Position numbers and translations under genes: made by a program | Shown here: positions 1 through 45,654 of the stretch, piece by piece | Numbering within the stretch: the first letter of the stretch is position 1 | Layout of the letters: each line of letters starts with the position of its first letter | From: an uncultured Bauldia sp. | Lineage (GTDB): Bacteria > Pseudomonadota > Alphaproteobacteria > Rhizobiales > Kaistiaceae | Assembly (NCBI GenBank): GCA_964641825.1 | Contig: CAZXKZ010000001.1 | Location: 1 to 45,654, forward strand | Length of the DNA stretch: 45,654 nucleotides | Direction: 5' to 3' | The notes under the pieces: generated by a model | Seen by the model: only the letters and a program-made list of their open reading frames with translations | Told to the model about the DNA's origin: nothing | The model's database searches: none

Positions 1-48
1 GAGGAGTGGATGTCGGCGATTGACGAGGCGATGGCAGCGGGGGTGGCC
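1..48. repeat. 48-nt terminal direct repeat, identical to 45607..45654 (assembly overlap of a circular or terminally redundant genome)
   Basis: gaggagtggatgtcggcgattgacgaggcgatggcagcgggggtggcc occurs exactly at both window ends. Confidence 0.95.
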
Positions 49-177
49 TGGCCGGCGGCGAGCGTGGAGGAGCTGATGGACGAGGTAGACGCGGCGCTGG
101 CGCGGCAGTATGAGCGGGATGAGGCGTTTGCGGCGGCGCTGCGGGCGCGGCGCGGGGCCGTGGAGGGGGGTTCGTGA
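1..177 (+). CDS. 3-prime part of a hypothetical protein gene that starts at 45226 and wraps the contig junction
   Basis: Frame 1 is open from nt 1 to TGA at 175-177. With the 48-nt overlap removed it is in frame with the open ORF 45226..45654. Confidence 0.6.
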   Translation, partial: EEWMSAIDEAMAAGVAWPAASVEELMDEVDAALARQYERDEAFAAALRARRGAVEGGS

Positions 178-383
178 TGGGCACGGCCGGCGTAATCATC
201 CTGGGCATTCTCTGCGTACTGGGCCTGATCTCGTTCGTGGTCATTCTCGCGCTGTTCCGCGCGCTGGCGAATACCCGCTCGGTGCGGGTTGACGAGGATT
301 CGATTTGTGAAAGAACAAGTGTGCGGATAGCACACTTGTTTCATTATGGTGCATCGTTTATGCTGAAATGGTGGTTATTATGA
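177..383 (+). CDS. small hydrophobic (single-TM) protein, hypothetical
   Basis: ATG overlaps the upstream TGA (gtgatgg). N-terminus GTAGVIILGILCVLGLISFVVILALF is a transmembrane-like stretch. Confidence 0.4.
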   Translation: MGTAGVIILGILCVLGLISFVVILALFRALANTRSVRVDEDSICERTSVRIAHLFHYGASFMLKWWLL

Positions 384-1288
384 CGTCACGTTTTGATGTT
401 CCTGCTCGGCCCGCGCTGCGCTACCACGGCGGCAAGTGGCGCGCGGCGCCGTGGATTATCTCCAGTATACCGGAAGACCATGACGTGTTTGTGGAGTCGC
501 ACGGCGGCAGCGGGGCGACTCTGCTGCGGAAACCGCGCTCGAAGATCGAGGTCTATAATGATCTGGATGGGGAGGTCGTCAATTTCTTCCGCATGCTGCG
601 AGAGCGCCCGGATGATCTGATCCGCGCACTGTACTGGACGCCGTTTGCTCACGCCGAACAGAAGCTGTCCTTCGAGCCGACCGGGGACCCGTTGGAGGCG
701 GCGCGGCGATTCTACGTCCGGTCTTACCTCACCATTTCCGGCCCTACCGCGCAGTGGAACAGCGGCTGGCGCCGGCAGAAGAAGTTCAGCCGCGGCAGGA
801 ACGGCCGGAGCCGGATGAAGACGGCCGCCAGCTCGTTCATGGAGGTGGAGCACCTGTATCGCATCGCTGAACGACTGCGGGGCGTGATCATCGAGCAGGA
901 GAATGCGCTGACGCTGATCCGGCGATATGACCAGCCGCGCGCGGTATTCTACGTTGATCCCCCCTACGTGGCGGCGACGCGCAGACGATGGAAGGATAGC
1001 GCCTACAAGCACGAGATGACCGACGAGGCCCACCGCGAACTGGCGGCCGTGCTGCGCGCGTGCTCCGGTATGGTTCTGCTTTCCGGATATGACAGCGACT
1101 TGTACCAGGAACTCTTTGGGGACTGGACACGGGTGGACCGTGATTTTCGCACCAACGGCAACGCGGCGCGCGTGGCCACGGAATCGCTGTGGCTCAATCC
1201 CGCGGCCCATTCGGCGTTGGAGACCGAATGGTCGACAAGGGAGCGAGAGCGAGCGCCGCTCCTGGCTGCGTTGGGGGTGATCCCGTGA
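368..1288 (+). CDS. D12-class (Dam-like, alpha-type) N6-adenine DNA methyltransferase
   Basis: N-terminal YHGGK and SAM-binding-like ESHGGSGA, then catalytic FYVDPPYV (DPPY) near the C-terminal third. This is the order typical of the MethyltransfD12 family. Confidence 0.85.
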   Translation: MVVIMTSRFDVPARPALRYHGGKWRAAPWIISSIPEDHDVFVESHGGSGATLLRKPRSKIEVYNDLDGEVVNFFRMLRERPDDLIRALYWTPFAHAEQKLSFEPTGDPLEAARRFYVRSYLTISGPTAQWNSGWRRQKKFSRGRNGRSRMKTAASSFMEVEHLYRIAERLRGVIIEQENALTLIRRYDQPRAVFYVDPPYVAATRRRWKDSAYKHEMTDEAHRELAAVLRACSGMVLLSGYDSDLYQELFGDWTRVDRDFRTNGNAARVATESLWLNPAAHSALETEWSTRERERAPLLAALGVIP

Positions 1289-1317
1289 GTGGCGTTCCAG
1301 CCCTCCCGTTGTGACCC

Positions 1318-1761
1318 ATGTTACCGGTGGCTAACGAGACGCGCGCGGGGAAAATCGGACGCCGCTGGAGGCTGCGCAATCCGCGCAACGACAGGCAGGA
1401 ACCCCTCTCCGCCGCGGAGCGGACTATCTCCCCCAATGCAGATCTGCTTGCTCTCGTCGCCGCCATCATTCACCAGGCGCTGGCCGACCTCGACGCAGGC
1501 TATGATGGGCCGTACGGGGAAATCGGCACGGCGAACGAGCAGTACTGGCGAGCGCAGGCGTACCTCTACTTCTTCCACGGCGAGCCGACCGGATTCGAGC
1601 GATTCACGGCCTGGCTAGGGTTGAACGCTCGAGGCCGGTATCCGGATCACCCCCTGTTCAATGACGCGGCCGAACTCCGCCGGCGGCGGCGCGATCTGGT
1701 GCGACTGGGATTGCCGCTCGACCTGTTCGACCGGCGCATAGCAGAGTTGGCTGTGCTCTGA
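1318..1761 (+). CDS. hypothetical protein
   Basis: 147-aa ORF in the co-oriented early block. No recognisable motif. Confidence 0.45.
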   Translation: MLPVANETRAGKIGRRWRLRNPRNDRQEPLSAAERTISPNADLLALVAAIIHQALADLDAGYDGPYGEIGTANEQYWRAQAYLYFFHGEPTGFERFTAWLGLNARGRYPDHPLFNDAAELRRRRRDLVRLGLPLDLFDRRIAELAVL

Positions 1762-1813
1762 GCGAAAGCGGCGCAAATGGAATTCGGCCGATTTGGCCGG
1801 CTACAATGGGATC

Positions 1814-2146
1814 ATGACCACTTCACAGCGACTACACCCGAAGGCCGAGAGCATGTATCGGTACATCATCCGGTATAAGCGGCTGCACGGGGGCGACAGT
1901 CCGAGCCGGCGCGAGATCGCCTCGGCGATTGGGCTGCCGTCCGTGTCGATGGTGCAGCATCACCTCCTGGCGCTGGAATCGGCCGGTCGAATCACGCGGC
2001 CGAAGCGTGGCAAGGCGCGAATGATCGCTATTCCCGGGGCGGAGTGGCGGTTCAGCGAACTGCCGGAGAGTGACCAGAACAAATGTGCGCTCTGTGGCGT
2101 TGAAGAAGCGGCCGATCTGCCTGAAGGGGGAAGAAAAGTGGGGTAA
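1814..2146 (+). CDS. LexA-N-terminal-like winged-helix DNA-binding protein
   Basis: SPSRREIASAIGLPSVSMVQHHLLALESAGRITR resembles the LexA DNA-binding domain. The ATG at 1814 is preferred over the upstream TTG at 1793. Confidence 0.55.
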   Translation: MTTSQRLHPKAESMYRYIIRYKRLHGGDSPSRREIASAIGLPSVSMVQHHLLALESAGRITRPKRGKARMIAIPGAEWRFSELPESDQNKCALCGVEEAADLPEGGRKVG

Positions 2147-2166
2147 AGGTGGGGTGAGATTAGCTT

Positions 2167-3477
2167 ATGGAACCCAAGCATAACATCATTCCCGGACTCA
2201 TTCCCCTTGCTACGCCAATCGACGATCTCCACCTGGACCCGGCCAACGCGCGAACGGGCCACGACGTGGAGCGAATCGCGGCGAGCCTGGCGCAGTACGG
2301 GCAGCGTAAGCCGCTGGTCGCCAACCGCAGCGAGGCCGGCAAGATCGAAGCGGGGAATGGGACGTGGCAGGCGGCCAAGTCGCTGGGCTGGACGCACGTG
2401 GCGGCCGTATTCGTGGAGGATGACCCGATGACGGCCGTGGGCTACGCCATCGCCGACAACCGGACGGCCGAGCTTTCGCAGTGGGACCTCAAGACGCTGC
2501 AAACGCTGATGGCGAGCATCGATCCGGAGTTGGAGACGGGATTCGCGGACGGCGAGCTGGAGGAGATGCTGCGCGCGGCCGGGATCGAGCTGGACGAGCC
2601 GGCGCTTGGGGAGCCGGGCGACGCGGAGCCGCAGCTCGACCGGGCGGAGGAACTGGCGGCTGAGTGGGGCGTACAGCCGGGGCAACTATGGCGGCTGCCG
2701 AGCCGGACCGAGGGCCAGGAGCACCGGATCATCTGCGGCGACTGCACGGACGCGGCCGTGGTGCAGCGGGTCATGGGCGGCGGCCGGGCGACGCTGTTCG
2801 CCACCGACCCGCCGTACCTGGTGGACTATGACGGCACCAACCATCCGCAGGCGTGGAATGCGCCGGAGAAGAAGAAGCGGGTGATGAACAAGGACTGGTC
2901 GGCCACGTACAAGGACTGGGACGCGGCCGAGCAGGGAGAGGGGCTTTACGACGGGTTTGTCTCGGTCGCGGTGGCGCATGCCATCGCGGAAAACGCGGCG
3001 TGGTACTGCTGGCACGCGAGCCGTCGGCAGGCGATGCTGGAGGCGGTATGGAACCGCCATGGGGCGTTCGTCCACCAGCAGATCGTCTGGTCTAAGGACC
3101 GGCCGGTGCTGACGCGGTCGTGGTACATGTGGCAGCATGAGCCGTGTTTCTTCGGGTGGGTGCAGGGAAAGAAGCCGAAGCGGGCGGTGGACGAGTGGAT
3201 CGGGAGCGTGTGGAGCTTCCCGACGCAGACAGCCTTTGAACGCACCGACCACCCGACGCAGAAGCCGTTGCAGCTCTTCGAGATTCCGATCCGGCAGCAC
3301 ACGGAGCCGGGGGAGCTGGTGTACGAGCCGTTCTCGGGGAGTGGGACGCAGATCATCGCGGCCGAGAACCTGGGGCGGCAGTGCCGGGCGGTGGAGATTG
3401 CGCCGCCGTTTGTGGCGGTGGCGTTGCAGCGGTATCTGGATGCGTTTGAGATTCGGGGGGAGGTGGTGAAGCCATGA
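2167..3477 (+). CDS. ParB-like nuclease domain fused to a beta-class N4/N6 DNA methyltransferase
   Basis: N-terminal ParB/Srx-like segment (LHLDPANARTGH...QRKPLVAN...AGNGTWQAAKSLGW). Then motif IV FATDPPY followed by HPTQKP and motif I EPFSGSGT. Confidence 0.85.
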   Translation: MEPKHNIIPGLIPLATPIDDLHLDPANARTGHDVERIAASLAQYGQRKPLVANRSEAGKIEAGNGTWQAAKSLGWTHVAAVFVEDDPMTAVGYAIADNRTAELSQWDLKTLQTLMASIDPELETGFADGELEEMLRAAGIELDEPALGEPGDAEPQLDRAEELAAEWGVQPGQLWRLPSRTEGQEHRIICGDCTDAAVVQRVMGGGRATLFATDPPYLVDYDGTNHPQAWNAPEKKKRVMNKDWSATYKDWDAAEQGEGLYDGFVSVAVAHAIAENAAWYCWHASRRQAMLEAVWNRHGAFVHQQIVWSKDRPVLTRSWYMWQHEPCFFGWVQGKKPKRAVDEWIGSVWSFPTQTAFERTDHPTQKPLQLFEIPIRQHTEPGELVYEPFSGSGTQIIAAENLGRQCRAVEIAPPFVAVALQRYLDAFEIRGEVVKP

Positions 3478-3791
3478 GCATCGCCCTAATCAGCCTGAGC
3501 GAGAAAGACCTGCCGTTCGTTATTGAGGAAAAGGCCTTCATCTGCCCGATATGTGGCGGAAAGCTAGTCGTCGAAGACATAGATGAGTGGGAAGAAGAGG
3601 ACGGCCGGGTGACGGAGAGCGGGTTCCACATCAACTGCGCTACCGAGCCGGACATTGACGGAGATTTGGATGAGTTTATGGAGTGGGTTAACTGGCACTG
3701 GTCGATGCCATACGTTGACTGGTTGCCGTTGCAGACGCGCGTCTATGAATGGTTCGATGCGCGGTACCGGTATCGATTTGAAGAGGGCTAG
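3474..3791 (+). CDS. hypothetical protein with a CPICGG motif, acidic
   Basis: ATGA start/stop overlap with the upstream MTase. 105-aa ORF, AT-richer than its neighbours. Confidence 0.5.
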   Translation: MSIALISLSEKDLPFVIEEKAFICPICGGKLVVEDIDEWEEEDGRVTESGFHINCATEPDIDGDLDEFMEWVNWHWSMPYVDWLPLQTRVYEWFDARYRYRFEEG

Positions 3792-3914
3792 AAAGCATGT
3801 ATGACCAGCGAGAGGCGCCATGAATACCGGCCGGTTTCAGTTGGTCTGGTGGTGGCCGGCGTGGCAGGGGGTTAAATTCTTACGCCGGACGGACTCGTTG
3901 CGCGTCATCTACCG

Positions 3915-4124
3915 GTGGCATCTGGTGCTTGGCTTTGTCGAGGTGCGAAGGTGGGCCGAGAACTGACACACGTGTACGCCTGGCGGAACAACGAGAAGCG
4001 AGCGCGGCTGTTTGGGCGGCCGTGTCGCATTGTGGCGCATGGGAAGCTGGGGAGCGTGCTGATCGAATTCGGAGACGGCGGCCGGGAGGTCGTATCACGC
4101 CGGGCGTTGCGGAGGTTGGCGTGA
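3915..4124 (+). CDS. hypothetical small protein (start may be GTG at 3951)
   Basis: 69-aa ORF. A gaggtg SD-like sequence sits 5 nt upstream of GTG 3951. Confidence 0.4.
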   Translation: MASGAWLCRGAKVGRELTHVYAWRNNEKRARLFGRPCRIVAHGKLGSVLIEFGDGGREVVSRRALRRLA

Positions 4125-4192
4125 CGCGCCGGCCGACAAAGAGGCAGCGACCCGTCGCCGGGCCGCTGGGTGATGGGAAAGTCGGTTGGGGC

Positions 4193-4450
4193 TTATTCTT
4201 CTTCGTCGGCCTCCCCGTCCTCATACTCATCGAGCTGCTCGATCAGATCGTCGAGGTTGAGGTCGCTGCTGAGGAAGCCGTGGTTACGGCCGGCGAAGAT
4301 CTTCAGGTGGTCGAGGAGGTAGGCCTCGGCGTAGCTGTCGCCGGTGGCGCGGACGTAGGTCTCGATGCGGCTGATGGCTTCGTTGAGGTGCTCCTGGGCC
4401 TCGTAGAGCGTGTCGCGCAGGTCTTCTTTGTCGATGGGTCTCGTGGTCAT
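4193..4450 (-). CDS. small, strongly acidic hypothetical protein (C-terminus DEYEDGEADEEE)
   Basis: 85-aa minus-strand ORF, third in a tightly packed three-gene reverse cassette. About a quarter of residues are D/E. Confidence 0.6.
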   Translation of the reverse strand: MTTRPIDKEDLRDTLYEAQEHLNEAISRIETYVRATGDSYAEAYLLDHLKIFAGRNHGFLSSDLNLDDLIEQLDEYEDGEADEEE

Positions 4451-4452
4451 GG

Positions 4453-4683
4453 TTATTGCTCCTTGCGGCCGAGTTCACGGTCGACCGCGGTCTCGATGAG
4501 GTTGAAGAATTCGTCGCCGCAGTTGCGAATGCCGGCGTCGAGCAGGTCGACGTATGCGTTCTTGGCGGCTTCGGTCTTGAAGTTAAATTCGCCGTCGTCC
4601 ATCTCGTCGGCGTGGTCGGCAACGAGTTCGCCGATCAGCCGGGCGAGGGTTTCGGGGCGCAGGTGGTCGAGCAGGTTGGTCAT
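4453..4683 (-). CDS. small acidic hypothetical protein
   Basis: 76-aa ORF, 2 nt from the downstream gene and 6 nt from the upstream gene. Confidence 0.6.
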   Translation of the reverse strand: MTNLLDHLRPETLARLIGELVADHADEMDDGEFNFKTEAAKNAYVDLLDAGIRNCGDEFFNLIETAVDRELGRKEQ

Positions 4684-4689
4684 GGTTGC

Positions 4690-4896
4690 TTACTCCTTAT
4701 TGTTGAGAAAGTCGCTTACTTCCTGCAGCATCTCCTCGACGTGGCCCAGGTCGCCTACGAGGGACCAGGAGCGCCGGTCGCTGCGGTCGAACAATGTGGT
4801 GTGCTTGGCTACGTCGCCGCGAATCTCGTCGAGCAGGTTCATGATCGAGTCGAGGTGGGCTTTGTATTGGTCGGCTGCGGTCTGTTGGTTGTTCAT
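4690..4896 (-). CDS. small acidic hypothetical protein
   Basis: The ATG at 4896 is preceded by GGAGAACAAGA (SD-like). The longer ORF to 4950 lacks an RBS. Confidence 0.55.
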   Translation of the reverse strand: MNNQQTAADQYKAHLDSIMNLLDEIRGDVAKHTTLFDRSDRRSWSLVGDLGHVEEMLQEVSDFLNNKE

Positions 4897-4964
4897 TCTT
4901 GTTCTCCAAAATCGGTTTACTGTGGGACATGTTACTCGGCCGGGCGACAAAGGGAAGGCTCAGT

Positions 4965-4997
4965 TCAATGTCCTTTCAATGTCTTATGAATGTCTTT
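4965..4997 (+). repeat. three tandem 11-bp repeats (tcaatgtcctt / tcaatgtctta / tgaatgtcttt) overlapping the putative terS start
   Basis: Direct reading of the sequence. The period equals about one helical turn. Confidence 0.85.
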
Positions 4998-5733
4998 TGA
5001 TCGGATGATGGACGATTTTGAGCGGCAGGTGCAGGGGGAGCTCGACCGGCTGGAAGGGCCTGATTTCCCGGCGACGCGGCGGGCGCGCCAACAGCGAGCG
5101 GAGACGATCCGGGCGCTGGCCGCGGCGACGATTGCCGGCGAGCCGTGGACGGGAGAGAACGGCGTGCTGGGGCCGAAGCGCCGGACGATCATCGTCGGTG
5201 AGAAGAACTTCTACGAGAAGCGACACTGGTACGCGCACCCGTTGACACGGGAGGTCATCGAGAACGTTACGGCTCTCTATCTGGAGCGCGACGCGGCCGA
5301 GCGAGAGCGGGCGCGGCAGGAAAAGAAAGCGTGGCTGGAGAACAAGGAGATGGAAGCGGCCGAAACGCAGTTCGCCAAGGCGGGCGATCTTCTGGCCCTA
5401 CCCCACATCACCAAGAAGACGGTGTCGGCCGGCGGCGAGACGACGATCATCCTCGACCCGGCGAACGCGGCCGTGTTCAACGCGGCAGTGAACCTGAACA
5501 AGTCGGCGAGCGAGCTGGCGCGTCGGGCCCTGGGGCTCCCGACTGATACGACCCGGAATGAGCTGACCGGGGCTGCCGGCGGCCCCGTCCGGACACAGGA
5601 GATAGGACGCCTTCATGACGGTGCAGAGCACCTCGCGGCAGTCACCCGAATTCTGGTTGAATCTGGCGCAGTCGAACTACGACCAGTTGGCCAGGGCCGT
5701 GACGCCGCGGATGACGAAGTACATCCCGCATAA
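4990..5733 (+). CDS. putative terminase small subunit (position only)
   Basis: 247-aa ORF immediately upstream of and overlapping the large terminase gene. No diagnostic motif. Confidence 0.35.
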   Translation: MSFDRMMDDFERQVQGELDRLEGPDFPATRRARQQRAETIRALAAATIAGEPWTGENGVLGPKRRTIIVGEKNFYEKRHWYAHPLTREVIENVTALYLERDAAERERARQEKKAWLENKEMEAAETQFAKAGDLLALPHITKKTVSAGGETTIILDPANAAVFNAAVNLNKSASELARRALGLPTDTTRNELTGAAGGPVRTQEIGRLHDGAEHLAAVTRILVESGAVELRPVGQGRDAADDEVHPA

Positions 5734-7021
5734 GCCGACGCCGAAGCAGCAGGCATTCCTGTTGCTGGATTGCCTCGAAGCGCTTTATGGGGGCGCGGCC
5801 GGCGGCGGCAAGAGCGATGCCCTGCTGATGGCCGCGCTTCAGTACGTCGACGTGCCCGGCTATTCGGCGCTGCTGCTGCGCCGCACGTTTGCCGACCTGG
5901 CGCTGCCGGGTGCGGTGATGGATCGATCACATGATTGGCTTGAAGGGACGGATGCCCATTGGAATGAGCGCGAGAAGACGTGGGTGTTTCCGGTCGGGGC
6001 AACGCTCACATTTGGCTATCTTCAAGCCGACCGCGACAAATACCGCTACCAGTCGGCCGAGTTCCAGTTCATCGGCTTCGACGAACTGACCCAGTTCATG
6101 CAGGACCAGTACACTTATCTCTTCTCCCGGCTGCGCCGGCGGGCAGGCGTGCTCGTGCCGCTGCGCATGCGGTCGGCCAGCAATCCGGGCGGCGTGGGGC
6201 ATGGCTGGGTCTACGATCGGTTCATGCCCGACCTGACGGCCGAGGCGGTAGCGCACCGGCGAAAGACGGGCCGCATCTTCATCCCGGCGCGACTGGCCGA
6301 CAATCCCCACATCGATCAGATCTCGTACCGCAAGGGTCTGGCGGAACTGGACGACGTGGAGCGCAAGCAACTGGAAGACGGCCTGTGGGTGACCGATCCA
6401 GGCGGGAAGCCGTTCCTGCGCGACTGGTGGCGCGGCGCCAACCGATACGGCGATCAGCGAAACCCGGCAACGGCCCATCGCGTCGTCGGCCGGTATCACT
6501 CCTATGACACGGCCACGAAGGCCGGGCAAGCAAACGCCTATACGGCGCTGGTGGTGGGAGAAGTGACCGCCGACTACCGGCTGCTCGTCCGGCGCGTCTG
6601 GCAGGACAAATTGCTGGTTCCCCACCTGGCCGACGTCGTGCGCGACAAGGCGTCGGCCGACAATCGCGACGGCCGCTTGCAGGCAGTGATCATCGAGGAT
6701 ATGTCATCGGGAACCGGCGTCGTGCAGACGCTCGGTCTGGGCGATGACTGGTTGGCCAGGCTGCTCGTGCCCTTCAAGCCGGCCGGGTTTGGCGACAAGG
6801 TGCAGCGTGCCCAACAGGCCGCGCTATGGTGCAAGCGCGGCTGCGTCCTGCTGCCTCAGCCGTCGATCGATGCGCCATGGCTCTATGAATTCGAGAAGCA
6901 GCTATTCACCTTTCCCGACACTGAATTCGCCGACATGGTGGACGCATTCAGTCAGCTGGTGATCTATCTTGAGCACATCCTGGCCGAGGGGTGGCGCGCG
7001 CGCGGAGGAAATCAATCATGA
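5615..7021 (+). CDS. terL: terminase large subunit
   Basis: Walker A GGAAGGGKS and Walker B-like FIGFDELTQF. Size and position are typical. The start could instead be ATG 5711. Confidence 0.85.
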   Translation: MTVQSTSRQSPEFWLNLAQSNYDQLARAVTPRMTKYIPHKPTPKQQAFLLLDCLEALYGGAAGGGKSDALLMAALQYVDVPGYSALLLRRTFADLALPGAVMDRSHDWLEGTDAHWNEREKTWVFPVGATLTFGYLQADRDKYRYQSAEFQFIGFDELTQFMQDQYTYLFSRLRRRAGVLVPLRMRSASNPGGVGHGWVYDRFMPDLTAEAVAHRRKTGRIFIPARLADNPHIDQISYRKGLAELDDVERKQLEDGLWVTDPGGKPFLRDWWRGANRYGDQRNPATAHRVVGRYHSYDTATKAGQANAYTALVVGEVTADYRLLVRRVWQDKLLVPHLADVVRDKASADNRDGRLQAVIIEDMSSGTGVVQTLGLGDDWLARLLVPFKPAGFGDKVQRAQQAALWCKRGCVLLPQPSIDAPWLYEFEKQLFTFPDTEFADMVDAFSQLVIYLEHILAEGWRARGGNQS

Positions 7022-8523
7022 CGAACGAGTGGACAACGACCGGGCGGCCGATGAGTCGCCTCAGCCAGCGGTTCTGGGGCGGTATCGGCCAGCGGCTCAT
7101 CGACAGCGGCGCGCTGGATAGCCTGGCGATCAGGCCCGGTCAGACGGCCGACGAATCGGCGCGACTGGCGGAGTATGATCTGCGCTGGGCGTACTACTAC
7201 AATGAGGACCTGTATGACCGGCTCTACCGTGCCGGACGCGTCGCCGCGCCGATGCCGACGGAATGGAACCCCATCCCGTCCGTCGTCGGGTTCTACGTTG
7301 CCAACACGCTCGCCGGCAAACTGGTCATCCAACCGACCGACGGCCGCGCGAATAGCGCGGCGCTGGCCGCGGCCGTCGACCGCATCTGGCGCTGGTCGAA
7401 CTTCCCGACGCTGCGGCGAACGCTAACGACCACAGCCGGCGCGCTGGGCGACGTGTTTCTGAAGGTGGCCGAGCGACGGCCGGCCGACGACGCGCCGCCG
7501 ACGGCCGTCTACCTGCAGGACATCCTGCCGTCCACCGTTCGCTGGTGGGACGCCGACGAGCGTGACTTCCTGACCGGCATCCGAATCGACACGCCGCGCC
7601 TGACCAGCATTTTCACCGGGGAGGAACGGCGGCACGTCCTCGTCGAGGTCTGGCGCAAGGAGTGGCCCGACGGCTTCGCCGGCGTTCGCTTTTATGAGGC
7701 CGCGCCCGGCCGGATGGTGAACGACGCCGAACCGGCCGGCGCGATCCGGGCTATTGCCTTCGATGAGCTCGGCTATGACTTTCTCCCCATCGTTTGGGCG
7801 CGAGTGGACACTCACTGGCGGCGGCAGGTGGCCGGCATTGATCGATACAATGCGCTGGCTTGGCAGGCGGCGCGACTGAATCGGCCGCTGGCGGTGGTCA
7901 ACGCCAACGCGGTAGATGCCGCCGGGCGCCCGCTGTCCGCGCCGACGGGAACGGCCGCCGGGCTGGAGACAATGTACACCGAGGCGGGCGACGGCGTTCT
8001 GGGCGTGGTGGAAATGCCGGGGATGGCGACGCTCTCGTGGGCCGGGAACCCGCTCGACTTCGCTGCGCTGAACGCGCGCATGGCCGAGCTGCGCGAAGGC
8101 ATCATCGACAGCCTGCCGGAGTACAGAGTCGCGACGCTGCGTGGCATCCAGATCGCGACTGAGACGCTGCAACTCCTGCTCAACCAGGCCGAGCAGCGCG
8201 TGCTGGAGATGCGCGACGGATTAGAGCGAGCGCTCGTCCGAGCGCAGATGATGGCCCTGTCGATTGCCCAGGTGGCCGAATTGGAGCCGGACGTGTTCGA
8301 CGCCGTCGTCATCGGCACATATGACGACGGCCTGACAGATCACGTTTTTGCCGAGCGCCCGGTGTTCGGCCGCTCCCGCGCGGCGATGGTGACTGAGGCC
8401 GGGCAGCATGTGGCTAACGGCGTCGCGCTGGAGGGTTCCTACCGGATGGCCGGATATGGTGAAGAGGAGATTGACGCCGTGCTGCGCACCGACACGTTTG
8501 CCGACGAGGGCTTGACGCAATGA
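7018..8523 (+). CDS. portal protein (putative)
   Basis: About 500 aa directly after terL with an ATGA overlap. SPP1-like gene order. Confidence 0.65.
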   Translation: MTNEWTTTGRPMSRLSQRFWGGIGQRLIDSGALDSLAIRPGQTADESARLAEYDLRWAYYYNEDLYDRLYRAGRVAAPMPTEWNPIPSVVGFYVANTLAGKLVIQPTDGRANSAALAAAVDRIWRWSNFPTLRRTLTTTAGALGDVFLKVAERRPADDAPPTAVYLQDILPSTVRWWDADERDFLTGIRIDTPRLTSIFTGEERRHVLVEVWRKEWPDGFAGVRFYEAAPGRMVNDAEPAGAIRAIAFDELGYDFLPIVWARVDTHWRRQVAGIDRYNALAWQAARLNRPLAVVNANAVDAAGRPLSAPTGTAAGLETMYTEAGDGVLGVVEMPGMATLSWAGNPLDFAALNARMAELREGIIDSLPEYRVATLRGIQIATETLQLLLNQAEQRVLEMRDGLERALVRAQMMALSIAQVAELEPDVFDAVVIGTYDDGLTDHVFAERPVFGRSRAAMVTEAGQHVANGVALEGSYRMAGYGEEEIDAVLRTDTFADEGLTQ

Positions 8524-8729
8524 TGCCCCAGCAATCGCCGCGCAAGGTCGCGCGCGGCCGACCGATTGAATGGACGGATGACGATTTGGAGCGCCTCGCC
8601 GAAATTCACGTCGCCGACGATACACCGCTCATGCTGGCATTCGTTGAGAAGTACGGCTCGCCCAGGCTGCTGGCGCTGCTGACGGCCGCGCCGGAAACCG
8701 CGCCGGATGACGGGGCCGCCGATGCCTAA
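8520..8729 (+). CDS. hypothetical small protein
   Basis: ATG overlaps the portal stop. 69 aa. Confidence 0.4.
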   Translation: MMPQQSPRKVARGRPIEWTDDDLERLAEIHVADDTPLMLAFVEKYGSPRLLALLTAAPETAPDDGAADA

Positions 8730-9402
8730 CTACGTCTGGTCGGCTATCCAGACCCGTGCCGGCGAGCAGCATCGCTACCGCGACGCGCAGACCGGCCGCT
8801 ATATTTCCGCGCGACAGGTTCGGTCCGAGCTGGATCGGTTCGTAGACGCGGCCGGGCGCGGGTCGGCACGCGAGTTGACCGCGCAACTGCGCGACGGCCG
8901 CATTGGGCTGGCCGAGTGGCAGACGGCGATGGCCCGCGCGGTGAAGAACATCAACTATGCGGCCGTGGCCGCGGCGTCAGGGGGCGTCGAGAACATGACC
9001 GCCGTGGAGCGCGGCCGGGCCGGGGCAATCATCCGCAAACAATATGAGTACCTCAGAGAATTTGCGCGGCAGATCGCCGGCGGCGAGCAGCCGCTGGACG
9101 GCCGCGCCGCGCGCCGGGCGGATATGTACATGCAGGCCGGGCGCGAGGCGTTCTACGACCAGAAGCGGGCCGGCGTCGCCGGGCGCAATCCGGGCGCGGT
9201 CCTGATGGTCAGGTCTCACCGGCATCGCGGCGACAGTTGCCGTGATTGCATCGATCTGGATGGGGTCTGGTTTCGGCAGGGCGATCCGGCATACAAACCG
9301 GTCGGCCGCCGGATCTGCCGCGTCTCCTGTCGCTGTGATGAGGAGTATGGCCTGATGGAGCCGGCCGGCGCAATCGTCGGTTTCGGCGTGGAGGGATTCT
9401 AA
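8707..9402 (+). CDS. minor head / head morphogenesis protein (Phage_Mu_F / SPP1 gp7-like)
   Basis: Lies downstream of the portal. The Cys-rich C-terminus CRDCIDL...CRVSCRC resembles the conserved Mu F-type motif. Confidence 0.55.
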   Translation: MTGPPMPNYVWSAIQTRAGEQHRYRDAQTGRYISARQVRSELDRFVDAAGRGSARELTAQLRDGRIGLAEWQTAMARAVKNINYAAVAAASGGVENMTAVERGRAGAIIRKQYEYLREFARQIAGGEQPLDGRAARRADMYMQAGREAFYDQKRAGVAGRNPGAVLMVRSHRHRGDSCRDCIDLDGVWFRQGDPAYKPVGRRICRVSCRCDEEYGLMEPAGAIVGFGVEGF

Positions 9403-9615
9403 ATGAGCGAACCATCCGTGCGCTACTCTGCCCCGGCCGGCAAGGACAAGTCGGTGATGCTGCCGGCGCGAGCGGCCAAGCTGGCGCGGCGGCTGCTGCA
9501 GTTGGAACGCGAGTGCGACGGCCGCGGCCGGCTGCTGATCGAGGTGATCTTCATCGACGGCGAGTGGTTCATGGTCAACAATCGCATCGGTGAGCTGGAA
9601 CGGTTTGGAGACTGA
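9403..9615 (+). CDS. hypothetical protein
   Basis: 70-aa ORF starting directly after the upstream TAA. Confidence 0.4.
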   Translation: MSEPSVRYSAPAGKDKSVMLPARAAKLARRLLQLERECDGRGRLLIEVIFIDGEWFMVNNRIGELERFGD

Positions 9616-9711
9616 ATTGGACAGCGTAATCGGCCGCGCGCTAGAATAGCCAAAACCGCATCTCTGTGGCCGGCACACCATAACCGGCGACGGCAGGCGC
9701 ACTAGCGAAAC

Positions 9712-9758
9712 AGCCCGCCACGAAGGAAGAACTCCTTCGTGGCGGGCTTTCCGATTTT
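9712..9758 (+). terminator. intrinsic terminator-like hairpin (16-bp perfect stem, 5-nt loop, then ttccgatttt)
   Basis: agcccgccacgaagga / tccttcgtggcgggct read directly from the sequence. Confidence 0.65.
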
Positions 9759-9776
9759 CAGTCCCCGGAGGACGCC

Positions 9777-10325
9777 ATGACCACGACAGGCCAGGAGCCT
9801 ACCCCAGAACCCCAGGCGGGTGAGGGCGAACCCGAACAGGAACAACCGAATAGCGGCAAGCAGCAGATGACGCTTGAGGAGGCGCTGCCCGCGCTTGAGT
9901 TGGCGCGCAAACAGGCGGCCGACTACAGGCGCAGGATGCGCGACGTTGAGGCCCGGTTGACCGAGGCCGAGAAAGCGCAAGCCGCGGCGGCCGAGCAGCA
10001 GGCGGCCGAGCAGGGTCGATTCCAGGAACTCTACGAGTCTGAGAAGAAAACCCGCGCCGACCTGGAGGCCCGCCTGCGGCAGATCGAGTATGACGGTCTG
10101 CGCAAGGACGCAGCCCAGGCGGCCGGCATCCCGCAACTGTGGGAGCGGCTCCAGGGGCAGACGGCCGAGGACCTGGCCGAGGATGCGCGAGCGCTGGCGG
10201 CGATGATGCAGCCGGCCAACGGGCAGCCTCAGCGCCAGGCGACTACGCCGCCGACGCCGCAGCCGCAGGGCGCCGGCAAGCTGACCGACGATGAGCGCCG
10301 GGCGCGAGCCGCAAAGACATTCTAG
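9777..10325 (+). CDS. scaffolding protein (putative)
   Basis: 182 aa, rich in A/Q/E/R with a coiled-coil-like sequence, located upstream of the capsid gene. Confidence 0.55.
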   Translation: MTTTGQEPTPEPQAGEGEPEQEQPNSGKQQMTLEEALPALELARKQAADYRRRMRDVEARLTEAEKAQAAAAEQQAAEQGRFQELYESEKKTRADLEARLRQIEYDGLRKDAAQAAGIPQLWERLQGQTAEDLAEDARALAAMMQPANGQPQRQATTPPTPQPQGAGKLTDDERRARAAKTF

Positions 10326-10337
10326 AGAGGCTTTAAC

Positions 10338-10742
10338 ATGGCAAATCTGACGATTACCAAAGCCCGGCCGGTGGAGACGGTGATGCAGTTCACCGGCCCG
10401 GCCGTGGAGGCGATTGCCGCCGGACAGCGCTGCCGCTTCGATGCATCGACCGGCAAGATCGCGCTGGGCAACGGCACGACCGCGGCCGAGGTCAAGCGTG
10501 GCGGCATCGCCACGCGCGCCGCCGCGGCGGGCGAGACGCTGACGATCATCAACCAGGGCATCGTCGACGTGGGCGACGCGCTCGACGCGCTGAGCTTCGG
10601 CGACGACATCTACGTGTCCGACACCGACGGTACGTTCTCGACGGCTGTCGGCGATAGCACGGTCGACGTCATCGTCGGTATGGTCGTCCCCGGTTGGGGG
10701 CACACGACGGCCGACAAGCTGCTGTGGCTGTTCGGCAACTAG
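10338..10742 (+). CDS. head decoration-like protein (DUF2190-like)
   Basis: 134 aa between scaffold and capsid genes. The G/A/T-rich beta-type sequence resembles the DUF2190 family. Confidence 0.45.
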   Translation: MANLTITKARPVETVMQFTGPAVEAIAAGQRCRFDASTGKIALGNGTTAAEVKRGGIATRAAAAGETLTIINQGIVDVGDALDALSFGDDIYVSDTDGTFSTAVGDSTVDVIVGMVVPGWGHTTADKLLWLFGN

Positions 10743-10755
10743 GAGACGATGAAAG

Positions 10756-11826
10756 ATGGCTAACCTGAACAGCTACGGATTTTTGTCCCTGGCCGATATC
10801 GCCGCCGACCGCGTGGCGAACGGCAACGTGAGGGTCGTGTCTGAGGCTATCGCCGCGTCCGTCGCCGAACACAACCGGCAGGTGCAGGCGGCCCTGGCCG
10901 AACTGGTCGAGCGCACAACCGACTATATGCGCCGCTACAAGATCGGCGGGGGCGGTACGCTCCAGCCGCTCGACGAGTGGGGCAACCCCAAGCCCGTCCA
11001 GGATGTTGGGCGCTATGACGTCGCGTTCCCGATTCAGGGGGGCGGCACGGCCTGGGGCGACAACCGCGTCAGCCGGGCACTCATGACGGTGTCCGAAGCC
11101 GACCGGTACACACTGGCCGCGCTGCGGCGCGACGCCGACTGGATGAAGCGCCATATCCTGGCCGCGCTGCTGGACAATACCAGCTACACCTACGTCGACC
11201 CGGAGTTCGGCAGCCTGACCGTGCAGCCGCTGGCCAACGGCGACGCCGTGACCTACCTGAAGAAGGACGGCACGCCGGCGACCGACACGCACTACTATGC
11301 CCAGGCCGCGGCCATCGCCGACGGCGCGAACCCGTTCCCGACACTGCTCGATGAATTGAGCGAGCACGTCGAAAACGATGGCCCCTACGTCGCCTACGTG
11401 CCGACGGCGCTGAAGGCGAGCATCATGGGCTTGGCTACGTTCCACGACGTGGCCGACCCGAACATCCGGCTCGGCGACGGCCAGTCGCAGCTCATCGGCT
11501 CCATCGACCGGGGATTTGGCGACAAGCTCATCGGCTACGTCGATCCCGGCGTCTGGGTGGTCGAGTGGTCGGTGCTGCCCGCCACGCACGGGCTGATGGT
11601 AGCGCGCGGCGCATCCACGCCGGCGCTGGCGATGCGCGAATATCCCTCGCCCGCGTTGCAGGGCCTATTCGTTGAGAACCACTCGCCGGACGGCAACCTG
11701 AACGAGTACCGCATGATCCGCTACGCCGGGTTCGGCGCGCTGAATCGCACGGCCGCGCTGGCGTTCTACATCGGCGGCGGCGCTTACACGATTCCGACCG
11801 GCTACACCACGCCGCTGGCCGTTTAG
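10756..11826 (+). CDS. major capsid protein (putative)
   Basis: 356 aa in the canonical position after the scaffold and decoration genes. Confidence 0.65.
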   Translation: MANLNSYGFLSLADIAADRVANGNVRVVSEAIAASVAEHNRQVQAALAELVERTTDYMRRYKIGGGGTLQPLDEWGNPKPVQDVGRYDVAFPIQGGGTAWGDNRVSRALMTVSEADRYTLAALRRDADWMKRHILAALLDNTSYTYVDPEFGSLTVQPLANGDAVTYLKKDGTPATDTHYYAQAAAIADGANPFPTLLDELSEHVENDGPYVAYVPTALKASIMGLATFHDVADPNIRLGDGQSQLIGSIDRGFGDKLIGYVDPGVWVVEWSVLPATHGLMVARGASTPALAMREYPSPALQGLFVENHSPDGNLNEYRMIRYAGFGALNRTAALAFYIGGGAYTIPTGYTTPLAV

Positions 11827-11835
11827 GAGGTCGCA

Positions 11836-12087
11836 ATGAACGCGACAATTCTGGCGGAACGGACGGCGCGAGCGATCGCGACCATCGAAGCCGAGACGCG
11901 ACGGCTGGGCGGAGACCTGTCCATCCGGCCGTCGCGCGGAGACGCGGCGCACCGGCATCTCGCCGTACTGGAAGCCGTGGCCGAGGCGCTGGCCGGGATC
12001 GGCGCGGGCGAAGCAGGTGTAAGGGAAGCGCCCGCGCCAGACCCGCCGGCCAGGAAGAAGCCCGGCCGGGCTGAGGCGGCCGGATGA
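11836..12087 (+). CDS. hypothetical protein
   Basis: 83-aa ORF in the structural block, overlapping the next gene by ATGA. Confidence 0.4.
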   Translation: MNATILAERTARAIATIEAETRRLGGDLSIRPSRGDAAHRHLAVLEAVAEALAGIGAGEAGVREAPAPDPPARKKPGRAEAAG

Positions 12088-12518
12088 GCTACGGGAGCGC
12101 CGAGGGCGTTGCCGCCTTCACGCCACAGTTCGCCAATGCGTCGGGCCGATTCGACAACGTAACGGTCCCAACGCTGGCCCAGGTCGAGGCATGGCGCGTG
12201 CAAATCAGCGCCATGCTCGACGTGGCAATGGCCACGGCCGGACTGCCCGCGCCGGCGACCGAGGAAACGGTCGTCGCCATGCTGGCCGCCTTTGTGAACG
12301 CCAACACGGCCGGGCTGGTGCGCGGCGTAAACGGCCAGGGGCGATTCGCCGAGCGGCCGACGCCGGTCGACGAAATGCTCCTGTCCATCCAGTCGGCCGC
12401 CGACCTGTGGGTCCGGCAGCACGCGGTGGGCATCGGGGCGCTCTCAGGCCTGGAGGATGACGAGGTCGGCGTGGGCAGCGTCAGCTTCCACGTCGTCACG
12501 TATTCGGAGGCGGTGTGA
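12084..12518 (+). CDS. head-tail connector/adaptor candidate
   Basis: Position, size and 4-nt overlaps with its neighbours. Confidence 0.4.
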   Translation: MSYGSAEGVAAFTPQFANASGRFDNVTVPTLAQVEAWRVQISAMLDVAMATAGLPAPATEETVVAMLAAFVNANTAGLVRGVNGQGRFAERPTPVDEMLLSIQSAADLWVRQHAVGIGALSGLEDDEVGVGSVSFHVVTYSEAV

Positions 12519-12934
12519 TTCATTTCGAGCTGACCGTCCGCGGCCAGGATGAAGTGACCGGCGCGCTGCGTAACGCGGCAGCCCAGGGGCAACGGCGGAT
12601 GAGCGCGGCGACCTATCACTGGGCGGTCAACGCGCTGCCGCGATTGCGCTCCACGCCCTACCCGGCCGAGCGGCCAGGCCAGCGATACCGGCGCACCTAC
12701 CGCCTGCGGGACGGATGGGGGGCGCGGCCGACTCAGGGCGGCGCGACGATCTTCAACCGGCAGCCGTACACCGGCTTTGTCGTCGGCGACTGGCAAGGCG
12801 GCGGCCAGGCATGGATGCATCGGGGCCGCTGGTGGACGGCCGAGGCGATTCTCCGCAATGAGCGGCAGTCGCTGCGCCCGGCGCTGGTCCGGGAACTGAA
12901 CCACCTGTTTGCCATCGGAGCGATTCGACGATGA
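12515..12934 (+). CDS. head-tail joining protein candidate (HK97 gp10-like by position)
   Basis: 139 aa, translationally coupled to both neighbours. Confidence 0.4.
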   Translation: MIHFELTVRGQDEVTGALRNAAAQGQRRMSAATYHWAVNALPRLRSTPYPAERPGQRYRRTYRLRDGWGARPTQGGATIFNRQPYTGFVVGDWQGGGQAWMHRGRWWTAEAILRNERQSLRPALVRELNHLFAIGAIRR

Positions 12935-13359
12935 GCGAAGCGACGCGTCAGGCGCAGGTCGCCGCGGCGCTGGCTCCTCTCTTCAAGGAGGGGAGCGTGC
13001 TCGTGAACGATTACCGGACGCCGCAGACGGCCAGCCGCGAGCGCGCGCCGTGGGCCATCGTGGCCATTGCCGATGAGGTGATTGTCCTGCCCGGCGAGGC
13101 ATGGACGACGCCACAGGCGGTCTATGGCGTCTACGTGACGCTGTTGGACTACCGCCGCGGCCGATCGGACAAGGCACTGCTGGACACCTTTCAGGCGCTG
13201 CGTCAGAGCGTGCTGGCCGCGCTGGCGGCCGTACCGTACCTGACATCGCGCATCGAGGCGGCGACGCCGCTGGGACCTTACTTCAGCGAGGAGGATGAGG
13301 CCGATCCGGATTCGATCGCGCAGCGTTTCGTCCTCGATATCACAGACTACGAGGTATAA
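12931..13359 (+). CDS. tail completion/terminator candidate
   Basis: 142 aa, position only. Confidence 0.4.
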   Translation: MSEATRQAQVAAALAPLFKEGSVLVNDYRTPQTASRERAPWAIVAIADEVIVLPGEAWTTPQAVYGVYVTLLDYRRGRSDKALLDTFQALRQSVLAALAAVPYLTSRIEAATPLGPYFSEEDEADPDSIAQRFVLDITDYEV

Positions 13360-13361
13360 GA

Positions 13362-13739
13362 ATGGCAGGCGATACCGGACAGGGACAAACAGCGACTTTC
13401 GGCGCGACAACGCTGTCGAATATTCGCAGCATTCAGACGCAAAACACCGGGCAGGTGATCAGCGAAACAGTGGCCGACGGCGTGCTGACGCAGGTCATCG
13501 GCACGGGATGGCAGTTCGTGGTCGATTTCATCGCTCCCACGTCGGCGACTCACACGCTGGAGGGGGCGATCAAGGCGGGCACGAGCGGCGCGATCGATAT
13601 CACGAGCGGGGCCACGCGCTACACGTCTGCCAACGGTCGCAGCGGCGGCTTCACCAAGTCGTCGCCATCCAACAATTTCATCTCCTACTCGTTGACGTTG
13701 ACCATCGACAACGACCCGACGCTGGCCGCGCCCGCGTAA
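13362..13739 (+). CDS. major tail tube protein candidate
   Basis: 125 aa immediately upstream of the chaperone pair. T/S/G-rich. Confidence 0.4.
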   Translation: MAGDTGQGQTATFGATTLSNIRSIQTQNTGQVISETVADGVLTQVIGTGWQFVVDFIAPTSATHTLEGAIKAGTSGAIDITSGATRYTSANGRSGGFTKSSPSNNFISYSLTLTIDNDPTLAAPA

Positions 13740-13748
13740 GGATGACGC

Positions 13749-14108
13749 ATGGCGAACGAAGATGAACTGGACGTATTCGGCCGCACGTTCAAACTGAAGC
13801 AGGAGCTGCTTCAGCGCGACGTGGCGGCATGGAATCGGGCCTATATCGCGCACCCGCACCGCGCGGCGCTGGCCGACGAGCGGCAGGCGTCGCTCCAGGC
13901 GGCGATAGTGGCCGGGTGGATTCTCTCGCCGGACGCGCGCTTTGAGGACGTGACCGACGGGGCGACGGGCGCCACGTCGCGCCGCTACCTGTTCGACGGC
14001 ACGCCGGTGGACGAGCTAACGGCGGCCGAGGTCAATTACTACGGCCTGCTTTGCACGCGCCACTTTGACGCCGCGATAGCCGTCCCAAAACCTTCGTCCT
14101 CGCAGTAG
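13749..14108 (+). CDS. tail assembly chaperone (gpG analogue)
   Basis: 119 aa directly upstream of the tape measure gene. Contains a slippery heptamer near its 3-prime end. Confidence 0.6.
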   Translation: MANEDELDVFGRTFKLKQELLQRDVAAWNRAYIAHPHRAALADERQASLQAAIVAGWILSPDARFEDVTDGATGATSRRYLFDGTPVDELTAAEVNYYGLLCTRHFDAAIAVPKPSSSQ

Positions 14109-14392
14109 CGGCGTATGCGGAGGGCGGCGAGACGAAGCCGCCGGAGCTGGATTGGTGGCTCTTTCGCGAGTGGGGGCCACCCTATCCCGGCGGTTGGATG
14201 GATTACCCGGCGGCCGAGTTTGTTCGTGCCCGCTACGCGCGCAACGTCTACCTCGCCATGACCGGATACCGCAAAACCACCGACCTCGTGGCATGGTGTG
14301 ATGCCAACCCGGATGCCTGGGAGCTGGTTTCCTACATCTTTAAGCTACGTGAGGAGAGCGGACAGTGGCCGACGGCATTGAATACAACGTAG
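13749..14392 (+). CDS. tail assembly chaperone frameshift product (gpGT analogue, -1 shift at 14084-14090, about 214 aa)
   Basis: The -1 frame is open from 14069 to 14392 and is entered at C_CCA_AAA. The ORF-track entry 14198..14392 is its distal part. Confidence 0.55.
14084..14090 (+). promoter_or_regulatory. -1 programmed ribosomal frameshift slippery heptamer CCCAAAA (X_XXY_YYZ)
   Basis: Zero-frame codons are gtc cca aaa. The -1 frame reads ccc aaa acc. Confidence 0.6.
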
Positions 14393-16356
14393 CGACCAAA
14401 TTCACCGGCGATAGCGAACTACGCGCCGCAGCCAACGCCATCGAGCGCGTCGGCGACGAGAGCAAGCGGGCAATGCGCGCCGCGGGCGACGCATCAGACC
14501 ACGCCAAACGCTCCTGGACTGAATTCAAATCGCAGATTGACGTCATCTCCGGCGCGCTGGGCAAGGTCGGAAATGTCGCCGGCGGCGTCTACAGCGCCCT
14601 GGGCGAGGGGGCCGAGCTCATCGCCGCGCGCGACCGGTTCGACAACCTGGCGGCCAGCATCAACACGACCGGCGACGCGCTGCTGGGTAAGCTGCGCGAG
14701 GCCACGTCGGGCATGATGACCGACGCGCAGCTCATTGCCTCGGGCACGGACTTGATGAGTCTCGGCCTGGCCAAGACCGAGGAGAGCGCGGTTCGTCTGG
14801 CTACCGTCATCGGCAAGCTCGGCTGGGATATGCAGGTGCTAACCCTCACGCTCGCCAACAACAGTATGGCTCGCCTCGATTCGCTGGGCCTCTCGATGGA
14901 AGACGTGAAGGCGCGGGCCGAGGCCTTACGCGACGCGGGGCACGGGCTGGACGAGGCCTTCGACCTGGCCGTGCTGGAGGCGGGCGAAGCCAAGATCGCG
15001 CTACTGGGCGACTCGGCCGACACGACGGCCGGCAAGCTCAAGATTATGGAGACGGCCATCGCCAACGCCGGCGACAAGTTCAAGGTCGCCTTTGCGCAGG
15101 GCATGGCTGAGGGGCTGGCCGCGGCCGTTGAGAATGCCGACCAATTGACTGACGCGATCGGCCGGGTCGGCCAGGCGTCGGGCGACCTGTTGGCGCAAAT
15201 CGGCGGCACGGCCGCGTTCCAGTTTGCTACCGATTCAGTCCGCAAGGAGCTGGAGGCACTGGGGGTCGACCTGACCGAAGTGGATCGGCAGATCCGCGAC
15301 ATGGAGCGGCGGCGCGGCGCGAACTTTATCGAGCTTGGTTTCGACCCGCGCGACGCTGAAATAGCGGCCGAGCGTTACCGGATTTTGACCGAGGCACTGG
15401 AAGAGTATTACACCCAACAGCGGCGCATCGGCGGCGTTCGTGAGTACATCCCCAACCTGCCGCGCCAGACGGAGCAGGTGCGCGACTTCAGCGACGAGCT
15501 GACCCGATTCGTTCAACTGTCGAATAGCGGCGTCGGCGGGCGCAAGATATTCGCCGACCTGGAGTCCGGTAACTGGCAATATGCTGCTCTGGGATTGGGT
15601 CAGGTTAATGAGGCGCTCCTCGAGCAGTCCAGGATAGCCATCAAGGCACGGGATGCCTGGGCGGATTACGTCGCTGCGATCGAGGGACGCGGCGGGGAAC
15701 TCTTCGCCGACTTTGTCCAGGAGGCTGAAGGCGCAAAAGAGGTCGGCGAGCGATGGGGCCTTGATCTCAAACAGGCCATGTTCGACGCCATGCGCGAAGG
15801 CGGCGCGGGCGCCAACCCGCTGGCGGCGCTGGCCGAGGAAATGGGTATATCGGCCGAGAGCATCAATGCCGCATTTGATGCCATGCAGCAGCAGACCATC
15901 ATCGAGAATCTTGCCCAGCAGGCGCGCGACGGCCAACTGGCCTGGGCGGATTTCGCGGCCACGGTCGAGAATGCCATCCGCATCCTGAACGGCGGCTACG
16001 CGGTCGACCTGGGCCCGCGAGAAATGCCCGCGCCGGAGGACAGGGGATTCCGCGAGGGCTACCAGGACGACTTCGTCGCCAACCTGCCCAGCGAACACAC
16101 CATCGTCATCGATGCCAACACCGAAGCGGCCGTGGCCGCGGTCAATGAGGCGAAGGGCCTGGTCGACGGCTTCGTCAGTCCGGCGAAAGCATACGAGGCC
16201 GTGATGGATATGGATATTTCGGCCGTGGAAACCGGCACGGCGACCGCGACGCGGCTCATCAACGGCGTGCCGACCCGGCGCACCATTACCATCAATTGGG
16301 AGCAGAGCGGCGCGGACGTGATCGCCGCGCTCCGCGCCCTGGGGATTCTGCCATGA
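14365..16356 (+). CDS. tape measure protein
   Basis: 663 aa, A/G/L/E-rich, immediately after the G/GT pair. GTG start preceded by gaggagagcgg. Confidence 0.8.
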   Translation: MADGIEYNVATKFTGDSELRAAANAIERVGDESKRAMRAAGDASDHAKRSWTEFKSQIDVISGALGKVGNVAGGVYSALGEGAELIAARDRFDNLAASINTTGDALLGKLREATSGMMTDAQLIASGTDLMSLGLAKTEESAVRLATVIGKLGWDMQVLTLTLANNSMARLDSLGLSMEDVKARAEALRDAGHGLDEAFDLAVLEAGEAKIALLGDSADTTAGKLKIMETAIANAGDKFKVAFAQGMAEGLAAAVENADQLTDAIGRVGQASGDLLAQIGGTAAFQFATDSVRKELEALGVDLTEVDRQIRDMERRRGANFIELGFDPRDAEIAAERYRILTEALEEYYTQQRRIGGVREYIPNLPRQTEQVRDFSDELTRFVQLSNSGVGGRKIFADLESGNWQYAALGLGQVNEALLEQSRIAIKARDAWADYVAAIEGRGGELFADFVQEAEGAKEVGERWGLDLKQAMFDAMREGGAGANPLAALAEEMGISAESINAAFDAMQQQTIIENLAQQARDGQLAWADFAATVENAIRILNGGYAVDLGPREMPAPEDRGFREGYQDDFVANLPSEHTIVIDANTEAAVAAVNEAKGLVDGFVSPAKAYEAVMDMDISAVETGTATATRLINGVPTRRTITINWEQSGADVIAALRALGILP

Positions 16357-16790
16357 CCTATTTCCTGCGCATCGCGTCCTTTACGGACGGGTCGATCACC
16401 TTCGACGCGACGGCCGCCGGGGTCCATGTCAAGGACGGTCCGGCCGAGGGGCCGCGCGTCATCACGCACATGGAAGCCAACGACGCCGGGGCGATCATCG
16501 ACATCGATGGAACCGGGCCGGCGACGCTCGTGCCGCCGCTCATGACGTTCAATCTCATCTTCAGCGCGGCCAACCCCAACGCGCATACCCAGCTGGCCAA
16601 CCTGATCGCCCTGAAAGGCAAGCACGGCACGTTCAACGGCCGCCTGCCGACCGCGACTACCTACCTCACCAAGACGGCCCCGGCGCGGCTGATGGACGTG
16701 CGCGGCAACTGGTCGCCGCCGTTTAGAACCGGTACGGAGAGCCACATCGCCGTGGCAGTCGATATTCAGCTAAAGGACTTCCTGACCTAG
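16353..16790 (+). CDS. tail protein (distal tail candidate)
   Basis: ATGA overlap with the tape measure stop. 145 aa. Confidence 0.45.
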   Translation: MTYFLRIASFTDGSITFDATAAGVHVKDGPAEGPRVITHMEANDAGAIIDIDGTGPATLVPPLMTFNLIFSAANPNAHTQLANLIALKGKHGTFNGRLPTATTYLTKTAPARLMDVRGNWSPPFRTGTESHIAVAVDIQLKDFLT

Positions 16791-16792
16791 CC

Positions 16793-19700
16793 ATGCCACG
16801 TATCTGGGGAACCACATCGGCGCAGTTTTACGAGCTCGACCAGGTCACGGCGGGTTCGCCCGTCAACGTCGGCGGCGTGACGTCGATCACGACCGTCATC
16901 GACAACACCGTCGAGTGGAACCGCATCACGTCGGGTATCGGCCGCGGCCGGGCGTCGTTTTACGCCACCGGGAACTGGGATCAGTTCATCGTACCGGCCC
17001 GCGTCTGCATGATCTACAAGGCCGTGTCCGGCTATGACCCCATCGTCGCCCGCGTGGTCGCCTGCTTCATCATTGAGGATGTCGAGCCGGGCGTAGACGC
17101 CAATGGCCTCAATATCGTTACCGCCTCGGGTCCGGGCATGGAGTCGCTGCTGACACGCAAGCCGGTCTGGGTGCCCATCGGTGAAGAGGAGATCATCGAG
17201 GTATCGCTGCTGAATACGGCCGCCGGCCCGGCCACCACAACGCTAAGCGTCGGCGCGCCGGCCGGCAACGACAGCGCAACGCTGGCCTCCGTCAGCGGCG
17301 TCGATGTCGACGACGAGGTGCGCATTCGCATGGGCGCATCCAACGACGGCGACTGGCATATCGCCCGCGTAACGGCCGTCAACCCACCGACCGCGCCCGC
17401 GGGCACGATCCAGTTTACCCCCGACATCCCCAGTGATGCGGCGGCCGGCAACTCGGTCGAAGTGCGCACCGCGGGCCTGAGCCTGACCAGCGCGGGCAAC
17501 ATGGCAAATGGGCAGCGAGTCGAGATCACGCTCGACAATGCTACCGTCTTCGAGACGCTGATCGTCAAGGTCAACAGCTCCATCAACGCGGTCTACATTC
17601 GTGACGGCCTGACCTCGATTGCCACGGCGGGGAACACCGTCAGAGCCTACGACTACAGCGCGCGCACCAGCTCCGACGTCACGCAAATCATGCAATACGC
17701 GCCGGAGTGGGAGGTTCAATTTCAGACGGGTAACGGCTCGGCCGAGGGCACGGCGCACGTGCCCAAAGGCGAGAGTGTCTTTGATCTCCTTTCCGCCATT
17801 GCCGAACGAACCGGCGAGTTCTTCCGCCACCGTATCCTCGTCAGCGGCCTGCCGGCGTACCTGCTCGACTGGCGGCGCACGGCCGACAATAGCGGCGTCC
17901 AGCTCATCATGTACGACACGGATGAGCAGGCCCGGCAGGCGGCCGACGAACTCAACATCGGCAAGGGGGCCATCTTTAAGCTGCGCGGCAAGCAGTCGCA
18001 GCCGGTCATCACCCGCGTCTATCCCCGCGCGGGCGACGGCGAAGTCACGCTGCGCTATTGCAGCGCCCAGGCCGTCACCAATGCCGTGGTGGATGGATTC
18101 ACGGTTCACGTCAGCGACGACCTGTATGAACCGGACTACGTCGAGTCGACCGAAGACCCGTTGGGGATTCATTCCGTCGTGGAGAGCTACGGCGACATCT
18201 CTGCCAACGACGCGGGGAACCCAATCGGCCTGACGGCCGCGGCCGACCAGCTGCTACTGTCGGCGATGAACACGCTCTATCAGGCGCGCGGCCGGATGGT
18301 CTATACCATCGAGGCGTTCGTGCCCAGCCTAATCCACCCCGGCCAGTACGTGTCGATTGAAAACGAAACGCGCAGCGTGCCGAATCCCGACACGCCCAAC
18401 TCATTCGTCGTGCTGGAGACGACCGAGCGGCTGGTGAACGGCCGGCCGCGCACGACGCTATTGGTGTCGCCCTATGCCGGGATGTATCGTTCGGCGGCCG
18501 TCGGCGTGGCGCGGATGATTCGCTCCGTCATTCAGTCGCAGCGGCGCATGGCAACGCGGGCCTCCAGCACGGCCACCCGGTCGGTCACGGTCGGCGGGGG
18601 CAGTAGCGGCAGCGACCACGGCGGACTGACCGGCCTCTTGGACGATGACCATCCGCAGTATCTCCGGACGGACGGCTCGCGGACGCTGACCGGCAACATG
18701 CTCGCCAATGCCGGAGTGACCATCGACGGTGTGGATCTGTCGGCGCACGCGGCCAACCCATCGGCGCATCATTCCCCCGTCACGCGCTACAACAGCGGCA
18801 TCTTCCTGAGCGGCCAGGCGGTCGGCGTACTACTCGGCCCAACGTCTGGGATGGTGATCCGGCCGCTCGGTGTCGACGAGGGGCTGAGCGTCCTGCTGCA
18901 ATCGCCGTCGGGGCTGGACTTGTCGGCGTCCGGGTTGGCCGTGGCCGAGGCGCTGGCCGGCGACGGTCTGCGTATGGCCTCGAAGGTCATGCACATCGAC
19001 CTCGACCCGACCGGCAGCGGCCTGACGTTCAACAGCGGTTACCTGCGTCTGGGCGTGCCGACGGCGATCAGCGCCAACGGCGTCGGCGGCGTGTCGGGCA
19101 GCGGCCACGGCCATGCCGTCATCGCCACGGCGCTGGGGCACTCCACGTTCGACACGCTGCTCAAGAATAACACCGAGGGCGGGTTGAGCCTCGGCCGCTT
19201 GTCCGTCGGCACGGCCAACAACTCCGTGGCTACGGCGTTCTTCCGGTCAAAGGTCGTGGACGATGTCACCGTCTACCTGCAGCAGATGGCCGGGCAGACG
19301 GCCGACCTCTGGCGCGTGGAAAACAGCGCGGGCAATCCGCTCATCCGCTTGACCGGCGGCGGCGATCTGGAGAGCGGCACGCCGGCTTTTGTATCCGGCT
19401 TGACCGGCTGGGAGATAACCAGTCAGGGCGACGTGGAATTCAATAACGCCTTCATCCGCGGCGAGCTGCATGCCACCGTATTCGTCGCCGACGAGATGCA
19501 TGCCACGGGCGGGACCGTCGCTGTGATGACGGCGACGACCGTCGCGCCCTCGGTGGGCGCGGCCGACAACAAGCTGCCGGGAATCGGCGCGTCCTTCACG
19601 CTGAACGTTACGGCGTCGTTGGCGACCGGCCTCTGCTACTTCGCCGCCAACGACATCATTCGCATCAAGTCGATGACCGATGTCGTCAATGGCGGCTCGC

Positions 19701-21601
19701 TCAACCTGTACGATATTTATCTGCAGGTGACCTCGGTCGGCTCGATAGTCGGCCGCGACCTGGCCAACGGCGAGGCGGGCTATCACCCGATAACGGTCGT
19801 TCGGCGCCGCGGCGGAGCGCTCAATCACATCATTCCCGCCGGCGCCGCGGCCGTGCGCTGGGGGCGGGTCGGGCAGACGGCCGGGTCCTACACCGGTGGG
19901 GTCATCCTGACCAGCGATCTCAATCACGCGCCCTACATCGACATCTTCACCGTGCCCGCCGACCGTTCGGTCACCGACTGGCAATCGGGAACAGTGCTGC
20001 CGACGCCGCACGTGCGCGAGGGTAACCTGCGCGGTGTGCTGGGCAAGTCGGCCGACGAGTGGGGCATCGCCGCGGGCACGAATCTGGCCGACGGCTCGCT
20101 GTCGGCGCGCTACATCGTCGCCTCGGATCAGGGAATCCTGCTCAACAACGTTGACCTGAAAGCCTACTACGCGGGCAATCCGACGATTCACCTGGCCTAT
20201 ACGGGCGACGTTCGGTTCGGCACGGACACGTCCGGCGATGCCACGACGACGTTCTTCCATCAGGCCGCGAGCGGGTCGGCGCGCCTGGGGCCATACGTCA
20301 ACGGCAAGCCGTTTCTGCTCTGGGACAACGCGGCGGGCGTGTTGGGGCTGTACCAGCGGGCGGGCGGTGTGAATAACGGTGTCATCCTGCTGAACGCGTC
20401 GGGCGAGTCGTTCTTCGCCGGGCCAATGACCCTCGGCGCGAACGGCGGCATCTGGCAGGGAACCGGCTCATTCGCCGCGCCGACGACCGGACTGAAGCTG
20501 TCGCGCGTCGGCAACAGCGGCGTGCTGGAGGCGTGGAACGGCGGCGTGCGTCAGGCGGCATTCGACAGCGACGGGCGATTCAAGGCCGGTTGGAACAGCG
20601 GCGCGTGGAATGTCGTGCTGGACGCCAACGGCATCGAGATTCAATCGGAGCAAATCAGCGTCGTCGGCGCAGCCCTGTCCCTGCCCTACCGGCGCATTAA
20701 TTTCAAGGACGGGGCGACGGCGCTGGGCTGGATCGGCGGGCGCAAAGAAACATACGGCGGCCTGCTGACCGGCGCGGAGTTTGCTCTGGACGGCAGCACG
20801 TATATGCGGCTCCTGCGCAATCCCGGTGGCGGCGGCGGCAGTGTCCAGATTAAAGCGCAGACGACAATTAACATGGACGCGGCGACCGATATTGTCTTGT
20901 CTGCTACCCGGGTCAGCGCGGCCGGGGCCTTCATCGGCACGGGCGTACTGGCCGGCGACCTGACAGCGGGCGTCTCGGCGTTCGGCCAGATCACATCCGA
21001 CCTGCTGGGCAACGGCCACAACGCGGTCATCCTGCGCGACGCGGCGCAGGTCAATCACGGCATGACGGGCCTGGTGATCACCTACACCTACGGCGCGATG
21101 GGCAAGGTGGGCAACACGACCGGCGGCCTGCGCATCGGCGGCTACACCGAAGACGCCATCGGCGCGGAATTCGGCGGCTACGCGACGAACGCATCGACCA
21201 TCAACAGCACAACCGCGCTGGCGGCCGTCGTAGTCAACGCGGCGCAGAAATCGGGCACGGGCGTGACCTCATTCGCGGCCGGGGCGAACCTGTTCGCGGT
21301 GCGAAATAACGGGGCAAGTCGGCTCCTGGTGAAGGGCAACGGCGACCTGTACGTCGACGGCGCGAGCGGCACGTATGACGACCATGACGACGTGCGGCTG
21401 CTGCGCGCGGCCGACCTGGCATTGGCCGGGCACGACATCGACGGCGAGTTCGCCGCCTGGCTGCGCTACAACCGCGCCGACCTGGAACGGCTGGGACTGA
21501 TCGATGGCACGTTCGTCAATTTGTCGCGGATGCAGCGCCTTATCACCGGCGCGATTTGGCAGTTGGACCGGCGGCTCCGGCAAGTAGAGGCCGCCTTGTG
21601 A
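16793..21601 (+). CDS. large tail fibre / host-specificity protein (1602 aa)
   Basis: Size and position after the tape measure gene. Internal HGGLTGLLDDDHPQYL motif (about 18614-18661) of the kind seen in phage minor-tail and fibre proteins. Confidence 0.7.
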   Translation: MPRIWGTTSAQFYELDQVTAGSPVNVGGVTSITTVIDNTVEWNRITSGIGRGRASFYATGNWDQFIVPARVCMIYKAVSGYDPIVARVVACFIIEDVEPGVDANGLNIVTASGPGMESLLTRKPVWVPIGEEEIIEVSLLNTAAGPATTTLSVGAPAGNDSATLASVSGVDVDDEVRIRMGASNDGDWHIARVTAVNPPTAPAGTIQFTPDIPSDAAAGNSVEVRTAGLSLTSAGNMANGQRVEITLDNATVFETLIVKVNSSINAVYIRDGLTSIATAGNTVRAYDYSARTSSDVTQIMQYAPEWEVQFQTGNGSAEGTAHVPKGESVFDLLSAIAERTGEFFRHRILVSGLPAYLLDWRRTADNSGVQLIMYDTDEQARQAADELNIGKGAIFKLRGKQSQPVITRVYPRAGDGEVTLRYCSAQAVTNAVVDGFTVHVSDDLYEPDYVESTEDPLGIHSVVESYGDISANDAGNPIGLTAAADQLLLSAMNTLYQARGRMVYTIEAFVPSLIHPGQYVSIENETRSVPNPDTPNSFVVLETTERLVNGRPRTTLLVSPYAGMYRSAAVGVARMIRSVIQSQRRMATRASSTATRSVTVGGGSSGSDHGGLTGLLDDDHPQYLRTDGSRTLTGNMLANAGVTIDGVDLSAHAANPSAHHSPVTRYNSGIFLSGQAVGVLLGPTSGMVIRPLGVDEGLSVLLQSPSGLDLSASGLAVAEALAGDGLRMASKVMHIDLDPTGSGLTFNSGYLRLGVPTAISANGVGGVSGSGHGHAVIATALGHSTFDTLLKNNTEGGLSLGRLSVGTANNSVATAFFRSKVVDDVTVYLQQMAGQTADLWRVENSAGNPLIRLTGGGDLESGTPAFVSGLTGWEITSQGDVEFNNAFIRGELHATVFVADEMHATGGTVAVMTATTVAPSVGAADNKLPGIGASFTLNVTASLATGLCYFAANDIIRIKSMTDVVNGGSLNLYDIYLQVTSVGSIVGRDLANGEAGYHPITVVRRRGGALNHIIPAGAAAVRWGRVGQTAGSYTGGVILTSDLNHAPYIDIFTVPADRSVTDWQSGTVLPTPHVREGNLRGVLGKSADEWGIAAGTNLADGSLSARYIVASDQGILLNNVDLKAYYAGNPTIHLAYTGDVRFGTDTSGDATTTFFHQAASGSARLGPYVNGKPFLLWDNAAGVLGLYQRAGGVNNGVILLNASGESFFAGPMTLGANGGIWQGTGSFAAPTTGLKLSRVGNSGVLEAWNGGVRQAAFDSDGRFKAGWNSGAWNVVLDANGIEIQSEQISVVGAALSLPYRRINFKDGATALGWIGGRKETYGGLLTGAEFALDGSTYMRLLRNPGGGGGSVQIKAQTTINMDAATDIVLSATRVSAAGAFIGTGVLAGDLTAGVSAFGQITSDLLGNGHNAVILRDAAQVNHGMTGLVITYTYGAMGKVGNTTGGLRIGGYTEDAIGAEFGGYATNASTINSTTALAAVVVNAAQKSGTGVTSFAAGANLFAVRNNGASRLLVKGNGDLYVDGASGTYDDHDDVRLLRAADLALAGHDIDGEFAAWLRYNRADLERLGLIDGTFVNLSRMQRLITGAIWQLDRRLRQVEAAL

Positions 21602-21645
21602 TGCCAATTGTTTGCGCGCCAACACCAGAGAAAGGATCGAACACG

Positions 21646-21837
21646 ATGGACATTGAGACATTGAAACATAAGCAGGCGGAGATTCGGGCCCAGCGCGTTC
21701 AGTTCATCGCCGAAGCCGAGCGTCAGGTTGCGGCGTTCGACGGCGCGCTGGCGCTGCTGGAAACCCTGATCGCCGAGGCGGCGGGCGAAGCTGAGGCAGG
21801 TGTCGCGACGGCCGCCGCGGCCGAAATTGAGGCGTAA
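21646..21837 (+). CDS. small coiled-coil hypothetical protein
   Basis: ATG preceded by gagaaaggatcg. 63 aa, A/E-rich. Confidence 0.4.
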   Translation: MDIETLKHKQAEIRAQRVQFIAEAERQVAAFDGALALLETLIAEAAGEAEAGVATAAAAEIEA

Positions 21838-21843
21838 ACAGCC

Positions 21844-22566
21844 ATGGCTTACGACAACCTGCAAACGCAGCGTTGGTCAACGAATCTCAACACGTACACG
21901 CTCGGCAGCTACGCCGTGTCGGGATCGAACTCCAACCGGATTCTGGCCGTGCTGGCATCGTTCATGCGCACGAACGAATCGGGCATCACGCCGACAGGGA
22001 TTACGTGGAATAGCCAGAATTTGATCGAGGCCGCATCCATAACCGGCACGTCGTCAAGCCGCACGTATTATGCGGGTATCTGGTATCTCATCAATCCGGC
22101 CGCGGCAACGAGCGATATCGTGGCTTCGCCGGGCGCCACCATGGGAGGGGCGATCCTGAGCGCGCTTACGCTCTACGATGCGGCACAGACAGATGTCGTT
22201 GTCGATACCGACGTTAGCTCCATCACCATCGACAACGACGCGTATTACAGCGCCGGGGTGTCAGGTCGGGAAGATATGCATCTGGCGATGGCTGTGTCGA
22301 ATGCGGCCAATAACCCGACCTGGACCTGGAGCAGCACCTATAGTGCGCATACTGAACTGTATGACCTGAATGAGGGGTCTTCGACTACGGGCGAGATCGC
22401 CGGGTCGGGCGCTTATTGTCCCGTTCCCGACGGTTACATCGGCATCGGTTTTACGTGCGCCGTTACTCCCGTCCGCACGGTCGGCGTGGCGGTGCGATTC
22501 AAGGGGCTGGTTGCGGCCGGCAGTCTGATACTTCCGCGTCGGCCGCGAGCTTACATCAGGATGTGA
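21844..22566 (+). CDS. hypothetical virion-associated protein
   Basis: 240-aa ORF in the tail block, S/T/A-rich. Confidence 0.45.
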   Translation: MAYDNLQTQRWSTNLNTYTLGSYAVSGSNSNRILAVLASFMRTNESGITPTGITWNSQNLIEAASITGTSSSRTYYAGIWYLINPAAATSDIVASPGATMGGAILSALTLYDAAQTDVVVDTDVSSITIDNDAYYSAGVSGREDMHLAMAVSNAANNPTWTWSSTYSAHTELYDLNEGSSTTGEIAGSGAYCPVPDGYIGIGFTCAVTPVRTVGVAVRFKGLVAAGSLILPRRPRAYIRM

Positions 22567-22581
22567 GGTGAGTCAATGAAC

Positions 22582-23238
22582 TTAAGGCATTTCGCCTGTC
22601 TTAATCCAGTGTCTCCCGGCAAAACGCAAGCGCCGAACATTGCGCGCCAGATTTTCGGCCGGTGTAACTGGTTCCATGTGATCCGGGTTGACGCACATTG
22701 GATTACAGCAAAGGTGATCGAGTTCGTAGCCATCTGGTATAGGGTCTTTATGCAGCTCGTAAAGCCAGCGGTGCGCCAGTTTGTGCTTGCGGGTTTTTGT
22801 TTCTTTATCCCAGATGTTGACCTGCGGACGTTTCGTGTTTTGAACCGTTCGCTGCCATATCCAGCATCCGGTCTCATTCTCGACGGTGTACATCTGGCCG
22901 GAAAGAACCCGATGACTATGACCTGGAAGGAATCGAGCTGGATGCCCTTGCGCCAAGCCTTTTGCGCTATTAGTTCGTTTGGATATGGGAGCAGGTTGCC
23001 CGCAACCACACAAGCACAAACCTTCTTCATTGGGAGAATTCGGACGGTCAAGCCCGCGAACAATATGCCAGTTTTCACCACGTTTAAATTTAGCGCGGCA
23101 CTCTCGGCATATTTCGCGCCGTTTTGGGGTATGACGCCCGGCCGGGATATTGGAATAAACATCAAACGCATCGCGAGACAGAACGCGCTTGCATTTTTTA
23201 CATTTACAACTGTCTTTAATTGCCCCTCTTGCGGGCAT
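22582..23238 (-). CDS. HNH homing endonuclease
   Basis: C-terminal ELDHLCCNPMCVNPDHMEPVTPAENL (HNH_3-type signature). The ATG at 23238 is preceded by AGGAGA. Opposite strand and visibly lower GC than flanks. Confidence 0.85.
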   Translation of the reverse strand: MPARGAIKDSCKCKKCKRVLSRDAFDVYSNIPAGRHTPKRREICRECRAKFKRGENWHIVRGLDRPNSPNEEGLCLCGCGQPAPISKRTNSAKGLAQGHPARFLPGHSHRVLSGQMYTVENETGCWIWQRTVQNTKRPQVNIWDKETKTRKHKLAHRWLYELHKDPIPDGYELDHLCCNPMCVNPDHMEPVTPAENLARNVRRLRFAGRHWIKTGEMP

Positions 23239-23276
23239 AAGATGCTCTCCTGATATTGTCTGATGTAATGGCAACG

Positions 23277-23305
23277 ATTATACAACACGAGGTAGAAAAT
23301 GTCAC
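23277..23305 (-). promoter_or_regulatory. sigma70-like promoter for the HNH gene (GTGACA-N17-TATAAT)
   Basis: Reverse complement of 23277-23282 is TATAAT and of 23300-23305 is GTGACA, with a 17-nt spacer. Confidence 0.4.
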
Positions 23306-23772
23306 GGATGTACGCGATCACCTTTGAAAATATAGCCGTCACAGCGGCACAAGATTTTTTTGAGCTATCCCCCGCCGACGACAAGCCGGTACTTGTTCAC
23401 GCGATTTACCTGTCGCAATCAAGCGACGTGGGCGACGCGGCCGAGGAGATGCTGCGCGTGACCATCAAACGAGGTCACACGACCAGCGGCAGCGGCGGGT
23501 CGTCGTTCACCCCGGTGCCGCTGGAATCGAGCGCCAACGCGGCGGCCGGGACGACGGCTGAGATCAACAACACGACCCAGGCCAGCGCGGGCACGGCCGC
23601 GCTGCTGCACGCGGAGGCGTTTAACATTCGCAGCGGGTGGCAGTACATCCCCACGCCCGAAGCGCGGCCGGGGGCGAGCCAGGCCAACACGACGCTGGTC
23701 GTCCGGCTGGAAGCCGCGCCGGCGGACAGCCTGAGCATGAGCGGGACGCTGATCTTCGAGGAGTTAGGGTAA
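23299..23772 (+). CDS. hypothetical virion-associated protein
   Basis: 157-aa ORF resuming the plus-strand tail block. Confidence 0.45.
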   Translation: MSRMYAITFENIAVTAAQDFFELSPADDKPVLVHAIYLSQSSDVGDAAEEMLRVTIKRGHTTSGSGGSSFTPVPLESSANAAAGTTAEINNTTQASAGTAALLHAEAFNIRSGWQYIPTPEARPGASQANTTLVVRLEAAPADSLSMSGTLIFEELG

Positions 23773-23778
23773 GCGTGA

Positions 23779-25923
23779 ATGGGCGTATATCGTAAGCCGC
23801 CGGTCATCCGGCGGCGACGGCGCTTCTTCTTCTCGCGCGGGCCGCAGGTCATTGAGGCCTCGGCGACGGATGGGCTTGAGTTCGTTGCCGCGGTTGCGCG
23901 GCGGGCCACGTATCGACCGACTGCGGCCGACATTCTGGACGCGCTCGAATCGACGGCGCGACGGGGCATCTATCGCAGCACGGCGACGGACGGTCTCGAC
24001 CTGGCCGGCGCGCCGGCACCACGCCGGATTCTGCGGGCGAGCGTGGTCGAGTCGGTCGGGCTGGCGGGCACGATGAGCCCGCGCGCCGACTACCGGACAT
24101 CGCTGGCCGACCTGTTGGACCTGATCGAGACGGTCGCGGCCGGCGGGCGGATCCCGGCCGAGGCGACCGACGCGCTGGACGTGACCGACGGCGCGACACC
24201 GGGCTATATCATCCGGCGCGCGGCGGTCGACACGTGGCAACTGCTGCCGGCTGTCGGCCGGTCGGCCGTGCTGCGCGCCACGGCCGCCGACGCGCTGGAC
24301 GTGGCCGGTGTGGCCTCCTACCCTGCCCCGGCCGATTCGGGCGAGGTCGACATCGTGCCCGACGTCGACGGCACGGAGAGCTCCGACACGACGATCAACC
24401 TGACCAATACCGAGCTGCCTGTGCGCTCGGCGCATCCCTATGCCGCGCTTGAATTTCACAATCCGGACGTGCCGCAGAATGCCATCATCGTGCCCGGCTC
24501 GGCCAAGCTACAGCTCTACGTGGTCACGGCCGATGACCCGGGGTTGACCATCAAGGCGCACAAGACGGCCAGCCCGGCGACGCTGTCGACTACCAACGCC
24601 GACTTCAGCGGCCGGACGCCGCTCACCAGCGGCGTGGAATGGAACGCGGCCAACATCGGCGTGGGAGCGTATAAAGATTCGCCCGACATCGGGCCGGTGT
24701 TGGAGGAGGTGTTCGCCCTGCCGGAGTGGACGCGCGGCAGCAGCGATCTCGTGCTGCTGCTGATCAACAACGGCACGGGCGGTTATATCCGCTTCCACTC
24801 GGAAGACGGGGCCAACCCGCCGCGGCTGGTCTTCGACTGGTACGTCGGCGGCCTGACCATCACCGCGACGGCGGCTGACACGCTGGCGCTGCTGGACGAC
24901 GCCGCGCGACAGGCGATTGTGGCCGCGGCGACGAGCGACGCGCTCTCTCTGGCCGCGGCGACGGCAACGGCTGTGAGCCTGCTGGTCGCCGATGCGCTGG
25001 AACTGAGTGAGACGGTGCTGACGCTGGCCAGGCTGGCCGTCGGCGATGCGCTGCTGCTCAGCGATGGCGTGTACCTGACCTATGCCATGAGCCTGACCGA
25101 GCCGGTGGCGTTTCACGAGGCGATCAACCGCATTGCCGCCGTGCGCGCCCAGAGCGTCGACGCGGTCGACTACGTCGAGGCGGTTCAAACTCGCGTCGGC
25201 ACGACGGCGGGCGACGCCTACGGCCTGACCGAGGCGCTCGACGCCCGGCGCATCCTGGCGGCTCTGGCCGTCGACGCGCTGCGCTACACGTTCGTTTTGA
25301 CCGGCGACATAGCGGGCATCCTCGAAGCGATTGCCACCGACGCACTCGATCTCTCGGCCGTGGCCACGGCCGGCTGGCGCACGCGGGCCACCGCGGCCGA
25401 CGCGATGGAACTGAGCGAAGGCCTGGCCGCCGTCCGGCGCCTGCTGGCCGGCGCGCTGGACGCCGGCGCGATCGGCGACGTGGCCGCGCTGCTGAAACGG
25501 GCGCGAGCCACGGCTCAGGACGCGGCCGAGTTCGCCGATGCCTTGCGGTCGCTTATGCGCACGCGAGCGGCCGACACGCTGGACTTGTCGGACGAGGCGC
25601 TTGGCCAGGTCGCATTTATTCTGCACGCGCTCGCGGCCGACGTGCTGGAACTGACCGAGGCGACGACCGTCAACTGGCGCGTGACCGCGCGCGACCGGCT
25701 GGAGTTTGCCGCGACCGTCGCGGCGATCATGCATTGGGTCGAAGCGGTGCAGGACACGCTCGGCCTGTCGGGCGTGGCCGTCTTCCTGCTCCCAAATGGA
25801 ATTGTGCGCATCGAATTGGCTATAAAAGCCATGACCGTGCAGTTCGACGTCGCCATGCCGCGAGTTGCCGGAGCGGTCAAGGGGCCGCGAGTGGACATCG
25901 AGCCGCATGGCCTACAAGAGTAG
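23779..25923 (+). CDS. repeat-rich tail/baseplate-associated protein (714 aa)
   Basis: Many degenerate repeats with an A-[TA]-D-A-L-[DE]-L core flank a central non-repetitive domain (aa about 190-350). Confidence 0.55.
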   Translation: MGVYRKPPVIRRRRRFFFSRGPQVIEASATDGLEFVAAVARRATYRPTAADILDALESTARRGIYRSTATDGLDLAGAPAPRRILRASVVESVGLAGTMSPRADYRTSLADLLDLIETVAAGGRIPAEATDALDVTDGATPGYIIRRAAVDTWQLLPAVGRSAVLRATAADALDVAGVASYPAPADSGEVDIVPDVDGTESSDTTINLTNTELPVRSAHPYAALEFHNPDVPQNAIIVPGSAKLQLYVVTADDPGLTIKAHKTASPATLSTTNADFSGRTPLTSGVEWNAANIGVGAYKDSPDIGPVLEEVFALPEWTRGSSDLVLLLINNGTGGYIRFHSEDGANPPRLVFDWYVGGLTITATAADTLALLDDAARQAIVAAATSDALSLAAATATAVSLLVADALELSETVLTLARLAVGDALLLSDGVYLTYAMSLTEPVAFHEAINRIAAVRAQSVDAVDYVEAVQTRVGTTAGDAYGLTEALDARRILAALAVDALRYTFVLTGDIAGILEAIATDALDLSAVATAGWRTRATAADAMELSEGLAAVRRLLAGALDAGAIGDVAALLKRARATAQDAAEFADALRSLMRTRAADTLDLSDEALGQVAFILHALAADVLELTEATTVNWRVTARDRLEFAATVAAIMHWVEAVQDTLGLSGVAVFLLPNGIVRIELAIKAMTVQFDVAMPRVAGAVKGPRVDIEPHGLQE

Positions 25924-25938
25924 AAGTGAGGTAAACCA

Positions 25939-26466
25939 ATGAGCGATGTAATGGAGTTTCGCGGAAATGTACCCCAGGCGGCCGACGTCATCGGCGCGTT
26001 GGGCGTGCGCGGTGAGTTTGAGATCGTTTGCCGGGGGCCGGACGGCCGGATCAAGTGGATCGAGCGAGTCAGGAACACCTTCGTCAATACCGGCCTGAAC
26101 TACCTGCTGGACAGCGGATTCGGCGGCACGGAGTACCTGGGCTTGAAAGGTTCGGGCACGCCTAACGCGGCCGACACGATGGCCTCGCACGGCACGTGGT
26201 CGGAGATCACCGCCTACAGCGAGGGCACGCGGCCGACCTACAGCCACGCCGCTGCCGCGTCGCAGCAGATCACCAACAGCGCCTCGAAGGCCAGCTACAG
26301 CATCAACGCCACAACCACGATCTACGGCATTTTCTGCACGACGAACAGCACGAAGGGCGGCACGACCGGCACGCTCATCAGCGTGACCGATTTCGCCTCC
26401 TCCAAGCCGGCCGACAACGGCGATACGCTGGAAGTGACCTACACCGTGACGGCGGCCAATGGCTAA
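25939..26466 (+). CDS. hypothetical protein (receptor-binding candidate by position)
   Basis: 175-aa ORF at the distal end of the tail module. Confidence 0.4.
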   Translation: MSDVMEFRGNVPQAADVIGALGVRGEFEIVCRGPDGRIKWIERVRNTFVNTGLNYLLDSGFGGTEYLGLKGSGTPNAADTMASHGTWSEITAYSEGTRPTYSHAAAASQQITNSASKASYSINATTTIYGIFCTTNSTKGGTTGTLISVTDFASSKPADNGDTLEVTYTVTAANG

Positions 26467-26494
26467 GCGCAGCTCGCGCCGGAGGGACAGGAAA

Positions 26495-26818
26495 ATGACG
26501 GTTGCACTGGAACGCTCAACCGTGGCGCTGGTCGCCTCGTTTCTGGACGAGGACGACCAGCTCATCACACCAACGGCGATCAATTGGTCGCTAACCGACG
26601 GCGACGGGAACGTGGTCAACGGCCGGTCAGAGGTCGACGTCGTGCCGGCCAATCAGATCACCGTCGTCCTATCGGGCGATGACCTGTCGATGGCGGCCGG
26701 AGACGACGGCCGGCGGCAGGTCGTGATTCGGGCGCAGTACGACGGCGCGTTGGGCGACGACCTGCCGATCGTCGGCGTCATCGAATTCACCGTGCGGAAC
26801 GTGCCCGGAATCGCGTAG
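26495..26818 (+). CDS. hypothetical protein
   Basis: The ATG at 26495 is preceded by GGAGGG. Confidence 0.4.
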   Translation: MTVALERSTVALVASFLDEDDQLITPTAINWSLTDGDGNVVNGRSEVDVVPANQITVVLSGDDLSMAAGDDGRRQVVIRAQYDGALGDDLPIVGVIEFTVRNVPGIA

Positions 26819-26843
26819 AGTCCGTGCCAGGCTCAGGAACGAG

Positions 26844-27185
26844 GTGGAAACGATCACCGTCATCTTCCAATCCCTCAGCCTTATCGCATCAGCAGCGATG
26901 CTGGTCGTCATCGTGGCCCTGGGGCGACGTTGGCCCGATTCGCGGCTCCTGGCCGTCCTGCCGGGCCTGTGGGCGGCGGGAGGTGTGGTTTATTACGCAC
27001 TGTTACTGGCCGGGCGATTCTCGCCGCAGGGCTTGCTCCTGTGGGGCGCGGTGCATCGGTTTCTGGCCGTCGTGATGTTCCTGGGCGGGTTCGCCATTCT
27101 GTACGGGTTATTGGCGGTGGAGGAGGCCGAGCGGCTGGCCGGCCCGCCGCATGAAGATGAAGTCGAGGACGATGGAACCGAATAG
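26844..27185 (+). CDS. multi-TM membrane protein, holin candidate
   Basis: Three or more hydrophobic segments, then an acidic tail HEDEVEDDGTE. GTG start. Confidence 0.45.
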   Translation: METITVIFQSLSLIASAAMLVVIVALGRRWPDSRLLAVLPGLWAAGGVVYYALLLAGRFSPQGLLLWGAVHRFLAVVMFLGGFAILYGLLAVEEAERLAGPPHEDEVEDDGTE

Positions 27186-27768
27186 CTACATGTTCGTTTT
27201 TCTCGCCGTGGCGGCGACGGTTGCATTCGTCGCCGGCGTGGTCGTGATTGCGGTGTCTATCGTTCAGGCGCGCTCGCGGCCGATCCCCGCGTCCGAGCAT
27301 CAAAAACTAAACCAACTCATTAAGTCGAACGACGACCTCATGGCCATCGCGGCCGACCACGCGCGGGAACTGCGTGACATCCAGCGCGGGCGTGAGCAAG
27401 ACCATAAGGCGATGATGCAGTTGCAACTGCGGATCGTCGAGCTGGAGATCGGCGTGCGCATCCTGACCGCGCAACTTCGGCGTGAAGGCCTGATACCGGA
27501 ATGGGTGCCCCCGGCGGTGGCGTCGAGCGACGGGCAGACGGCCGCGCCCATGCCGGATAGCCGGGCGCTGACACAGGTCATCGCGGCGCTGTTCAATCGA
27601 GATGAAATCGACGACCTGGCGTCGCGACTGGGGATTGACACGGAAGAGATCGTCGGCGAGACGCGCGGCAAGCGGGCGCGGGCGCTGGTCGATTATGCCG
27701 AGCGGCATGGGATGACTGAGGAGCTGGTTACACTGGCCCGGCAACTGCGGCCGGAAGGGGAGATATAG
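27172..27768 (+). CDS. N-terminal TM anchor + coiled coil + C-terminal helical adaptor-like (EAD-like) domain protein
   Basis: FVFLAVAATVAFVAGVVVIAVSIV forms the TM segment and the middle part is heptad-like. The C-terminus is LTQVIAALFNRDEIDDLASRLGIDTEEIVGETRGKRARALVDYAERHGMTEELVTLARQLRPE. The start could be 27190. Confidence 0.5.
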   Translation: MEPNSYMFVFLAVAATVAFVAGVVVIAVSIVQARSRPIPASEHQKLNQLIKSNDDLMAIAADHARELRDIQRGREQDHKAMMQLQLRIVELEIGVRILTAQLRREGLIPEWVPPAVASSDGQTAAPMPDSRALTQVIAALFNRDEIDDLASRLGIDTEEIVGETRGKRARALVDYAERHGMTEELVTLARQLRPEGEI

Positions 27769-29172
27769 ATGACCATCTACACCGTAGGCGACGGCGGCGA
27801 CTTTGCCGCCATTCAGGCGGCCATCGACGCGGCCGCCGTGGGTGATGAGGTGCGCGTATTCGAGGGCGTCTACCGCGAAACGGTGGACATCAACAAGGCC
27901 ATCCGCGTCATCGGCGTGCCTGATGCCGTCGTTGACGGCGGTTGGGACGGCGCGACCAAGACGGACACTTTCGGCGGCACGGTGCAGCTCAATGCCGAGG
28001 GCGCTGAGGCTGTCGGCTTGACCATCCGCAACTGCCCCGGCCGCGGCGTGGGCATCGGCGCGAGCTATACCACCGTCAAGGGGTGCACCATCACCGACTG
28101 CTACAAGGGCGGCCTGGGCGCAAATCCCCCCGCCGGGCAGACGTTTACGGGCCTGCTCATCGAGGGTAACACCATCATGCGCGTGGGCCTGGAGCGGCTC
28201 GTTACCAAGCAGGGCAACGTCAACGGGTCGTTTCTCTTCACGGATGTAGTCGATTCTGTCATCCGGGACAACACCATTGCCAACGGCCTGGGTGAAGGCT
28301 TGAACGTGGACCGCAACTCGCGGCGCAACCTCTTTGAGGGCAATACCATCATCAATTGCGCCCACGTGGGCATCTACATCAACTGCGCCCAGGACAATGT
28401 GATCCGGGGGAACACGGTCATCTACTCCGGCGCGGCCAAGCCGGTCGGCAAGGTCGAGGACGCGCCGGCCGGGATTATCATTGGGGATGAGCGCGGCGCG
28501 TCGGGCTCGTTTGCGCCGTCGGCGGGGAATGTCATCGAAGGGAACCTTGTCGTTGGCAACGGGAAACTATTCCAGGTAAGGAATAACCTGCACAACTACA
28601 ACACGTCACTGGATGTGGGGACGCGGGTGGTTGGCAATACGTTCGTCGCCGGGCCAAAAACAGAGCGCGGCGTGGACATTGCCGAGAACGTGCAGGGCAG
28701 GCCGCACGGCGCGGCAACGTTCGCGGAAAACGTGATCGACTGGACGGCCGCGCCGGCGGGGGCCGTGATTGCGGCCCGGGCAGCAGCGCGGATTCAGTTC
28801 CACCACAACGGTTGGACGGTGCGGCCAACGTCGGACGTTCGCGGCGATGGGGACATCATCGGCGATCTGATGCTGGTCAATCCGGCCGCGCCGCTTCACG
28901 CGGAGTGGGACGTGCTCGACGTGGGATTCAACCGCGATAACTACCGGCCGCTGTCGGGGTCGCCGCTCATCGGCGCGGCCAGTGACGGCACGACCATCGG
29001 CGCGCTGGAACCCATCCCCCCGGATGAGCCGGACGAGCCGGTGGACTGGGACGCGCTGGCGAACCGGGCGGCGGCGGCGTATGGGTTGATTGAGGAGTCT
29101 CAGCAGCGGCTATCGGCCGCTCGGGATGAATTGCTATTGTTAATCGGCGTGCTGGATGCCCAGCCGCGCTAA
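27769..29172 (+). CDS. right-handed parallel beta-helix (pectate-lyase fold) protein; depolymerase or lysin candidate
   Basis: Repeated coils such as TIRNCPGRGVGIG, VKGCTITDCYKGG, IEGNTIMRVG, IRDNTIANGLGEG, FEGNTIINCAHVGIYI, IRGNTVIYSG, IEGNLVVGNG. Confidence 0.7.
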   Translation: MTIYTVGDGGDFAAIQAAIDAAAVGDEVRVFEGVYRETVDINKAIRVIGVPDAVVDGGWDGATKTDTFGGTVQLNAEGAEAVGLTIRNCPGRGVGIGASYTTVKGCTITDCYKGGLGANPPAGQTFTGLLIEGNTIMRVGLERLVTKQGNVNGSFLFTDVVDSVIRDNTIANGLGEGLNVDRNSRRNLFEGNTIINCAHVGIYINCAQDNVIRGNTVIYSGAAKPVGKVEDAPAGIIIGDERGASGSFAPSAGNVIEGNLVVGNGKLFQVRNNLHNYNTSLDVGTRVVGNTFVAGPKTERGVDIAENVQGRPHGAATFAENVIDWTAAPAGAVIAARAAARIQFHHNGWTVRPTSDVRGDGDIIGDLMLVNPAAPLHAEWDVLDVGFNRDNYRPLSGSPLIGAASDGTTIGALEPIPPDEPDEPVDWDALANRAAAAYGLIEESQQRLSAARDELLLLIGVLDAQPR

Positions 29173-29211
29173 ATCTGGCCCAGATGGGCAAGGACACATA
29201 AGGTGAGTGTG

Positions 29212-29469
29212 ATGAGTAACGAATCGAAATGGTTGACGGCGATTAGCGGGATCGTGGCGGCCGTTGTGCCGCTGCTGGTGGCCTACGGGGTCATTACCGC
29301 CGAGCAAGGCGAATTGTGGCAGGCGTTGGCGCTGGCCGTGGTCGGCGCGGTCGTGGCGATTGTCGTGCCGGTGACGGTCACGTCGTTGGCGAAAAACTAC
29401 AACGACAATCAGGTGGCGGCGGCGACGGTCGAAATGGAACACGCCCGCATCATGGCAAGGCACGAGTAG
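29212..29469 (+). CDS. two-TM small membrane protein, holin-like
   Basis: WLTAISGIVAAVVPLLVAYGVI and WQALALAVVGAVVAIVVPVTV form two TM segments before a charged C-terminus. AGGTGA lies 5 nt before the ATG. Confidence 0.5.
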   Translation: MSNESKWLTAISGIVAAVVPLLVAYGVITAEQGELWQALALAVVGAVVAIVVPVTVTSLAKNYNDNQVAAATVEMEHARIMARHE

Positions 29470-29475
29470 ACCAAC

Positions 29476-29943
29476 ATGAGACGCCATCTTGCTTATTTGC
29501 GCTACGTGCTGCGCCATAAGTATTTTGTGTGGCGCGGTGGTCGGATTGTTGGCGGTATTCCGTTTTACAGATTGCTGATTCACGATTGGGACAAGTTTCT
29601 GCTCGATGAATGGCTTCCGTATGTGCAGACGTTTTACGCGCACGACGGCAGCAAGCAGTATGTCGAATCGCCGGAGTTTGCCGCCGCGTGGAATCGGCAT
29701 CAGAAGAGAAACCGCCACCATTGGCAATGGTGGATGCTGACATGGGATCGCGGCGAAACAACAACGCTTCCAATGGCCGAAACCGATGTACGGGAAATGG
29801 TAGCGGATTGGATCGGCGCGGGATGGGCCATTGTCGGCAACCCCAACCCAACATCATGGTATCAAGAAAATCGGGCGCGTATGCATCTGCACGAAGAAAC
29901 GCGCGAAATGGTAGAGCGGCTCTTGTCGAATCTGCCCATATAG
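29476..29943 (+). CDS. DUF5662-like conserved phage protein
   Basis: The motif series RHKYFV...LIHDWDKF...AAWNRHQKRNRHHWQWW matches my recollection of that family. Confidence 0.5.
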   Translation: MRRHLAYLRYVLRHKYFVWRGGRIVGGIPFYRLLIHDWDKFLLDEWLPYVQTFYAHDGSKQYVESPEFAAAWNRHQKRNRHHWQWWMLTWDRGETTTLPMAETDVREMVADWIGAGWAIVGNPNPTSWYQENRARMHLHEETREMVERLLSNLPI

Positions 29944-30098
29944 GCTATTCTGGCCGAGCACGAGCGGCCGATTAGCGCCCCGCCGCCGTGTCCCCTCCTG
30001 CGCGGCGGCGGCGTCATGTCGGCGACGGCTTGGAGCGCGTCGGCGGCCTGGGGGGGATAGGCCGCGGATGTAGGCTAGGGTGGTGGCGCCGAGGAGGA

Positions 30099-30425
30099 TC
30101 ATGGCGTGGCCTCATTTTGTTGGGTGTACCATTCATCAGCAATGCGGATGATCATGGCAATCGTTCCTACAATCTCGATACGCACATCCTCATCCACGTT
30201 CTCGAATCCACGCTTGATAGCGCGTCGATCTAGCAAGTTGTGAATAATGCCCCGCGCCGCTGCTACTGCCCAATCGTCGGCTTTTGGTGGTGGGGGTGAC
30301 GGCCAAGACTCTCGCCACTCATCACTGGCATCATATGGATACCATGATGCGCTTAGGAGATCGTGCTTCGCCCCTTCAGAACTCGGAGGCGTTGGACTGT
30401 CTATAAAACCTGTCATTGATGTCAA
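30099..30425 (-). CDS. hypothetical protein
   Basis: 108-aa ORF in the island. Confidence 0.45.
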   Translation of the reverse strand: MTSMTGFIDSPTPPSSEGAKHDLLSASWYPYDASDEWRESWPSPPPPKADDWAVAAARGIIHNLLDRRAIKRGFENVDEDVRIEIVGTIAMIIRIADEWYTQQNEATP

Positions 30426-30433
30426 TCCTCCTT

Positions 30434-30664
30434 TTACCGTTTAGGCGTCAAGTCGAGCCGCTTGACAAAACCAAGTTCTTCGGCCTTGCGCGAACAATCG
30501 TTTTCTTCCTCAAATAGCAAATCTGTTTTGCCATTGGGGAGCGTGATAACCCGAACGTAATGGATGAAAATCATCTCGCCGGATACGGGATGTACCCATC
30601 GCGTCATGGGGTGATGCACAACATCGCAGTATTCACATTGTTCGATATGTCTGTCGTATCTCAT
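30434..30664 (-). CDS. hypothetical protein (Cys/His-containing)
   Basis: 76-aa ORF, 8 nt upstream of the next gene. Confidence 0.45.
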   Translation of the reverse strand: MRYDRHIEQCEYCDVVHHPMTRWVHPVSGEMIFIHYVRVITLPNGKTDLLFEEENDCSRKAEELGFVKRLDLTPKR

Positions 30665-30688
30665 GGCGTGGCCTCGGTGTGGGCGGGG

Positions 30689-31558
30689 CTACGATTCCAA
30701 AATGACGCCTTGCGATAAGGCTCTTTTAGATTTGTAGCTACGCCAATATTCAATAACTTCTTCTGGCACGTCCAAATTAACATATTCTCCTTCGCGAATT
30801 TTCCTGATGGCTATTGTTATGCCCATCCTCTCGTCATTGTAGATACCAAGCCAACTACCACAATTCTTGCGGTTGTAAACAGCATTTCTAAGTGAAGTAT
30901 TCAATCCCATCTCTAGCGCAGTTCGGGGGCTTATCCCATATTGAGATGGGGTTATTTCTAATACGTCCCCAATACGTGACACTTGCACGTGCTGCATATC
31001 AATGAAATCAAAGCGTAATCCTGGAGCGCACATTACATACCATTCCTCATTCACCCACCGCCGCCAATACCCACTCCCATCTAGTGATAGTGAATCCCAA
31101 AGTTGGAATGGATCATAGCTTGGGCTTTGGAAGTGACCTTTATGTGTCATCCGAAATGTAAATGAATCGCCCGGATTCATCGGCTCTTTGCTCTGGACGT
31201 TTCTGTATACACCTTGCTGGTTTGTGTCAGTACTTTCTATTGCTATGGGCAATTGGAATTTCCCTCTCGGCTCGCATACCGTTTCTTGTTCAGGCCGCCG
31301 CTGGTCGTTGGGGAAAGTTGCCTTAATCGTTTCGATAAAGGTTAGTAGTGCGGGGCTTTCCTCGAACCACTCCCCCCGCTTGGCGTACTGAGCAAACGCC
31401 CTATGTAACCCGGCCTCTAAGTCAGCACCACCGGGCATGACCGCCAATAGTTCTAGCTCGTTATGGTGGGATGTCTGAAAACTGGCAAGGCGACGCCACG
31501 GGTCAGCAGATAAACCGATCTTGATATATCCATCGTCACGAATGAAATAAATCGACAT
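30689..31558 (-). CDS. T5orf172/MUG113 (GIY-YIG superfamily) domain protein with an unknown C-terminal domain of about 200 aa
   Basis: N-terminus IYFIRDDGYIKIGLSADPWRRLASFQTSHH...LHRAFAQYAKRGEWFE. GGAG lies 7 nt before the ATG. Confidence 0.7.
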   Translation of the reverse strand: MSIYFIRDDGYIKIGLSADPWRRLASFQTSHHNELELLAVMPGGADLEAGLHRAFAQYAKRGEWFEESPALLTFIETIKATFPNDQRRPEQETVCEPRGKFQLPIAIESTDTNQQGVYRNVQSKEPMNPGDSFTFRMTHKGHFQSPSYDPFQLWDSLSLDGSGYWRRWVNEEWYVMCAPGLRFDFIDMQHVQVSRIGDVLEITPSQYGISPRTALEMGLNTSLRNAVYNRKNCGSWLGIYNDERMGITIAIRKIREGEYVNLDVPEEVIEYWRSYKSKRALSQGVILES

Positions 31559-31569
31559 GATTCACTCCG

Positions 31570-31662
31570 AAAACGCAAAACTGCCACCTTTACTCTGTGA
31601 AGTGTCTAGGTTCACAGCCGGGGCGTGCCCGTGAGTAAAGGTGGCAGGTTTGCCACAGAGTA
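31570..31662 (-). promoter_or_regulatory. structured 5-prime leader: terminator (15-bp stem enclosing two hairpins, then UUUUGCGUUUU) with a competing 9-bp antiterminator pairing
   Basis: 31581-31595 pairs perfectly with 31633-31647. 31591-31599 pairs perfectly with 31654-31662. The U-tract is the reverse complement of 31570-31580. Confidence 0.5.
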
Positions 31663-31715
31663 TGCAATTGTCGGGCAACAAAAACGCCCCGAAACCATGA
31701 ACCTAGACAATAGAA

Positions 31716-31744
31716 AGTATATCATGGCTGGGTCCCGACCGCAA
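31716..31744 (-). promoter_or_regulatory. candidate promoter TTGCGG-N17-TATACT feeding the structured leader
   Basis: Reverse complement read directly. The -10 box is identical to those at 38256, 42217 and 42285. Confidence 0.3.
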
Positions 31745-31928
31745 GCGGTTCGACCGCTTCACTTGCCACTAATCGCAGATTTCCGTCAATCAGTTCAAAG
31801 CCGGGCATAAAGACGAGGATGCCCCGATTGCCACTAATCAGTGCATGGCGTACGATTACATCATGCCCCGCGTCCCTGACTTCCAACGCCATATTTGCCA
31901 CTAGTGCCACGGCGTCAAATCTACTCAT
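31722..31928 (-). CDS. hypothetical protein (start uncertain, ORF extends to 31985)
   Basis: The ATG at 31928 gives an 8-nt overlap with the upstream gene stop. Confidence 0.4.
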   Translation of the reverse strand: MSRFDAVALVANMALEVRDAGHDVIVRHALISGNRGILVFMPGFELIDGNLRLVASEAVEPLAVGTQP

Positions 31929-32277
31929 GCGATCTAAGCCGGGCTTCTTCTTCTCTTGCATCATCGAGTTCTCCGAGCTTGACATATTGAGACCCCTTTT
32001 TGTAAGCTACCTTACCGGACTTGTTATAATAAGTAACGGCGCGGCCCGCGTCGTCTTTTGCCTGATAGCGCCAGCGCCAATAGCCGTTTGAGTTTTGCTC
32101 CAATCGCCAGCCTTTCACCGGGCGCTTGACTTCTTCCTGTAAGACTATATCGGCGTCAGTCTCTTGATAAGGTGGCAAATCGCGCTCTATGGCGTGTTTT
32201 ACTCTGTTGACACTAGTGGCAACTGACCGGCCACTAGTGTCAACTCTCTCCATTCCCCCCGGCGCGTCCATTCCCAT
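31921..32277 (-). CDS. hypothetical protein
   Basis: 118-aa ORF, K/E/R-rich. Confidence 0.45.
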   Translation of the reverse strand: MGMDAPGGMERVDTSGRSVATSVNRVKHAIERDLPPYQETDADIVLQEEVKRPVKGWRLEQNSNGYWRWRYQAKDDAGRAVTYYNKSGKVAYKKGSQYVKLGELDDAREEEARLRSHE

Positions 32278-32327
32278 CCGCGCCGGGGCCGTCTCTCGCC
32301 GTCGCTTCGCTTCATCAGCGGCGACGG

Positions 32328-33155
32328 CTAACGAAAATCCTCCGGGCCTCCCGTTCGTCCTAGCGGCTTGGCCGTCGGGCCGTTAGGCTGCCCCTGCCCC
32401 GGCGCGGCCGATACGTCGGTGGCGTGGTGCGCGGCGGTCTGAGTAGAATTACCTGTATCGACGGGTTGGGCCAGGGACAGGAACGCGGCGACTTGCGCGG
32501 CTTGGTCGGCCGTCAGTTGCGGGCGTTCGGTGGTCGTGATGCGCGGGCCGGATTGCTGGCCGCGCTCCAGCAGGTCGGGGATGCCGTTGCGGTCACTGTC
32601 GGCGCGGATGTCGCTCAACAGTTGAGCGAACATCGTGGCGCTCATCTCATCGGCTAGTCCCTGTTGGGCGGCAATGCGCCGGTTCTTAAGCGCCGTCAAC
32701 GCGCCCTCGAAGATAGCGTCCTTTTCGGATTGGATCGCCATTTCTTTCCGCGCTTCATTGTCGCCCAGGTGGAACAGGACGACGCCGGCGACGTTGATGA
32801 TTGTCCAGACGCCGATAGCCCAGACCGCCACGGTTCCAAGCGATTCCGGCGCGGCGGTCAGGGTCTGGCCGTCGAGCAGGATTTCAGCGATAACCATTAA
32901 GCCAACGCCCAGCAGGTTGACGATGGTCAGAATGAGCGCCGTCGCCCGTTGAATGTTGCCCTGGGCATGGCTAAGAAAGACGAACATCCACGCGATCAGC
33001 CCGCCGTCAAACACGACCAGCGCGAGATAGGGCACGGCCCAAAACGAATTGGGCAGCACCGATTGGATAAACGATACAGTTAGCGATGCCGTCCACGTGA
33101 ACAGGATAACGGCGACCATGTAAAACAGGTATTTAGCGATAGTGCGATTTAACAT
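32328..33155 (-). CDS. integral membrane protein (about 4 TM) with a soluble C-terminal half
   Basis: Four long hydrophobic segments in aa 1-150. GGAGA lies 8 nt upstream of the ATG. Confidence 0.6.
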   Translation of the reverse strand: MLNRTIAKYLFYMVAVILFTWTASLTVSFIQSVLPNSFWAVPYLALVVFDGGLIAWMFVFLSHAQGNIQRATALILTIVNLLGVGLMVIAEILLDGQTLTAAPESLGTVAVWAIGVWTIINVAGVVLFHLGDNEARKEMAIQSEKDAIFEGALTALKNRRIAAQQGLADEMSATMFAQLLSDIRADSDRNGIPDLLERGQQSGPRITTTERPQLTADQAAQVAAFLSLAQPVDTGNSTQTAAHHATDVSAAPGQGQPNGPTAKPLGRTGGPEDFR

Positions 33156-33197
33156 TTTGTGTCTCCATTTGCATCTAAACTGCTACAATCATCGGCG

Positions 33198-33250
33198 GCC
33201 GGGTGGGTCTCCATTCCCGGCCTGCGCCCCCGGCCGATACCGGGGGCGCT
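33198..33250. terminator. two adjacent GC-rich hairpins (7-bp and 10-bp stems) at the island border
   Basis: ggccggg...cccggcc and gcgcccccgg ccgata ccgggggcgc followed by ttctgtt. Confidence 0.35.
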
Positions 33251-33280
33251 TCTGTTGGGGGTGGGGAGGGCTAGTCCGGG

Positions 33281-33472
33281 TTAGCCAGGGCCTCCGTTGA
33301 TGACGGCCACGGCGTCGAACTTGGCGAGGTAGTCGGGGAGGGGGCGGCCGATCGGCGTCTGGAGGAGGCCGCGGGCCTTAATGTCGGCGGCGAGGGATGC
33401 GACGTCGCCGTAGTCCTGGCGGCGCTGGAAGGGGTTATCGAGCACATAGTTTAAGGGGACGTGGATGAGCAT
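33281..33472 (-). pseudogene. ParB N-terminal-like fragment (63 aa, ends before the usual GERR region)
   Basis: VPLNYVLDNPFQRRQDYGDVASLAADIKARGLLQTPIGRP resembles the start of the ParB/Srx fold. The ORF stops abruptly at the low-GC border. Confidence 0.35.
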
Positions 33473-33476
33473 GGGT

Positions 33477-33830
33477 TTACTCCGTCAGTTGGGAAACCAT
33501 GATCCACGTGGACTCTCTATATTGAGTGGTGAGGATCATGATGCGATGAGAAGGTGCGTCAACGGGCACTTCATAACCTGAGAGAATGGACCCGCCGCTT
33601 CTCGTCGGCCCGTCAATGGCCTGCCTGTTGGCGTTTTGGATGTAGGGGTCGTCAGTGCCGAAGTCTCCGCGCACGTGTCGCTCGATGTAAGGCGCGAAGA
33701 ATGCGTAATGGTCGATATACCCGTTATCGATTGCGTAACCTTCAGCCTCGGGGGTGAATACGAAAACGCCGAGCCTGAACAGATGCCCTTCGGGCAGCTC
33801 CTCTTTGGATTTCAATCGTTTCTTTGTCAT
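33477..33830 (-). CDS. conserved hypothetical protein (RHxxGDFG...N..A...ILSGY motif)
   Basis: 117-aa ORF. The motif pattern is reminiscent of small plasmid/phage proteins of unknown function. Confidence 0.5.
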   Translation of the reverse strand: MTKKRLKSKEELPEGHLFRLGVFVFTPEAEGYAIDNGYIDHYAFFAPYIERHVRGDFGTDDPYIQNANRQAIDGPTRSGGSILSGYEVPVDAPSHRIMILTTQYRESTWIMVSQLTE

Positions 33831-33850
33831 GGTTGGTTCTCCTTCGGGTT

Positions 33851-33872
33851 AGATGTTGGCGCGCCAACATCT
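33851..33872. repeat. 22-bp perfect palindrome agatgttggcgcgccaacatct (intergenic), the symmetric member of the GTTGGCGCGC motif family
   Basis: Direct reading. The sequence is its own reverse complement. Confidence 0.9.
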
Positions 33873-33880
33873 GGCGCTAA

Positions 33881-34153
33881 TCATTCGCGGGGGGGGGTAG
33901 AGTTTCGGGCGCGTTCGAGGATGCGCGCGGCGGTGGGGTTGGTGATTGCGTCGGCGTTGATTGCGTCGGCGGTTCGGCCGCTCTCGCGGAGGACGCGAGC
34001 GAGCAGGTAGGCGGCCTGGAGTTCAGGCGTGCGGTATTGCTCGGCGGCGAGGGCGGCCAGGGCCGCGTAGTCGGCGGGCAGGAGGGTCAGCGTGATCTTG
34101 CGGGCTGCTTCGCCGGCGACGGGTCCAGTGTTGTTGGGAATTCCTTTGGGCAT
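33881..34153 (-). CDS. hypothetical protein (possible ribbon-helix-helix)
   Basis: 90 aa. KITLTLLPADYAAL is a beta-strand-then-helix pattern. Confidence 0.45.
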   Translation of the reverse strand: MPKGIPNNTGPVAGEAARKITLTLLPADYAALAALAAEQYRTPELQAAYLLARVLRESGRTADAINADAITNPTAARILERARNSTPPRE

Positions 34154-34177
34154 TTCCTTTCTCCTTGTGTTTTGGTT

Positions 34178-34753
34178 TCAGGCGTAATTCCAGACAGGAT
34201 CGATTCGGAGCGGATTGGCGATGGGGCCGTTGCGCTCAGAGGGCTCGATGTAGGCCAGGCCGAGAGCGGCGAAGATGTCGTGCTCTTCTGGGGTGGCCAG
34301 AAGACGGCCGGATTCGTAGAGGCGGCCGTCGCGGGGCTGGATGGTGTTGGGCGCGGCGCCGCCGGCGGCCTGGGAGGTGACGAGCCAGCGGGAGAACTCC
34401 CAGGAGCCGGTGCGGATGGTGAAGATGCTGCCCCAGGTCTCGGCCGTGGGCAGAAAGAGATCGACCGTATGGCGGCCGTAGGCGAACTGCTGGTAGCGCT
34501 CGCCGCGCCTGGTGAAGGTGATGCCCTTGCTGTCGAGGAAGACATCGAGCGGGGTCTTTCCTTTGACGGGCGCGCCGAAGAGATCGGTCGGCCGGATCGG
34601 GATGGCGACGATCTCGATGTCGCCGACCAGGGGCCGCTCGCGGCGGAGGCTGCCGGCGATCTCGATGCGGAGGCAGTGCGGCCGGAGGGCGGCGACGAGG
34701 CGTTCGGCGACGGGCAGGACGACAGAGAGAGGCTGCTTGGTTGCGGTGCTCAT
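34178..34753 (-). CDS. minimal family X DNA polymerase / Pol-beta-like nucleotidyltransferase (191 aa)
   Basis: IAGSLRRERPLVGDIEIV (GSxRRxxxxxxDxE), VDLF...IRTGSWEFSRWL (TGS motif), and C-terminal IFAALGLAYIEPSERN. Confidence 0.7.
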   Translation of the reverse strand: MSTATKQPLSVVLPVAERLVAALRPHCLRIEIAGSLRRERPLVGDIEIVAIPIRPTDLFGAPVKGKTPLDVFLDSKGITFTRRGERYQQFAYGRHTVDLFLPTAETWGSIFTIRTGSWEFSRWLVTSQAAGGAAPNTIQPRDGRLYESGRLLATPEEHDIFAALGLAYIEPSERNGPIANPLRIDPVWNYA

Positions 34754-35325
34754 GACGGGTTCTCCGGGCCGACGGTGAGGTCGAGGGTGAGGGTGAGGCG
34801 GATGGCGCCGCGGCCGTCGAGCCGGTCGAGGTTGGCGATGAGGTCGCTGAGCTGGCGCAGGGCGTCCGGGCCGGCGGCCGGGGGGGCCGGGCGGTCGCGG
34901 TAGCGGGCGGCGGTGGTGGCGCCGCGGGGGCGGATGGGCAGGCCGGCCTGGGCGAAGTAGCGCGAGAGGGTGGCCGAGCTGGTGTTGTGGCGGCGGGCCA
35001 GCTCGGCAAGGGAGAGTTCTTCCTCGACGTATTGCCGGTGGAGGGCGAGGAGCTGATCCTCGGTGAAGAGTTTCCTGGGCATGGCGGTGAGCTGCTCCTG
35101 AATATGGCGCCGGATGTAGTCCGGCTCGAGGCCGAGGCCGTCGCAGTCATCCTCGAAGTTGCGGGACCGGAAGTAGGTCATGGCGTCGAGCACCTGGGGG
35201 TAGGAGCCGTAGAGGACGTCGCGGGCGGCGCGGCGGATGACGGCGCGGATGAGGCGCTGCTCCGGCGAGAGGGCGCACGCGCGGGCGCTCAGAGTGAGAG
35301 ACGGGTCGCCGGGGTGGGGGATCAT
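34750..35325 (-). CDS. HTH-containing hypothetical protein
   Basis: ATGA overlap with the upstream gene. LSLAELARRHNTSSATLSRYFAQAG is HTH-like. Confidence 0.5.
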   Translation of the reverse strand: MIPHPGDPSLTLSARACALSPEQRLIRAVIRRAARDVLYGSYPQVLDAMTYFRSRNFEDDCDGLGLEPDYIRRHIQEQLTAMPRKLFTEDQLLALHRQYVEEELSLAELARRHNTSSATLSRYFAQAGLPIRPRGATTAARYRDRPAPPAAGPDALRQLSDLIANLDRLDGRGAIRLTLTLDLTVGPENPS

Positions 35326-36602
35326 CGGCGCACCTCGTGCAGCGCGGCCGCGGGTTCGGCGCGGACGGCGTAGGTGACGGGGAGGGGGCGGCCGGCGATG
35401 GCGTCGACGGTGCGCTGGATGATGGGGTGGAGGCGGTTGGCGAGCCAGTCGACGGCGTGGTCGTTGGCGACGTGGACGGTGAGGCCGTCGGGCCGGGCGG
35501 CGGCGGTGGAGCCGCGGAGCCACGAGGCGAAGGTGGCGCGGGTCATCTGCATCTCCAGTTCGGCCAGGGCGGCGGGCCAGTGGGGCCAGGGGTCAATGGG
35601 CAGCGGCGGGCGCTCGGCGGCCGGGGGCGGCGCGGCCGTTGGCGGGTCGGGCGGCGGGATGACGCGGGTGGGCATGAGCTCGGGCGGGCCGAGTTCGCCG
35701 CCGGCGGCGGCGTAGACGGCGGCGGCGGTGGCCAGGGGCAGGCTGGGGAATTCGTCGTCGTCGAGGCGGTCGGCGGTGGGGTAGCCGGCCTGGGCGAAGT
35801 CGAGGACCCATTCGAGGCGGCCGAGGAGACGGCCGCGGGCCGAGTCGTCGAGGGCGAGCCAGCCGCGGGCGAGGGCGAGGAGGTCGACGCGCGGGCGCTT
35901 GCCGCTGCGCCACTGGGCGCGGACGAGGCCGACGGGGTTGTGGATGCGGGAGCCGCTCTCGGCCGATTTGAGTTTGACCCAGTAGGCCCAGGCGAGGAGG
36001 GTGGGCGGGTCGAGGGTCGTGCGCTCTTTGGGGGTGAGGGCGTCGTCGAATTCGATCCAGTCGAGGATGGGCGCGAGGGGATCGGCAGCAGCAACAGCAG
36101 CAGGGGCGGAGGCGGCCGGGGGTGCTGGTGCTGTTGGGGGTTCCTCTTTGGGTTCTGTTGATGGTTCTATGGGGGTTCTGGGTGATCGTGGATCACCATT
36201 AGGGTGATCCACGATCACCATTGATGGTGCATGTGGATCACCATTGTGGTGATCGTGGTTCACCACGGCGGCCGGTTGTGGTGATCGTGGTTCACCATTG
36301 GACTCGGCGGCAACGGCCGCGAGCATGGCTTGTTGGTTGACCCAGAAGGCGTTGCTGGCGTGGAGGCCTCCGACTTTGTAGCGGGATTCGCGTCGGATAA
36401 AGCCTTCGCGTTCCAGCTCGGCGACGGTATTGATGACGGTGCGGCGGTTCATGCCGCACCGTTTGGCGATCGTCTCGTAGGTTGGCCAGCAGTATCCGTC
36501 GCGGTCGTTGGCCTGGTCGGCCAGCGACAGGAGTACCAGCTTCTTGAGCGGCTTGCCCTGAAAGTTGATCTTCCAGGCGATTGAAAACAGTTCTATGCTC
36601 AT
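35322..36602 (-). CDS. replication initiator/organiser (N-terminal winged-helix HTH, C-terminal DnaA_N-like segment)
   Basis: N-terminus LLSLADQANDRDGYCWPTYETIAKRCGMNRRTVINTVAELEREGFI. C-terminus TRATFASWLRG...LTVHVANDHAVDWLANRLHPIIQRTV. Iterons lie inside the gene. Confidence 0.6.
   Translation of the reverse strand: MSIELFSIAWKINFQGKPLKKLVLLSLADQANDRDGYCWPTYETIAKRCGMNRRTVINTVAELEREGFIRRESRYKVGGLHASNAFWVNQQAMLAAVAAESNGEPRSPQPAAVVNHDHHNGDPHAPSMVIVDHPNGDPRSPRTPIEPSTEPKEEPPTAPAPPAASAPAAVAAADPLAPILDWIEFDDALTPKERTTLDPPTLLAWAYWVKLKSAESGSRIHNPVGLVRAQWRSGKRPRVDLLALARGWLALDDSARGRLLGRLEWVLDFAQAGYPTADRLDDDEFPSLPLATAAAVYAAAGGELGPPELMPTRVIPPPDPPTAAPPPAAERPPLPIDPWPHWPAALAELEMQMTRATFASWLRGSTAAARPDGLTVHVANDHAVDWLANRLHPIIQRTVDAIAGRPLPVTYAVRAEPAAALHEVRR
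36181..36299. repeat. five iterons of about 20 bp (GGTGATCGTGGWTCACCATT), candidate ori, containing 7 GATC sites
   Basis: Copies at 36181-36200, 36203-36222, 36226-36245, 36248-36267 and 36280-36299. Each has an internal 7-3-7 palindrome GGTGATC nnn GATCACC. Confidence 0.8.
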
Positions 36603-36754
36603 CGCTCACTCGCTACCAGTAAACTAGTCCCTGAAATCACCCCATTCTCACCCTACCCTGTCGGGGTGAGTGGTGATATGCTCACGCGGCCGATTCGACC
36701 GCAACGGGTCGGCTATCGGTCGCCCTGGCCGGTATAGAAAAACGAGAGAACCAA

Positions 36755-37672
36755 ATGAACCTGACTGAAGCCGTGGAGGCGTTTCTGGCGGCGCAGGCGG
36801 GAGAGGTCGCTGTGTCTACGCGGCGGTGGTATGGCCGCCGTCTGTCGGCATTCTGCGAGTTCGTCGGACCGATAGCGCTCGATGACGTGGCCGTGGGGTC
36901 GATCCGCGCGTTTCGCGCCCACCTGGTGGAGCGCGAGTTGAGCGGGCACTACATTCACGGCTGCCAGCGGGCGTTGCGCCGGCTGTTCGCGTGGCTGGTC
37001 GACGAAGGGCTGGCGACTCGCAACGTGGCCAAGGACGTGCCGCTGGTGCGACTTCCCCCGCAAGCCCCAAAGGCCCTGAGTGATGACGATTTGGGACGCC
37101 TGTTGGCGCGCCTGCCGTATGAGGACGTGAGGGACCGGGCGATTATCCTGCTGCTGGCCGACACGGGTTGCCGGGTCGGCGGGCTGTGCAGCCTGACGCT
37201 GGAGTCATTGGACCTGCCGAACCGGTGTGCCGTGGTCATCGAGAAGGGCCGGCGCGGCCGTCGGGTCTACTTCAACGATCTCACGGCCGAGACGATCGCG
37301 CTGTATCTGGCGGTCCGGCCGGAGAGCGAGGCCCCTGCCCTGTTCCTGTCGCGCTCGGGGTCGCCGCTGACGACCAACGGGGTGCGGCTGATGCTGGAGC
37401 GGGTGGGCAAGCGGGCGGGGGTGAAGGGGCGGTGTAACGCGCACTCTTTCCGACACGCCTTTGCCCGGTCGTTCCTGCGCAACGGCGGCAACCTGGCGGC
37501 TCTGGGCCGGCTGCTGGGCCACGCGCCGGGGTCGGCCGTGACGGCTCGCTATTATGCGGTGTGGGATGACCGGGAGCTGCAGGAGTACCACCAACGGTTC
37601 AGCCCGCTGGCGAATGTGAACGGCCGAGCGGGGGACAACCAGTCCCCGGCTCATGAGAGCAAGGGGCTATAG
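36755..37672 (+). CDS. int: tyrosine recombinase / phage integrase (XerC/D-like)
   Basis: ADTGCRVGG (Arg), HSFRHAFAR (H-x-x-R) and LLGH...TARYY (His, Tyr nucleophile). Confidence 0.9.
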   Translation: MNLTEAVEAFLAAQAGEVAVSTRRWYGRRLSAFCEFVGPIALDDVAVGSIRAFRAHLVERELSGHYIHGCQRALRRLFAWLVDEGLATRNVAKDVPLVRLPPQAPKALSDDDLGRLLARLPYEDVRDRAIILLLADTGCRVGGLCSLTLESLDLPNRCAVVIEKGRRGRRVYFNDLTAETIALYLAVRPESEAPALFLSRSGSPLTTNGVRLMLERVGKRAGVKGRCNAHSFRHAFARSFLRNGGNLAALGRLLGHAPGSAVTARYYAVWDDRELQEYHQRFSPLANVNGRAGDNQSPAHESKGL

Positions 37673-37685
37673 AACAGTCGTTCTA

Positions 37686-37741
37686 GTGGCGATGGGACTC
37701 ATAAGCCCTAGGTCGATGGTTCAAATCCATCTGGCGCCACA
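37686..37741 (+). other. tRNA-Met-like 3-prime fragment (anticodon-loop CTCATAA, T-arm gatggttcaaatccatc, acceptor tggcgcca); attP core candidate
   Basis: Read directly. The 5-prime half needed for a cloverleaf is absent. Confidence 0.5.
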
Positions 37742-37768
37742 GGTTCGATGAGCCGGGGACACGTGGAT

Positions 37769-37810
37769 CGGGATGGTCTGTCCCGCGGGGTTCGATTCCC
37801 CGACCACGGC
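37769..37810 (+). other. second tRNA/tmRNA-like 3-prime fragment (stem-loop cgggatggtctgtcccg, T-arm cggggttcgattccccg, accacggc)
   Basis: Read directly. It has a canonical GTTCGATTCC T-loop but no upstream cloverleaf. Confidence 0.35.
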
Positions 37811-37942
37811 TTGACCGCCAAACGGCCGAGTGGTTTGACTCTCGTTTTTCTATTCGGCTGTAAAGGTGCGTCAATTTGGCAGGATCGTTGTTTCTTGCGG
37901 GATAGCGATCCTGCCGCTTATCTCTCATGATGAGAGCCGGTA

Positions 37943-38149
37943 TCAGTTTGTATCGGGACGGACTTTTCTCTCGCGCTCAAACTCTTCCACGTCGGAAGCC
38001 GGCACGCGGATGGGACTTTTACGGCCCGGGCCGACCCTATACGCGTTCGGAAATGCGCCCTCCGCGATCCATTTCCGAACGGCCCGGCCGCTAACTTGCC
38101 ATCGAGCGGCAAGTTCGTCAACAGTATAGAACTGTTCCATCTGTGCCAT
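37943..38149 (-). CDS. xis: excisionase-family (MerR-like HTH) DNA-binding protein
   Basis: YTVDELAARWQVSGRAVRKWIAEGAFPNAYRVG...IRVPASDVEEF. Lies adjacent to int and attP. Confidence 0.65.
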   Translation of the reverse strand: MAQMEQFYTVDELAARWQVSGRAVRKWIAEGAFPNAYRVGPGRKSPIRVPASDVEEFERERKVRPDTN

Positions 38150-38232
38150 ACGAGCAATATTAATCGATTCGAGCAAATGTGTCAATCACCTGATGGGGTG
38201 AATTCGGGGTGAAATGGTGATTAGTCTGTATG

Positions 38233-38261
38233 TTACCGGATTGGAACGGGTGTGCTATACT
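38233..38261 (+). promoter_or_regulatory. candidate promoter TTACCG-N17-TATACT
   Basis: Direct reading, about 135 nt upstream of the LTD gene. Confidence 0.35.
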
Positions 38262-38296
38262 GAGAGCGGTTCTTCGGTTTTCTATCTGCGGAAGTG

Positions 38297-38336
38297 AACG
38301 GCCGAGCGGCGCAAGCTGCCCGGCCGTTTGCGTTTG
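38297..38336 (+). terminator. leader hairpin (GCAA-tetraloop extended stem) followed by tttgcgttt
   Basis: aacggccg...cggccgtt forms the outer stem. The same TTTGCGTTT tract follows the hairpin at 31570-31580 (minus strand). Confidence 0.4.
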
Positions 38337-38398
38337 GTAGGGAGGTTGTGGGTCCGTCATTTCGATCGGCTTGTCGGTTTTGATTTATGGAGGTCGAG

Positions 38399-39259
38399 AT
38401 GACAATAGGGTCGCGTATTCGTGAGTGGTGGGTGAGCCGGTGGCGTGGAGCGGGCAAGCTGGGCAAGGGGGCCATGCTGATCGTGCCGCTGCTGCTGGGC
38501 TGCTGCTCGCTGACGATGTTGACGGCGGTGTTGGCTCCGGAGCCGGAGCCGACGCGGGCAGCCACGCCGGTTGTGCTCGTGACGCGGACGGCCGCCGGGG
38601 CAACGTCTGCGGCGGTCGATGCTACGGCTACGGAGTTGCCGGTGCGCGCGCCGGCCACGGCCACAGAGAACGCGGATGCAGGCGCACGGGTGGTGGAGCC
38701 TGCGGACATCCCGACACGGGAAAGAACGGCGACGCCCAGGGCAACGGCGGAACCGTCGAGCACGCCGCGGCCGACGGAGACGGCGACGAGCCGGCCGGTG
38801 GTGGCGGCGACGGCCGTGGCAGCCACGGTGGCCGCGGCGCAACCGACCGCGGCGCCGGCCACGTCGACAAGCGCGCCGGCGACAGCTCTTCCACCGACGG
38901 CTATCCCGCCGACGGCCGCGCCGACGCAGCCGCCGTTGCCGACGGCGACGCTGCCGTCGGCAACGGGGTCGCTGGTGATCGTCGGGGTGGACAAGCGGGC
39001 GGAGGTGGTGACGATCCGCAACGACGGCGGGGCGGAGGTGAACCTGGGGGGCTGGGTGTTGCGCTCGGAGCGGGGGAGCCAGGATTGTGCGCTGGGCGGG
39101 GTGATCGGGCCGGGGCAGGTGTTGCAGATCTGGGCGATGGCCGAGGACGCGGGCCAGGGCGGGTTCAATTGCGGGTTCGGCTCGAACATCTGGAATAATG
39201 ATGAGCCGGACGCGGCGATTCTGATCGATCCCAGCGGGGCGGTGGTGTCGCGGTGGTGA
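38399..39259 (+). CDS. lipoprotein-like signal + Pro/Thr/Ala-rich linker + lamin-tail domain (LTD) protein
   Basis: Basic N-region, then AMLIVPLLLGC (lipobox-like LLGC). C-terminus VVTIRNDGGAEVNLGGWVLRSERG...GQVLQIW...NNDEPDAAILIDPSGAVV is LTD-like. GGAGG lies 5 nt before the ATG. Confidence 0.6.
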   Translation: MTIGSRIREWWVSRWRGAGKLGKGAMLIVPLLLGCCSLTMLTAVLAPEPEPTRAATPVVLVTRTAAGATSAAVDATATELPVRAPATATENADAGARVVEPADIPTRERTATPRATAEPSSTPRPTETATSRPVVAATAVAATVAAAQPTAAPATSTSAPATALPPTAIPPTAAPTQPPLPTATLPSATGSLVIVGVDKRAEVVTIRNDGGAEVNLGGWVLRSERGSQDCALGGVIGPGQVLQIWAMAEDAGQGGFNCGFGSNIWNNDEPDAAILIDPSGAVVSRW

Positions 39260-39282
39260 GATGTTGAAGGAGATAGGGTCTT

Positions 39283-40920
39283 ATGAGATCACCGAGTTTG
39301 GAAAATACGTTGTTCTATGGGGATAACCTGCCGATTTTGCGGGAGTACATCCCGGATGAGAGCGTGGATTTGATCTACCTGGACCCGCCGTTTAACTCGA
39401 ACCGGACGTATAACGTGCTCTTCAAGCAGGAGAGCGGGGCCGATAGCGAGGCGCAGATCGCGGCGTTTGAGGATACGTGGCACTGGAACCGGGCGGCCGA
39501 GGAGACGTATCACGAGCTGGGGACGGGGCTGCCGCACGTGGGGAGTATGATCAGCGCGCTGCGGAGTTTCCTGGGCGAGAACCAGATGATGGCTTATCTG
39601 GTGATGATGGCGGCGCGCCTGGTGGAGCTGCACCGGGTGTTGCGGCCGACGGGGAGCCTATACCTGCACTGCGACCCGACGGCGAGTCATTATCTGAAGA
39701 TCGTGCTCGACACGGTGTTTGGGCCGCAGAACTTTCGAGCCGAGATCGTGTGGAAGCGGTCGTCGGCCCATAGCGACGCCAAGCAGGGGGCCAAGCAACC
39801 CGGGCGGATTCATGATGTCATTCTCTTTTACTCAAAGACGAAGGATTGGGTTTGGAATACGGTCTATACAGCTTATGACCCAGATTATGTTGCCTCGAAT
39901 TACCGCCACGTGGATGAAGAAACAGGCCGACTATTTAAATCGACAGATCTGACAGCCGCGAAGCCAGGCGGGGACACATCCTATGAGTGGAAGGGGCGAC
40001 GGCCAACGGAGGGACGCTATTGGGCGTATTCGAGAGAGAACATGCAGAAGTTCGAGGACGAGGGCAGGCTGTATTACACTTCGTCGGGATTGCCCCGACT
40101 AAAGCAATACCTTGACGAGATGGACGGCATCCCTTTGCAGGATTTGTGGACCGACATTTCACCTATCAGTGCTCATGCGGCCGAACGCGTCGGCTACCCG
40201 ACGCAGAAGCCGCTGGCGCTGCTGGAGCGGATCATTCAGGCGAGCAGCAACCCCGGCGACGTGGTACTGGACCCGTTCTGCGGCTGTGGGACGACGATTG
40301 CGGCGGCCGAGAAGCTGGGGCGGCGGTGGATCGGGATCGACATCACGCACCTGTCGATCGCGCTGCTGAAATACCGGCTGAACCAGATGTTCCCGGAAGC
40401 GGCGAAGACGATTGAGGGGGCGCGGCAACTGGCGAGCGAGGACCGGTTCCAGTTCCAGTGGTGGGCGCTGTCGCTGATTCAGGCGCGGCCGTTGGGCGGG
40501 GATGGGGCGAGCAAGCAAGGGAAGAAGGGAGCGGACAAGGGTATCGACGGGATCATCAACTTCATCGACGACCATACGGGGAAGGTGAAGCGGGCGATTG
40601 TGCAGGTGAAGAGCGGGAAGGTGAGTAGCCGGGATATTCGCGACCTGGTGGGGACGGTGAACCGGGAGGGAGCGGCTATCGGCATCTTCCTGACGCTGGA
40701 GGAGGCGACGCGAGAGATGGCGAAGGAGGCGGCCACGGCCGGGTTCTATCACTCGCCGGGGTGGAACCGGGATTATCCGCGGGTGCAGGTGCTGACGGTG
40801 GCCGGGCTGCTGAGCGGGGTAGAACGGGCGGAGCTGCCGCCGGCGGAGTATACGACGTTCAAGGCGGCGCGGCGGGTGAAGGGGGAGGATGGGCCGGAGC
40901 AGGGGAGTTTGTTTGGGTAG
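39283..40920 (+). CDS. beta-class N4/N6 DNA methyltransferase fused to a C-terminal Mrr_cat-like restriction endonuclease domain
   Basis: IYLDPPFNS (motif IV), YPTQKP, LDPFCGCGTT (motif I). Then ADKGIDGIINF...AIVQVKSGKV...AAIGIFLT (PD-(D/E)xK, Mrr-type). Confidence 0.85.
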   Translation: MRSPSLENTLFYGDNLPILREYIPDESVDLIYLDPPFNSNRTYNVLFKQESGADSEAQIAAFEDTWHWNRAAEETYHELGTGLPHVGSMISALRSFLGENQMMAYLVMMAARLVELHRVLRPTGSLYLHCDPTASHYLKIVLDTVFGPQNFRAEIVWKRSSAHSDAKQGAKQPGRIHDVILFYSKTKDWVWNTVYTAYDPDYVASNYRHVDEETGRLFKSTDLTAAKPGGDTSYEWKGRRPTEGRYWAYSRENMQKFEDEGRLYYTSSGLPRLKQYLDEMDGIPLQDLWTDISPISAHAAERVGYPTQKPLALLERIIQASSNPGDVVLDPFCGCGTTIAAAEKLGRRWIGIDITHLSIALLKYRLNQMFPEAAKTIEGARQLASEDRFQFQWWALSLIQARPLGGDGASKQGKKGADKGIDGIINFIDDHTGKVKRAIVQVKSGKVSSRDIRDLVGTVNREGAAIGIFLTLEEATREMAKEAATAGFYHSPGWNRDYPRVQVLTVAGLLSGVERAELPPAEYTTFKAARRVKGEDGPEQGSLFG

Positions 40921-40994
40921 TTTGTTGGCGCGCAAACAGTTGTGAAAGTTTGAGGAGGGTTGACGCGGCGCCGGCGGCGATCTATGCTGGAGAC

Positions 40995-41112
40995 GTCATA
41001 GCTACTCCTTCGTGGCCCCGCCTCCTGGGCCGCGGCCCCGCCAGGGGCGAGATGATTGGATGCGACCAATACACACGACGAAAAAGCCCCCGAGCGCGAC
41101 CGGGGGCTTTTT
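40995..41112 (+). ncRNA. candidate small RNA (promoter TTGACG-N17-TATGCT at 40960-40988 to the terminator at 41085-41112; no credible ORF)
   Basis: Promoter-like and terminator elements bracket about 115 nt of GC-rich, hairpin-prone sequence in a convergent intergenic region. Confidence 0.25.
41081..41112. terminator. bidirectional intrinsic terminator (agcccccg / cgggggct stem flanked by A5 and T5)
   Basis: aaaaagcccccgagcgcgaccgggggcttttt read directly, between convergent genes. Confidence 0.75.
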
Positions 41113-41128
41113 CGTTGGTGTTTTTCGG

Positions 41129-41278
41129 TCATAGCTGCTGGTCTGAAGGTGGGGGCGCGGCCGGCGGCTGCTTGTTGCGTCTGACCAGCCAGACGACAAG
41201 GGCGATTGCCAGGACGGGCACAAGCAGGCACAACAAACCGCCGATCGATAAGAGTTCAGGCCATCCGATTGGACCCAT
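41129..41278 (-). CDS. 49-aa single-TM peptide with a basic, Pro-rich tail
   Basis: The ATG at 41278 is preceded by AGGAGGAACCTCATC. LLSIGGLLCLLVPVLAIALVVWLV forms the TM segment. Confidence 0.5.
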   Translation of the reverse strand: MGPIGWPELLSIGGLLCLLVPVLAIALVVWLVRRNKQPPAAPPPSDQQL

Positions 41279-41996
41279 GATGAGGTTCCTCCTGATTGGG
41301 TTTAGTCGGCAGTCTTGGGTTGAGCCGGTCGACAATCGGTCGACCATCTTGATCCATCACAATGGGCGGGAAGTCTTCCCATGGTTCGAAGGCGGGATGA
41401 ATTGTCACCGATGTGGCGTGAGCCAGAGCCCCGAAGAAGTGAACATACGGCGTTGCAATGTACCAACATTGCTCGCGGGTAAACGCCGCGCGAGCAACTT
41501 CGACCCCCTCGCCCGACAGAGGATAAGTGAAAGTTACGTTCAGCGTGTCAAACTGCACATCCGCCTCTACCACTGCGGCGATCACAAGGTAGGTATGAAA
41601 CTTAATATGGGCAATGACATCTTCGCCTTTCGCATGTTGGGGAACATGCCGGTTAACTGAAATCACTCCGCCTAGTGGTTCAATAACGAAGTTTGGTTGA
41701 AAAGCAGGCTCATTAATGGTTTGTTTCATTGGCGCAGGCGGTCGCGGAATGATTCCTGTCTCAATGAATTGGCGAAGCTCCGGTGTGACTTCGTACCATT
41801 CACCACGAATGCGAGATTTATGAAACTGCCGCTGAAAAGCCTTTTCCTTTTCGGTATCGCCTGGAATGGTATGAAGGAGGGAGATCGGGAATGGGCTGCC
41901 ATTCTGGAGGGCCGCTAATCGGGCACGCAGGTTGGTCGTAGTGCCTATCTTGATGTAGTTACCAGCTTGAACAAAGTAAACGACACTTTCACTCAT
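41256..41996 (-). CDS. T5orf172/MUG113 (GIY-YIG superfamily) domain protein with an unknown C-terminal domain of about 160 aa
   Basis: VYFVQAGNYIKIGTTTNLRARLAALQNGSPFP...FQRQFHKSRIRGEWYE. The start overlaps the RHH stop (ATGAGTGA). Confidence 0.7.
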   Translation of the reverse strand: MSESVVYFVQAGNYIKIGTTTNLRARLAALQNGSPFPISLLHTIPGDTEKEKAFQRQFHKSRIRGEWYEVTPELRQFIETGIIPRPPAPMKQTINEPAFQPNFVIEPLGGVISVNRHVPQHAKGEDVIAHIKFHTYLVIAAVVEADVQFDTLNVTFTYPLSGEGVEVARAAFTREQCWYIATPYVHFFGALAHATSVTIHPAFEPWEDFPPIVMDQDGRPIVDRLNPRLPTKPNQEEPHHGSNRMA

Positions 41997-42198
41997 TGGG
42001 TTTGCTTTCCCCTGTTTTCTCGCGTCGACCACCCCACTCGACTGCCCAGTCAACCGGGTCGCCCTGCTCTTCAAGCCACTCGCCCAAAATCGAGCGCATC
42101 AGCCCCGATAGTGTTGCGCCACGTCGAGCGGCCTGGCGCTTGAGCGCGGCGTGCAGATCGTCGGTCAGAATTACAATTACCCTCTTTTTTTCGGCCAT
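41989..42198 (-). CDS. ribbon-helix-helix (CopG/Arc-like) DNA-binding protein; repressor or antitoxin candidate
   Basis: MAEKKRVIVILTDDLHAALKRQAARRGATLSGLMRSILGEWL is a classic beta-alpha-alpha RHH pattern. It is the distal part of the spurious long ORF 41989..42873. Confidence 0.7.
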   Translation of the reverse strand: MAEKKRVIVILTDDLHAALKRQAARRGATLSGLMRSILGEWLEEQGDPVDWAVEWGGRREKTGESKPNE

Positions 42199-42216
42199 AG
42201 CGCCCTCTTGCCAAAG

Positions 42217-42246
42217 AGTATACATGATGCGTCGTTCGTATGTCAA
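42217..42246 (-). promoter_or_regulatory. leftward promoter TTGACA-N18-TATACT
   Basis: Reverse complement of 42241-42246 is TTGACA and of 42217-42222 is TATACT. Confidence 0.55.
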
Positions 42247-42253
42247 TATGACA
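42241..42253. promoter_or_regulatory. palindromic operator candidate TGTCAATATGACA overlapping the leftward -35 box
   Basis: Perfect 5-3-5 palindrome. A related ATATTGACAA lies at 42259-42268, overlapping the rightward -35 box. Confidence 0.45.
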
Positions 42254-42261
42254 ATAAGATA

Positions 42262-42290
42262 TTGACAAGATATGCGCGTTGATTTATACT
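42262..42290 (+). promoter_or_regulatory. rightward promoter TTGACA-N17-TATACT
   Basis: Direct reading. Confidence 0.55.
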
Positions 42291-42372
42291 TGTGATCAGA
42301 AATAGAGAGCGCCCCACACGGCCTGAGAAACTGAATGGGGCGCTCAGAAACCAACTCCCGAAGGAGATGATC

Positions 42373-42900
42373 ATGTCTACTGTAGCACAATCCCCCTGCT
42401 CTGAAAAACCGAATCCGGACTGGAACAACCAGGTCAAGATTGGCCGGGGTCACAACGACCGGGGCGCGTTTCATCGCGCCATTGACCTGGCGGTCGACTT
42501 GTTTCGTTCCGGGCAATGGAACGGCCGCGGGCTGCTCATCATCCACGACCCCTACAACACCCACCAGCGGGCCAAGTTCTGGCGCGAGCCGCTGGTGGCC
42601 GGGGCGGATTATGAGTTTGCCGGCGACTCGGTTTACACGGGCGCCGGCCCGGCCGAGCCGGAGACGGCCGGAGTCACCCCGATTGCTCCCGTCGCCGAGG
42701 CGCTGCTGGATCACCTCAGCCCGATGACGTTGGCAACGATAGCGGCGGAGATGATCGCCGACACCGTGGACAACCGGGCGGAGTGGACGGACGCGCTGCA
42801 GGACGCCTACCACCTCGTATGCCGGATCGGGATCGACCTGGTGGGCGAAGAGGAGTGGGACGAGCTGGTGCACGTCGCTCTGGCGGGGAGCGGGTCGTGA
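42373..42900 (+). CDS. hypothetical early protein
   Basis: AAGGAG lies 6 nt upstream of the ATG. It is the first gene of the rightward operon. Confidence 0.5.
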   Translation: MSTVAQSPCSEKPNPDWNNQVKIGRGHNDRGAFHRAIDLAVDLFRSGQWNGRGLLIIHDPYNTHQRAKFWREPLVAGADYEFAGDSVYTGAGPAEPETAGVTPIAPVAEALLDHLSPMTLATIAAEMIADTVDNRAEWTDALQDAYHLVCRIGIDLVGEEEWDELVHVALAGSGS

Positions 42901-43622
42901 ACGTCATCGACTATACCCAGGTGGTGGCGTTTGAGGCGCGGCTGTACGCGGCCGACGAGCCGGCGAACTTCTACCTGCAGACGGCCGACGGGCGGGAGCA
43001 TCTCGTGAGCCAGTTCGAGTGGTATGACGCGCTCGGGGTGGCGACGCGGCGGGGGCGGGTCGTGCCGTGTGGGGAGGGGAGGTTTCGAGTGGCCGGTGAC
43101 CAGTGGCCAGTGGTCAGTGAAGAGGCGCGACCGCGGCCGGCGACGGTGGAGGCGGCGGTGGCGGAGATGGTGGCGCGGGGGAAGGAGAGCCAGCCGGGGC
43201 TGGGCAAGCGGCTGGACGCGGCCGGCGCGCTGGTGCTGGAGGGGCGGGTGCTCCTGGCGGACGAGCGGAGCGCGCGGATCGGGCCGTATGCGATCACCCC
43301 GGAGGCCTGCACGTGCGCGGACTTCCGGCATCGCGGGGGCTGGTGCAAGCACCGGCTGGCGGTGCGGATGGCGCGGCACCTGGCGCGGCACGGCTTTGCG
43401 ATTCCGGCGGCTCAGGCGGCCGGGCCGGCGCCGCAGATTCGGGCGAAGGACCTGGCGCTGATCGCGAGCGGGCAGGTGATGGACGAGGCGCTGCGGCGCG
43501 ATCGGGCGTATGCGGCGAGCACGCACGGGGCGCGAACGGCGGCGCTGCGGATGTTGGGGAATGGGGCGGGGTCGGTTCCGGCGGAGCTGGCGCGCCGCGC
43601 GGGGATGGCGAAGGACGAATGA
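42897..43622 (+). CDS. SWIM zinc-finger protein
   Basis: CTCADFRHRGGWCKHRLAV (CxC...CxH). GTGA start/stop overlap. Confidence 0.6.
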   Translation: MNVIDYTQVVAFEARLYAADEPANFYLQTADGREHLVSQFEWYDALGVATRRGRVVPCGEGRFRVAGDQWPVVSEEARPRPATVEAAVAEMVARGKESQPGLGKRLDAAGALVLEGRVLLADERSARIGPYAITPEACTCADFRHRGGWCKHRLAVRMARHLARHGFAIPAAQAAGPAPQIRAKDLALIASGQVMDEALRRDRAYAASTHGARTAALRMLGNGAGSVPAELARRAGMAKDE

Positions 43623-43653
43623 CGAGCTACGAGCTACGAATGACGAGCTACGA
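43615..43653 (+). repeat. two 18-nt direct repeats acgaatgacgagctacga, 21-nt period, spanning the SWIM gene stop
   Basis: Copies at 43615-43632 and 43636-43653 are identical. Confidence 0.85.
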
Positions 43654-43667
43654 ATTTGGAGGACGTG

Positions 43668-43886
43668 ATGGACAAGATTGACGAGACGAGAACGGTGACG
43701 CTGGGTCAGGTTCGGGCGGCGTTTGAGGCGCTGCTGGAGGTGGTGGTTCGGGAGTGCGACACGGTGACGGCGCGCGCGGTGCACTACGCCGAGGTGGACG
43801 TGATGGCGATCCTGGCCGGGGAGTGGACGAGCGCGGCCGAGCCGCGGTACGTGGCGGTGGATGCCACGGGGGAGCCGGTGTTCTGA
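43668..43886 (+). CDS. hypothetical protein
   Basis: GGAGGACGTG precedes the ATG. 72 aa. Confidence 0.4.
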   Translation: MDKIDETRTVTLGQVRAAFEALLEVVVRECDTVTARAVHYAEVDVMAILAGEWTSAAEPRYVAVDATGEPVF

Positions 43887-43996
43887 TGGAGTTCTACGAG
43901 ATTGCATGGTCGGCGGTGCTGTTCTTCGTGATGGCGGTTTGCGCGGTCGGGCTGCTGCGGACGGCGCGGCCGAAGGATGGTGATGGAGATGAATGA
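43886..43996 (+). CDS. 36-aa single-TM peptide (tentative)
   Basis: TGATG overlap with the upstream stop. WSAVLFFVMAVCAVGLL is hydrophobic. Confidence 0.3.
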   Translation: MEFYEIAWSAVLFFVMAVCAVGLLRTARPKDGDGDE

Positions 43997-44810
43997 GCAA
44001 CTGGAGCGGATTGAGAAGATGCTGCGGGCGCAGCTGCGGAGCGCCGGGCACGTGTGGTGGATCGGCGGGTACGTGTATGGGGTGACCTCGAACGGGGACC
44101 CGTTCATTATCCTCTACCCCTCGGCCGAGAACCTGAAGGAGAAGGTAGTCCGGGTGTATGACCAGGACTTCAAGAAGCTGCCGCGGTTCATCCCGACGGA
44201 GGGAATCGACGGCGGGGACACGGAGGCGAATCCGAGCAAGGAGCAGGCACGGAAGAAGGGCATCTACCACGAGTGCCCGGCGTTCGAGATCGTGACCTAC
44301 GATGGCAAGGACACGCAGATGGGGAAGGAGCGGCGGTTTGGGGACGTGTTGCGGCTGAGCCGGAAGGCGGCCGAGGCGTTGGGCGCGCCTGTTGGCGCGC
44401 AAACGCCGGCTCGGCAGCCCGCCGAGCAGCGTCCGCCGCCGCCGGATGAGATCGATTGGGAGCAGCCGGGCGGCGCGCCGGCGCAAGGCCAGGGGACGGG
44501 AATTAGCCCTCTTCCGGATTACCGGGCGCTGGCGCTGGGGGCGAAGACGGCGGCCGAGTTCGATTACGCGGCGTATATGACGCTGCGGAATGGGATGTAC
44601 ACCGACCAGGAGCGCATCGCGAAGACGCGGCAGGCGTTGGTGCCGGCGTGGAAGCCGGGGGAGAAGAGCAACGCGGCGATGCTGGCGGCGCTGACGGTGT
44701 ATCGGGAGAAGCGGGCCGCGGCCGAGGGTCGGGGGGAGTCGCCGGGGCCGGCGCACGCGTTCGCGAAGCGGGAGGCGATGAGCGCCTATAACAAGGCGAT
44801 TGGCAAGTAA
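43989..44810 (+). CDS. hypothetical protein
   Basis: About 273-aa ORF. The alternative start at 43977 is also possible. Confidence 0.5.
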   Translation: MNEQLERIEKMLRAQLRSAGHVWWIGGYVYGVTSNGDPFIILYPSAENLKEKVVRVYDQDFKKLPRFIPTEGIDGGDTEANPSKEQARKKGIYHECPAFEIVTYDGKDTQMGKERRFGDVLRLSRKAAEALGAPVGAQTPARQPAEQRPPPPDEIDWEQPGGAPAQGQGTGISPLPDYRALALGAKTAAEFDYAAYMTLRNGMYTDQERIAKTRQALVPAWKPGEKSNAAMLAALTVYREKRAAAEGRGESPGPAHAFAKREAMSAYNKAIGK

Positions 44811-44816
44811 CGGATT

Positions 44817-44848
44817 GGGCGGCGCGGCCGACGTCGGCCGCGCCGCCC
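44817..44848. repeat. 32-nt perfect GC-rich palindrome (hairpin) followed by ggcttt
   Basis: gggcggcgcggccgac gtcggccgcgccgccc. All 16 pairs were checked. Confidence 0.9.
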
Positions 44849-44864
44849 GGCTTTGAGGTGTGAG

Positions 44865-45215
44865 ATGGGGTACGTGTATTTGCTTCATTTTGACGAACCG
44901 ATCGCCCCAGGGCGGCACACGACGCAGCACTATATCGGGCACGCGGCCGACCTGGCGCGGCGGATTCAGGCGCACCGGCGCGGCCGGTATAACGGCGGCG
45001 GGAACGGGTGCGCGAAGCTGTGCGCGGTGGCGCGGGAGCGGGGGATCGGGTTTCGCGTGGCGCGGTTGTGGCGCGGGGAGTATGAGCTGGAGCGGCGTCT
45101 GAAGGGGATGAAGGCGGGGCGGCGGTTGTGTCCGGTCTGCGGGCAACCGTTGCCGGTGCGATTCGCGGAGGAGATTCCGGCGGCCGAGATTGAGAATCAT
45201 TTGTTGGCGTTTTAA
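44865..45215 (+). CDS. GIY-YIG nuclease-like protein with a C-terminal CPVCG motif
   Basis: GYVYLLHF...QHYIGHAADLARRIQAHRRG...ERRLK pattern. GAGGTG lies 5 nt before the ATG. Confidence 0.55.
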   Translation: MGYVYLLHFDEPIAPGRHTTQHYIGHAADLARRIQAHRRGRYNGGGNGCAKLCAVARERGIGFRVARLWRGEYELERRLKGMKAGRRLCPVCGQPLPVRFAEEIPAAEIENHLLAF

Positions 45216-45225
45216 GGAGATCGTA

Positions 45226-45654
45226 ATGGACATCGAGAAGAAGCTGAACGAGTATGCGGCGGTGGTGGGGTTTGTGTGCCCGGCGGAGTTCTGGCCGGCG
45301 CTGGGATATGAGGGGGAGGCGCGATATGTGGCGATCTGGTGGGAGCAGTGCGGCGACGAGGCGTCGTGGAGCGACGGCCGGACGTCGGTGGTGGGGGCGA
45401 GTTGGCCGGCGTATCAGAAGCTGATCGAGGCGAACTTCGCGCTCGGCCACCCGGCGCGGTGGCTGCTGGGCAGCAGCGAGACGGCGGCGACGATGTGGTT
45501 GATCATCGACCGGATGACGGAGTGGGCGTGGCTGACGCCGGTGGAGGAGGCGGCGGTCGTGTTGCGGCGGCAGTGGAAAGAGCCGGAGCGGCCGGCGGCG
45601 AGCGTGGAGGAGTGGATGTCGGCGATTGACGAGGCGATGGCAGCGGGGGTGGCC
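45226..45654 (+). CDS. hypothetical protein, 5-prime part (continues at nt 49 after removing the 48-nt overlap; about 185 aa in total)
   Basis: AAGGAGA lies 5 nt before the ATG. 143 codons with no stop to the window end. Missing from the ORF track because it has no stop. Confidence 0.6.
   Translation, partial: MDIEKKLNEYAAVVGFVCPAEFWPALGYEGEARYVAIWWEQCGDEASWSDGRTSVVGASWPAYQKLIEANFALGHPARWLLGSSETAATMWLIIDRMTEWAWLTPVEEAAVVLRRQWKEPERPAASVEEWMSAIDEAMAAGVA
45607..45654. repeat. 48-nt terminal direct repeat, identical to 1..48
   Basis: Exact identity by direct comparison. Confidence 0.95.

Follow-up and report, generated by a model that had tools for sequence, protein, structure and literature searches.

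The AT-rich stretch described here is a mosaic at the variable end of an early phage operon, rather than a single inserted island. The window (the whole 45,654-nucleotide stretch of DNA that was analyzed) is a complete temperate siphophage genome, in which an early-left (integrase/replication-side) operon would meet the late (lysis) operon in a convergence zone. The explanation that we favor, with moderate confidence, is that this mosaic convergence zone combines a decayed ParB-like gene, several fixtures of the phage lineage, and a cargo slot holding a mobile nuclease gene that is gated by its leader RNA. The features are as follows.

29476 to 29943, plus strand: DUF5662 gene (Pfam PF18907, E value 3.3e-37; GC 0.53, z score -2.5)
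29944 to 30098, unstranded: GC-rich spacer (GC 0.74) between the converging late and early-left operons
30099 to 30425, minus strand: 108-amino-acid (aa) orphan ORF (GC3 0.48, z score -5.0)
30434 to 30664, minus strand: 76-aa orphan ORF with a CxxC motif (GC 0.47)
30689 to 31558, minus strand: putative T5orf172/MUG113 nuclease of the GIY-YIG superfamily, 289 aa (Pfam match above cut-off; GC 0.47, z score -3.9)
30697 to 30721, minus strand: weak terminator-like hairpin and T-run in the 3'-terminal part of the nuclease ORF, from a pattern scan only
31573 to 31711, minus strand: conserved structured leader RNA of about 140 nt with two alternative folds (conservation, minimum free energy [MFE], covariation)
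31716 to 31744, minus strand: promoter-like element TTGCGG-N17-TATACT, read from the sequence and an alignment
31722 to 31985, minus strand: lineage-conserved 87-aa gene (GC 0.53; homologues in L066, L089, and L090)
31921 to 32277, minus strand: gene for a 118-aa basic protein (12 homologous clusters, one in Ca. Promineifilum breve)
32328 to 33155, minus strand: early gene of native composition for a membrane protein with four transmembrane segments (4-TM) (homologous clusters; AF2 helices)
33197 to 33249, minus strand: pair of GC-rich hairpins separating the membrane gene from the ParB remnant (fold z score -3.6)
33281 to 33472, minus strand: 63-aa ORF, the remaining N-terminal part of a ParB-N/HTH_ParB gene once about 600 aa long (phmmer, BLASTP)
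33477 to 33830, minus strand: 117-aa low-GC orphan ORF just beyond the ParB remnant (GC 0.53, z score -2.5)

RESULTS

A 48-bp terminal repeat at the ends of the window delimits a phage genome of about 45.6 kb, which encodes an integrase, a Rep-O-like protein, TerL, a major capsid protein, and a holin. The closest integrated relatives are prophages of Chloroflexota; Ca. Promineifilum breve carries one of them. Their integrases are 69 to 73% identical to that of the window. The repeat, the gene content, and the integrated relatives are why we consider the phage complete and temperate.

GC content falls to 0.48 to 0.56 in 1-kb windows between 29.5 and 32.5 kb, compared to 0.64 for the contig. A sequence-only reading of this DNA had described a drop over about 3.8 kb; the drop is real, and the genes listed there (a 4-TM protein, four small ORFs, and a T5orf172 protein) are present, but the extent was overestimated. 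Compared to 47 background genes, the six genes at 29476 to 32277 are outliers in GC (z scores -2.5 to -3.9), GC3 (-3.1 to -5.0), and codon adaptation (-2.4 to -4.2). The membrane gene lies inside the background (GC 0.61, z score -0.8), so the aberrant block measures only about 2.8 kb. It also includes the plus-strand DUF5662 gene, which was missing from the earlier description, and it covers both strands and the ends of two operons.

The membrane, 118-aa, and 87-aa proteins are fixtures of the phage lineage. Their genes are found at the same place in relatives, at the distal end of the integrase/replication-side operon. The membrane protein family comprises more than 218 homologous clusters, which is a lower bound, and is syntenic in the seven phage or prophage contexts compared; the gene lies downstream of integrase and replication genes in loci L038 to L043 and L047. 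In the AF2 model, four long helices at the N terminus are followed by a 50-residue cytoplasmic helix and a low-complexity tail terminating in GQGxxNG. The protein has no PDB or family match. The 118-aa protein, also without a family match, is 48 to 66% identical to its counterparts in L066, L089, and L090, and, judging by its GW...GYWRWRY motif, it may be a small DNA-binding protein. Its gene overlaps by 65 nt with the 87-aa gene, whose true start may be the methionine at residue 20 and whose homologues in L066, L089 (the Ca. P. breve prophage), and L090 are 61 to 74% identical. Because both genes are lineage conserved and yet low in GC, low GC alone is no sign of recent acquisition here.

The 63-aa ORF had been recognized as a truncated ParB-like gene close to two GC-rich hairpins, and both observations held up (the hairpins are at 33224 to 33249 and 33197 to 33222). 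Its Pfam ParB match is weak (E value 0.0096, under the cut-off), and phmmer aligns residues 1 to 47 with residues 1 to 47 of proteins of 580 to 615 aa at 52 to 77% identity and E values down to 2e-14. BLASTP matched the ORF to protein P0160 (77% identity over 43 aa) and, collinearly, to P0163 (52% over 69 aa). The ORF ends immediately ahead of the GHRRLRA arginine motif, and no trace of the remaining ParB-like sequence was detected elsewhere in the window. We conclude that it is a remnant rather than a functional member of the ParB family. An insertion had been suggested as the cause of the missing part, but L047 carries a full-length 665-aa ParB-like gene (HTH_ParB, E value 1e-19) directly upstream of its membrane gene. 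The membrane gene is therefore an ancestral neighbor of the ParB-like gene, and the loss is a deletion inside that gene rather than insertion damage. A gene for about 600 aa would thus have decayed to a 63-aa stump.

These results also bear on the idea that one horizontally acquired island of about 3.8 kb, with anti-phage or superinfection-exclusion genes, inserted into the ParB-like gene and truncated it. The GC dip is real, the ORF is truncated exactly at the border, and such cargo typically sits where an operon of a temperate phage ends. However, the gene that would form the right border of the island, the membrane gene, is native in composition and is the conserved neighbor of the full-length ParB-like gene in L047, three of the genes are conserved in relatives, no gene of the stretch matches a PADLOC defense model, and the block extends over two strands and two operon ends. 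Synteny largely refutes the single island, and we consider it very unlikely; a defense role of the stretch is possible. Conservation in relatives was found for the membrane, 118-aa, and 87-aa genes and not for the others, so that the proposal of an accessory island stands only in part: the T5orf172 unit, two orphan ORFs, and the DUF5662 gene are supported as accessory cargo of deviant composition.

The low-GC, accessory DUF5662 gene is the final gene of the late operon. Its homologues are at most 47% identical and occur in unrelated viral contigs, and it was not found after the holin gene in relatives L031 and L089. The spacer that follows folds no better than shuffled sequence. Neither the 76-aa nor the 108-aa ORF has a family match or a homologue among the relatives' loci compared, and the 117-aa ORF has no family matches and no relatives among viral contigs.

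The T5orf172 protein consists of an N-terminal domain (residues 1 to 85; 31304 to 31558), a disordered linker (residues 90 to 121), and a conserved C-terminal domain of 165 aa (residues 125 to 289; 30692 to 31186). The T5orf172 and MUG113 Pfam scores are 35.9 and 26.0 bits, both over the cut-offs. There are about 30 full-length homologous clusters with 45 to 76% identity. In an alignment of 27 sequences Y4, R23, H52, and E63 are invariant, and Y4, R23, and E63 match the GIY-YIG catalytic set. The AF2 model has a mean pLDDT of 81 (about 90 in both domains). For the C-terminal domain neither PDB nor BFVD gave a match, the BFVD matches covering the N-terminal domain only. The C-terminal domain is conserved to the same degree as the nuclease domain, which is less typical of the fast-evolving specificity modules of homing endonucleases. 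A second T5orf172 gene is located at 41256 to 42074, within another GC dip.

The nuclease gene is preceded by the leader RNA, which is the most conserved segment of the locus, above both flanking genes: it is 82 to 85% identical at the nucleotide level to four other lineages, compared to 67 to 71% for the adjacent coding sequence. Its MFE z score is -5.7. In fold A the RNA forms a long hairpin (P1-P2-P3, 29 bp), and in fold B a 14-bp helix (31632 to 31645 with 31578 to 31591) followed by a U-run; the two folds differ by 1 to 8 kcal/mol. Across five distinct sequences only, 99.1% of cells are paired and there are 6 double-sided pair changes, compared to 2.0 +/- 1.0 in shuffles, and this covariation supports two alternative folds. 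No Rfam family matched the leader at an E value of 1 or less, and its covariance model (R1) matches phage contigs only. A Shine-Dalgarno sequence (SD; GGAG) and the ATG at 31558 come after it. The promoter-like element and the stop codon of the gene upstream overlap. The -10 is TATAAT in four of five lineages, the -35 is weak, and the element as such stays under the threshold of a consensus scan.

What follows the 87-aa gene differs among relatives. The 289-aa type of T5orf172 protein is present in the window, L030, L035 to L037, and L066, whereas L053 and L054 share its N-terminal domain and leader but differ in the C terminus. L090 carries a 165-aa MUG113 protein, and the Ca. P. breve prophage L089 carries an unrelated 235-aa protein (GC 0.47). 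No T5orf172 gene was found within the flanks of eight distinct loci (L038 to L047) that were retrieved through the membrane protein. The nuclease gene is low in GC in all relatives examined, with a GC of 0.51 to 0.53 in seven loci of the 289-aa type, compared to 0.60 to 0.70 for most neighboring genes. The promoter marks a mosaic joint, as the window combines an 87-aa-type upstream gene with an L030-type leader, whereas in L066 and L090 that type of upstream gene is joined to other leaders. The comparison yielded no two near-identical genomes that differ in carrying the unit, and precise insertion or homing is thus at most possible.

DISCUSSION

We propose that the position after the 87-aa gene is a slot whose content would be swappable. 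In this phage it would hold a self-contained unit, composed of the promoter-like element, the 140-nt leader, and the T5orf172 nuclease, with two orphan ORFs downstream and, on the opposite strand, the late operon ending in DUF5662. Transcription is predicted to start at the promoter-like element. Fold B, in which a helix of 14 to 20 bp is directly followed by the U-run, would terminate it, although this helix encloses a 40-nt loop, which is unusual for a terminator; fold A would leave the U-run without a preceding stem and allow read-through. Such a switch would gate the expression of a potentially genotoxic nuclease. Within GIY-YIG, T5orf172 is regarded as a subfamily made up of putative homing endonuclease genes, whose domains are modular and can be swapped (PMC10448857), and domesticated forms are active in conflicts between phages and satellites (PMC8096241, PMC8263062). 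The gene is most likely of the mobile homing-endonuclease type, or a recently domesticated derivative that would cut the DNA of competing phages or satellites, and it would move together with its leader as a module. Both its activity and its target are predicted from the domain family.

Alternatively, low GC could be an intrinsic, selected trait of the leader and of genes long resident in the lineage, linked for instance to low expression, silencing, or RNA structure, rather than a sign of foreign DNA. The T5orf172 protein could then be a lineage regulator, a DNA-binding protein that no longer cleaves, instead of a mobile nuclease. Low GC does persist in homologues that have diverged to about 50% amino acid identity, as well as in the conserved 118-aa and 87-aa genes. 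Moreover, the original description of T5orf172 was that of a DNA-binding domain, and such genes gave rise to the repressor CapR (PMC8096241). We nevertheless find this improbable: the catalytic residues are invariant, the patchy presence of the gene and the exchange of its C terminus among relatives speak for mobility, and the two T5orf172 copies of this genome lie in separate GC dips.

Somewhat less improbable, but still unlikely, is that the membrane protein, the 118-aa and 87-aa proteins, the leader, and the nuclease act together as one system of the prophage, for exclusion or for abortive infection. The role of the membrane protein would be to detect or stop an incoming phage, and the nuclease, once freed from leader control, would degrade the invading DNA or set off abortive infection. 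The same gene order is seen in several diverged lineages (the window, L030, L035 to L037, L053, L066, and L090), a promoter-like element and a gated leader are what one expects for a toxic effector, and T5orf172 domains play a part in conflicts between phages and satellites (PMC8096241, PMC8263062). There is also a weak PADLOC match (PDC-S57), to the paralogue at 41256 to 42074 only. On the other hand, no member of the cassette matches a known defense family and recurrent order can be plain inherited synteny. The parts are separable, since L038 to L047 have the membrane protein without a downstream T5orf172 gene and one relative has unrelated cargo in the slot.

Several known systems resemble parts of the mosaic. 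ParB-N/HTH_ParB proteins include partition proteins, Noc, KorB-like proteins, and phage proteins with a "ParB-like nuclease domain." The first 47 residues of the 63-aa ORF align to the ParB-N start of full-length relatives, but the GxRR arginine patch, the HTH, and the C-terminal regions are missing. Lambda RexB and other small multipass prophage membrane proteins serve in exclusion. Like them, the four-helix protein belongs to a temperate phage and is encoded outside the structural and lysis modules, but it shares no sequence or fold similarity with RexB-type proteins and, unlike them, is conserved as a lineage fixture.

RNA hairpins delay the translation of I-TevI in T4. As in these hairpins, in attenuators, and in riboswitch expression platforms, the leader has mutually exclusive helices, one of them with a U-run, upstream of the SD and ATG of the nuclease. 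It differs in the lack of an Rfam family, in the 40-nt loop of its terminator helix, and in being represented by five variants only.

Classical GIY-YIG enzymes include I-TevI and the Seg proteins. The free-standing T5orf172 homing endonuclease genes of ICP1, T5-like, and other phages (PMC10448857) resemble the gene studied here in architecture: a nuclease domain at one terminus is joined by a linker to another domain, and relatives keep the former but exchange the latter. Further shared features are a patchy presence among related phages, several copies per genome, and the invariant Tyr, Arg, and Glu. In contrast to these genes, our candidate has a second domain with no CapR/DUF723/DUF4397 zinc finger or recognized DNA-binding fold, which counts against homing; it adjoins accessory rather than essential genes; and it has a long conserved leader RNA. 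CapR and Odn of ICP1/PLE likewise combine T5orf172 with a specificity domain and set a mobile element against a competing element (PMC8096241, PMC8263062), with no sequence similarity to the present protein outside the T5orf172 domain.

Phage morons were reportedly described by Juhala and Hendrix. In lambdoid phages such as HK97 they form autonomous units of promoter, gene, and terminator whose composition deviates. The unit described here likewise has a promoter-like element and a terminator-like hairpin of its own, both predicted, a GC content far from that of its neighbors, a presence/absence pattern among relatives, and a location at the end of an operon; unlike morons, it includes a 140-nt two-state leader. 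The non-nuclease gene in the slot of one relative fits a general moron slot better than homing.

Results

The low-GC region of the window is a mosaic of genes that are fixtures of the phage lineage and a cargo slot, and the cargo is a unit in which a promoter-like element and a two-state leader precede a T5orf172 nuclease gene. The window is the entire contig C1 of a metagenome-assembled genome, and the 48 bases at its start recur at its end, which is the signature of a complete, circularly assembled element. The genes it carries are those of a tailed temperate phage, and a search of the window for tRNA genes found none.

Features of the window
up to 29.5 kb, plus: large terminase, major head protein, 1602-aa tail protein, beta-helix protein and holin
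29476-29943, plus: DUF5662 gene, last in the late operon
30099-30425, minus: 108-aa ORF
30434-30664, minus: 76-aa ORF
30689-31558, minus: T5orf172/MUG113 nuclease gene, 289 aa
31573-31711, minus: leader of the nuclease gene
31722-31985, minus: 87-aa gene
31921-32277, minus: 118-aa gene
32328-33155, minus: membrane gene
33281-33472, minus: 63-aa ParB-like ORF
35322-36602, minus: Rep-O-like initiator, from which the minus-strand operon runs to 30099
36755-37672: tyrosine integrase

As the late genes lie on the plus strand and the operon on the minus strand runs down to 30099, the region studied is the head-on meeting of the early-left and late operons. The closest integrated relatives are found in Chloroflexota, namely in Candidatus Promineifilum breve and in a Chloroflexia MAG. 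The membrane gene and the leader occur in none of the 86 other genomes from the taxonomic family of the bin, so the bin is perhaps not the host, and the phage contig may have been binned with a non-host genome. At the DNA level (megablast, blastn), no annotated phage matched the window, and comparison with 60 related genomes gave only short chance-level matches besides C6, a distant phage contig of the same assembly. C6 (37.7 kb, GC 0.62) has in common with the window tail genes (41-76% identity), two lysis-side membrane proteins and the Rep N-terminus, in a different arrangement. The relatives used are all metagenomic and for the most part short contigs. The window also encodes a 191-aa protein (34178-34753, minus) with a DNA polymerase beta thumb match (Pfam E 1.3e-7). 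Its homologue in L066, a 40-kb viral contig, is 41% identical and lies downstream of the nuclease gene, whereas in the window it lies upstream, indicating that module order is shuffled between relatives.

GC in 1-kb windows is 0.48-0.56 between 29.5 and 32.5 kb, compared to 0.64 for the contig, with further dips at 22-23.5 kb and 41-42.5 kb. Per-gene GC and codon-usage statistics, referred to 47 background genes (GC 0.649 +/- 0.046, GC3 0.809 +/- 0.067), are not uniform. Six consecutive genes deviate (GC z -2.5 to -3.9, GC3 z -3.1 to -5.0, codon-adaptation index z -2.4 to -4.2): DUF5662, the 108-aa and 76-aa ORFs, T5orf172, and the 87-aa and 118-aa genes. The spacers separating the low-GC genes have a GC of 0.74-0.83, and the membrane gene (GC 0.61, z -0.8) is within the background range. 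The sequence-only reading had described a GC drop of about 3.8 kb. The drop is there, as are the T5orf172/MUG113 gene, the small ORFs and the membrane protein (modelled as helices) that were listed in it, but it extends over about 2.8 kb on both strands, and its right border was misplaced because the membrane gene is native. Moreover, the 118-like and 87-like genes are low in GC in relatives too (0.51-0.63 compared to 0.62-0.63 overall), so that low GC is here an unreliable sign of recent acquisition. DUF5662 is missing after the holin in L031 (a locus of a different T5orf172 subgroup) and in L089, the Ca. P. breve prophage, and its best relatives, at most 47% identical, are in unrelated viral contigs. 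No homologue of the 76-aa and 108-aa ORFs was present in any fetched locus, and a 117-aa ORF had no match in a single-protein scan of viral contigs. In the tail region, a 225-aa ORF (22576-23253, plus; GC 0.51, GC3 z -3.4) has no Pfam or PHROG match and is probably another swapped-in gene.

The membrane protein has more than 218 homologous clusters at 48-93% identity. Its model consists of four long helices and a 50-residue helix, and a whole-protein fold search of the PDB returned nothing significant. In every longer context fetched (the phage-sized contigs L038, L039, L042 and L043, of 41-43 kb, and L040), the gene lies a few genes after the replication initiator and divergently transcribed integrase, often right after a DNA methylase. 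L040, whose integrase is 73% identical to that of the window, is a prophage located terminally on a Chloroflexia contig of 485 kb. Homologues of the 118-aa ORF form 12 clusters, one of which comes from the finished Ca. P. breve genome. In the prophage of that genome, the integrase (69%), Dam-like methylase (76%), 118-aa homologue (60%) and 87-aa homologue (74%) resemble those of the window, and a holin/beta-helix/EAD7 lysis cassette converges after the 87-aa homologue as it does here. The membrane protein, 118-like and 87-like genes also stand in that order in L066 and in L090, a 39-kb contig. In the sub-lineage L030, L035-37, L040, L053 and L054, an apparent gap of 300-450 nt after the membrane gene encodes a conserved basic protein with the motif RRGWIEYAKRG...YAYRRRWKK..., missed by gene callers. 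It is followed by a conserved 86-aa gene whose start it overlaps, like the 118-aa/87-aa pair of the window.

Positions of the gap-encoded basic protein
L030: 1382-1609
L053: 3452-3679
L054: 351-578
L035: 1965-2162
L040: 10919-11116
L042: 11005-11163

Judged by this recurrence, the membrane, 118-aa and 87-aa genes are lineage fixtures and not cargo. The sequence-only reading had placed all of them with the nuclease in a single island. Six adjoining genes of deviating composition do fit such an island, but three of the genes it would comprise are found in relatives in the same order, and we now consider it very improbable. A second possibility is that the whole cassette forms one exclusion system. 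The fixtures and a T5orf172/MUG113 gene do lie together in the window, L066 and L090; a search of PADLOC-DB 2.0 with the ten proteins of 29476-34153 (E <= 0.01) matched no defence family, and the NCBIfam and PADLOC family libraries gave nothing useful. We hold an exclusion system of this extent to be unlikely, although it is the strongest of the alternatives.

The 63-aa ORF scores 16.4 bits against ParB_N (PF02195; E 0.0096), below the gathering cut-off of 26.3. In a HMMER search of 1.8 billion representatives, its first 47 residues align with the first 47 of many proteins of 580-615 aa, for instance P0160 (593 aa; E 2e-14), and they also match several proteins of about 300 aa. With BLASTP, it is 77% identical to P0160 over 43 residues and 52% identical to P0163, another full-length homologue, collinearly over 69 residues. 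The full-length homologues go on with the motif FGHRRLRA, just short of which the window ORF ends, so the GxRR arginine patch of the ParB N-terminal family (GHRRLRA in the homologues) is missing from it. Nothing similar to the remaining approximately 530 residues is left anywhere in the window. Homology to the ParB family N-terminus being clear, we regard the ORF as a remnant, in agreement with the truncated ORF of the sequence-only reading, which also correctly described two GC-rich hairpins after it. An in-frame internal deletion, considered because residues 42-55 resemble residues 267-280 of P0160, is unnecessary, as all 63 residues are collinear with the first 69 of P0163. The proposal that an insertion removed the rest of the gene did not hold. 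In L047, a Chloroflexota MAG locus, a 665-aa ParB-like gene (ParB_N and HTH_ParB, E 1e-19) lies 180 nt upstream of the membrane-gene homologue. By this synteny, the membrane gene is the ancestral downstream neighbour of the ParB-like gene, and the stump results from a deletion inside the ParB-like gene and not from the arrival of the block from membrane gene to T5orf172. Upstream of the full-length gene, L047 encodes (1911-3384) a 326-aa protein and one of 222 aa whose C-terminal part has a T5orf172-like motif, so nuclease genes gather also on the other side of the ParB-like gene.

What follows the 86/87-aa gene differs among relatives.

Content of the slot after the 86/87-aa gene (loci reached through the nuclease are biased towards carrying it)
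Window, L030, L035-37, L066: 289-aa-type T5orf172 protein; proteins 43-61% identical
L053, L054: homologous T5orf172 N-terminal domain with the same leader and an unrelated C-terminal part; 218-225 aa
L090: 165-aa MUG113 protein
L089, 10654-11361: unrelated 235-aa protein, GC 0.47, with no match in Pfam or PADLOC
L040: the last 40-55 nt or so of the 86-aa gene already lie outside the homology, and no nuclease gene comes next
L038-L047, eight distinct loci fetched via the membrane protein: no T5orf172 homologue within the flanks

The cluster counts, about 30 for the nuclease and more than 218 for the membrane protein, point in the same direction. In several lineages, the unit of promoter-like element, leader and nuclease gene comes after the 86/87-aa gene, whereas L040 lacks it and L089 has a replacement; the genomes are too diverged to provide a clean empty site. 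Both its composition (GC 0.47, z -3.9) and its patchiness (absent or replaced in L038-L047 and L089) are those of a moron. Alternatively, the T5orf172 protein could be a resident regulator whose low GC is intrinsic. The gene does have a GC of only 0.51-0.53 in seven fetched loci of the 289-aa type, where most neighbouring genes have 0.60-0.70; the slot content varies as listed, and we find a resident regulator improbable.

Of the 163 nt that separate the 87-aa gene from the nuclease ATG, 140 are conserved. This 140-nt leader is 82-85% identical to the matching stretch in L030, L035-37, L053 and L054, whereas the DNA of the nuclease N-terminal domain is 67-71% identical in leader-carrying relatives and the upstream gene is not homologous at all. 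By these identities, the leader ranks as the best-conserved segment of the locus. Recombination has placed the unit behind an upstream gene that differs from the one in the other carriers of this leader, and the junction falls at the promoter. A promoter-like element (TTGCGG-N17-TATACT) lies just before the leader, its -10 being TATAAT in four of the five lineages, and the stop codon of the upstream gene lies in or beside this -10. The leader ends in GGUGGCAGUUUUGCGUUUU, followed by GGAG and the ATG. A weak hairpin with a T-run at 30697-30721 is a candidate terminator, read from sequence as is the promoter. With the Rfam 15 covariance models, no match at E <= 1 was found at 29000-34000 on either strand, and on that ground a reading as a group I intron or a known riboswitch was rejected. 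Our covariance model R1 found the window-type leader in these phage contigs only, and no copy in 86 genomes of the bin's family. An exact scan of viral contigs for a leader motif gave two matches, both by chance, in unrelated low-GC DNA.

Compared to shuffled sequence, the leader is much more stably folded (z -5.7). In the five distinct sequences on which the covariation counts rest, 99.1% of a 43-pair structure is paired, and six pairs are changed on both sides, compared to 2.0 +/- 1.0 in shuffles (none of 500 reaches six) and 0-1 in slid controls. Four of these belong to the P1-P2 hairpin and two, plus one wobble-compatible change, to a 14-bp helix that pairs the apical loop with the 3' tail. 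This tail starts only 7 nt past the base of a 29-bp stack. A pseudoknot in which the helix (67-80/121-134) coexists with P1-P3 was rejected on geometry, since a 7-nt linker would not span the stack, and we therefore take the two structures as alternative folds. In each of the five sequences, their energies under constrained folding lie no more than 1-8 kcal/mol apart. The second fold is terminator-like, with a long stem and a U-run directly after it.

In L066 (9196-9313) and L090 (10463-10584), the T5orf172/MUG113 genes have leaders that are unrelated in sequence and yet similarly built. TATAAT is followed by a long 5' stem, the 3' strand of which is contained in a GC-rich terminator-type hairpin, and after this come a Shine-Dalgarno sequence and ATG. 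Between these last two, the 5' strand of the first stem occurs again, so that an alternative pairing may hide the start. In a different T5orf172 subgroup, a near-perfect palindrome of about 60 nt (ATTCTAGCA...TGCTAGAAT) lies upstream of the T5orf172 genes in L031 (690-760) and also in L048-L052. The palindrome, which covers an extended -10-like TGnTAGAAT and reaches as far as the start codon, could be an operator with a leaderless transcript.

The nuclease passes the Pfam cut-offs for MUG113 (PF13455; 35.9 bits, cut-off 22.3) and T5orf172 (PF10544; 26.0 bits, cut-off 20; residues 3-69). In an alignment of 27 full-length sequences (63% mean column identity), the N-terminal domain (residues 1-85) and the C-terminal domain are conserved, and the linker that joins them is variable. 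Y4, K13, G15, R23, H52 and E63 are among the invariant N-terminal residues. Y4, R23 and E63 are of catalytic type, a role we infer from the family; dependence on the Glu has been reported for one case (PMC10448857). AlphaFold2, run on this alignment, gave a pLDDT of about 90 in both domains and below 50 for residues 90-121. In a Foldseek search of BFVD, only the N-terminal domain matched, to T5orf172/MUG113/GIY-YIG proteins (E 3e-7 to 1e-5; rmsd 1-2 A over about 80 residues), so that by sequence and predicted fold the unit encodes a T5orf172/GIY-YIG protein. Neither domain gave anything significant against the PDB (fold search and profile search of PDB sequences). For the C-terminal domain, no match was obtained in Pfam, PHROG functions, NCBIfam, PDB or BFVD; it is not a recognisable DNA-binding module, and it was not found in 400 sampled genomes of the phylum. 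A single-protein scan of viral contigs with the T5orf172 protein found no match. The novelty that the sequence-only reading ascribed to this domain is thus upheld. A second T5orf172/MUG113 gene (41256-42074, minus; 272 aa, Pfam E 2e-11) lies in the third GC dip (GC 0.52, z -2.8), and its product is 36% identical to the first over the N-terminal domain only. It adjoins an RHH-like ORF, and its product has a weak PADLOC PDC-S57 match (E 1e-4).

Discussion

On balance, we lean towards a mosaic that carries a gated mobile nuclease. As an island the region is ordinary: AT-rich accessory genes gather at operon ends in temperate phages, and a decayed gene at the border of such a stretch is common. 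It does show that low GC by itself misplaces island borders. With more than 200 clusters, the membrane gene is an unstudied fixture of this phage lineage. The parts of most value are the putatively gated nuclease unit and its second domain without a known match.

The leader may determine what fraction of transcripts extends into the nuclease gene. Given the order in which the RNA is made, the long hairpin would be the first to form and would allow read-through, and whatever holds its 5' strand would favour the terminator fold. Candidates are a ribosome finishing the upstream ORF 8-12 nt away or a protein. We know of almost no gene regulation in Chloroflexota phages of activated sludge, the group to which this phage belongs. 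A nuclease that travels with a leader more conserved than the adjoining proteins, with covariation for two exclusive folds, offers a testable case of RNA-gated nuclease expression. A bolder proposal is that the leader represents a new class of two-state regulatory RNAs which respond to a factor or ligand and license a phage nuclease, that together with the membrane protein and two small proteins it forms an undescribed Chloroflexota prophage exclusion module, and that the C-terminal domain is a new nucleic-acid-recognition fold. Taken together, we consider this doubtful, more so than an exclusion system as such and somewhat less so than a resident regulator.

Modular phage nucleases shape recombination boundaries and phage-phage conflict, and their catalogue is extended here by a T5orf172 family of about 30 clusters whose second domain is well folded and without any known match. 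T5orf172 is regarded as a subfamily of GIY-YIG made up of putative homing endonuclease genes, in which the nuclease domain is terminal and the DNA-binding modules can be swapped (PMC10448857), and domesticated forms act in phage-satellite conflict (PMC8096241, PMC8263062). The nuclease described here might be a selfish enzyme of the homing type, or else it might act against competing DNA. Although the second domain, which is well conserved and not recognised, and the missing clean empty site are no proof of a homing endonuclease, the unit resembles such genes in its layout, in the domain swap seen in L053 and L054, in its patchy distribution and in the presence of two copies per genome.

Follow-up and report, generated by a model that had tools for sequence, protein, structure and literature searches.

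A conserved leader RNA with two alternative predicted folds in front of phage nuclease genes

The results of this analysis support the view that the ~150 nt in front of a T5orf172 nuclease gene, in the 45,654-nt stretch of phage DNA analysed here (i.e., the window), are a real, selected and structured RNA, lying on the strand of the nuclease gene behind a promoter whose position is conserved. This RNA can take either of two folds of nearly equal predicted stability, and both folds have kept their pairing in homologous leaders with different nuclease genes behind them. The structures, their conservation, covariation and equal stability, the position of the promoter and the cassette nature of the whole carry the explanation that we favour, if with modest confidence, namely that a sigma-70 promoter and a bistable 5′ leader make up a portable module that gates the mobile nuclease cargo of a temperate phage.

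The nuclease cassette and its promoter

The window amounts to a whole circular phage genome, with bases 1-48 recurring unchanged at 45607-45654. Its GC content is 64%, and in it the large terminase, portal and tail genes lie on the plus strand, a replication initiator with iterons lies in a minus-strand block, and an integrase also belongs to the layout. The gene behind the leader (30689-31558, minus strand) encodes a protein of 289 aa whose N-terminal part matches T5orf172/MUG113 of the GIY-YIG superfamily (Pfam PF13455, 1.1e-08; PF10544, 1.3e-05). Putative phage homing endonucleases are among the proteins in which T5orf172, a nuclease domain of the GIY-YIG superfamily, occurs (PMC8263062). 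Around 30 full-length homologues of the protein exist, all of them metagenomic, and a tblastn search against isolated phages returned matches to the N-terminal domain only. The domains encoded downstream of the leader here and in its homologues (T5orf172/MUG113 of the GIY-YIG clan, and HNH), together with the presence/absence polymorphism and low GC of the cassette, would be compatible with a putative homing endonuclease as cargo. Its product is potentially toxic.

The gene upstream of the leader, an 87-aa ORF (80 aa as called; 31722-31985, minus strand), is kept in related phages with and without the cassette, and so marks the boundary of the insertion. A related phage contig of 59 kb (L064) also has the 118-aa and 87-aa genes in homologous form; past window position 31760 the homology stops, and the next genes are other small ones, with neither leader nor nuclease. 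Promoter, leader and nuclease therefore form an accessory cassette. The stretch of low GC around them (42-53%, 30100-32300) also holds the conserved 87-aa and 118-aa ORFs and is wider than the cassette.

On the minus strand, a −35-like hexamer (TTGCGG, 31744-31739) lies inside the 3′ end of the 87-aa ORF and is followed after 17 nt by TATACT (31721-31716), which a TG at 31724-31723, two bases before the hexamer, turns into an extended −10 box (TGaTATACT, 31724-31716); this TG overlaps the TGA stop codon of the ORF (31724-31722). Transcription is predicted to start at ~31709 ± 2, where UGUCUAGG begins ~7 nt past the −10 box, giving a leader of ~150 nt up to the ATG of the T5orf172 gene (31558-31556), whose Shine-Dalgarno sequence (SD), GGAG, stands at 31568-31565. 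The sequence-only reading had described this promoter-like element, TTGCGG-N17-TATACT in the 3′ end of the upstream gene, the length of the leader on the minus-strand transcript, and an SD and ATG placed directly after a U run; in all three it agrees with what we find. A consensus scanner is silent on the promoter of the window, where the −35 hexamer has only three matches in six. Among the homologues, a −10 box (TATAAT, TAAAAT or TATACT) stands exactly 6 nt before UGUCUAGG in 8/8 sequences of our alignment (A4), preceded at 16-17 nt by TTGACG, TTGACT, TTGCGG, TTGTGG or TTGCCG. This would be a −10 box of sigma-70 type, conserved in position.

Homologous leaders and the two folds

By way of protein homologues and one exact-pattern genome scan, seven further distinct leaders were recovered, six on metagenome contigs and one in a prophage of a Thauera sp. 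MAG. Two of them precede full-length homologues of the 289-aa gene (L017 and L016, with 76% and 61% amino-acid identity), four precede T5orf172 proteins of ~220 aa with a different C-terminal part (L010, L011, L056 and L058), and the Thauera copy (NZ_DAOMPS010000073.1) precedes an unrelated HNH endonuclease gene, behind which come five small ORFs, the large terminase and the portal gene. The window and the Thauera locus are homologous (93%) from the −10 box as far as the SD and no further, the DNA on either side being unrelated, and in Thauera the leader and its HNH gene have ~47-49% GC against ~63% in the flanks. Across loci with different downstream genes the leaders are 87-96% identical, and leader identity reaches 95.6% and 88.4% where the adjoining coding sequence shows 73.4% and 63.2%. 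The module thus appears common to at least three kinds of nuclease cargo (two T5orf172 types and HNH).

In DNA searches the leader turned up once in its own MAG; 86 further genomes of that MAG's family and 400 further ones of its order gave no match, nor did 400 others from the family of the Thauera MAG or a set of 50,697 phage records. The exact-pattern scan of the genome collection is the one that found the Thauera MAG; its match in an Acidoferrales MAG was discarded as chance, there being no leader around it. In the viral-contig collection three leader patterns had no exact match, and none of the 20 matches to a fourth pattern fits our covariance model (R1). Single-protein locus searches and an alignment-based genome search for homologous loci gave no match. 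Distant T5orf172 loci (L026 and L028-L030) have no comparable leader, and full-length homologues at ~50% identity, as well as L054 and L055, have a perfect palindrome instead, with two divergent promoters of TTGCAC-N17-TAGAAT type and predicted leaderless mRNAs.

The minimum-free-energy fold of the leader is a long hairpin of 107 nt (LH; 31709-31603, on the minus strand like the other elements of the leader), our proposed ON state, made of P1 (31709-31694 with 31618-31603, 16 bp), P2 (31691-31685 with 31625-31619, 7 bp), P3 (31677-31672 with 31631-31626, 6 bp) and a small apical hairpin, P4 (31656-31651 with 31646-31641). In the other fold, the proposed OFF state, a terminator-like helix of 21 bp with one C-U mismatch (T; 31653-31633 with 31595-31575) closes a three-way junction (31653-31575) holding the hairpins H2 (31631-31628 with 31622-31619) and H3 (31616-31611 with 31601-31596), and a further hairpin, H1 (31689-31685 with 31677-31673), forms upstream of T. 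Folded alone, LH reaches −54.7 kcal/mol (z −7.1) and the domain of T −42.6 kcal/mol (z −7.0), with 0/200 dinucleotide shuffles as good in either case; the entire leader has a z of −4.4. The core of T is the perfect 15-bp pairing of CUGCCACCUUUACUC (31647-31633) with GAGUAAAGGUGGCAG (31595-31581) around two small hairpins, which the sequence-only reading had already seen, as it had the principle of two mutually exclusive folds, one of them a hairpin and U run before the SD; folding of the eight homologues supports it. Two further complementarities on its list, 31619-31626 with 31683-31690 and 31605-31610 with 31702-31707, are real and prove to be parts of LH.

Where we depart from that reading is in the competitor of T. 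It had proposed a 9-bp antiterminator pairing, UACUCUGUG (31662-31654) with CACAGAGUA (31599-31591); the complementarity is there, but not its role as an alternative fold, since in 8/8 homologues the pairing, when forced, is 20-25 kcal/mol worse than either state, with an ensemble probability of ~0. The energetics point to LH as the true competitor. The two folds overlap by 52 nt and have no strand of the T stem in common, except for 6 nt of P4; the loop of LH takes in the 5′ arm of T, and the strands are interleaved in the order P1-5′, T-5′, P1-3′, T-3′. By our own geometric estimate, only 7 nt link P1 to the 3′ arm of T, too few to span a stack of ~29 bp, so that the full LH and T should be mutually exclusive. 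Their exclusion would then be topological, as opposed to a competition for the same strand.

Both folds keep their pairing through compensatory changes in the eight sequences, as judged by the folding and covariation analysis that had been suggested as a check of the sequence-only reading. The counts come from a MAFFT alignment (A4) of eight sequences that are related to one another. For the T state (T, H1, H2 and H3), 100% of 280 cells are paired and five pairs have changed on both sides, three in T and two in H3; shuffled controls reached its covariation score in 0/500 cases and its pair count in 4/500. For LH, 98.6% of cells are paired, with two double-sided pairs, both in P1, and many changes that keep a G-U pair, its covariation score being reached by 22/500 shuffles. 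Sliding the partners by 1-3 columns brings pairing down to 33-54% in both folds. The positions common to both folds are the most instructive: an A to G change in column 123 gives C-G in P1 and G-U or G-C in H3; a G to A change in column 121 of L058 is compensated twice, as U-A in P1 and as A-U in H3; and an A to G change in column 89 gives U-G in P4 and G-C in T. Nucleotides with a partner in each fold thus seem to change only so that both pairings hold. With eight related sequences and ~7 pairs, the covariation support for the two folds looks good, if not overwhelming. Furthermore, many of the pairs are G-U, which the complementary strand would have as A-C mismatches, so that what functions appears to be the RNA in the sense of the nuclease gene.

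Bistability, folding order and the output of the leader

The free energies of the two folds are close. For transcripts starting at the leader's own promoter, with totals of −60 to −70 kcal/mol, the ensemble free energy of T minus that of LH is +1.0, −0.1, −2.7, +2.4, +0.1, −0.5, −0.6 and +4.8 kcal/mol in the eight homologues, which makes the two states nearly isoenergetic, by prediction, in seven of the eight. In every sequence they take essentially all the probability of the unconstrained ensemble, the two-state shares being 0.87/0.13 in the window, 0.61/0.39 in L017, 0.58/0.42 in L010 and 0.31/0.69 in L011. No effect of temperature on the balance is predicted between 15 and 50 °C. The idea that read-through transcripts favour T, as upstream RNA captures the 5′ arm, was dropped: added upstream RNA moves the balance toward T in only 5/8 homologues, and not consistently.

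Folding of successive prefixes gives H1 by nt 38 and P4 by nt 70, a switch to P2 and P3 by nt 92, and a complete LH at nt 107, which is still favoured by 6-10 kcal/mol as the 3′ arm of T emerges (nt 128-140). Since LH is present before the 3′ arm of T, the nascent RNA is predicted to be in LH, which we read as ON. The same order of folding counts against the model in one respect, a route from an LH-folded RNA to T being hard to explain.

The most general output of the leader may lie in the ribosome-binding site (RBS). The SD of the next gene always follows T by 3-7 nt, and in the T state of the window it is predicted to lie in a stable leader helix, as in an RBS-sequestering hairpin, CGGAGU (31569-31564) pairing with the invariant ACUCUG at 31661-31656, a predicted anti-SD which is part of the invariant AUACUCUGUGGCA. 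In 8/8 homologues the invariant linker AUACUCUGUG is predicted to pair with the SD through CUCU, and its invariance can be explained by that pairing. The SD stays unpaired with a predicted probability of 0.00-0.21 in the T state and of 0.10-0.77 in LH, where three homologues have low values (0.10-0.24); these figures come from a folding program that leaves out pseudoknots, and LH could form one between its loop and the SD. Masking of the RBS thus seems to be a feature of all eight leaders, and since the SD pairs with the invariant ACUCU in the T state, translational gating is at least as likely as termination, so that the output would be at least partly translational. The anti-SD may also largely explain the invariant unpaired nucleotides of the leader; a novel aptamer among them is possible.

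Termination would be the other output. The sequence-only reading had taken T for an intrinsic terminator in front of the SD. In the window a 15-bp stem is followed by the U run UUUUGCGUUUU (31580-31570), but the hairpin is not a simple one: the loop of T measures 37 nt and is branched into two sub-hairpins, whereas simple terminator loops are short (3-8 nt), and a scanner with a loop limit of 8 does not call T a terminator. In addition, the first six nucleotides of the U run (31580-31575) lie inside the extended helix, which reaches 21 bp through the U tract, so that only GUUUU (31574-31570) is left after it in the window. In homologues the run reads UUCUGCUUUA or UUCUGCGUUA, what follows the helix is UUUA in L010 and GUUA in L011 and L056, and several have only 2-4 U after the helix. 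Columns 81 and 156, inside the U tract, covary as A-U, G-C or G-U, and the predicted pairing of the SD in the T state puts the tract in an internal loop between two helices. T would be at best a weak terminator in some members.

Given these results, our preferred mechanism would run as follows. Transcription would start at the first base of the leader and the RNA would take one of its two exclusive folds. In LH, the extreme 5′ end would pair with 31618-31603 and lock the 5′ arm of T, together with the anti-SD ACUCU, in the apical loop, leaving the RNA from 31602 to the start codon mostly single-stranded and the gene ON. In the T state, the 21-bp helix closing the three-way junction would be prolonged by the ACUCU:GGAG helix, with the short U run in between, and would hide the RBS (OFF); with a good U run, such as that of the window, T would probably also terminate part of the transcripts at ~31575-31570. 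Which state is ON, that T terminates, and the direction of control are inferred. For the trigger our preferred guess is a kinetic one: LH would form first, during transcription, to give translatable mRNA, and its conversion to T, spontaneous, helped by a chaperone or following RNase III cleavage of LH, would shut expression. Alternatively, the nascent RNA could be steered into T by a factor that occupies the 5′ arm.

A second type of leader, unrelated in sequence and not detected by covariance model R1, precedes the T5orf172 genes of L012 and L063, in both of which a homologue of the 87-aa gene and an extended −10 box come before it. A 5′-terminal long hairpin and a 16-bp helix are interleaved in the same order as here, and a U run is missing. 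The SD (GAGU) of L063 pairs with ACUC, and its start codon with GCAU; the corresponding anti-SD pairing is weak in L012. By these predicted pairings, the second type would agree with RBS masking as the common output. A bolder version of the favoured explanation, which we hold to be doubtful, would take the leader for a self-contained bistable RNA switch of a new class, which would respond to a signal by allowing a burst of nuclease expression and would spread from phage to phage as a portable promoter-plus-switch module of 165 bp, set before various selfish nuclease genes. L012 and L063 would then have a variant of the design that is either independent or very old. A small molecule, a phage or host protein, temperature, magnesium or the rate at which transcription proceeds could serve as the signal.

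Other explanations and relation to known systems

The leader could instead be a stand-alone small RNA, ~135 nt long up to its end at T and active in trans, the nuclease being expressed by occasional read-through, as in layouts of promoter, non-coding RNA, terminator and gene, of which type III toxin-antitoxin loci are an example. Its anatomy is what one would expect of such an RNA, with a promoter of its own, a helix that buries the 5′ end and, at the 3′ end, a hairpin with a U run; moreover, its sequence is conserved far above the neighbouring genes, and the same RNA stands before unrelated ones. We nevertheless think it improbable, as neither the rest of the phage nor the host MAG has a complementary target, the tandem repeats of type III antitoxins are missing, the U run is poor in several homologues, and the placing of the SD, always 3-7 nt after T, together with its pairing to the invariant ACUCU, points to action in cis.

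Equally improbable, in our opinion, is a constitutive element, i.e., an RNase III site, an mRNA stabiliser or an insulator, that excises or protects the mRNA of the cassette and switches nothing. Two turns or so of double-stranded RNA make an RNase III substrate, as in the N leader of phage lambda and the early processing sites of T7, and both LH (16+7+6 bp) and T (21 bp) offer about as much. There is also a precedent in the seg-like gene of Aeromonas phage 25, where a very stable hairpin lies just upstream of the RBS and does not cover it (PMC2988022). What such an element leaves unexplained is why two exclusive folds should be kept by compensatory changes at shared nucleotides, and why their energies should be equal across homologues.

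As to regulatory RNAs already described, a search of the whole window against Rfam 15 at the gathering threshold gave a tRNA-like match at 37663-37739 only, and 31500-31800 at E<=10 gave only miRNA and snoRNA noise of 10-17 bits, which fits the first impression that the leader belongs to no recognised class. Of the logic of a riboswitch, attenuator or antiterminator ascribed to it at the same time, the two-state platform holds, and searches for a known aptamer, a conserved leader peptide and an antisense RNA found none. No known aptamer in Rfam matches the leader. An attenuator with a leader peptide was rejected, as the AUG at 31698 in the window (28 codons) is kept, in a shifted frame, only in Thauera, the other six of the seven homologues being without it in the eight-sequence alignment. 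For antisense attenuation of the pT181 type, a scan of the plus strand called no promoter within 31560-31720, and by eye we found neither a −35/−10 pair nor a terminator for a countertranscript; this candidate too was set aside.

The leader does resemble terminator/antiterminator attenuators and riboswitch platforms in its two exclusive folds and in the GC-rich helix and U residues before the SD. It differs from them in having no conserved leader peptide, no known aptamer and no T-box features, and in that the competitor is interleaved with T, whose 37-nt loop is branched. In the hok mRNA of plasmid R1, a sequentially folding and metastable mRNA, and in the rep leaders of pT181 and pIP501, where attenuation is driven by antisense RNA, long-range pairing of the 5′ end decides on a downstream inhibitory helix, the order of folding matters and the gene is toxic or dose-sensitive, all of which recalls the present case; unlike them, the leader has no antisense promoter or countertranscript that the scan or our reading of the plus strand could find, and no known 3′ processing signal.

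The nearest described biology is the multilayered control of homing endonucleases in phages of the T4 type, whose genes (e.g., I-TevI, segB and mobE of T4-like phages) are limited by RBS-hiding hairpins, weak terminators and dedicated promoters (Edgell, Gibb and Belfort 2010; PMC2988022). Free-standing T4 homing-endonuclease genes have in common with our cassettes a GIY-YIG or HNH cargo, a promoter of their own, a stable structure at the RBS and a weak terminator (here predicted), and the rationale, a low dose of a DNA-cutting enzyme, could be the same. In T4 the gene is released by a late promoter that lies within the hairpin, which late transcripts are therefore unable to form (PMC2988022); here the promoter lies outside and release would come from an alternative long hairpin of equal stability, and the leader, unlike those of T4, is a sequence-conserved module common to unrelated nuclease genes.

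A late-operon leader for processive antitermination, of the kind of the lambda PR′-6S RNA-tR′ region (Q-like) or the HK022 put RNA, is a far less credible account. It would suit the Thauera locus, where the leader stands upstream of the HNH gene, the five small ORFs, the large terminase and the portal gene, as it would the promoter-proximal position of the leader and a −10-like TANNNT element (TAGGTT or TAGGCT) read by eye from the sequence at +5 to +10. In the window, however, the leader is part of an accessory island and the structural genes are on the other strand, it is missing from a related phage whose neighbouring genes are the same, the Thauera copy is a low-GC insert that includes the HNH gene, and the upstream ORFs match no antiterminator family in Pfam or PHROGs; all this speaks against it. 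Hardly more plausible is an element acting as DNA (a site of homing, cleavage or recombination, or a cruciform), by which the cassette would move and whose repeats would bind protein: the conserved block is indeed sharply bounded, from −10 box to SD between unrelated flanks, like a recombination module, and CTAG-containing inverted repeats occur also in the palindromic promoters of other T5orf172 loci, but the helices tolerate G-U and not A-C, which makes the constraint strand-specific, compensatory changes link positions ~100 nt apart, and a DNA-binding site has no need of two conserved alternative pairing schemes.

Free-standing nuclease genes are among the commonest cargo of phages, and how phages outside T4 tolerate them is largely unexplained; a module as compact as this leader, which looks amenable to experiment, may show how toxic cargo is kept silent and then released. 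Its design is unusual, with conformers of equal energy that exclude one another topologically and that are both kept by compensatory evolution at shared nucleotides. If it is true that the switch answers a defined signal, it would be a new class of regulatory RNA and a portable gate for expression, whereas if it is only a kinetic timer it would be the phage counterpart of the sequential folding known from hok-type systems of plasmids.

The window has one more hairpin that the sequence-only reading had likened to this leader, in front of the LTD/MTase operon at 38297-38336. It exists, downstream of a TATACT at 38256-38261 and followed by TTTGCGTTTGG, as a plain hairpin with no sequence relation to the leader and a z of −4.0.

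Nature of the window and its integrase end

The first 48 nt of the window (1-48) are identical to its last 48 (45607-45654), so the contig represents the closed circular genome (45,606 bp) of a temperate phage that was binned into a MAG, rather than a chromosomal island. Its phage gene set comprises a terminase, a portal, tail genes, an integrase and an iteron origin. At its 3′ end the integrase gene (36755-37672) is overlapped by a stretch (37663-37739, plus strand) that Rfam calls as a tRNA at 32.5 bits, just above threshold, and at which ARAGORN finds no tRNA; this stretch looks like a tRNA-derived attP core, not a working tRNA.

A near-copy of a leader string, and hairpins elsewhere in the phage

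A near-copy of the leader's invariant string ATACTCTGTGGCA, differing from it by one mismatch, lies at 42209-42221 on the minus strand (ATACTCTTTGGCA), where the RHH/second T5orf172 operon has its promoter, the near-copy making up that promoter's -10 box and start region. It is the only near-copy across the whole MAG; by chance one would expect about 0.05 such matches in the phage genome and about 3 across the MAG.

The plus-strand stretch 38256-38345 holds a TATACT -10 box and, about 35 nt further on, a long hairpin (z of -4.0) whose 3′ side continues into UUUGCGUUUGG, directly 5′ of the lamin-tail-domain gene. This hairpin, which has no sequence relation to the leader, may act as a promoter-proximal terminator. 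Another hairpin, GCCTTATCGCAAGGC, resembling a bidirectional terminator, occupies 30697-30721, at the extreme 3′ end of the T5orf172 reading frame, and may form the downstream boundary of the transcript of the cassette (promoter, leader and nuclease gene).

Other arrangements in front of T5orf172 genes

Upstream of T5orf172 homologues at about 50% identity (loci L004-L008, L018-L021 and L054/L055), a perfect inverted repeat, about 20-24 bp long, takes the place of the leader and holds two divergent promoters of the TTGCAC-N17-TAGAAT type. Judging by their placement, these promoters would give both divergent genes leaderless mRNAs starting at the ATG. Since TCTAGA and CTAGCA motifs are also present in the arms of the repeat, the arms may be a shared operator.

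A second leader type, different in sequence from that of the window, is found in two further loci (L012, 700-816; L063, about 5260-5385), between homologues of the 87-aa gene on its 5′ side and short T5orf172 genes on its 3′ side. Its -10 box is extended (TGcTATAAT), and its 5′-terminal hairpin, some 16 bp long, interleaves with a 16-bp helix. It lacks a U run, and it carries the 10-nt string AGUCUCGCCA twice, in the 5′ arm and at the RBS.

Neighbouring genes and possible cargo boundaries

Two genes upstream of the leader lies a conserved 118-aa protein (window 31921-32277, minus strand; L012 92-499; L064, the cassette-free related phage contig, 4661-5071), whose motif, GW..E.NSNGYWRWRY...GK.AYK.GSQYVKLGELD, we take to resemble Arm-type/AP2-like integrase DNA-binding domains. 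This protein could be a regulator. In L064, consecutive small genes at 5200-6011 share a terminal ...PQE(P/T)TP* tail, and CAGGAGCCGACGCCATGA, comprising the SD together with the stop and start that overlap, recurs at each of their junctions; it may act as a boundary repeat promoting the swapping of cargo genes.

Follow-up and report, generated by a model that had tools for sequence, protein, structure and literature searches.

A candidate lambda-O-type replication origin within the initiator gene of a temperate phage that probably infects Chloroflexota

In phage lambda, the iterons and an AT-rich tract lie midway through gene O, which encodes the initiator (PMC7466680). We analyzed a stretch of DNA of 45,654 nucleotides (the window) and found a similar layout. 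As with the origins of lambda, the Stx phages, and phages with mEp044-type O proteins, the putative origin at this locus is midway through the initiator gene, where a linker is encoded. The shared layout comprises 4–6 dyad iterons of ~19 bp that are spaced by about two helical turns, and a tract that is relatively richer in AT comes after them in the gene direction. In both cases, the N-terminal domain of the initiator appears to be specific for its iterons and to be exchanged together with them, and this domain is detectably homologous between the two. An earlier note on this DNA had proposed a lambda-O-style origin inside the initiator gene, and the comparative and codon-level evidence strongly supports this proposal. 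We consider it highly likely that the array is the lambda-O-type replication origin of a temperate, integrase-bearing phage of ~45.6 kb, for which we infer iteron binding, unwinding, and helicase recruitment.

The locus also differs from ori-lambda. It has five iterons instead of lambda's four; the stretch that might unwind is just relatively AT-rich, in a genome of 64–69% GC; the initiator matches the Pfam family HTH_36 and not Phage_rep_O; there is no P-like or DnaC-like gene after the initiator; the C-terminus of the initiator is a copy of DnaA domain I instead of a P-binding domain; and the probable host belongs to the Chloroflexota. The winged-helix initiator, and direct repeats beside a putative unwinding element, are also reminiscent of iteron plasmids and their Rep proteins (RepA_N / pSK41 RepA, pi, and RepE). 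However, the iterons of those plasmids are typically located between genes or centrally within rep, the sequence similarity is negligible, and the element that we describe is an integrating phage.

The iteron array and the stretch that follows it

The initiator gene (35322..36602, minus strand) encodes a protein of 426 amino acids. Within it, at 36181–36296, are five dyad boxes of 17–19 bp with the consensus TGGTGAWC-N5-GWTCACCA. The distances between the starts of the boxes (using the GGTG-N9-CACC cores) are 22, 23, 22, and 32 bp, which confirms the earlier report of five copies of ~20 bp that are spaced 22–32 bp apart within the gene. All five boxes are on the minus strand, and we give their sequences on the gene strand. 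Iteron 1, which is the first in the gene direction (36280..36296), is GGTGAACCACGATCACC, and it is read in frame 0 to give NGEPRSP. Iteron 2 (36248..36264) is 32 bp from iteron 1, is also GGTGAACCACGATCACC, and is read in frame 2 to give VVNHDHH. Iteron 3 (36226..36242) is GGTGATCCACATGCACC and returns to frame 0 (NGDPHAP). Each of these three iterons contains one GATC, and the other two contain two each: iteron 4 (36203..36219; GGTGATCGTGGATCACC), which is in frame 2 (MVIVDHP) and has its central triplet inverted relative to iteron 5; and iteron 5 itself (36181..36197; GGTGATCCACGATCACC), which is in frame 0 (NGDPRSP), is the last in the array, and adjoins a low-GC stretch.

Two details of the earlier description need to be corrected. 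The palindrome GGTGATC-nnn-GATCACC was said to occur in each full iteron, but GATC is present in both halves of only two of the five boxes and in one half of the other three. Similarly, the array does not encode a single HxNGDP(R/H)-type peptide repeat: translation of the box alternates between two frames, which yield [MV]V[IN]xxH[HP] in one case and NG[DE]xx[SA]P in the other.

Within the window, matches to the 17-mer (with up to 3 mismatches) are confined to the array. The expectation by chance was 0.17 matches, and none of 100 shuffles reached the observed count. A more relaxed pattern, GGTG[AC]-N7-[TG]CACC, has 24 matches in the 2.46-Mb bin that includes the contig, and 9 of these are in two clusters: the iteron array and a paralogous array on contig C6. 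The window's densest 119-bp stretch for GATC is also here, with seven sites at 36184–36283. Based on the window's own density of GATC (227 in 45.6 kb), ~0.6 sites would be expected per 119 bp, so the note's contrast of seven sites with well under one is correct; but these seven are not independent events, as all of them derive from one repeated unit.

Several features of the coding sequence show selection on the DNA rather than on the protein. In all six of the genes with this class of iterons (class A), the box is read alternately in frames 0 and 2, and the spacing is fixed at 32-22-23-22. GC3 (the GC content at third codon positions) falls to 0.37 in the array, from 0.86 elsewhere in the initiator gene. 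Across the class A genes, the glycine codon GGT accounts for 20 of the 22 glycine codons within the arrays and for just 4 of 126 outside them. Also, the GGTG/CACC core is intact at 254 of 256 positions across 32 boxes, even though the genes are only ~70–75% identical at the nucleotide level. The alternating frames, the GC3, and the use of glycine codons show that the iterons are DNA-level elements. The linker that contains the iterons (amino acids 103–172; 36087–36296, minus strand) is predicted to be disordered, with pLDDT below 50, and the five boxes fall within the part of the gene that encodes amino acids 103–141. Because this linker is predicted to be disordered, the DNA would be free to carry the sites.

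The last iteron is followed by a 60-bp candidate unwinding element (36117..36176, minus strand), which encodes TPIEPSTEPKEEPP. Its GC3 is 0.35 and its GC content is 58%, as compared to 0.86 and 69% for the whole gene, and GAACC is phased every 12 nt within it. Similarly, all 11 of the homologous genes that we examined have a 60-bp stretch after the last iteron with low GC3 (0.15–0.40) and phased GAWCC. The GC content of this stretch is 58% in this phage and 38–65% in its relatives, hence it is AT-rich only in relative terms. The glutamate codons in these stretches are also unusual (GAA:GAG is 19:3, versus 88:250 across the phage). Some of the reduction in GC3 might be due to a conserved (E/D)-P-x-x peptide. 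GC skew did not give an origin signal: the cumulative skew climbs monotonically.

The initiator, its relatives, and the probable host

The N-terminal winged-helix domain of the initiator was identified by Pfam's HTH_36 (amino acids 1–101; 36300–36602, minus strand). The disordered linker is followed by a helical middle domain (amino acids 176–300; 35703–36077, minus strand) and a C-terminal domain that resembles DnaA domain I (amino acids 337–420; 35343–35594, minus strand). The protein matches PHROG 391, "replication initiation O-like" (E = 4.9e-26). Amino acids 16–135 are 36% identical to "DNA replication protein O" of the lambdoid coliphage mEp044 (E = 5e-14, tblastn), and the mEp044 O gene has four iterons with a spacing of 22–23 bp at an equivalent relative position. 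In line with the likeness to plasmid Rep proteins, the predicted structure of the initiator has weak matches to 4PQL, 4PT7, and 5KBJ. A scan of viral_contigs did not find any relatives of the initiator.

Homologous initiator genes have 4–6 dyad repeats at the equivalent place in the gene. We observed six classes of iterons, which are paired with six types of N-terminal domain, while the C-terminal 55% of the protein is conserved. Besides class A, the iterons are GTGACA..TGTCAC, TTCTCA-N4-TGAGAA, GGTGCA-N5-TGCACC, ATGGACGAAACGTACAT, or TTCCG-N4-CGGAAAC. The iteron sequence thus co-varies with the N-terminal winged-helix domain, as is characteristic of lambdoid O-type initiators. Because the coding regions for the domain and the iterons are adjacent, part of this co-variation could be plain linkage within one recombination module. 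The five boxes are very probably the binding sites of the initiator itself. Six iteron classes and six DNA-binding domains on one C-terminal module would form a natural swap set for studying the specificity of winged-helix domains for iterons.

Several kinds of comparison show that the C-terminus of the initiator is a DnaA domain I, with its closest relatives in the DnaA proteins of Chloroflexota. In BLASTP, it is 45% identical to the N-terminus of a bona fide DnaA from Chloroflexota (E = 6e-20), and across the N-termini of DnaA proteins from Chloroflexota, the identity to the C-terminal 85 residues of the initiator ranges from 45% to 54%. A profile of the initiator family matches PDB 4TPS (E = 2.6e-13). 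The predicted fold of the C-terminus aligns to DnaA domain I with a TM score of 0.80–0.82 and an rmsd of 1.1–1.2 Å (Foldseek); the likeness to domain I of Bacillus subtilis DnaA, a module that interacts with helicase, DnaD, DiaA, and SirA, is at TM 0.8. As a single sequence, the C-terminus scores 20.1 bits against DnaA_N from Pfam, which is under the cut-off of 24.6 bits. The context of the domain is different from that in DnaA: here it is at the C-terminus of a putative iteron-binding phage protein that lacks both the AAA+ domain and the domain that binds DnaA boxes.

The genes after the initiator encode a 192-amino-acid HTH protein and then a Pol-X-like protein, with no P-like or helicase-loader partner, and a search of the phage contig for DnaB_C, which would mark a DnaB-type helicase, gave no match. 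We propose that dimers of the N-terminal winged-helix domain would bind the five iterons, which are about two helical turns apart, and that the resulting nucleoprotein complex would destabilize the adjacent 36117–36176, on the downstream side with respect to the gene, which is also the arrangement in lambda. The DnaA domain I at the C-terminus might then recruit the host's helicase, its helicase-loading machinery, or DnaA itself, and this recruitment would replace the O-P adaptor route of lambda. DnaA domain I also mediates the self-association of DnaA, so the DnaA-like domain could be regulatory instead of loading the helicase. Tentatively, we speculate that an O-type initiator swapped its adaptor-binding C-terminus for a DnaA domain I from the host lineage, and so joined the host's network of DnaA partners without a phage-encoded loader, and that in the subclass with GATC-containing iterons, Dam methylation of the half-site adenine by the host tunes binding; this combined scenario is possible but we would not bet on it. 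More generally, a C-terminal DnaA domain I suggests a route by which phages could borrow the recruiting surface of the host's initiator.

We searched for Dam, SeqA, DnaA, and the initiator in the GTDB relatives of the bin, and then again in genomes around a Promineifilum genome. The bin's own GTDB relatives gave no match for the DnaA domain I, which led us to suspect mis-binning. (The bin's own dnaA gene is cut off by a contig end, and the N-terminus of DnaA is absent from the bin.) The contig is probably mis-binned, and the phage probably infects a member of the Chloroflexota. DnaA domain I acted as a fingerprint of the host lineage here and exposed a contig that probably belongs elsewhere. 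We know of no previous work on the replication biology of this group of temperate phages. Our analysis provides a well-supported origin and initiator for uncultured temperate phages that probably infect filamentous, Promineifilaceae-like Chloroflexota from wastewater and sediment metagenomes.

Alternative readings of the array and its GATC sites

Could the array lack any function as DNA, and be a tandem repeat that was selected as a flexible protein linker, or low complexity that arose by chance? Peptide repeats are frequent in linkers, and the array does encode a disordered linker that is rich in proline, aspartate, and histidine. However, the two reading frames of the box yield two unrelated peptides, every box has dyad symmetry, the codons oppose the bias of the genome and yet are conserved across genes of 55–90% identity, and the motif is not expected by chance. 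We view this explanation as extremely improbable, as it is already contradicted by the motif statistics, the frame alternation, and the codon usage. A better alternative is that the boxes are sites for the initiator but serve mainly in autoregulation or as a transcriptional roadblock, with the true origin elsewhere. Initiators that bind iterons commonly autoregulate, and the sites are ~300 nt into the initiator's transcript. On the other hand, there is no other cluster of the motif in the phage, and the only other one in the bin is the paralogous array on C6; the conserved low-GC3 stretch beside the boxes would suit an unwinding element and not a roadblock; and the homologous O genes of lambdoid phages, with the same layout, are established origins. 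We think that a mainly regulatory role is very unlikely, and we favor a lambda-O-type origin.

A third possibility concerns how such an origin would be controlled: either the host's Dam or the phage's own D12-class DNA methyltransferase (368..1288, plus strand) might methylate the GATC in the half-sites, and the methylation state would govern binding by the initiator or further rounds of initiation, in the manner of V. cholerae oriII, P1 oriR, and E. coli oriC. GATC is clustered in those origins as well. In oriII, GATC lies inside each of the repeats (11/12-mers) that are bound by the initiator RctB, and its methylation is needed for binding (PMC2865523). The seven GATC within 119 bp fit with this idea. 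Also, GGTGATC is the most common left half-site in boxes 3–5 of the class A orthologs; the adenine that could be methylated is the A in GGTGA, which is nearly invariant among the half-sites; and genuine Dam proteins, above the curated cut-off, are found in 22 of 41 genomes from the Promineifilum-centered set, which represents the probable host lineage (as compared to 1 of 41 relatives of the bin). The GATC sites in the array may be methylated if the host is Dam-positive.

However, in the Dam-controlled origins, GATC is in every site, Dam is a core gene of the host, and dependence on SeqA or on methylation has been demonstrated. Here, GATC is optional. The number per array varies from 3 to 7 across class A, at varying boxes, and is 0 in the C6 paralog; at W, about half of the class A half-sites have A and not T. 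In the other five iteron classes, GATC is missing from the dyad cores, even in a prophage from a Dam-positive genome (G047), and the only GATC in those arrays are in one spacer and in two class B boxes that are weaker. This pattern suggests that GATC simply arises when a half-site has T at W, and the relatives show no sign that it is needed. As for SeqA, we found it in 0 of 41 genomes in one set and 1 of 41 in the other, and that single match was marginal (28 bits).

The phage's methyltransferase may not be specific for GATC. It scores 62 bits against the Dam subfamily, where the cut-off is 115 bits; it lacks the hairpin signature of Dam in alignments; and its best solved relative is M.CbeI, which is an N4-cytosine enzyme. 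Furthermore, its orthologs (78% and 60% identical) are encoded directly after initiators with GATC-free iterons. We also considered a general enrichment of GATC in origins of this kind. There are 10.9 GATC per kb in the non-class-A origins, versus 3.0 in the rest of the gene. In the post-iteron stretch, the enrichment is 5-fold, but over 25 other AT-containing tetramers exceed it, so this is an effect of composition, and we rejected a general enrichment. Overall, a methylation-gated origin seems unlikely, although less so than a mainly regulatory array. The earlier idea that the origin is coupled to the D12 methyltransferase, with gating by methylation or sequestration, is not supported by these comparisons, which show no link between this enzyme and the origin. 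The finding is therefore less out of the ordinary than the earlier note suggested.

The intergenic region and the integrase

Degenerate boxes related to the iterons had been reported at ~36635–36675, in the promoter region of the initiator gene. These sequences are present, but they are not iteron-like: their half-sites face outward and the spacing is different. The dyad CTCACCC-N10-GGGTGAG (36647..36670, no strand assigned) is intergenic, between the integrase and initiator genes, and it also occurs upstream of L013, a relative in class A, and of L010, a relative in class B. Because the boxes are common to relatives with different classes of iterons, they are not sites for the initiator. We also rejected the possibility that they are weak iterons, as the genes of classes B to D have no half-sites of their own class upstream. 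The dyad is probably an operator for another regulator, outside of the iteron set. The tyrosine integrase (36755..37672, plus strand) is divergent from the initiator, and this arrangement is kept in all of the relatives. The integrase shares 77% identity with that of a prophage from a Promineifilum-related genome.

The iteron array and the gene that carries it

The array lies within a minus-strand gene (35322-36602) that encodes a protein of 426 amino acids. The N-terminus of this protein is a winged helix (HTH_36, E=8e-16), and residues 1-157 match "replication initiation O-like" families of PHROG (E=5e-26). AlphaFold2, using 20 homologues, models residues 1-101 as the folded winged helix, residues 103-172 as a disordered linker (pLDDT below 50), and residues 176-300 as a helical middle domain, followed by a small alpha/beta C-terminal domain (residues 342-413). 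The iterons encode residues 103-141 of the linker.

By reading 35200-36900 directly and by repeat searches, we confirmed the five near-palindromic copies, 22-32 bp apart, that the earlier note had described. On the plus strand, the 17-bp unit is GGTGATC-GTG-GATCACC, and the copies start at 36181, 36203 (with the central triplet inverted), 36226, 36248, and 36280, so that the spacings are 22, 23, 22, and 32 bp. Allowing as many as three mismatches, we found no copy of the motif in the window outside the array (0.17 matches expected by chance), and none of 100 shuffled sequences matched the array's copy count. Across the entire 2.46-Mb bin, a relaxed pattern has 24 occurrences, which form clusters at just two places: this array and a paralogous one on contig C6 of the same bin. 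The array contains seven GATC sites, where about 0.6 would be expected from the density in the window (227 sites). These seven sites are the consequence of one repeated unit and not seven independent events. Just two of the five boxes have GATC in both halves.

Read along the gene, successive boxes fall by turns in frame 0 and in frame 2, and the DNA of a box yields either NG[DE]xx[SA]P or [MV]V[IN]xxH[HP], depending on the frame. The linker is not made of a single peptide repeat of the type HxNGDP(R/H), as had been proposed. The frame alternation and the 32-22-23-22 spacing are identical in all of the class A genes that we fetched (L001, L003, L011, L012, and L013; classes are defined below), and L012 and L013 have one extra box each. 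GC content at third codon positions (GC3) is 0.37 in the array, whereas the remainder of the gene has 0.86 and the phage's other genes have 0.84. Across six class A genes, glycine is encoded by GGT at 20 of 22 codons within the arrays and at 4 of 126 outside them; CCA (Pro), TCA (Ser), GCA (Ala), and GAT (Asp) are likewise enriched within the arrays. Over 32 boxes, 254 of the 256 core positions (eight per box, GGTG...CACC) are intact, while the average nucleotide identity of these genes is only 70-75%. At third positions, the array has an identity of 0.72 and the folded N-terminal domain one of only 0.57. These patterns argue that the repeat functions at the level of DNA and not of protein.

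The boxes in the promoter region had been viewed as degenerate relatives of the iterons. We rejected this idea: the dyad CTCACCC-N10-GGGTGAG, which lies between the integrase and initiator genes (36647-36670), recurs upstream of relatives from both class A (L013) and class B (L010), and the half-sites of classes B-D are absent upstream of their own genes. The dyad is more likely a candidate operator for the phage repressor or for another common regulator.

Iteron classes and the layout of the probable origin

A protein search yielded 35 relatives of the initiator, and in their alignment the C-terminal 55% of the protein is conserved across all of them. The N-terminal domain, in contrast, sorts into distinct types, each with its own linker repeats, which in the DNA are 4-6 dyad boxes that occupy the same place within the gene. 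The boxes are TGGTGAWC-N5-GWTCACCA in class A (the window, L001, L003, L011-13, and C6), GTGACA..TGTCAC in class B (L005, L010, and L105/106), TTCTCA-N4-TGAGAA in class C (L007 and L008), GGTGCA-N5-TGCACC in class D (L009), ATGGACGAAACGTACAT in class E1 (L095), which is likewise read in two frames, and TTCCG-N4-CGGAAAC in class E2 (L096 and L104). This pairing is what one would predict of an N-terminal domain that binds the boxes; because the two are adjacent, linkage contributes to their co-variation.

The initiator on C6 (G000:C6:23455-24159, or L100 3455-4159; minus strand) is 49-52% identical to the window's initiator across the N-terminal 155-166 residues, and it has a different C-terminus. 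Its array has five GATC-free iterons (GGTGAAYAC.GTTCACC), followed by 3-4 copies of a near-perfect tandem 12-mer, AGAAGAGAACCG, after which the frame is broken at a run of about 12 C. The break could be an assembly error, or the gene could be a pseudogene. This initiator is followed by a DnaC/IstB-like fragment and a terminase and is preceded by an integrase in divergent orientation.

The N-terminal region of the initiator also matches the "DNA replication protein O" of lambdoid coliphages. Residues 16-135 are 36% identical to O from Escherichia phage mEp044 (E=5e-14), and gene O of that phage contains four boxes of GTAGTGACACAGAGTCAC (L107 1735-1824), spaced 22-23 bp apart, at the same relative position as in the window's gene. 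These boxes resemble the class B iterons of Chloroflexota phages, AGTGACACAGTGTCACC, which hints that iteron/domain pairs are conserved across very distant hosts.

The lambdoid origin is described as a set of iterons together with an AT-rich tract, midway along gene O; lambda has four of these iterons, and Stx phages have six (PMC7466680). In the window, a stretch of low GC3 (36117-36176) lies downstream of the iterons in the direction of the gene, which is where ori-lambda has its AT-rich tract. The gene's minimum of GC content in 100 bp (49%) is at 36141-36240. In all 11 of the genes examined, the 60 nt past the last iteron have low GC3 (0.15-0.40), with 38-65% GC overall. GAWCC motifs in this stretch are phased every 12 nt (at offsets of 9, 21, and 33 in class A). 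The ratio of GAA to GAG is 19:3, versus 88:250 phage-wide, and the ratio of GAT to GAC is 11:0, versus 107:297. This stretch is a candidate unwinding element.

The codon usage, the swapped classes, and the layout of the mEp044 O gene support the earlier proposal of a lambda-O-style origin inside the initiator gene, and we consider it quite likely that the array is the origin of replication. All of our statements on function are drawn from sequence.

GATC sites and the phage methyltransferase

The earlier note also suggested that the GATC-rich array is coupled to a Dam-like methyltransferase of the phage, the D12-class enzyme encoded at 368-1288 (plus strand). That coupling is not supported. 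The class A half-site is TGGTGAWC, and across six arrays about half of the half-sites carry T, which gives GATC, and about half carry A. The numbers of GATC sites in these arrays are 7, 6, 6, 5, 3, and 3, and the C6 array, with half-sites GGTGAAC or GGTGAAT, has zero. Outside of class A, GATC is found in two weaker class B boxes and in one E1 spacer, and in none of the dyad cores. The D12 enzyme scores 62 bits against NCBIfam "dam," under the cut-off of 114.85, and the segment NGLxR..FNVPxG of DpnM and E. coli Dam is not matched in its alignments. Its best solved relative is 7M6B, which is M.CbeI, an N4-cytosine methyltransferase (PMC8616854). The D12 enzyme belongs to a branch nearer to M.CbeI than to Dam. 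Furthermore, orthologues that are 78% and 60% identical to it immediately follow initiators whose iterons, of class E2 and class C, are free of GATC. D12-class enzymes recur in the replication modules of this group of phages (besides the window, L008 4269-5156, L096 2682-3590, and L104 326-1411), directly after the initiator in these three relatives.

Methylation might still play some part at the array. Of 41 genomes from the probable host lineage, 22 have genuine Dam-family genes (up to 301 bits), the target adenine for Dam would be the near-invariant A of GGTGA, and RctB of Vibrio cholerae is a precedent for methylation-dependent binding to iterons (PMC2865523). However, besides the variability of GATC within class A, SeqA was not found in 41 relatives of the bin and has a single marginal match (28 bits) among 41 genomes centred on a Promineifilum genome. 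Also, GATC is enriched 5-fold in the post-iteron stretch, but over 25 other tetramers are enriched more. Overall, we think it improbable that methylation plays such a part.

The C-terminal domain, the probable host, and the phage genome

When we scanned named genomes with the family alignment, the matches were mostly to chromosomal DnaA genes of Chloroflexota (Anaerolineae, Promineifilaceae, and Ardenticatenaceae). Only residues 336-420 of the initiator are matched in these genes, with identities of 45-53%, and two of the matched ORFs have the full set of DnaA domains (DnaA_N, Bac_DnaA, and Bac_DnaA_C). A pairwise BLASTP comparison to one of these two ORFs gave 45% identity over 86 residues (E=6e-20). 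The family profile matches domain I of DnaA from Bacillus subtilis (4TPS, E=2.6e-13), and the model superposes on 4TPS with a TM score of 0.80-0.82 and an rmsd of 1.1-1.2 Å. Among the papers searched, we found none that describes phage initiators with DnaA domain I.

DnaA uses domain I to recruit the helicase and the proteins that assist it. Given this role, and since the contig encodes no DnaB-type helicase and has no loader-like gene after the initiator, we infer that the domain I-like C-terminus may replace the O-P-DnaB route of lambda. We read the system as a lambda-O-type origin in a new group of hosts, with a variant C-terminal module. The copy of domain I (35343-35594, residues 337-420) is not unique to this family of initiators: three proteins from mobile elements of Anaerolineales (L041, L063, and L088) have a DnaA domain I C-terminus behind unrelated N-termini.

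The contig is filed in a Bauldia bin, where it is probably misplaced, and its probable host is a Promineifilaceae-like bacterium from the Chloroflexota. The initiator and the phage's DnaA-like domain have no matches in 40 GTDB relatives of the bin, while the domain is matched in 35 of the 41 Promineifilum-centred genomes. Two of these 41 contain prophages of the same family, and the window's integrase is 77% identical to that of one of these prophages. The fragment of DnaA that the bin itself encodes shares only 41% identity with a Chloroflexota DnaA. Finally, among the 25 largest contigs, the phage contig (tetranucleotide correlation of 0.96) and C6 (0.94), which is also phage-like, are the only outliers, with the rest at 0.993 or above.

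The window spans the whole contig, which carries genes for a terminase, tail proteins, three methyltransferases, and an integrase, as well as a small replication block. Its two ends (1-48 and 45607-45654) form an exact direct repeat of 48 bp, which fits a circular or terminally redundant genome, so it is probably a complete phage genome (about 45.6 kb) rather than a prophage excised from a chromosome. A weak tRNA-like match at 37663-37739 (32.5 bits with Rfam; none with ARAGORN) overlaps the end of the integrase gene and is followed by a T-arm-like fragment at about 37770-37810; this region is probably attP with pieces of a tRNA 3' end. L001 and L008, relatives on metagenome contigs that differ in iteron class, are integrated at the same host locus, next to genes for a UbiA prenyltransferase and a UPF0020 methyltransferase. 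The two appear to use one attachment site, although their replication specificities differ.

Follow-up and report, generated by a model that had tools for sequence, protein, structure and literature searches.

The three overlapping minus-strand genes described here, which encode a small RHH protein, a protein of the T5orf172/MUG113 family and a membrane peptide of 49 aa, probably form part of a lysis/lysogeny switch in which the RHH protein is the repressor and a swappable cargo slot behind it holds the nuclease gene and the peptide gene. They lie in a window of 45,654 nucleotides, by which we mean the whole stretch of DNA that was analysed. A preliminary description of this DNA had put forward a coherent three-gene toxin-antitoxin (TA) or abortive-infection (Abi) module, with the alternative that the RHH protein is a lysogeny repressor followed by two morons; it is this alternative that the comparative evidence favours, the RHH gene and switch being conserved while the cargo turns over.

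The window is the complete, circular 45.6-kb genome of a tailed, temperate phage. A terminal overlap of 48 nt at its ends indicates a circular genome, a TerL gene was detected, and its temperate nature follows from an integrase, a candidate attP, tRNA-like in sequence, at the 3′ end of the integrase gene, and relatives that sit inside a 1.07-Mb Chloroflexota MAG contig. Related sequences derive from Chloroflexota-type metagenomes; the region gave no match to phages by megablast, the INPHARED and IMG/VR collections returned none for this phage group, and searches of IMG/VR, GTDB genomes and INPHARED with the RHH protein found nothing. The group comprises Chloroflexota temperate phages without a cultured representative. 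The phage also encodes three methyltransferases, a complement typical of anti-restriction orphans.

The near-consensus promoter and the bidirectional terminator originally reported for the operon are both borne out (Table 1), with a transcript predicted to start ~12 nt before the RHH ATG and a terminator that is common to the RHH operon and a convergent methyltransferase gene. A second promoter of the same quality, omitted from the earlier account, points in the lytic direction, so that the two stand back to back with 15 nt between their -35 boxes. The whole 45.6 kb has just two matches to TTGACA-N16-19-TATACT, each of them at the switch, compared with none expected, and the hexamers of both promoters are invariant in the 8 related loci compared. 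More than 30 related contigs share a conserved block of ~380 bp that comprises both promoters and RHH codons 1-60. The palindromic operator proposed for the first promoter survives only in part: the repeat exists, as TGTCAATAT-N9-ATATTGACA, but it is made of the two facing -35 hexamers plus 3 nt each, and across the 8 loci the spacer between the hexamers differs between RHH clades. A dedicated operator between the -35 boxes was dropped as an idea, the palindrome being mostly the hexamers themselves; the same repeat is possibly a repressor site, one that would cover both promoters. Further into the lytic transcript, the 5′ leader carries a 10-bp inverted repeat (GAGCGCCCCA...TGGGGCGCTC) that is unique in the genome, with none expected, and is kept in the 8 loci with varying loops and 2 compensatory pairs. 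The leader has a folding energy of -33.3 kcal/mol (z = -5.45), and the repeat is a candidate for either an RNA hairpin or a lytic-side operator. With its RHH-type regulator, symmetric near-consensus promoter pair and conserved leader palindrome, this is the first annotated lysis/lysogeny switch for this group of Chloroflexota phages.

Table 1. Positions of the features of the switch, the operon and the phage genome discussed in the text (window coordinates)
Feature	Position	Strand	Remarks
Integrase	36755-37672		Phage_integrase 1.8e-30
T5orf172 paralogue	30689-31558		MUG113 1.1e-8
Hypervariable cargo slot	40921..42008	no strand	RHH codon ~60 to 3′ end of MTase-Mrr gene
Bidirectional intrinsic terminator	41076..41117	both strands	16-17-bp stem, T runs on each strand
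Peptide gene, 49 aa	41129..41278	-	ATG at 41278, stop at 41129
T5orf172 gene, 246 aa	41256..41996	-	ATG at 41996, stop at 41256
RHH gene, 69 aa	41989..42198	-	ATG at 42198, stop TGA 41991-41989
RHH-operon promoter, TTGACA-N18-TATACT	42217..42246	-	11/12 consensus match
Facing-hexamer inverted repeat	42241..42267	no strand	arms 42241-42249 / 42259-42267
Divergent lytic-direction promoter, TTGACA-N17-TATACT	42262..42290	+	11/12 consensus match
10-bp inverted repeat	42307..42345	+	lytic 5′ leader

We are fairly confident that the RHH protein, which occupies the cI position, is the conserved regulator of the switch, its putative immunity/lysogeny repressor. Each of its 13 homologues is divergent from an early block with a SWIM protein, and the architecture of a regulator and an early lytic operon diverging across a compact promoter region is kept in 8 loci. 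The protein begins with a beta-strand (KKRVIVIL) followed by two helices and has a 15-residue conserved extension (DPVDW..WGGRR); residues 1-59 are conserved whatever gene follows, and the tail (60-69) is variable. Two considerations weigh against the repressor assignment. One is that the RHH class is drawn from Pfam matches that are convergent but all sub-threshold (RHH_5 4.7e-5, FitA-like 1.1e-4, ParG 0.006, RHH_1 0.015) and from a weak match between a 13-sequence RHH profile and the PDB structure of ParG (1p94, E=0.021); the profile also reaches VapB26 (E=0.65). The other is a candidate second regulator within the lytic operon, a wHTH/LexA_DNA_bind protein (1793-2146) that matches the 'transcriptional repressor' family phrog_362 at 1.3e-5. 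No other cI-like repressor was seen among the genes scanned, namely those of the switch flanks and the 29-37 kb block rather than every small ORF. The RHH (MetJ/Arc/CopG-class) repressors of phages and plasmids include Arc and Mnt of P22, and like them the window protein is a small RHH protein whose gene adjoins two divergent promoters accompanied by palindromes. It differs from them in sitting at the primary switch instead of a secondary immI region, in its sub-threshold matches and in the extra DPVDW..WGGRR extension.

What follows the RHH gene is another matter. By blastn, similarity is confined to ~42397-42009 in all related loci, ending within 42009-42029, and resumes at 40918 in L012-L015. 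Twelve cargo configurations were found downstream of the RHH gene, three of which are empty. One identical RHH protein (P0013) stands alone in L017 and is accompanied by a 71-aa gene and a DUF2513 gene in L018/L019, and the closest relative of the window RHH, in L012 (58/59 core residues), precedes unrelated cargo. The T5orf172 gene is present in 2/12 configurations, in two RHH clades, each time at the homology boundary beside the conserved gene; besides the window, it accompanies the RHH gene only in the lineage L001/L026, where the third gene encodes an unrelated 206-aa membrane protein. Its presence is discordant with RHH core identities (58/59 also for P0008 and P0010, 44/59 for the window and P0008), and the two lineages have diverged to 69% aa in this protein, compared with 75% in the RHH core. 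Elsewhere the slot holds conflict-type cargo, L023 carrying EAD7 and L012 a Ser/Thr kinase. Judged from these sequences, the T5orf172 gene and the peptide gene are rare passengers at a position where related phages hold other cargo or none, and the RHH protein, the T5orf172 protein and the peptide are likely to be independent of one another. A point against the cargo reading is that the RHH stop and the T5orf172 start overlap by 8 nt, ATGAGTGA (41989-41996), in the window and by the same type of overlap in L001/L026, as one would expect for the two genes of a TA pair; other cargo genes overlap the RHH gene by 4 nt. As a cargo-exchange hotspot that starts inside the putative repressor gene, the slot is a useful place in which to look for new defence genes.

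The open reading frames confirm the gene coordinates and the tight overlaps given at the outset, including the 23 nt shared by the T5orf172 and peptide genes and the AGGAGG 9 nt upstream of the peptide ATG. Also confirmed is the AT-richness of the operon, which at 54.2% GC, against 63-65% in its flanks and 64% in the genome, is among the lowest 5.6% of equal-sized windows. The peptide is, as first described, a single-pass membrane protein with a basic, Pro-rich C-terminal tail and one strong hydrophobic segment at residues 14-32 (19-residue Kyte-Doolittle maximum 2.9). A search of 5.8 billion proteins returned no homologue besides itself, and DNA similarity to L001/L026 ends at 41328, short of its gene; it appears to be an independent, unconserved membrane moron.

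The assignment of the second gene to the T5orf172/MUG113 family is upheld by Pfam matches above the gathering cut-offs over residues 11-73 (MUG113 2e-11, 44.7 bits against 22.3; T5orf172 5.4e-7, 30.5 bits against 20). The protein opens with a MUG113/T5orf172 domain at its N-terminus (residues 1-80, encoded by 41757-41996), to which a Pro-rich linker (~83-105) joins an acidic C-terminal domain (~106-225). This layout of nuclease, linker and C-terminal domain resembles that of I-TevI. Residues of catalytic type (Y7, K16-I17-G18, R26 and G65-E66) are invariant in alignments of 5 and of 4 domains, and the GIY-YIG-type core of the protein is intact. From the single sequence alone, AF2 gave a poor model (pLDDT 44); with a 4-sequence alignment, the N-domain reached pLDDT 73-89 and the C-terminal domain stayed below 50. 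At E<=1e-3 the modelled N-domain matches 116 BFVD entries, superposing on MUG113/GIY-YIG/T5orf172 models with an rmsd of 0.8-2 A across ~80 residues, and Foldseek of the whole model against the PDB gave nothing significant. The family consists of Glu-dependent nucleases, some of which have been domesticated, as in Odn and CapR (PMC10448857).

The C-terminal domain is an orphan. It has a pI of 5.1 and a net charge of -7.5 (pI 4.8 in its homologue), and Pfam, PDB sequences and Foldseek on the low-pLDDT model revealed no Zn finger, other DNA-binding signature, family or structural match, nor did a PDB sequence search with the domain yield a homologue. A word-indexed search of 5.8 billion proteins, HMMER of 1.84 billion representatives, IMG/VR and JGI metagenomes returned P0002 of L026 alone; a second HMMER match, P0004, was discarded as a spurious hit to a tandem-repeat protein. 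Among INPHARED phages, tblastn matched the N-domain and never the C-terminal domain. An N-terminal nuclease joined to an acidic orphan domain is a new architecture for the T5orf172 family. NCBIfam had nothing for any of the three proteins, and no known toxin family matched the T5orf172 protein. The relatives of its MUG113 domain in GTDB are actinobacterial proteins with a Zn-ribbon and a C-terminal nuclease, which lend no support to a general RHH-MUG113 pairing. The GC3 of the gene is 0.51, against ~0.8 for the phage backbone, which marks it as foreign.

The preliminary description had further noted a second T5orf172 protein in the phage and had seen in the pair two diversified, sensor-swapped copies. 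There are indeed two copies, the paralogue having no RHH partner, but hhalign of the two C-terminal domains gave a probability of 0.1%; as they are without detectable homology, the proteins are different fusions, and a sensor swap is not demonstrable. More widely, T5orf172 copies are sporadic and occupy varied loci, with two in the window and one, also without an RHH partner, in the early operon of L020/L021, and every copy is low in GC.

In the mechanism that we propose, one of the two near-consensus sigma-70 promoters would serve the early/lytic operon and the other the short operon that begins with the RHH gene, and the RHH protein would most likely bind a palindrome in the switch, thereby shutting the lytic promoter and autoregulating its own. 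Unrelated accessory genes would be swapped among related phages when their conserved RHH genes recombine homologously, the slot spanning RHH codon ~60 to the shared terminator. Through translational coupling, the T5orf172 protein and the peptide would be produced together with the repressor and, being coupled to its expression, would be made in the lysogen. There the nuclease may attack incoming DNA, resulting in superinfection exclusion or defence, with the Pro-rich linker tethering the nuclease core to an acidic orphan domain that would recognise a target or trigger. We offer the role of lysogeny-expressed accessory cargo acting as an exclusion or defence nuclease tentatively, at somewhat less than even odds and only slightly ahead of a purely selfish homing endonuclease; PADLOC-DB v2 counts against it, in that the MUG113 region matches only a candidate system, PDC-S57, weakly and at the level of the domain (9.8e-5), with nothing for the RHH protein, the peptide or the paralogue. 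That the T5orf172 gene is by itself a defence-type nuclease is plausible.

The arrangement recalls PRM-cI-rexA-rexB of lambda, where the repressor is co-transcribed with exclusion genes expressed in the lysogen, one of them for a membrane protein. In both phages the repressor gene diverges from the lytic early operon, with accessory genes downstream in the same transcript that are dispensable, vary among relatives and include one membrane-type product. Unlike lambda cI, an HTH/S24 protein, the putative window repressor is a 69-aa RHH protein; its cargo shares no sequence or domain similarity with RexA or RexB, is translationally coupled, and has an exclusion role that is only proposed. The operon is of a well-known kind, with morons placed behind a repressor, and current understanding is not overturned. 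A bolder version of the comparison, which we consider improbable, would make the T5orf172 protein, alone or together with the peptide, a new RexAB-like prophage exclusion or abortive-infection system run from the repressor promoter. Under it the acidic domain would sense an infection cue or phage protein and release the GIY-YIG-type nuclease, and the RHH 3′ end would act as a dedicated docking site for defence-cassette swaps among Chloroflexota phages.

The T5orf172 gene may instead be a free-standing, selfish homing endonuclease gene beside a conserved RHH gene, whose product would still be the repressor; it would cleave relatives that lack it during co-infection and co-convert flanking markers, merely borrowing RHH expression through the coupling. 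We regard this as unlikely. In its favour, the gene lies exactly at the end of inter-phage homology, its copies are sporadic, at different loci and uniformly low in GC, its distribution does not follow the RHH tree, and its domain layout is I-TevI-like. Most phage T5orf172 genes, moreover, are read as homing endonucleases at genetic-exchange boundaries beside conserved genes, and 87% of these have Zn-finger DNA-binding domains (PMC10448857). It is the last figure that tells against homing here, since the C-terminal domain is acidic and lacks the Zn finger also found in the actinobacterial relatives. Presence in two of twelve configurations, with no further homologue, is little to show for an element that spreads, and a T5orf172 divergence as deep as that of the RHH core gives no sign of recent transfer. 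The T5orf172-family phage nucleases, among them the putative homing endonucleases of ICP1, Odn and the CapR protein of PLE (PMC10448857; PMC8263062; bioRxiv 10.1101/2020.11.28.402263), share with the window protein a MUG113/T5orf172 domain of GIY-YIG type with conserved Glu, modular fusion to a second domain, several divergent copies per phage and a position at a genetic-exchange boundary. In contrast to these, the window protein has its nuclease domain at the N-terminus, joined to an acidic orphan without a Zn finger, and is wired to the lysogeny promoter of a temperate phage, instead of lying in a structural or replication module of a lytic phage.

The reading with which the analysis began, a type II TA or three-component Abi system with the RHH protein as antitoxin, the T5orf172 protein as toxin and the peptide as third part, now has very little chance of being right. 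Its layout is that of the CcdA, ParD, FitA, VapB and RelB classes, with a small RHH gene first, an overlapping enzyme-like gene and a single promoter with palindromes, closed by a terminator. The 8-nt overlap is kept in L001/L026, the RHH protein matches antitoxin-type families (FitA-like, VapB26), the partner is of nuclease type with an intact core, and several other RHH-coupled cargo genes are of toxin-like size (71-94 aa). A survey of gene neighbourhoods, however, found the three genes together nowhere else, so that co-occurrence fails the module. Three times the RHH gene stands alone, one and the same protein is found both partnered and unpartnered, near-identical cores (58/59) precede unrelated proteins, and in every case the gene adjoins the conserved pair of divergent promoters that forms the phage switch. 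Since its variable tail of only ~10 residues is too short, the RHH protein has no partner-specific C-terminal neutralising domain of the type II kind. Nor are the other components faithful: the two T5orf172 lineages have different third genes, the window peptide is an orphan, and the paralogue and the L020 copy have no RHH partner.

No more credible is a restriction-modification system, in which the T5orf172 protein would be a GIY-YIG-type restriction enzyme, the convergent N6_N4_MTase-Mrr gene (39283-40920) its methyltransferase and the RHH protein a C-protein-like controller. GIY-YIG restriction enzymes exist, restriction enzymes are typically sequence orphans, and in C-R operons a small regulator gene overlaps the nuclease gene, much as this orphan nuclease gene is overlapped by that of a small regulator and shares a terminator with a convergent methyltransferase gene. 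Against this, a homologue of the methyltransferase gene in L013 (80% nt identity over 640 nt) is found with different cargo and no T5orf172 gene, the RHH gene is conserved whether or not a nuclease gene accompanies it, the phage has three methyltransferases of the kind expected of anti-restriction orphans, and this one has an Mrr-like domain of its own.

A domesticated, non-cleaving regulator of the CapR kind, or a switch modulator or antirepressor that binds the RHH protein or another phage protein via its acidic domain, is equally remote: PLE CapR offers the precedent of a T5orf172-derived repressor, other phages have MUG113 fused to replication-initiator and HTH proteins (P0003; Mx8 p19; a DnaD-like loader) and production of the T5orf172 protein is coupled to that of the RHH protein, but all its catalytic-type residues are retained, and its gene is dispensable in 10/12 related configurations, which places it outside the core switch.

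The T5orf172 and peptide genes occupy a recombinational slot behind the gene for a conserved ribbon-helix-helix (RHH) regulator, with which they share a transcript and to which they are translationally coupled. ORF, promoter and GC analysis bore out the preliminary description of three overlapping minus-strand genes with a promoter, a bidirectional terminator and an AT-rich composition (54.2% GC in the operon versus 64.0% in the genome; GC3 of 0.51 in the T5orf172 gene versus ~0.8 in backbone genes). The RHH and T5orf172 ORFs have ATGAGTGA in common, while the T5orf172 and peptide ORFs overlap by the 23 nt reported there; the AGGAGG lies 9 nt upstream of the peptide's start codon. In the peptide, a single strong transmembrane segment precedes RRNKQPPAAPPP, and no homologue of it was found in the proteins searched. 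The TTGACA/TATACT promoter pattern occurs only twice in the genome, against an expectation of zero, both times at the switch; the divergent copy had not been part of the preliminary description. The palindromic operator proposed there does exist as an inverted repeat, but consists essentially of two facing -35 hexamers.

Features of the phage genome and of related loci (window positions unless a related locus, L0xx, is named)
Feature	Position	Strand	Details
RHH ORF, 69 aa	ATG 42198, TGA 41991-41989	-	head to tail with the next two ORFs
T5orf172 ORF, 246 aa	ATG 41996, stop 41256	-	ORF call
Peptide ORF, 49 aa	ATG 41278, stop 41129	-	ORF call
RHH-operon promoter		-	TTGACA-N18-TATACT; promoter scan
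Second promoter		opposite direction	TTGACA-N17-TATACT; promoter scan, equally good
Bidirectional terminator, 16-17 bp	41076-41117	both	closes operon against convergent methyltransferase gene
Inverted repeat, 10 bp	42307-42345	+	within lytic-operon leader, 42291-42375
First lytic-operon gene, 177 aa	42367-42900	+	
Predicted SWIM ORF	42783-43622		
wHTH protein, 117 aa	1793-2146	+	lytic-direction operon
Paralogue of T5orf172	30689-31558		
Paralogue leader, ~160 nt	31559-31720	-	
Tyrosine integrase	36755-37672		gene annotation
Rfam tRNA match	37663-37739	+	32.5 bits, above gathering; overlaps integrase 3' end
Lamin-tail-domain (LTD) protein	38387-39259; L002 5722-6639; L008 6464-7642	+ (window)	near slot
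N6_N4 DNA methyltransferase	39283-40920	+	fused to C-terminal Mrr_cat/inactive-REase-like domain; convergent with RHH operon
MUG113 gene, 211 aa	L020 618-1253; L021 82-717		nuclease domain C-terminal, low GC; early operon, between LexA_DNA_bind-like gene and D12 methyltransferase
Conflict-type cargo (example)	L012 3580-6438		
EAD7 protein	L023 3481-3882		

Since the window's ends (1-48 and 45607-45654) overlap exactly over 48 nt, the contig is a circular assembly and the phage genome is complete at ~45.6 kb; a plus-strand ORF runs across the junction. The genome encodes a large terminase, three DNA methyltransferases, a replication-type HTH_36 protein and the integrase, at whose 3' end the tRNA-like sequence, for which ARAGORN gave no call, is probably an attP core that originated in a host tRNA gene. 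Plus-strand genes extend from 42.37 kb onward, past the junction and on to the packaging and structural genes. Transcription of the RHH operon thus diverges from the lytic direction, and the operon occupies the cI position. From this position and from its conservation we infer that RHH is the switch repressor, a role in which cI or Arc/Mnt-class repressors would be its analogues. Its identification as an RHH protein, made in the preliminary description, gains from matches to four RHH-clan Pfam families, all sub-threshold (RHH_5, 4.7e-5; FitA-like, 1.1e-4; ParG, 0.006; RHH_1, 0.015), and from the match of a 13-homologue profile to the ParG structure (E=0.021). The genes scanned encode no other cI-like protein. 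A caveat is that the wHTH protein of the lytic operon is a candidate second regulator (LexA_DNA_bind, 5.3e-8; phrog_362 'transcriptional repressor', 1.3e-5); it is conserved in L008, L017, L019 and L020. Cultured phages gave no match to the window region or to RHH, whose homologues come from metagenomes and one Chloroflexota MAG.

Eight loci keep the switch architecture: both -35 and both -10 elements, together with the first lytic gene's RBS and start. The inverted repeat of the lytic leader, GAGCGC(A/C)CC(G/A)...(C/T)GG(T/G)GCGCTC, is unique in the genome and conserved in eight related loci, with variable loops of 18-20 nt and two compensatory pairs. The leader RNA folds at -33.3 kcal/mol (z = -5.45), with a second helix enclosing the RBS and start codon, and the repeat may be an RNA regulatory hairpin or element, or the repressor's lytic-side operator. 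Beyond its RBS and first few codons the first lytic gene is without homologues at the related loci, and a SWIM-domain gene directly follows the switch in L002 and L026, so the switch has a mosaic junction on its lytic side too. The window's predicted SWIM ORF overlaps the first lytic gene by 118 nt, and its true start is thus probably later.

Thirteen RHH homologues were available, with contigs looked up for nine, and in every locus examined RHH lies opposite the same early block (a SWIM-domain protein and others). By blastn, a conserved block of ~380 bp (window ~42397 to 42009-42029) holds the opening codons of the first lytic gene, the two promoters and the RHH gene from codon 1 as far as codon ~60, where similarity ends. 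It restarts in L012-L015 at the methyltransferase 3' end (window 40918-40300), the conserved right-hand border of the slot (80% nucleotide identity in L013), which brackets the slot at 40921-42008. Downstream of RHH we found 12 cargo configurations, of which three are empty (L008-11, L017 and L056). The others are T5orf172 plus 49 aa (window), T5orf172 plus 206 aa (L001/L026), 94 + 75 + 81 aa (L002-7), 73 + 82 + 240 aa followed by a convergent 437-aa gene and a Ser/Thr kinase (L012-16), 71 aa plus DUF2513 (L018/19), 304 + 253 + 79 + 77 aa (L020-22), 235 aa plus EAD7 (L023-25), 339 aa (L027-31) and 308 aa (L032-34). An identical RHH (P0013) has no cargo behind it in L017 but does in L018/19, and cargo differs between RHH cores identical at 58/59 positions, both for the window versus L012 and for the T5orf172-associated P0008 versus P0010; the window and P0008, both T5orf172-associated, share only 44/59. 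The three genes were not found together elsewhere, which on the preliminary description's own terms counts against the co-inherited module it had proposed. Useful by-products are a description of the switch in a group of uncultured Chloroflexota phages and the precise location of a cargo hotspot. Two cargoes are of conflict type: that of L012-15 (the Ser/Thr protein kinase, the 437-aa protein and the 240-aa protein, the last with a PD..(D/E)xK-like motif by eye and no Pfam match), and that of L023-25, which includes an effector-associated domain 7 (EAD7) protein.

The nuclease-like protein is a genuine member of the MUG113/T5orf172 family, joined to a partner domain not described before. As first described, it carries this domain (residues 11-73; Pfam MUG113, 2e-11, and T5orf172, 5.4e-7, both above threshold), and an AF2 model from a four-sequence alignment (pLDDT 73-89 over residues 1-80) gave 116 matches to viral MUG113/GIY-YIG/T5orf172 models. 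Y7, K16-I17-G18, R26 and G65-E66 are invariant in five and in four aligned MUG113 domains, and T5orf172 nuclease activity depends on the corresponding Glu (PMC10448857). A Pro-rich linker (residues ~83-105) leads to an acidic C-terminal domain (pI 5.1, net charge -7.5; pI 4.8 in its homologue), which had no family, PDB or fold match and no usable AF2 model. The protein is almost an orphan: a search of 5.8 billion proteins returned only one relative that covers this domain, P0002, at 69% identity; a full HMMER scan with the 161 C-terminal residues against 1.84 billion representatives added only a spurious repeat protein, and IMG/VR, JGI metagenomes and INPHARED yielded no further homologues. 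The two short contigs that encode P0002, L001 and L026 (=L055), place it behind P0008 with an 8-nt overlap of the same kind, ATGGCTGA, but the next gene codes for an unrelated 206-aa membrane/Pro-rich protein; DNA similarity to the window breaks off at 41328, short of the peptide gene. In L027/28 the 339-aa cargo, homologous to this third gene at 30% identity, occurs without T5orf172.

The T5orf172 protein and the peptide would be made in lysogens, where, as our tentative first choice, the nuclease would target incoming DNA and so provide exclusion or defence. The main rival, that the gene is a selfish homing endonuclease, is possible but somewhat doubtful: the T5orf172 family offers precedent and the gene sits on a homology boundary, but its acidic domain is not DNA-binding-like, the gene is rare, and it has diverged as deeply as its flank. 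Exclusion or defence and homing are not mutually exclusive. In the lambda PRM-cI-rexAB unit, too, accessory genes expressed in the lysogen come after a repressor gene, but here the regulator is of RHH type and there is no homology to Rex; a Rex-like sensor-nuclease defence cassette seems unlikely. A type II toxin-antitoxin module is very improbable, as the operon lacks two features that define such a module, a conserved pairing and a neutralising region specific to the partner: RHH is conserved over residues 1-59 and varies only in the last ~10, which leaves no room for such a domain. We give equally little credence to restriction-modification and to a regulatory role for the T5orf172 protein.

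MUG113 genes are scattered at differing positions across this phage group, that of L020/21 being of a third kind, and all copies (T5orf172, the paralogue and L020/21) have low GC. Distant relatives in Actinobacteria have a Zn-ribbon N-terminus and a C-terminal nuclease, as has been described for homing endonucleases of the T5orf172 class (PMC10448857). The paralogue, a MUG113 copy first described as differing in its C-terminal domain, shares only the N-domain with T5orf172; the C-terminal domains show no detectable homology (hhalign probability 0.1%), and no RHH gene lies upstream. Its leader, called attenuator-like in the preliminary description, has nested complementary segments (ctaggttca/tgaacctag, ggggcgt/acgcccc and ctgccaccttTACTC/GAGTAaaggtggcag), finishes with a T-rich run directly ahead of the RBS and has no match in Rfam. 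Several relatives also conserve the LTD protein close to the slot; in L008 it is fused to a staphylococcal-nuclease domain, and its gene may be one for lysogenic conversion, encoding a nuclease-type protein that is secreted or exposed at the surface.
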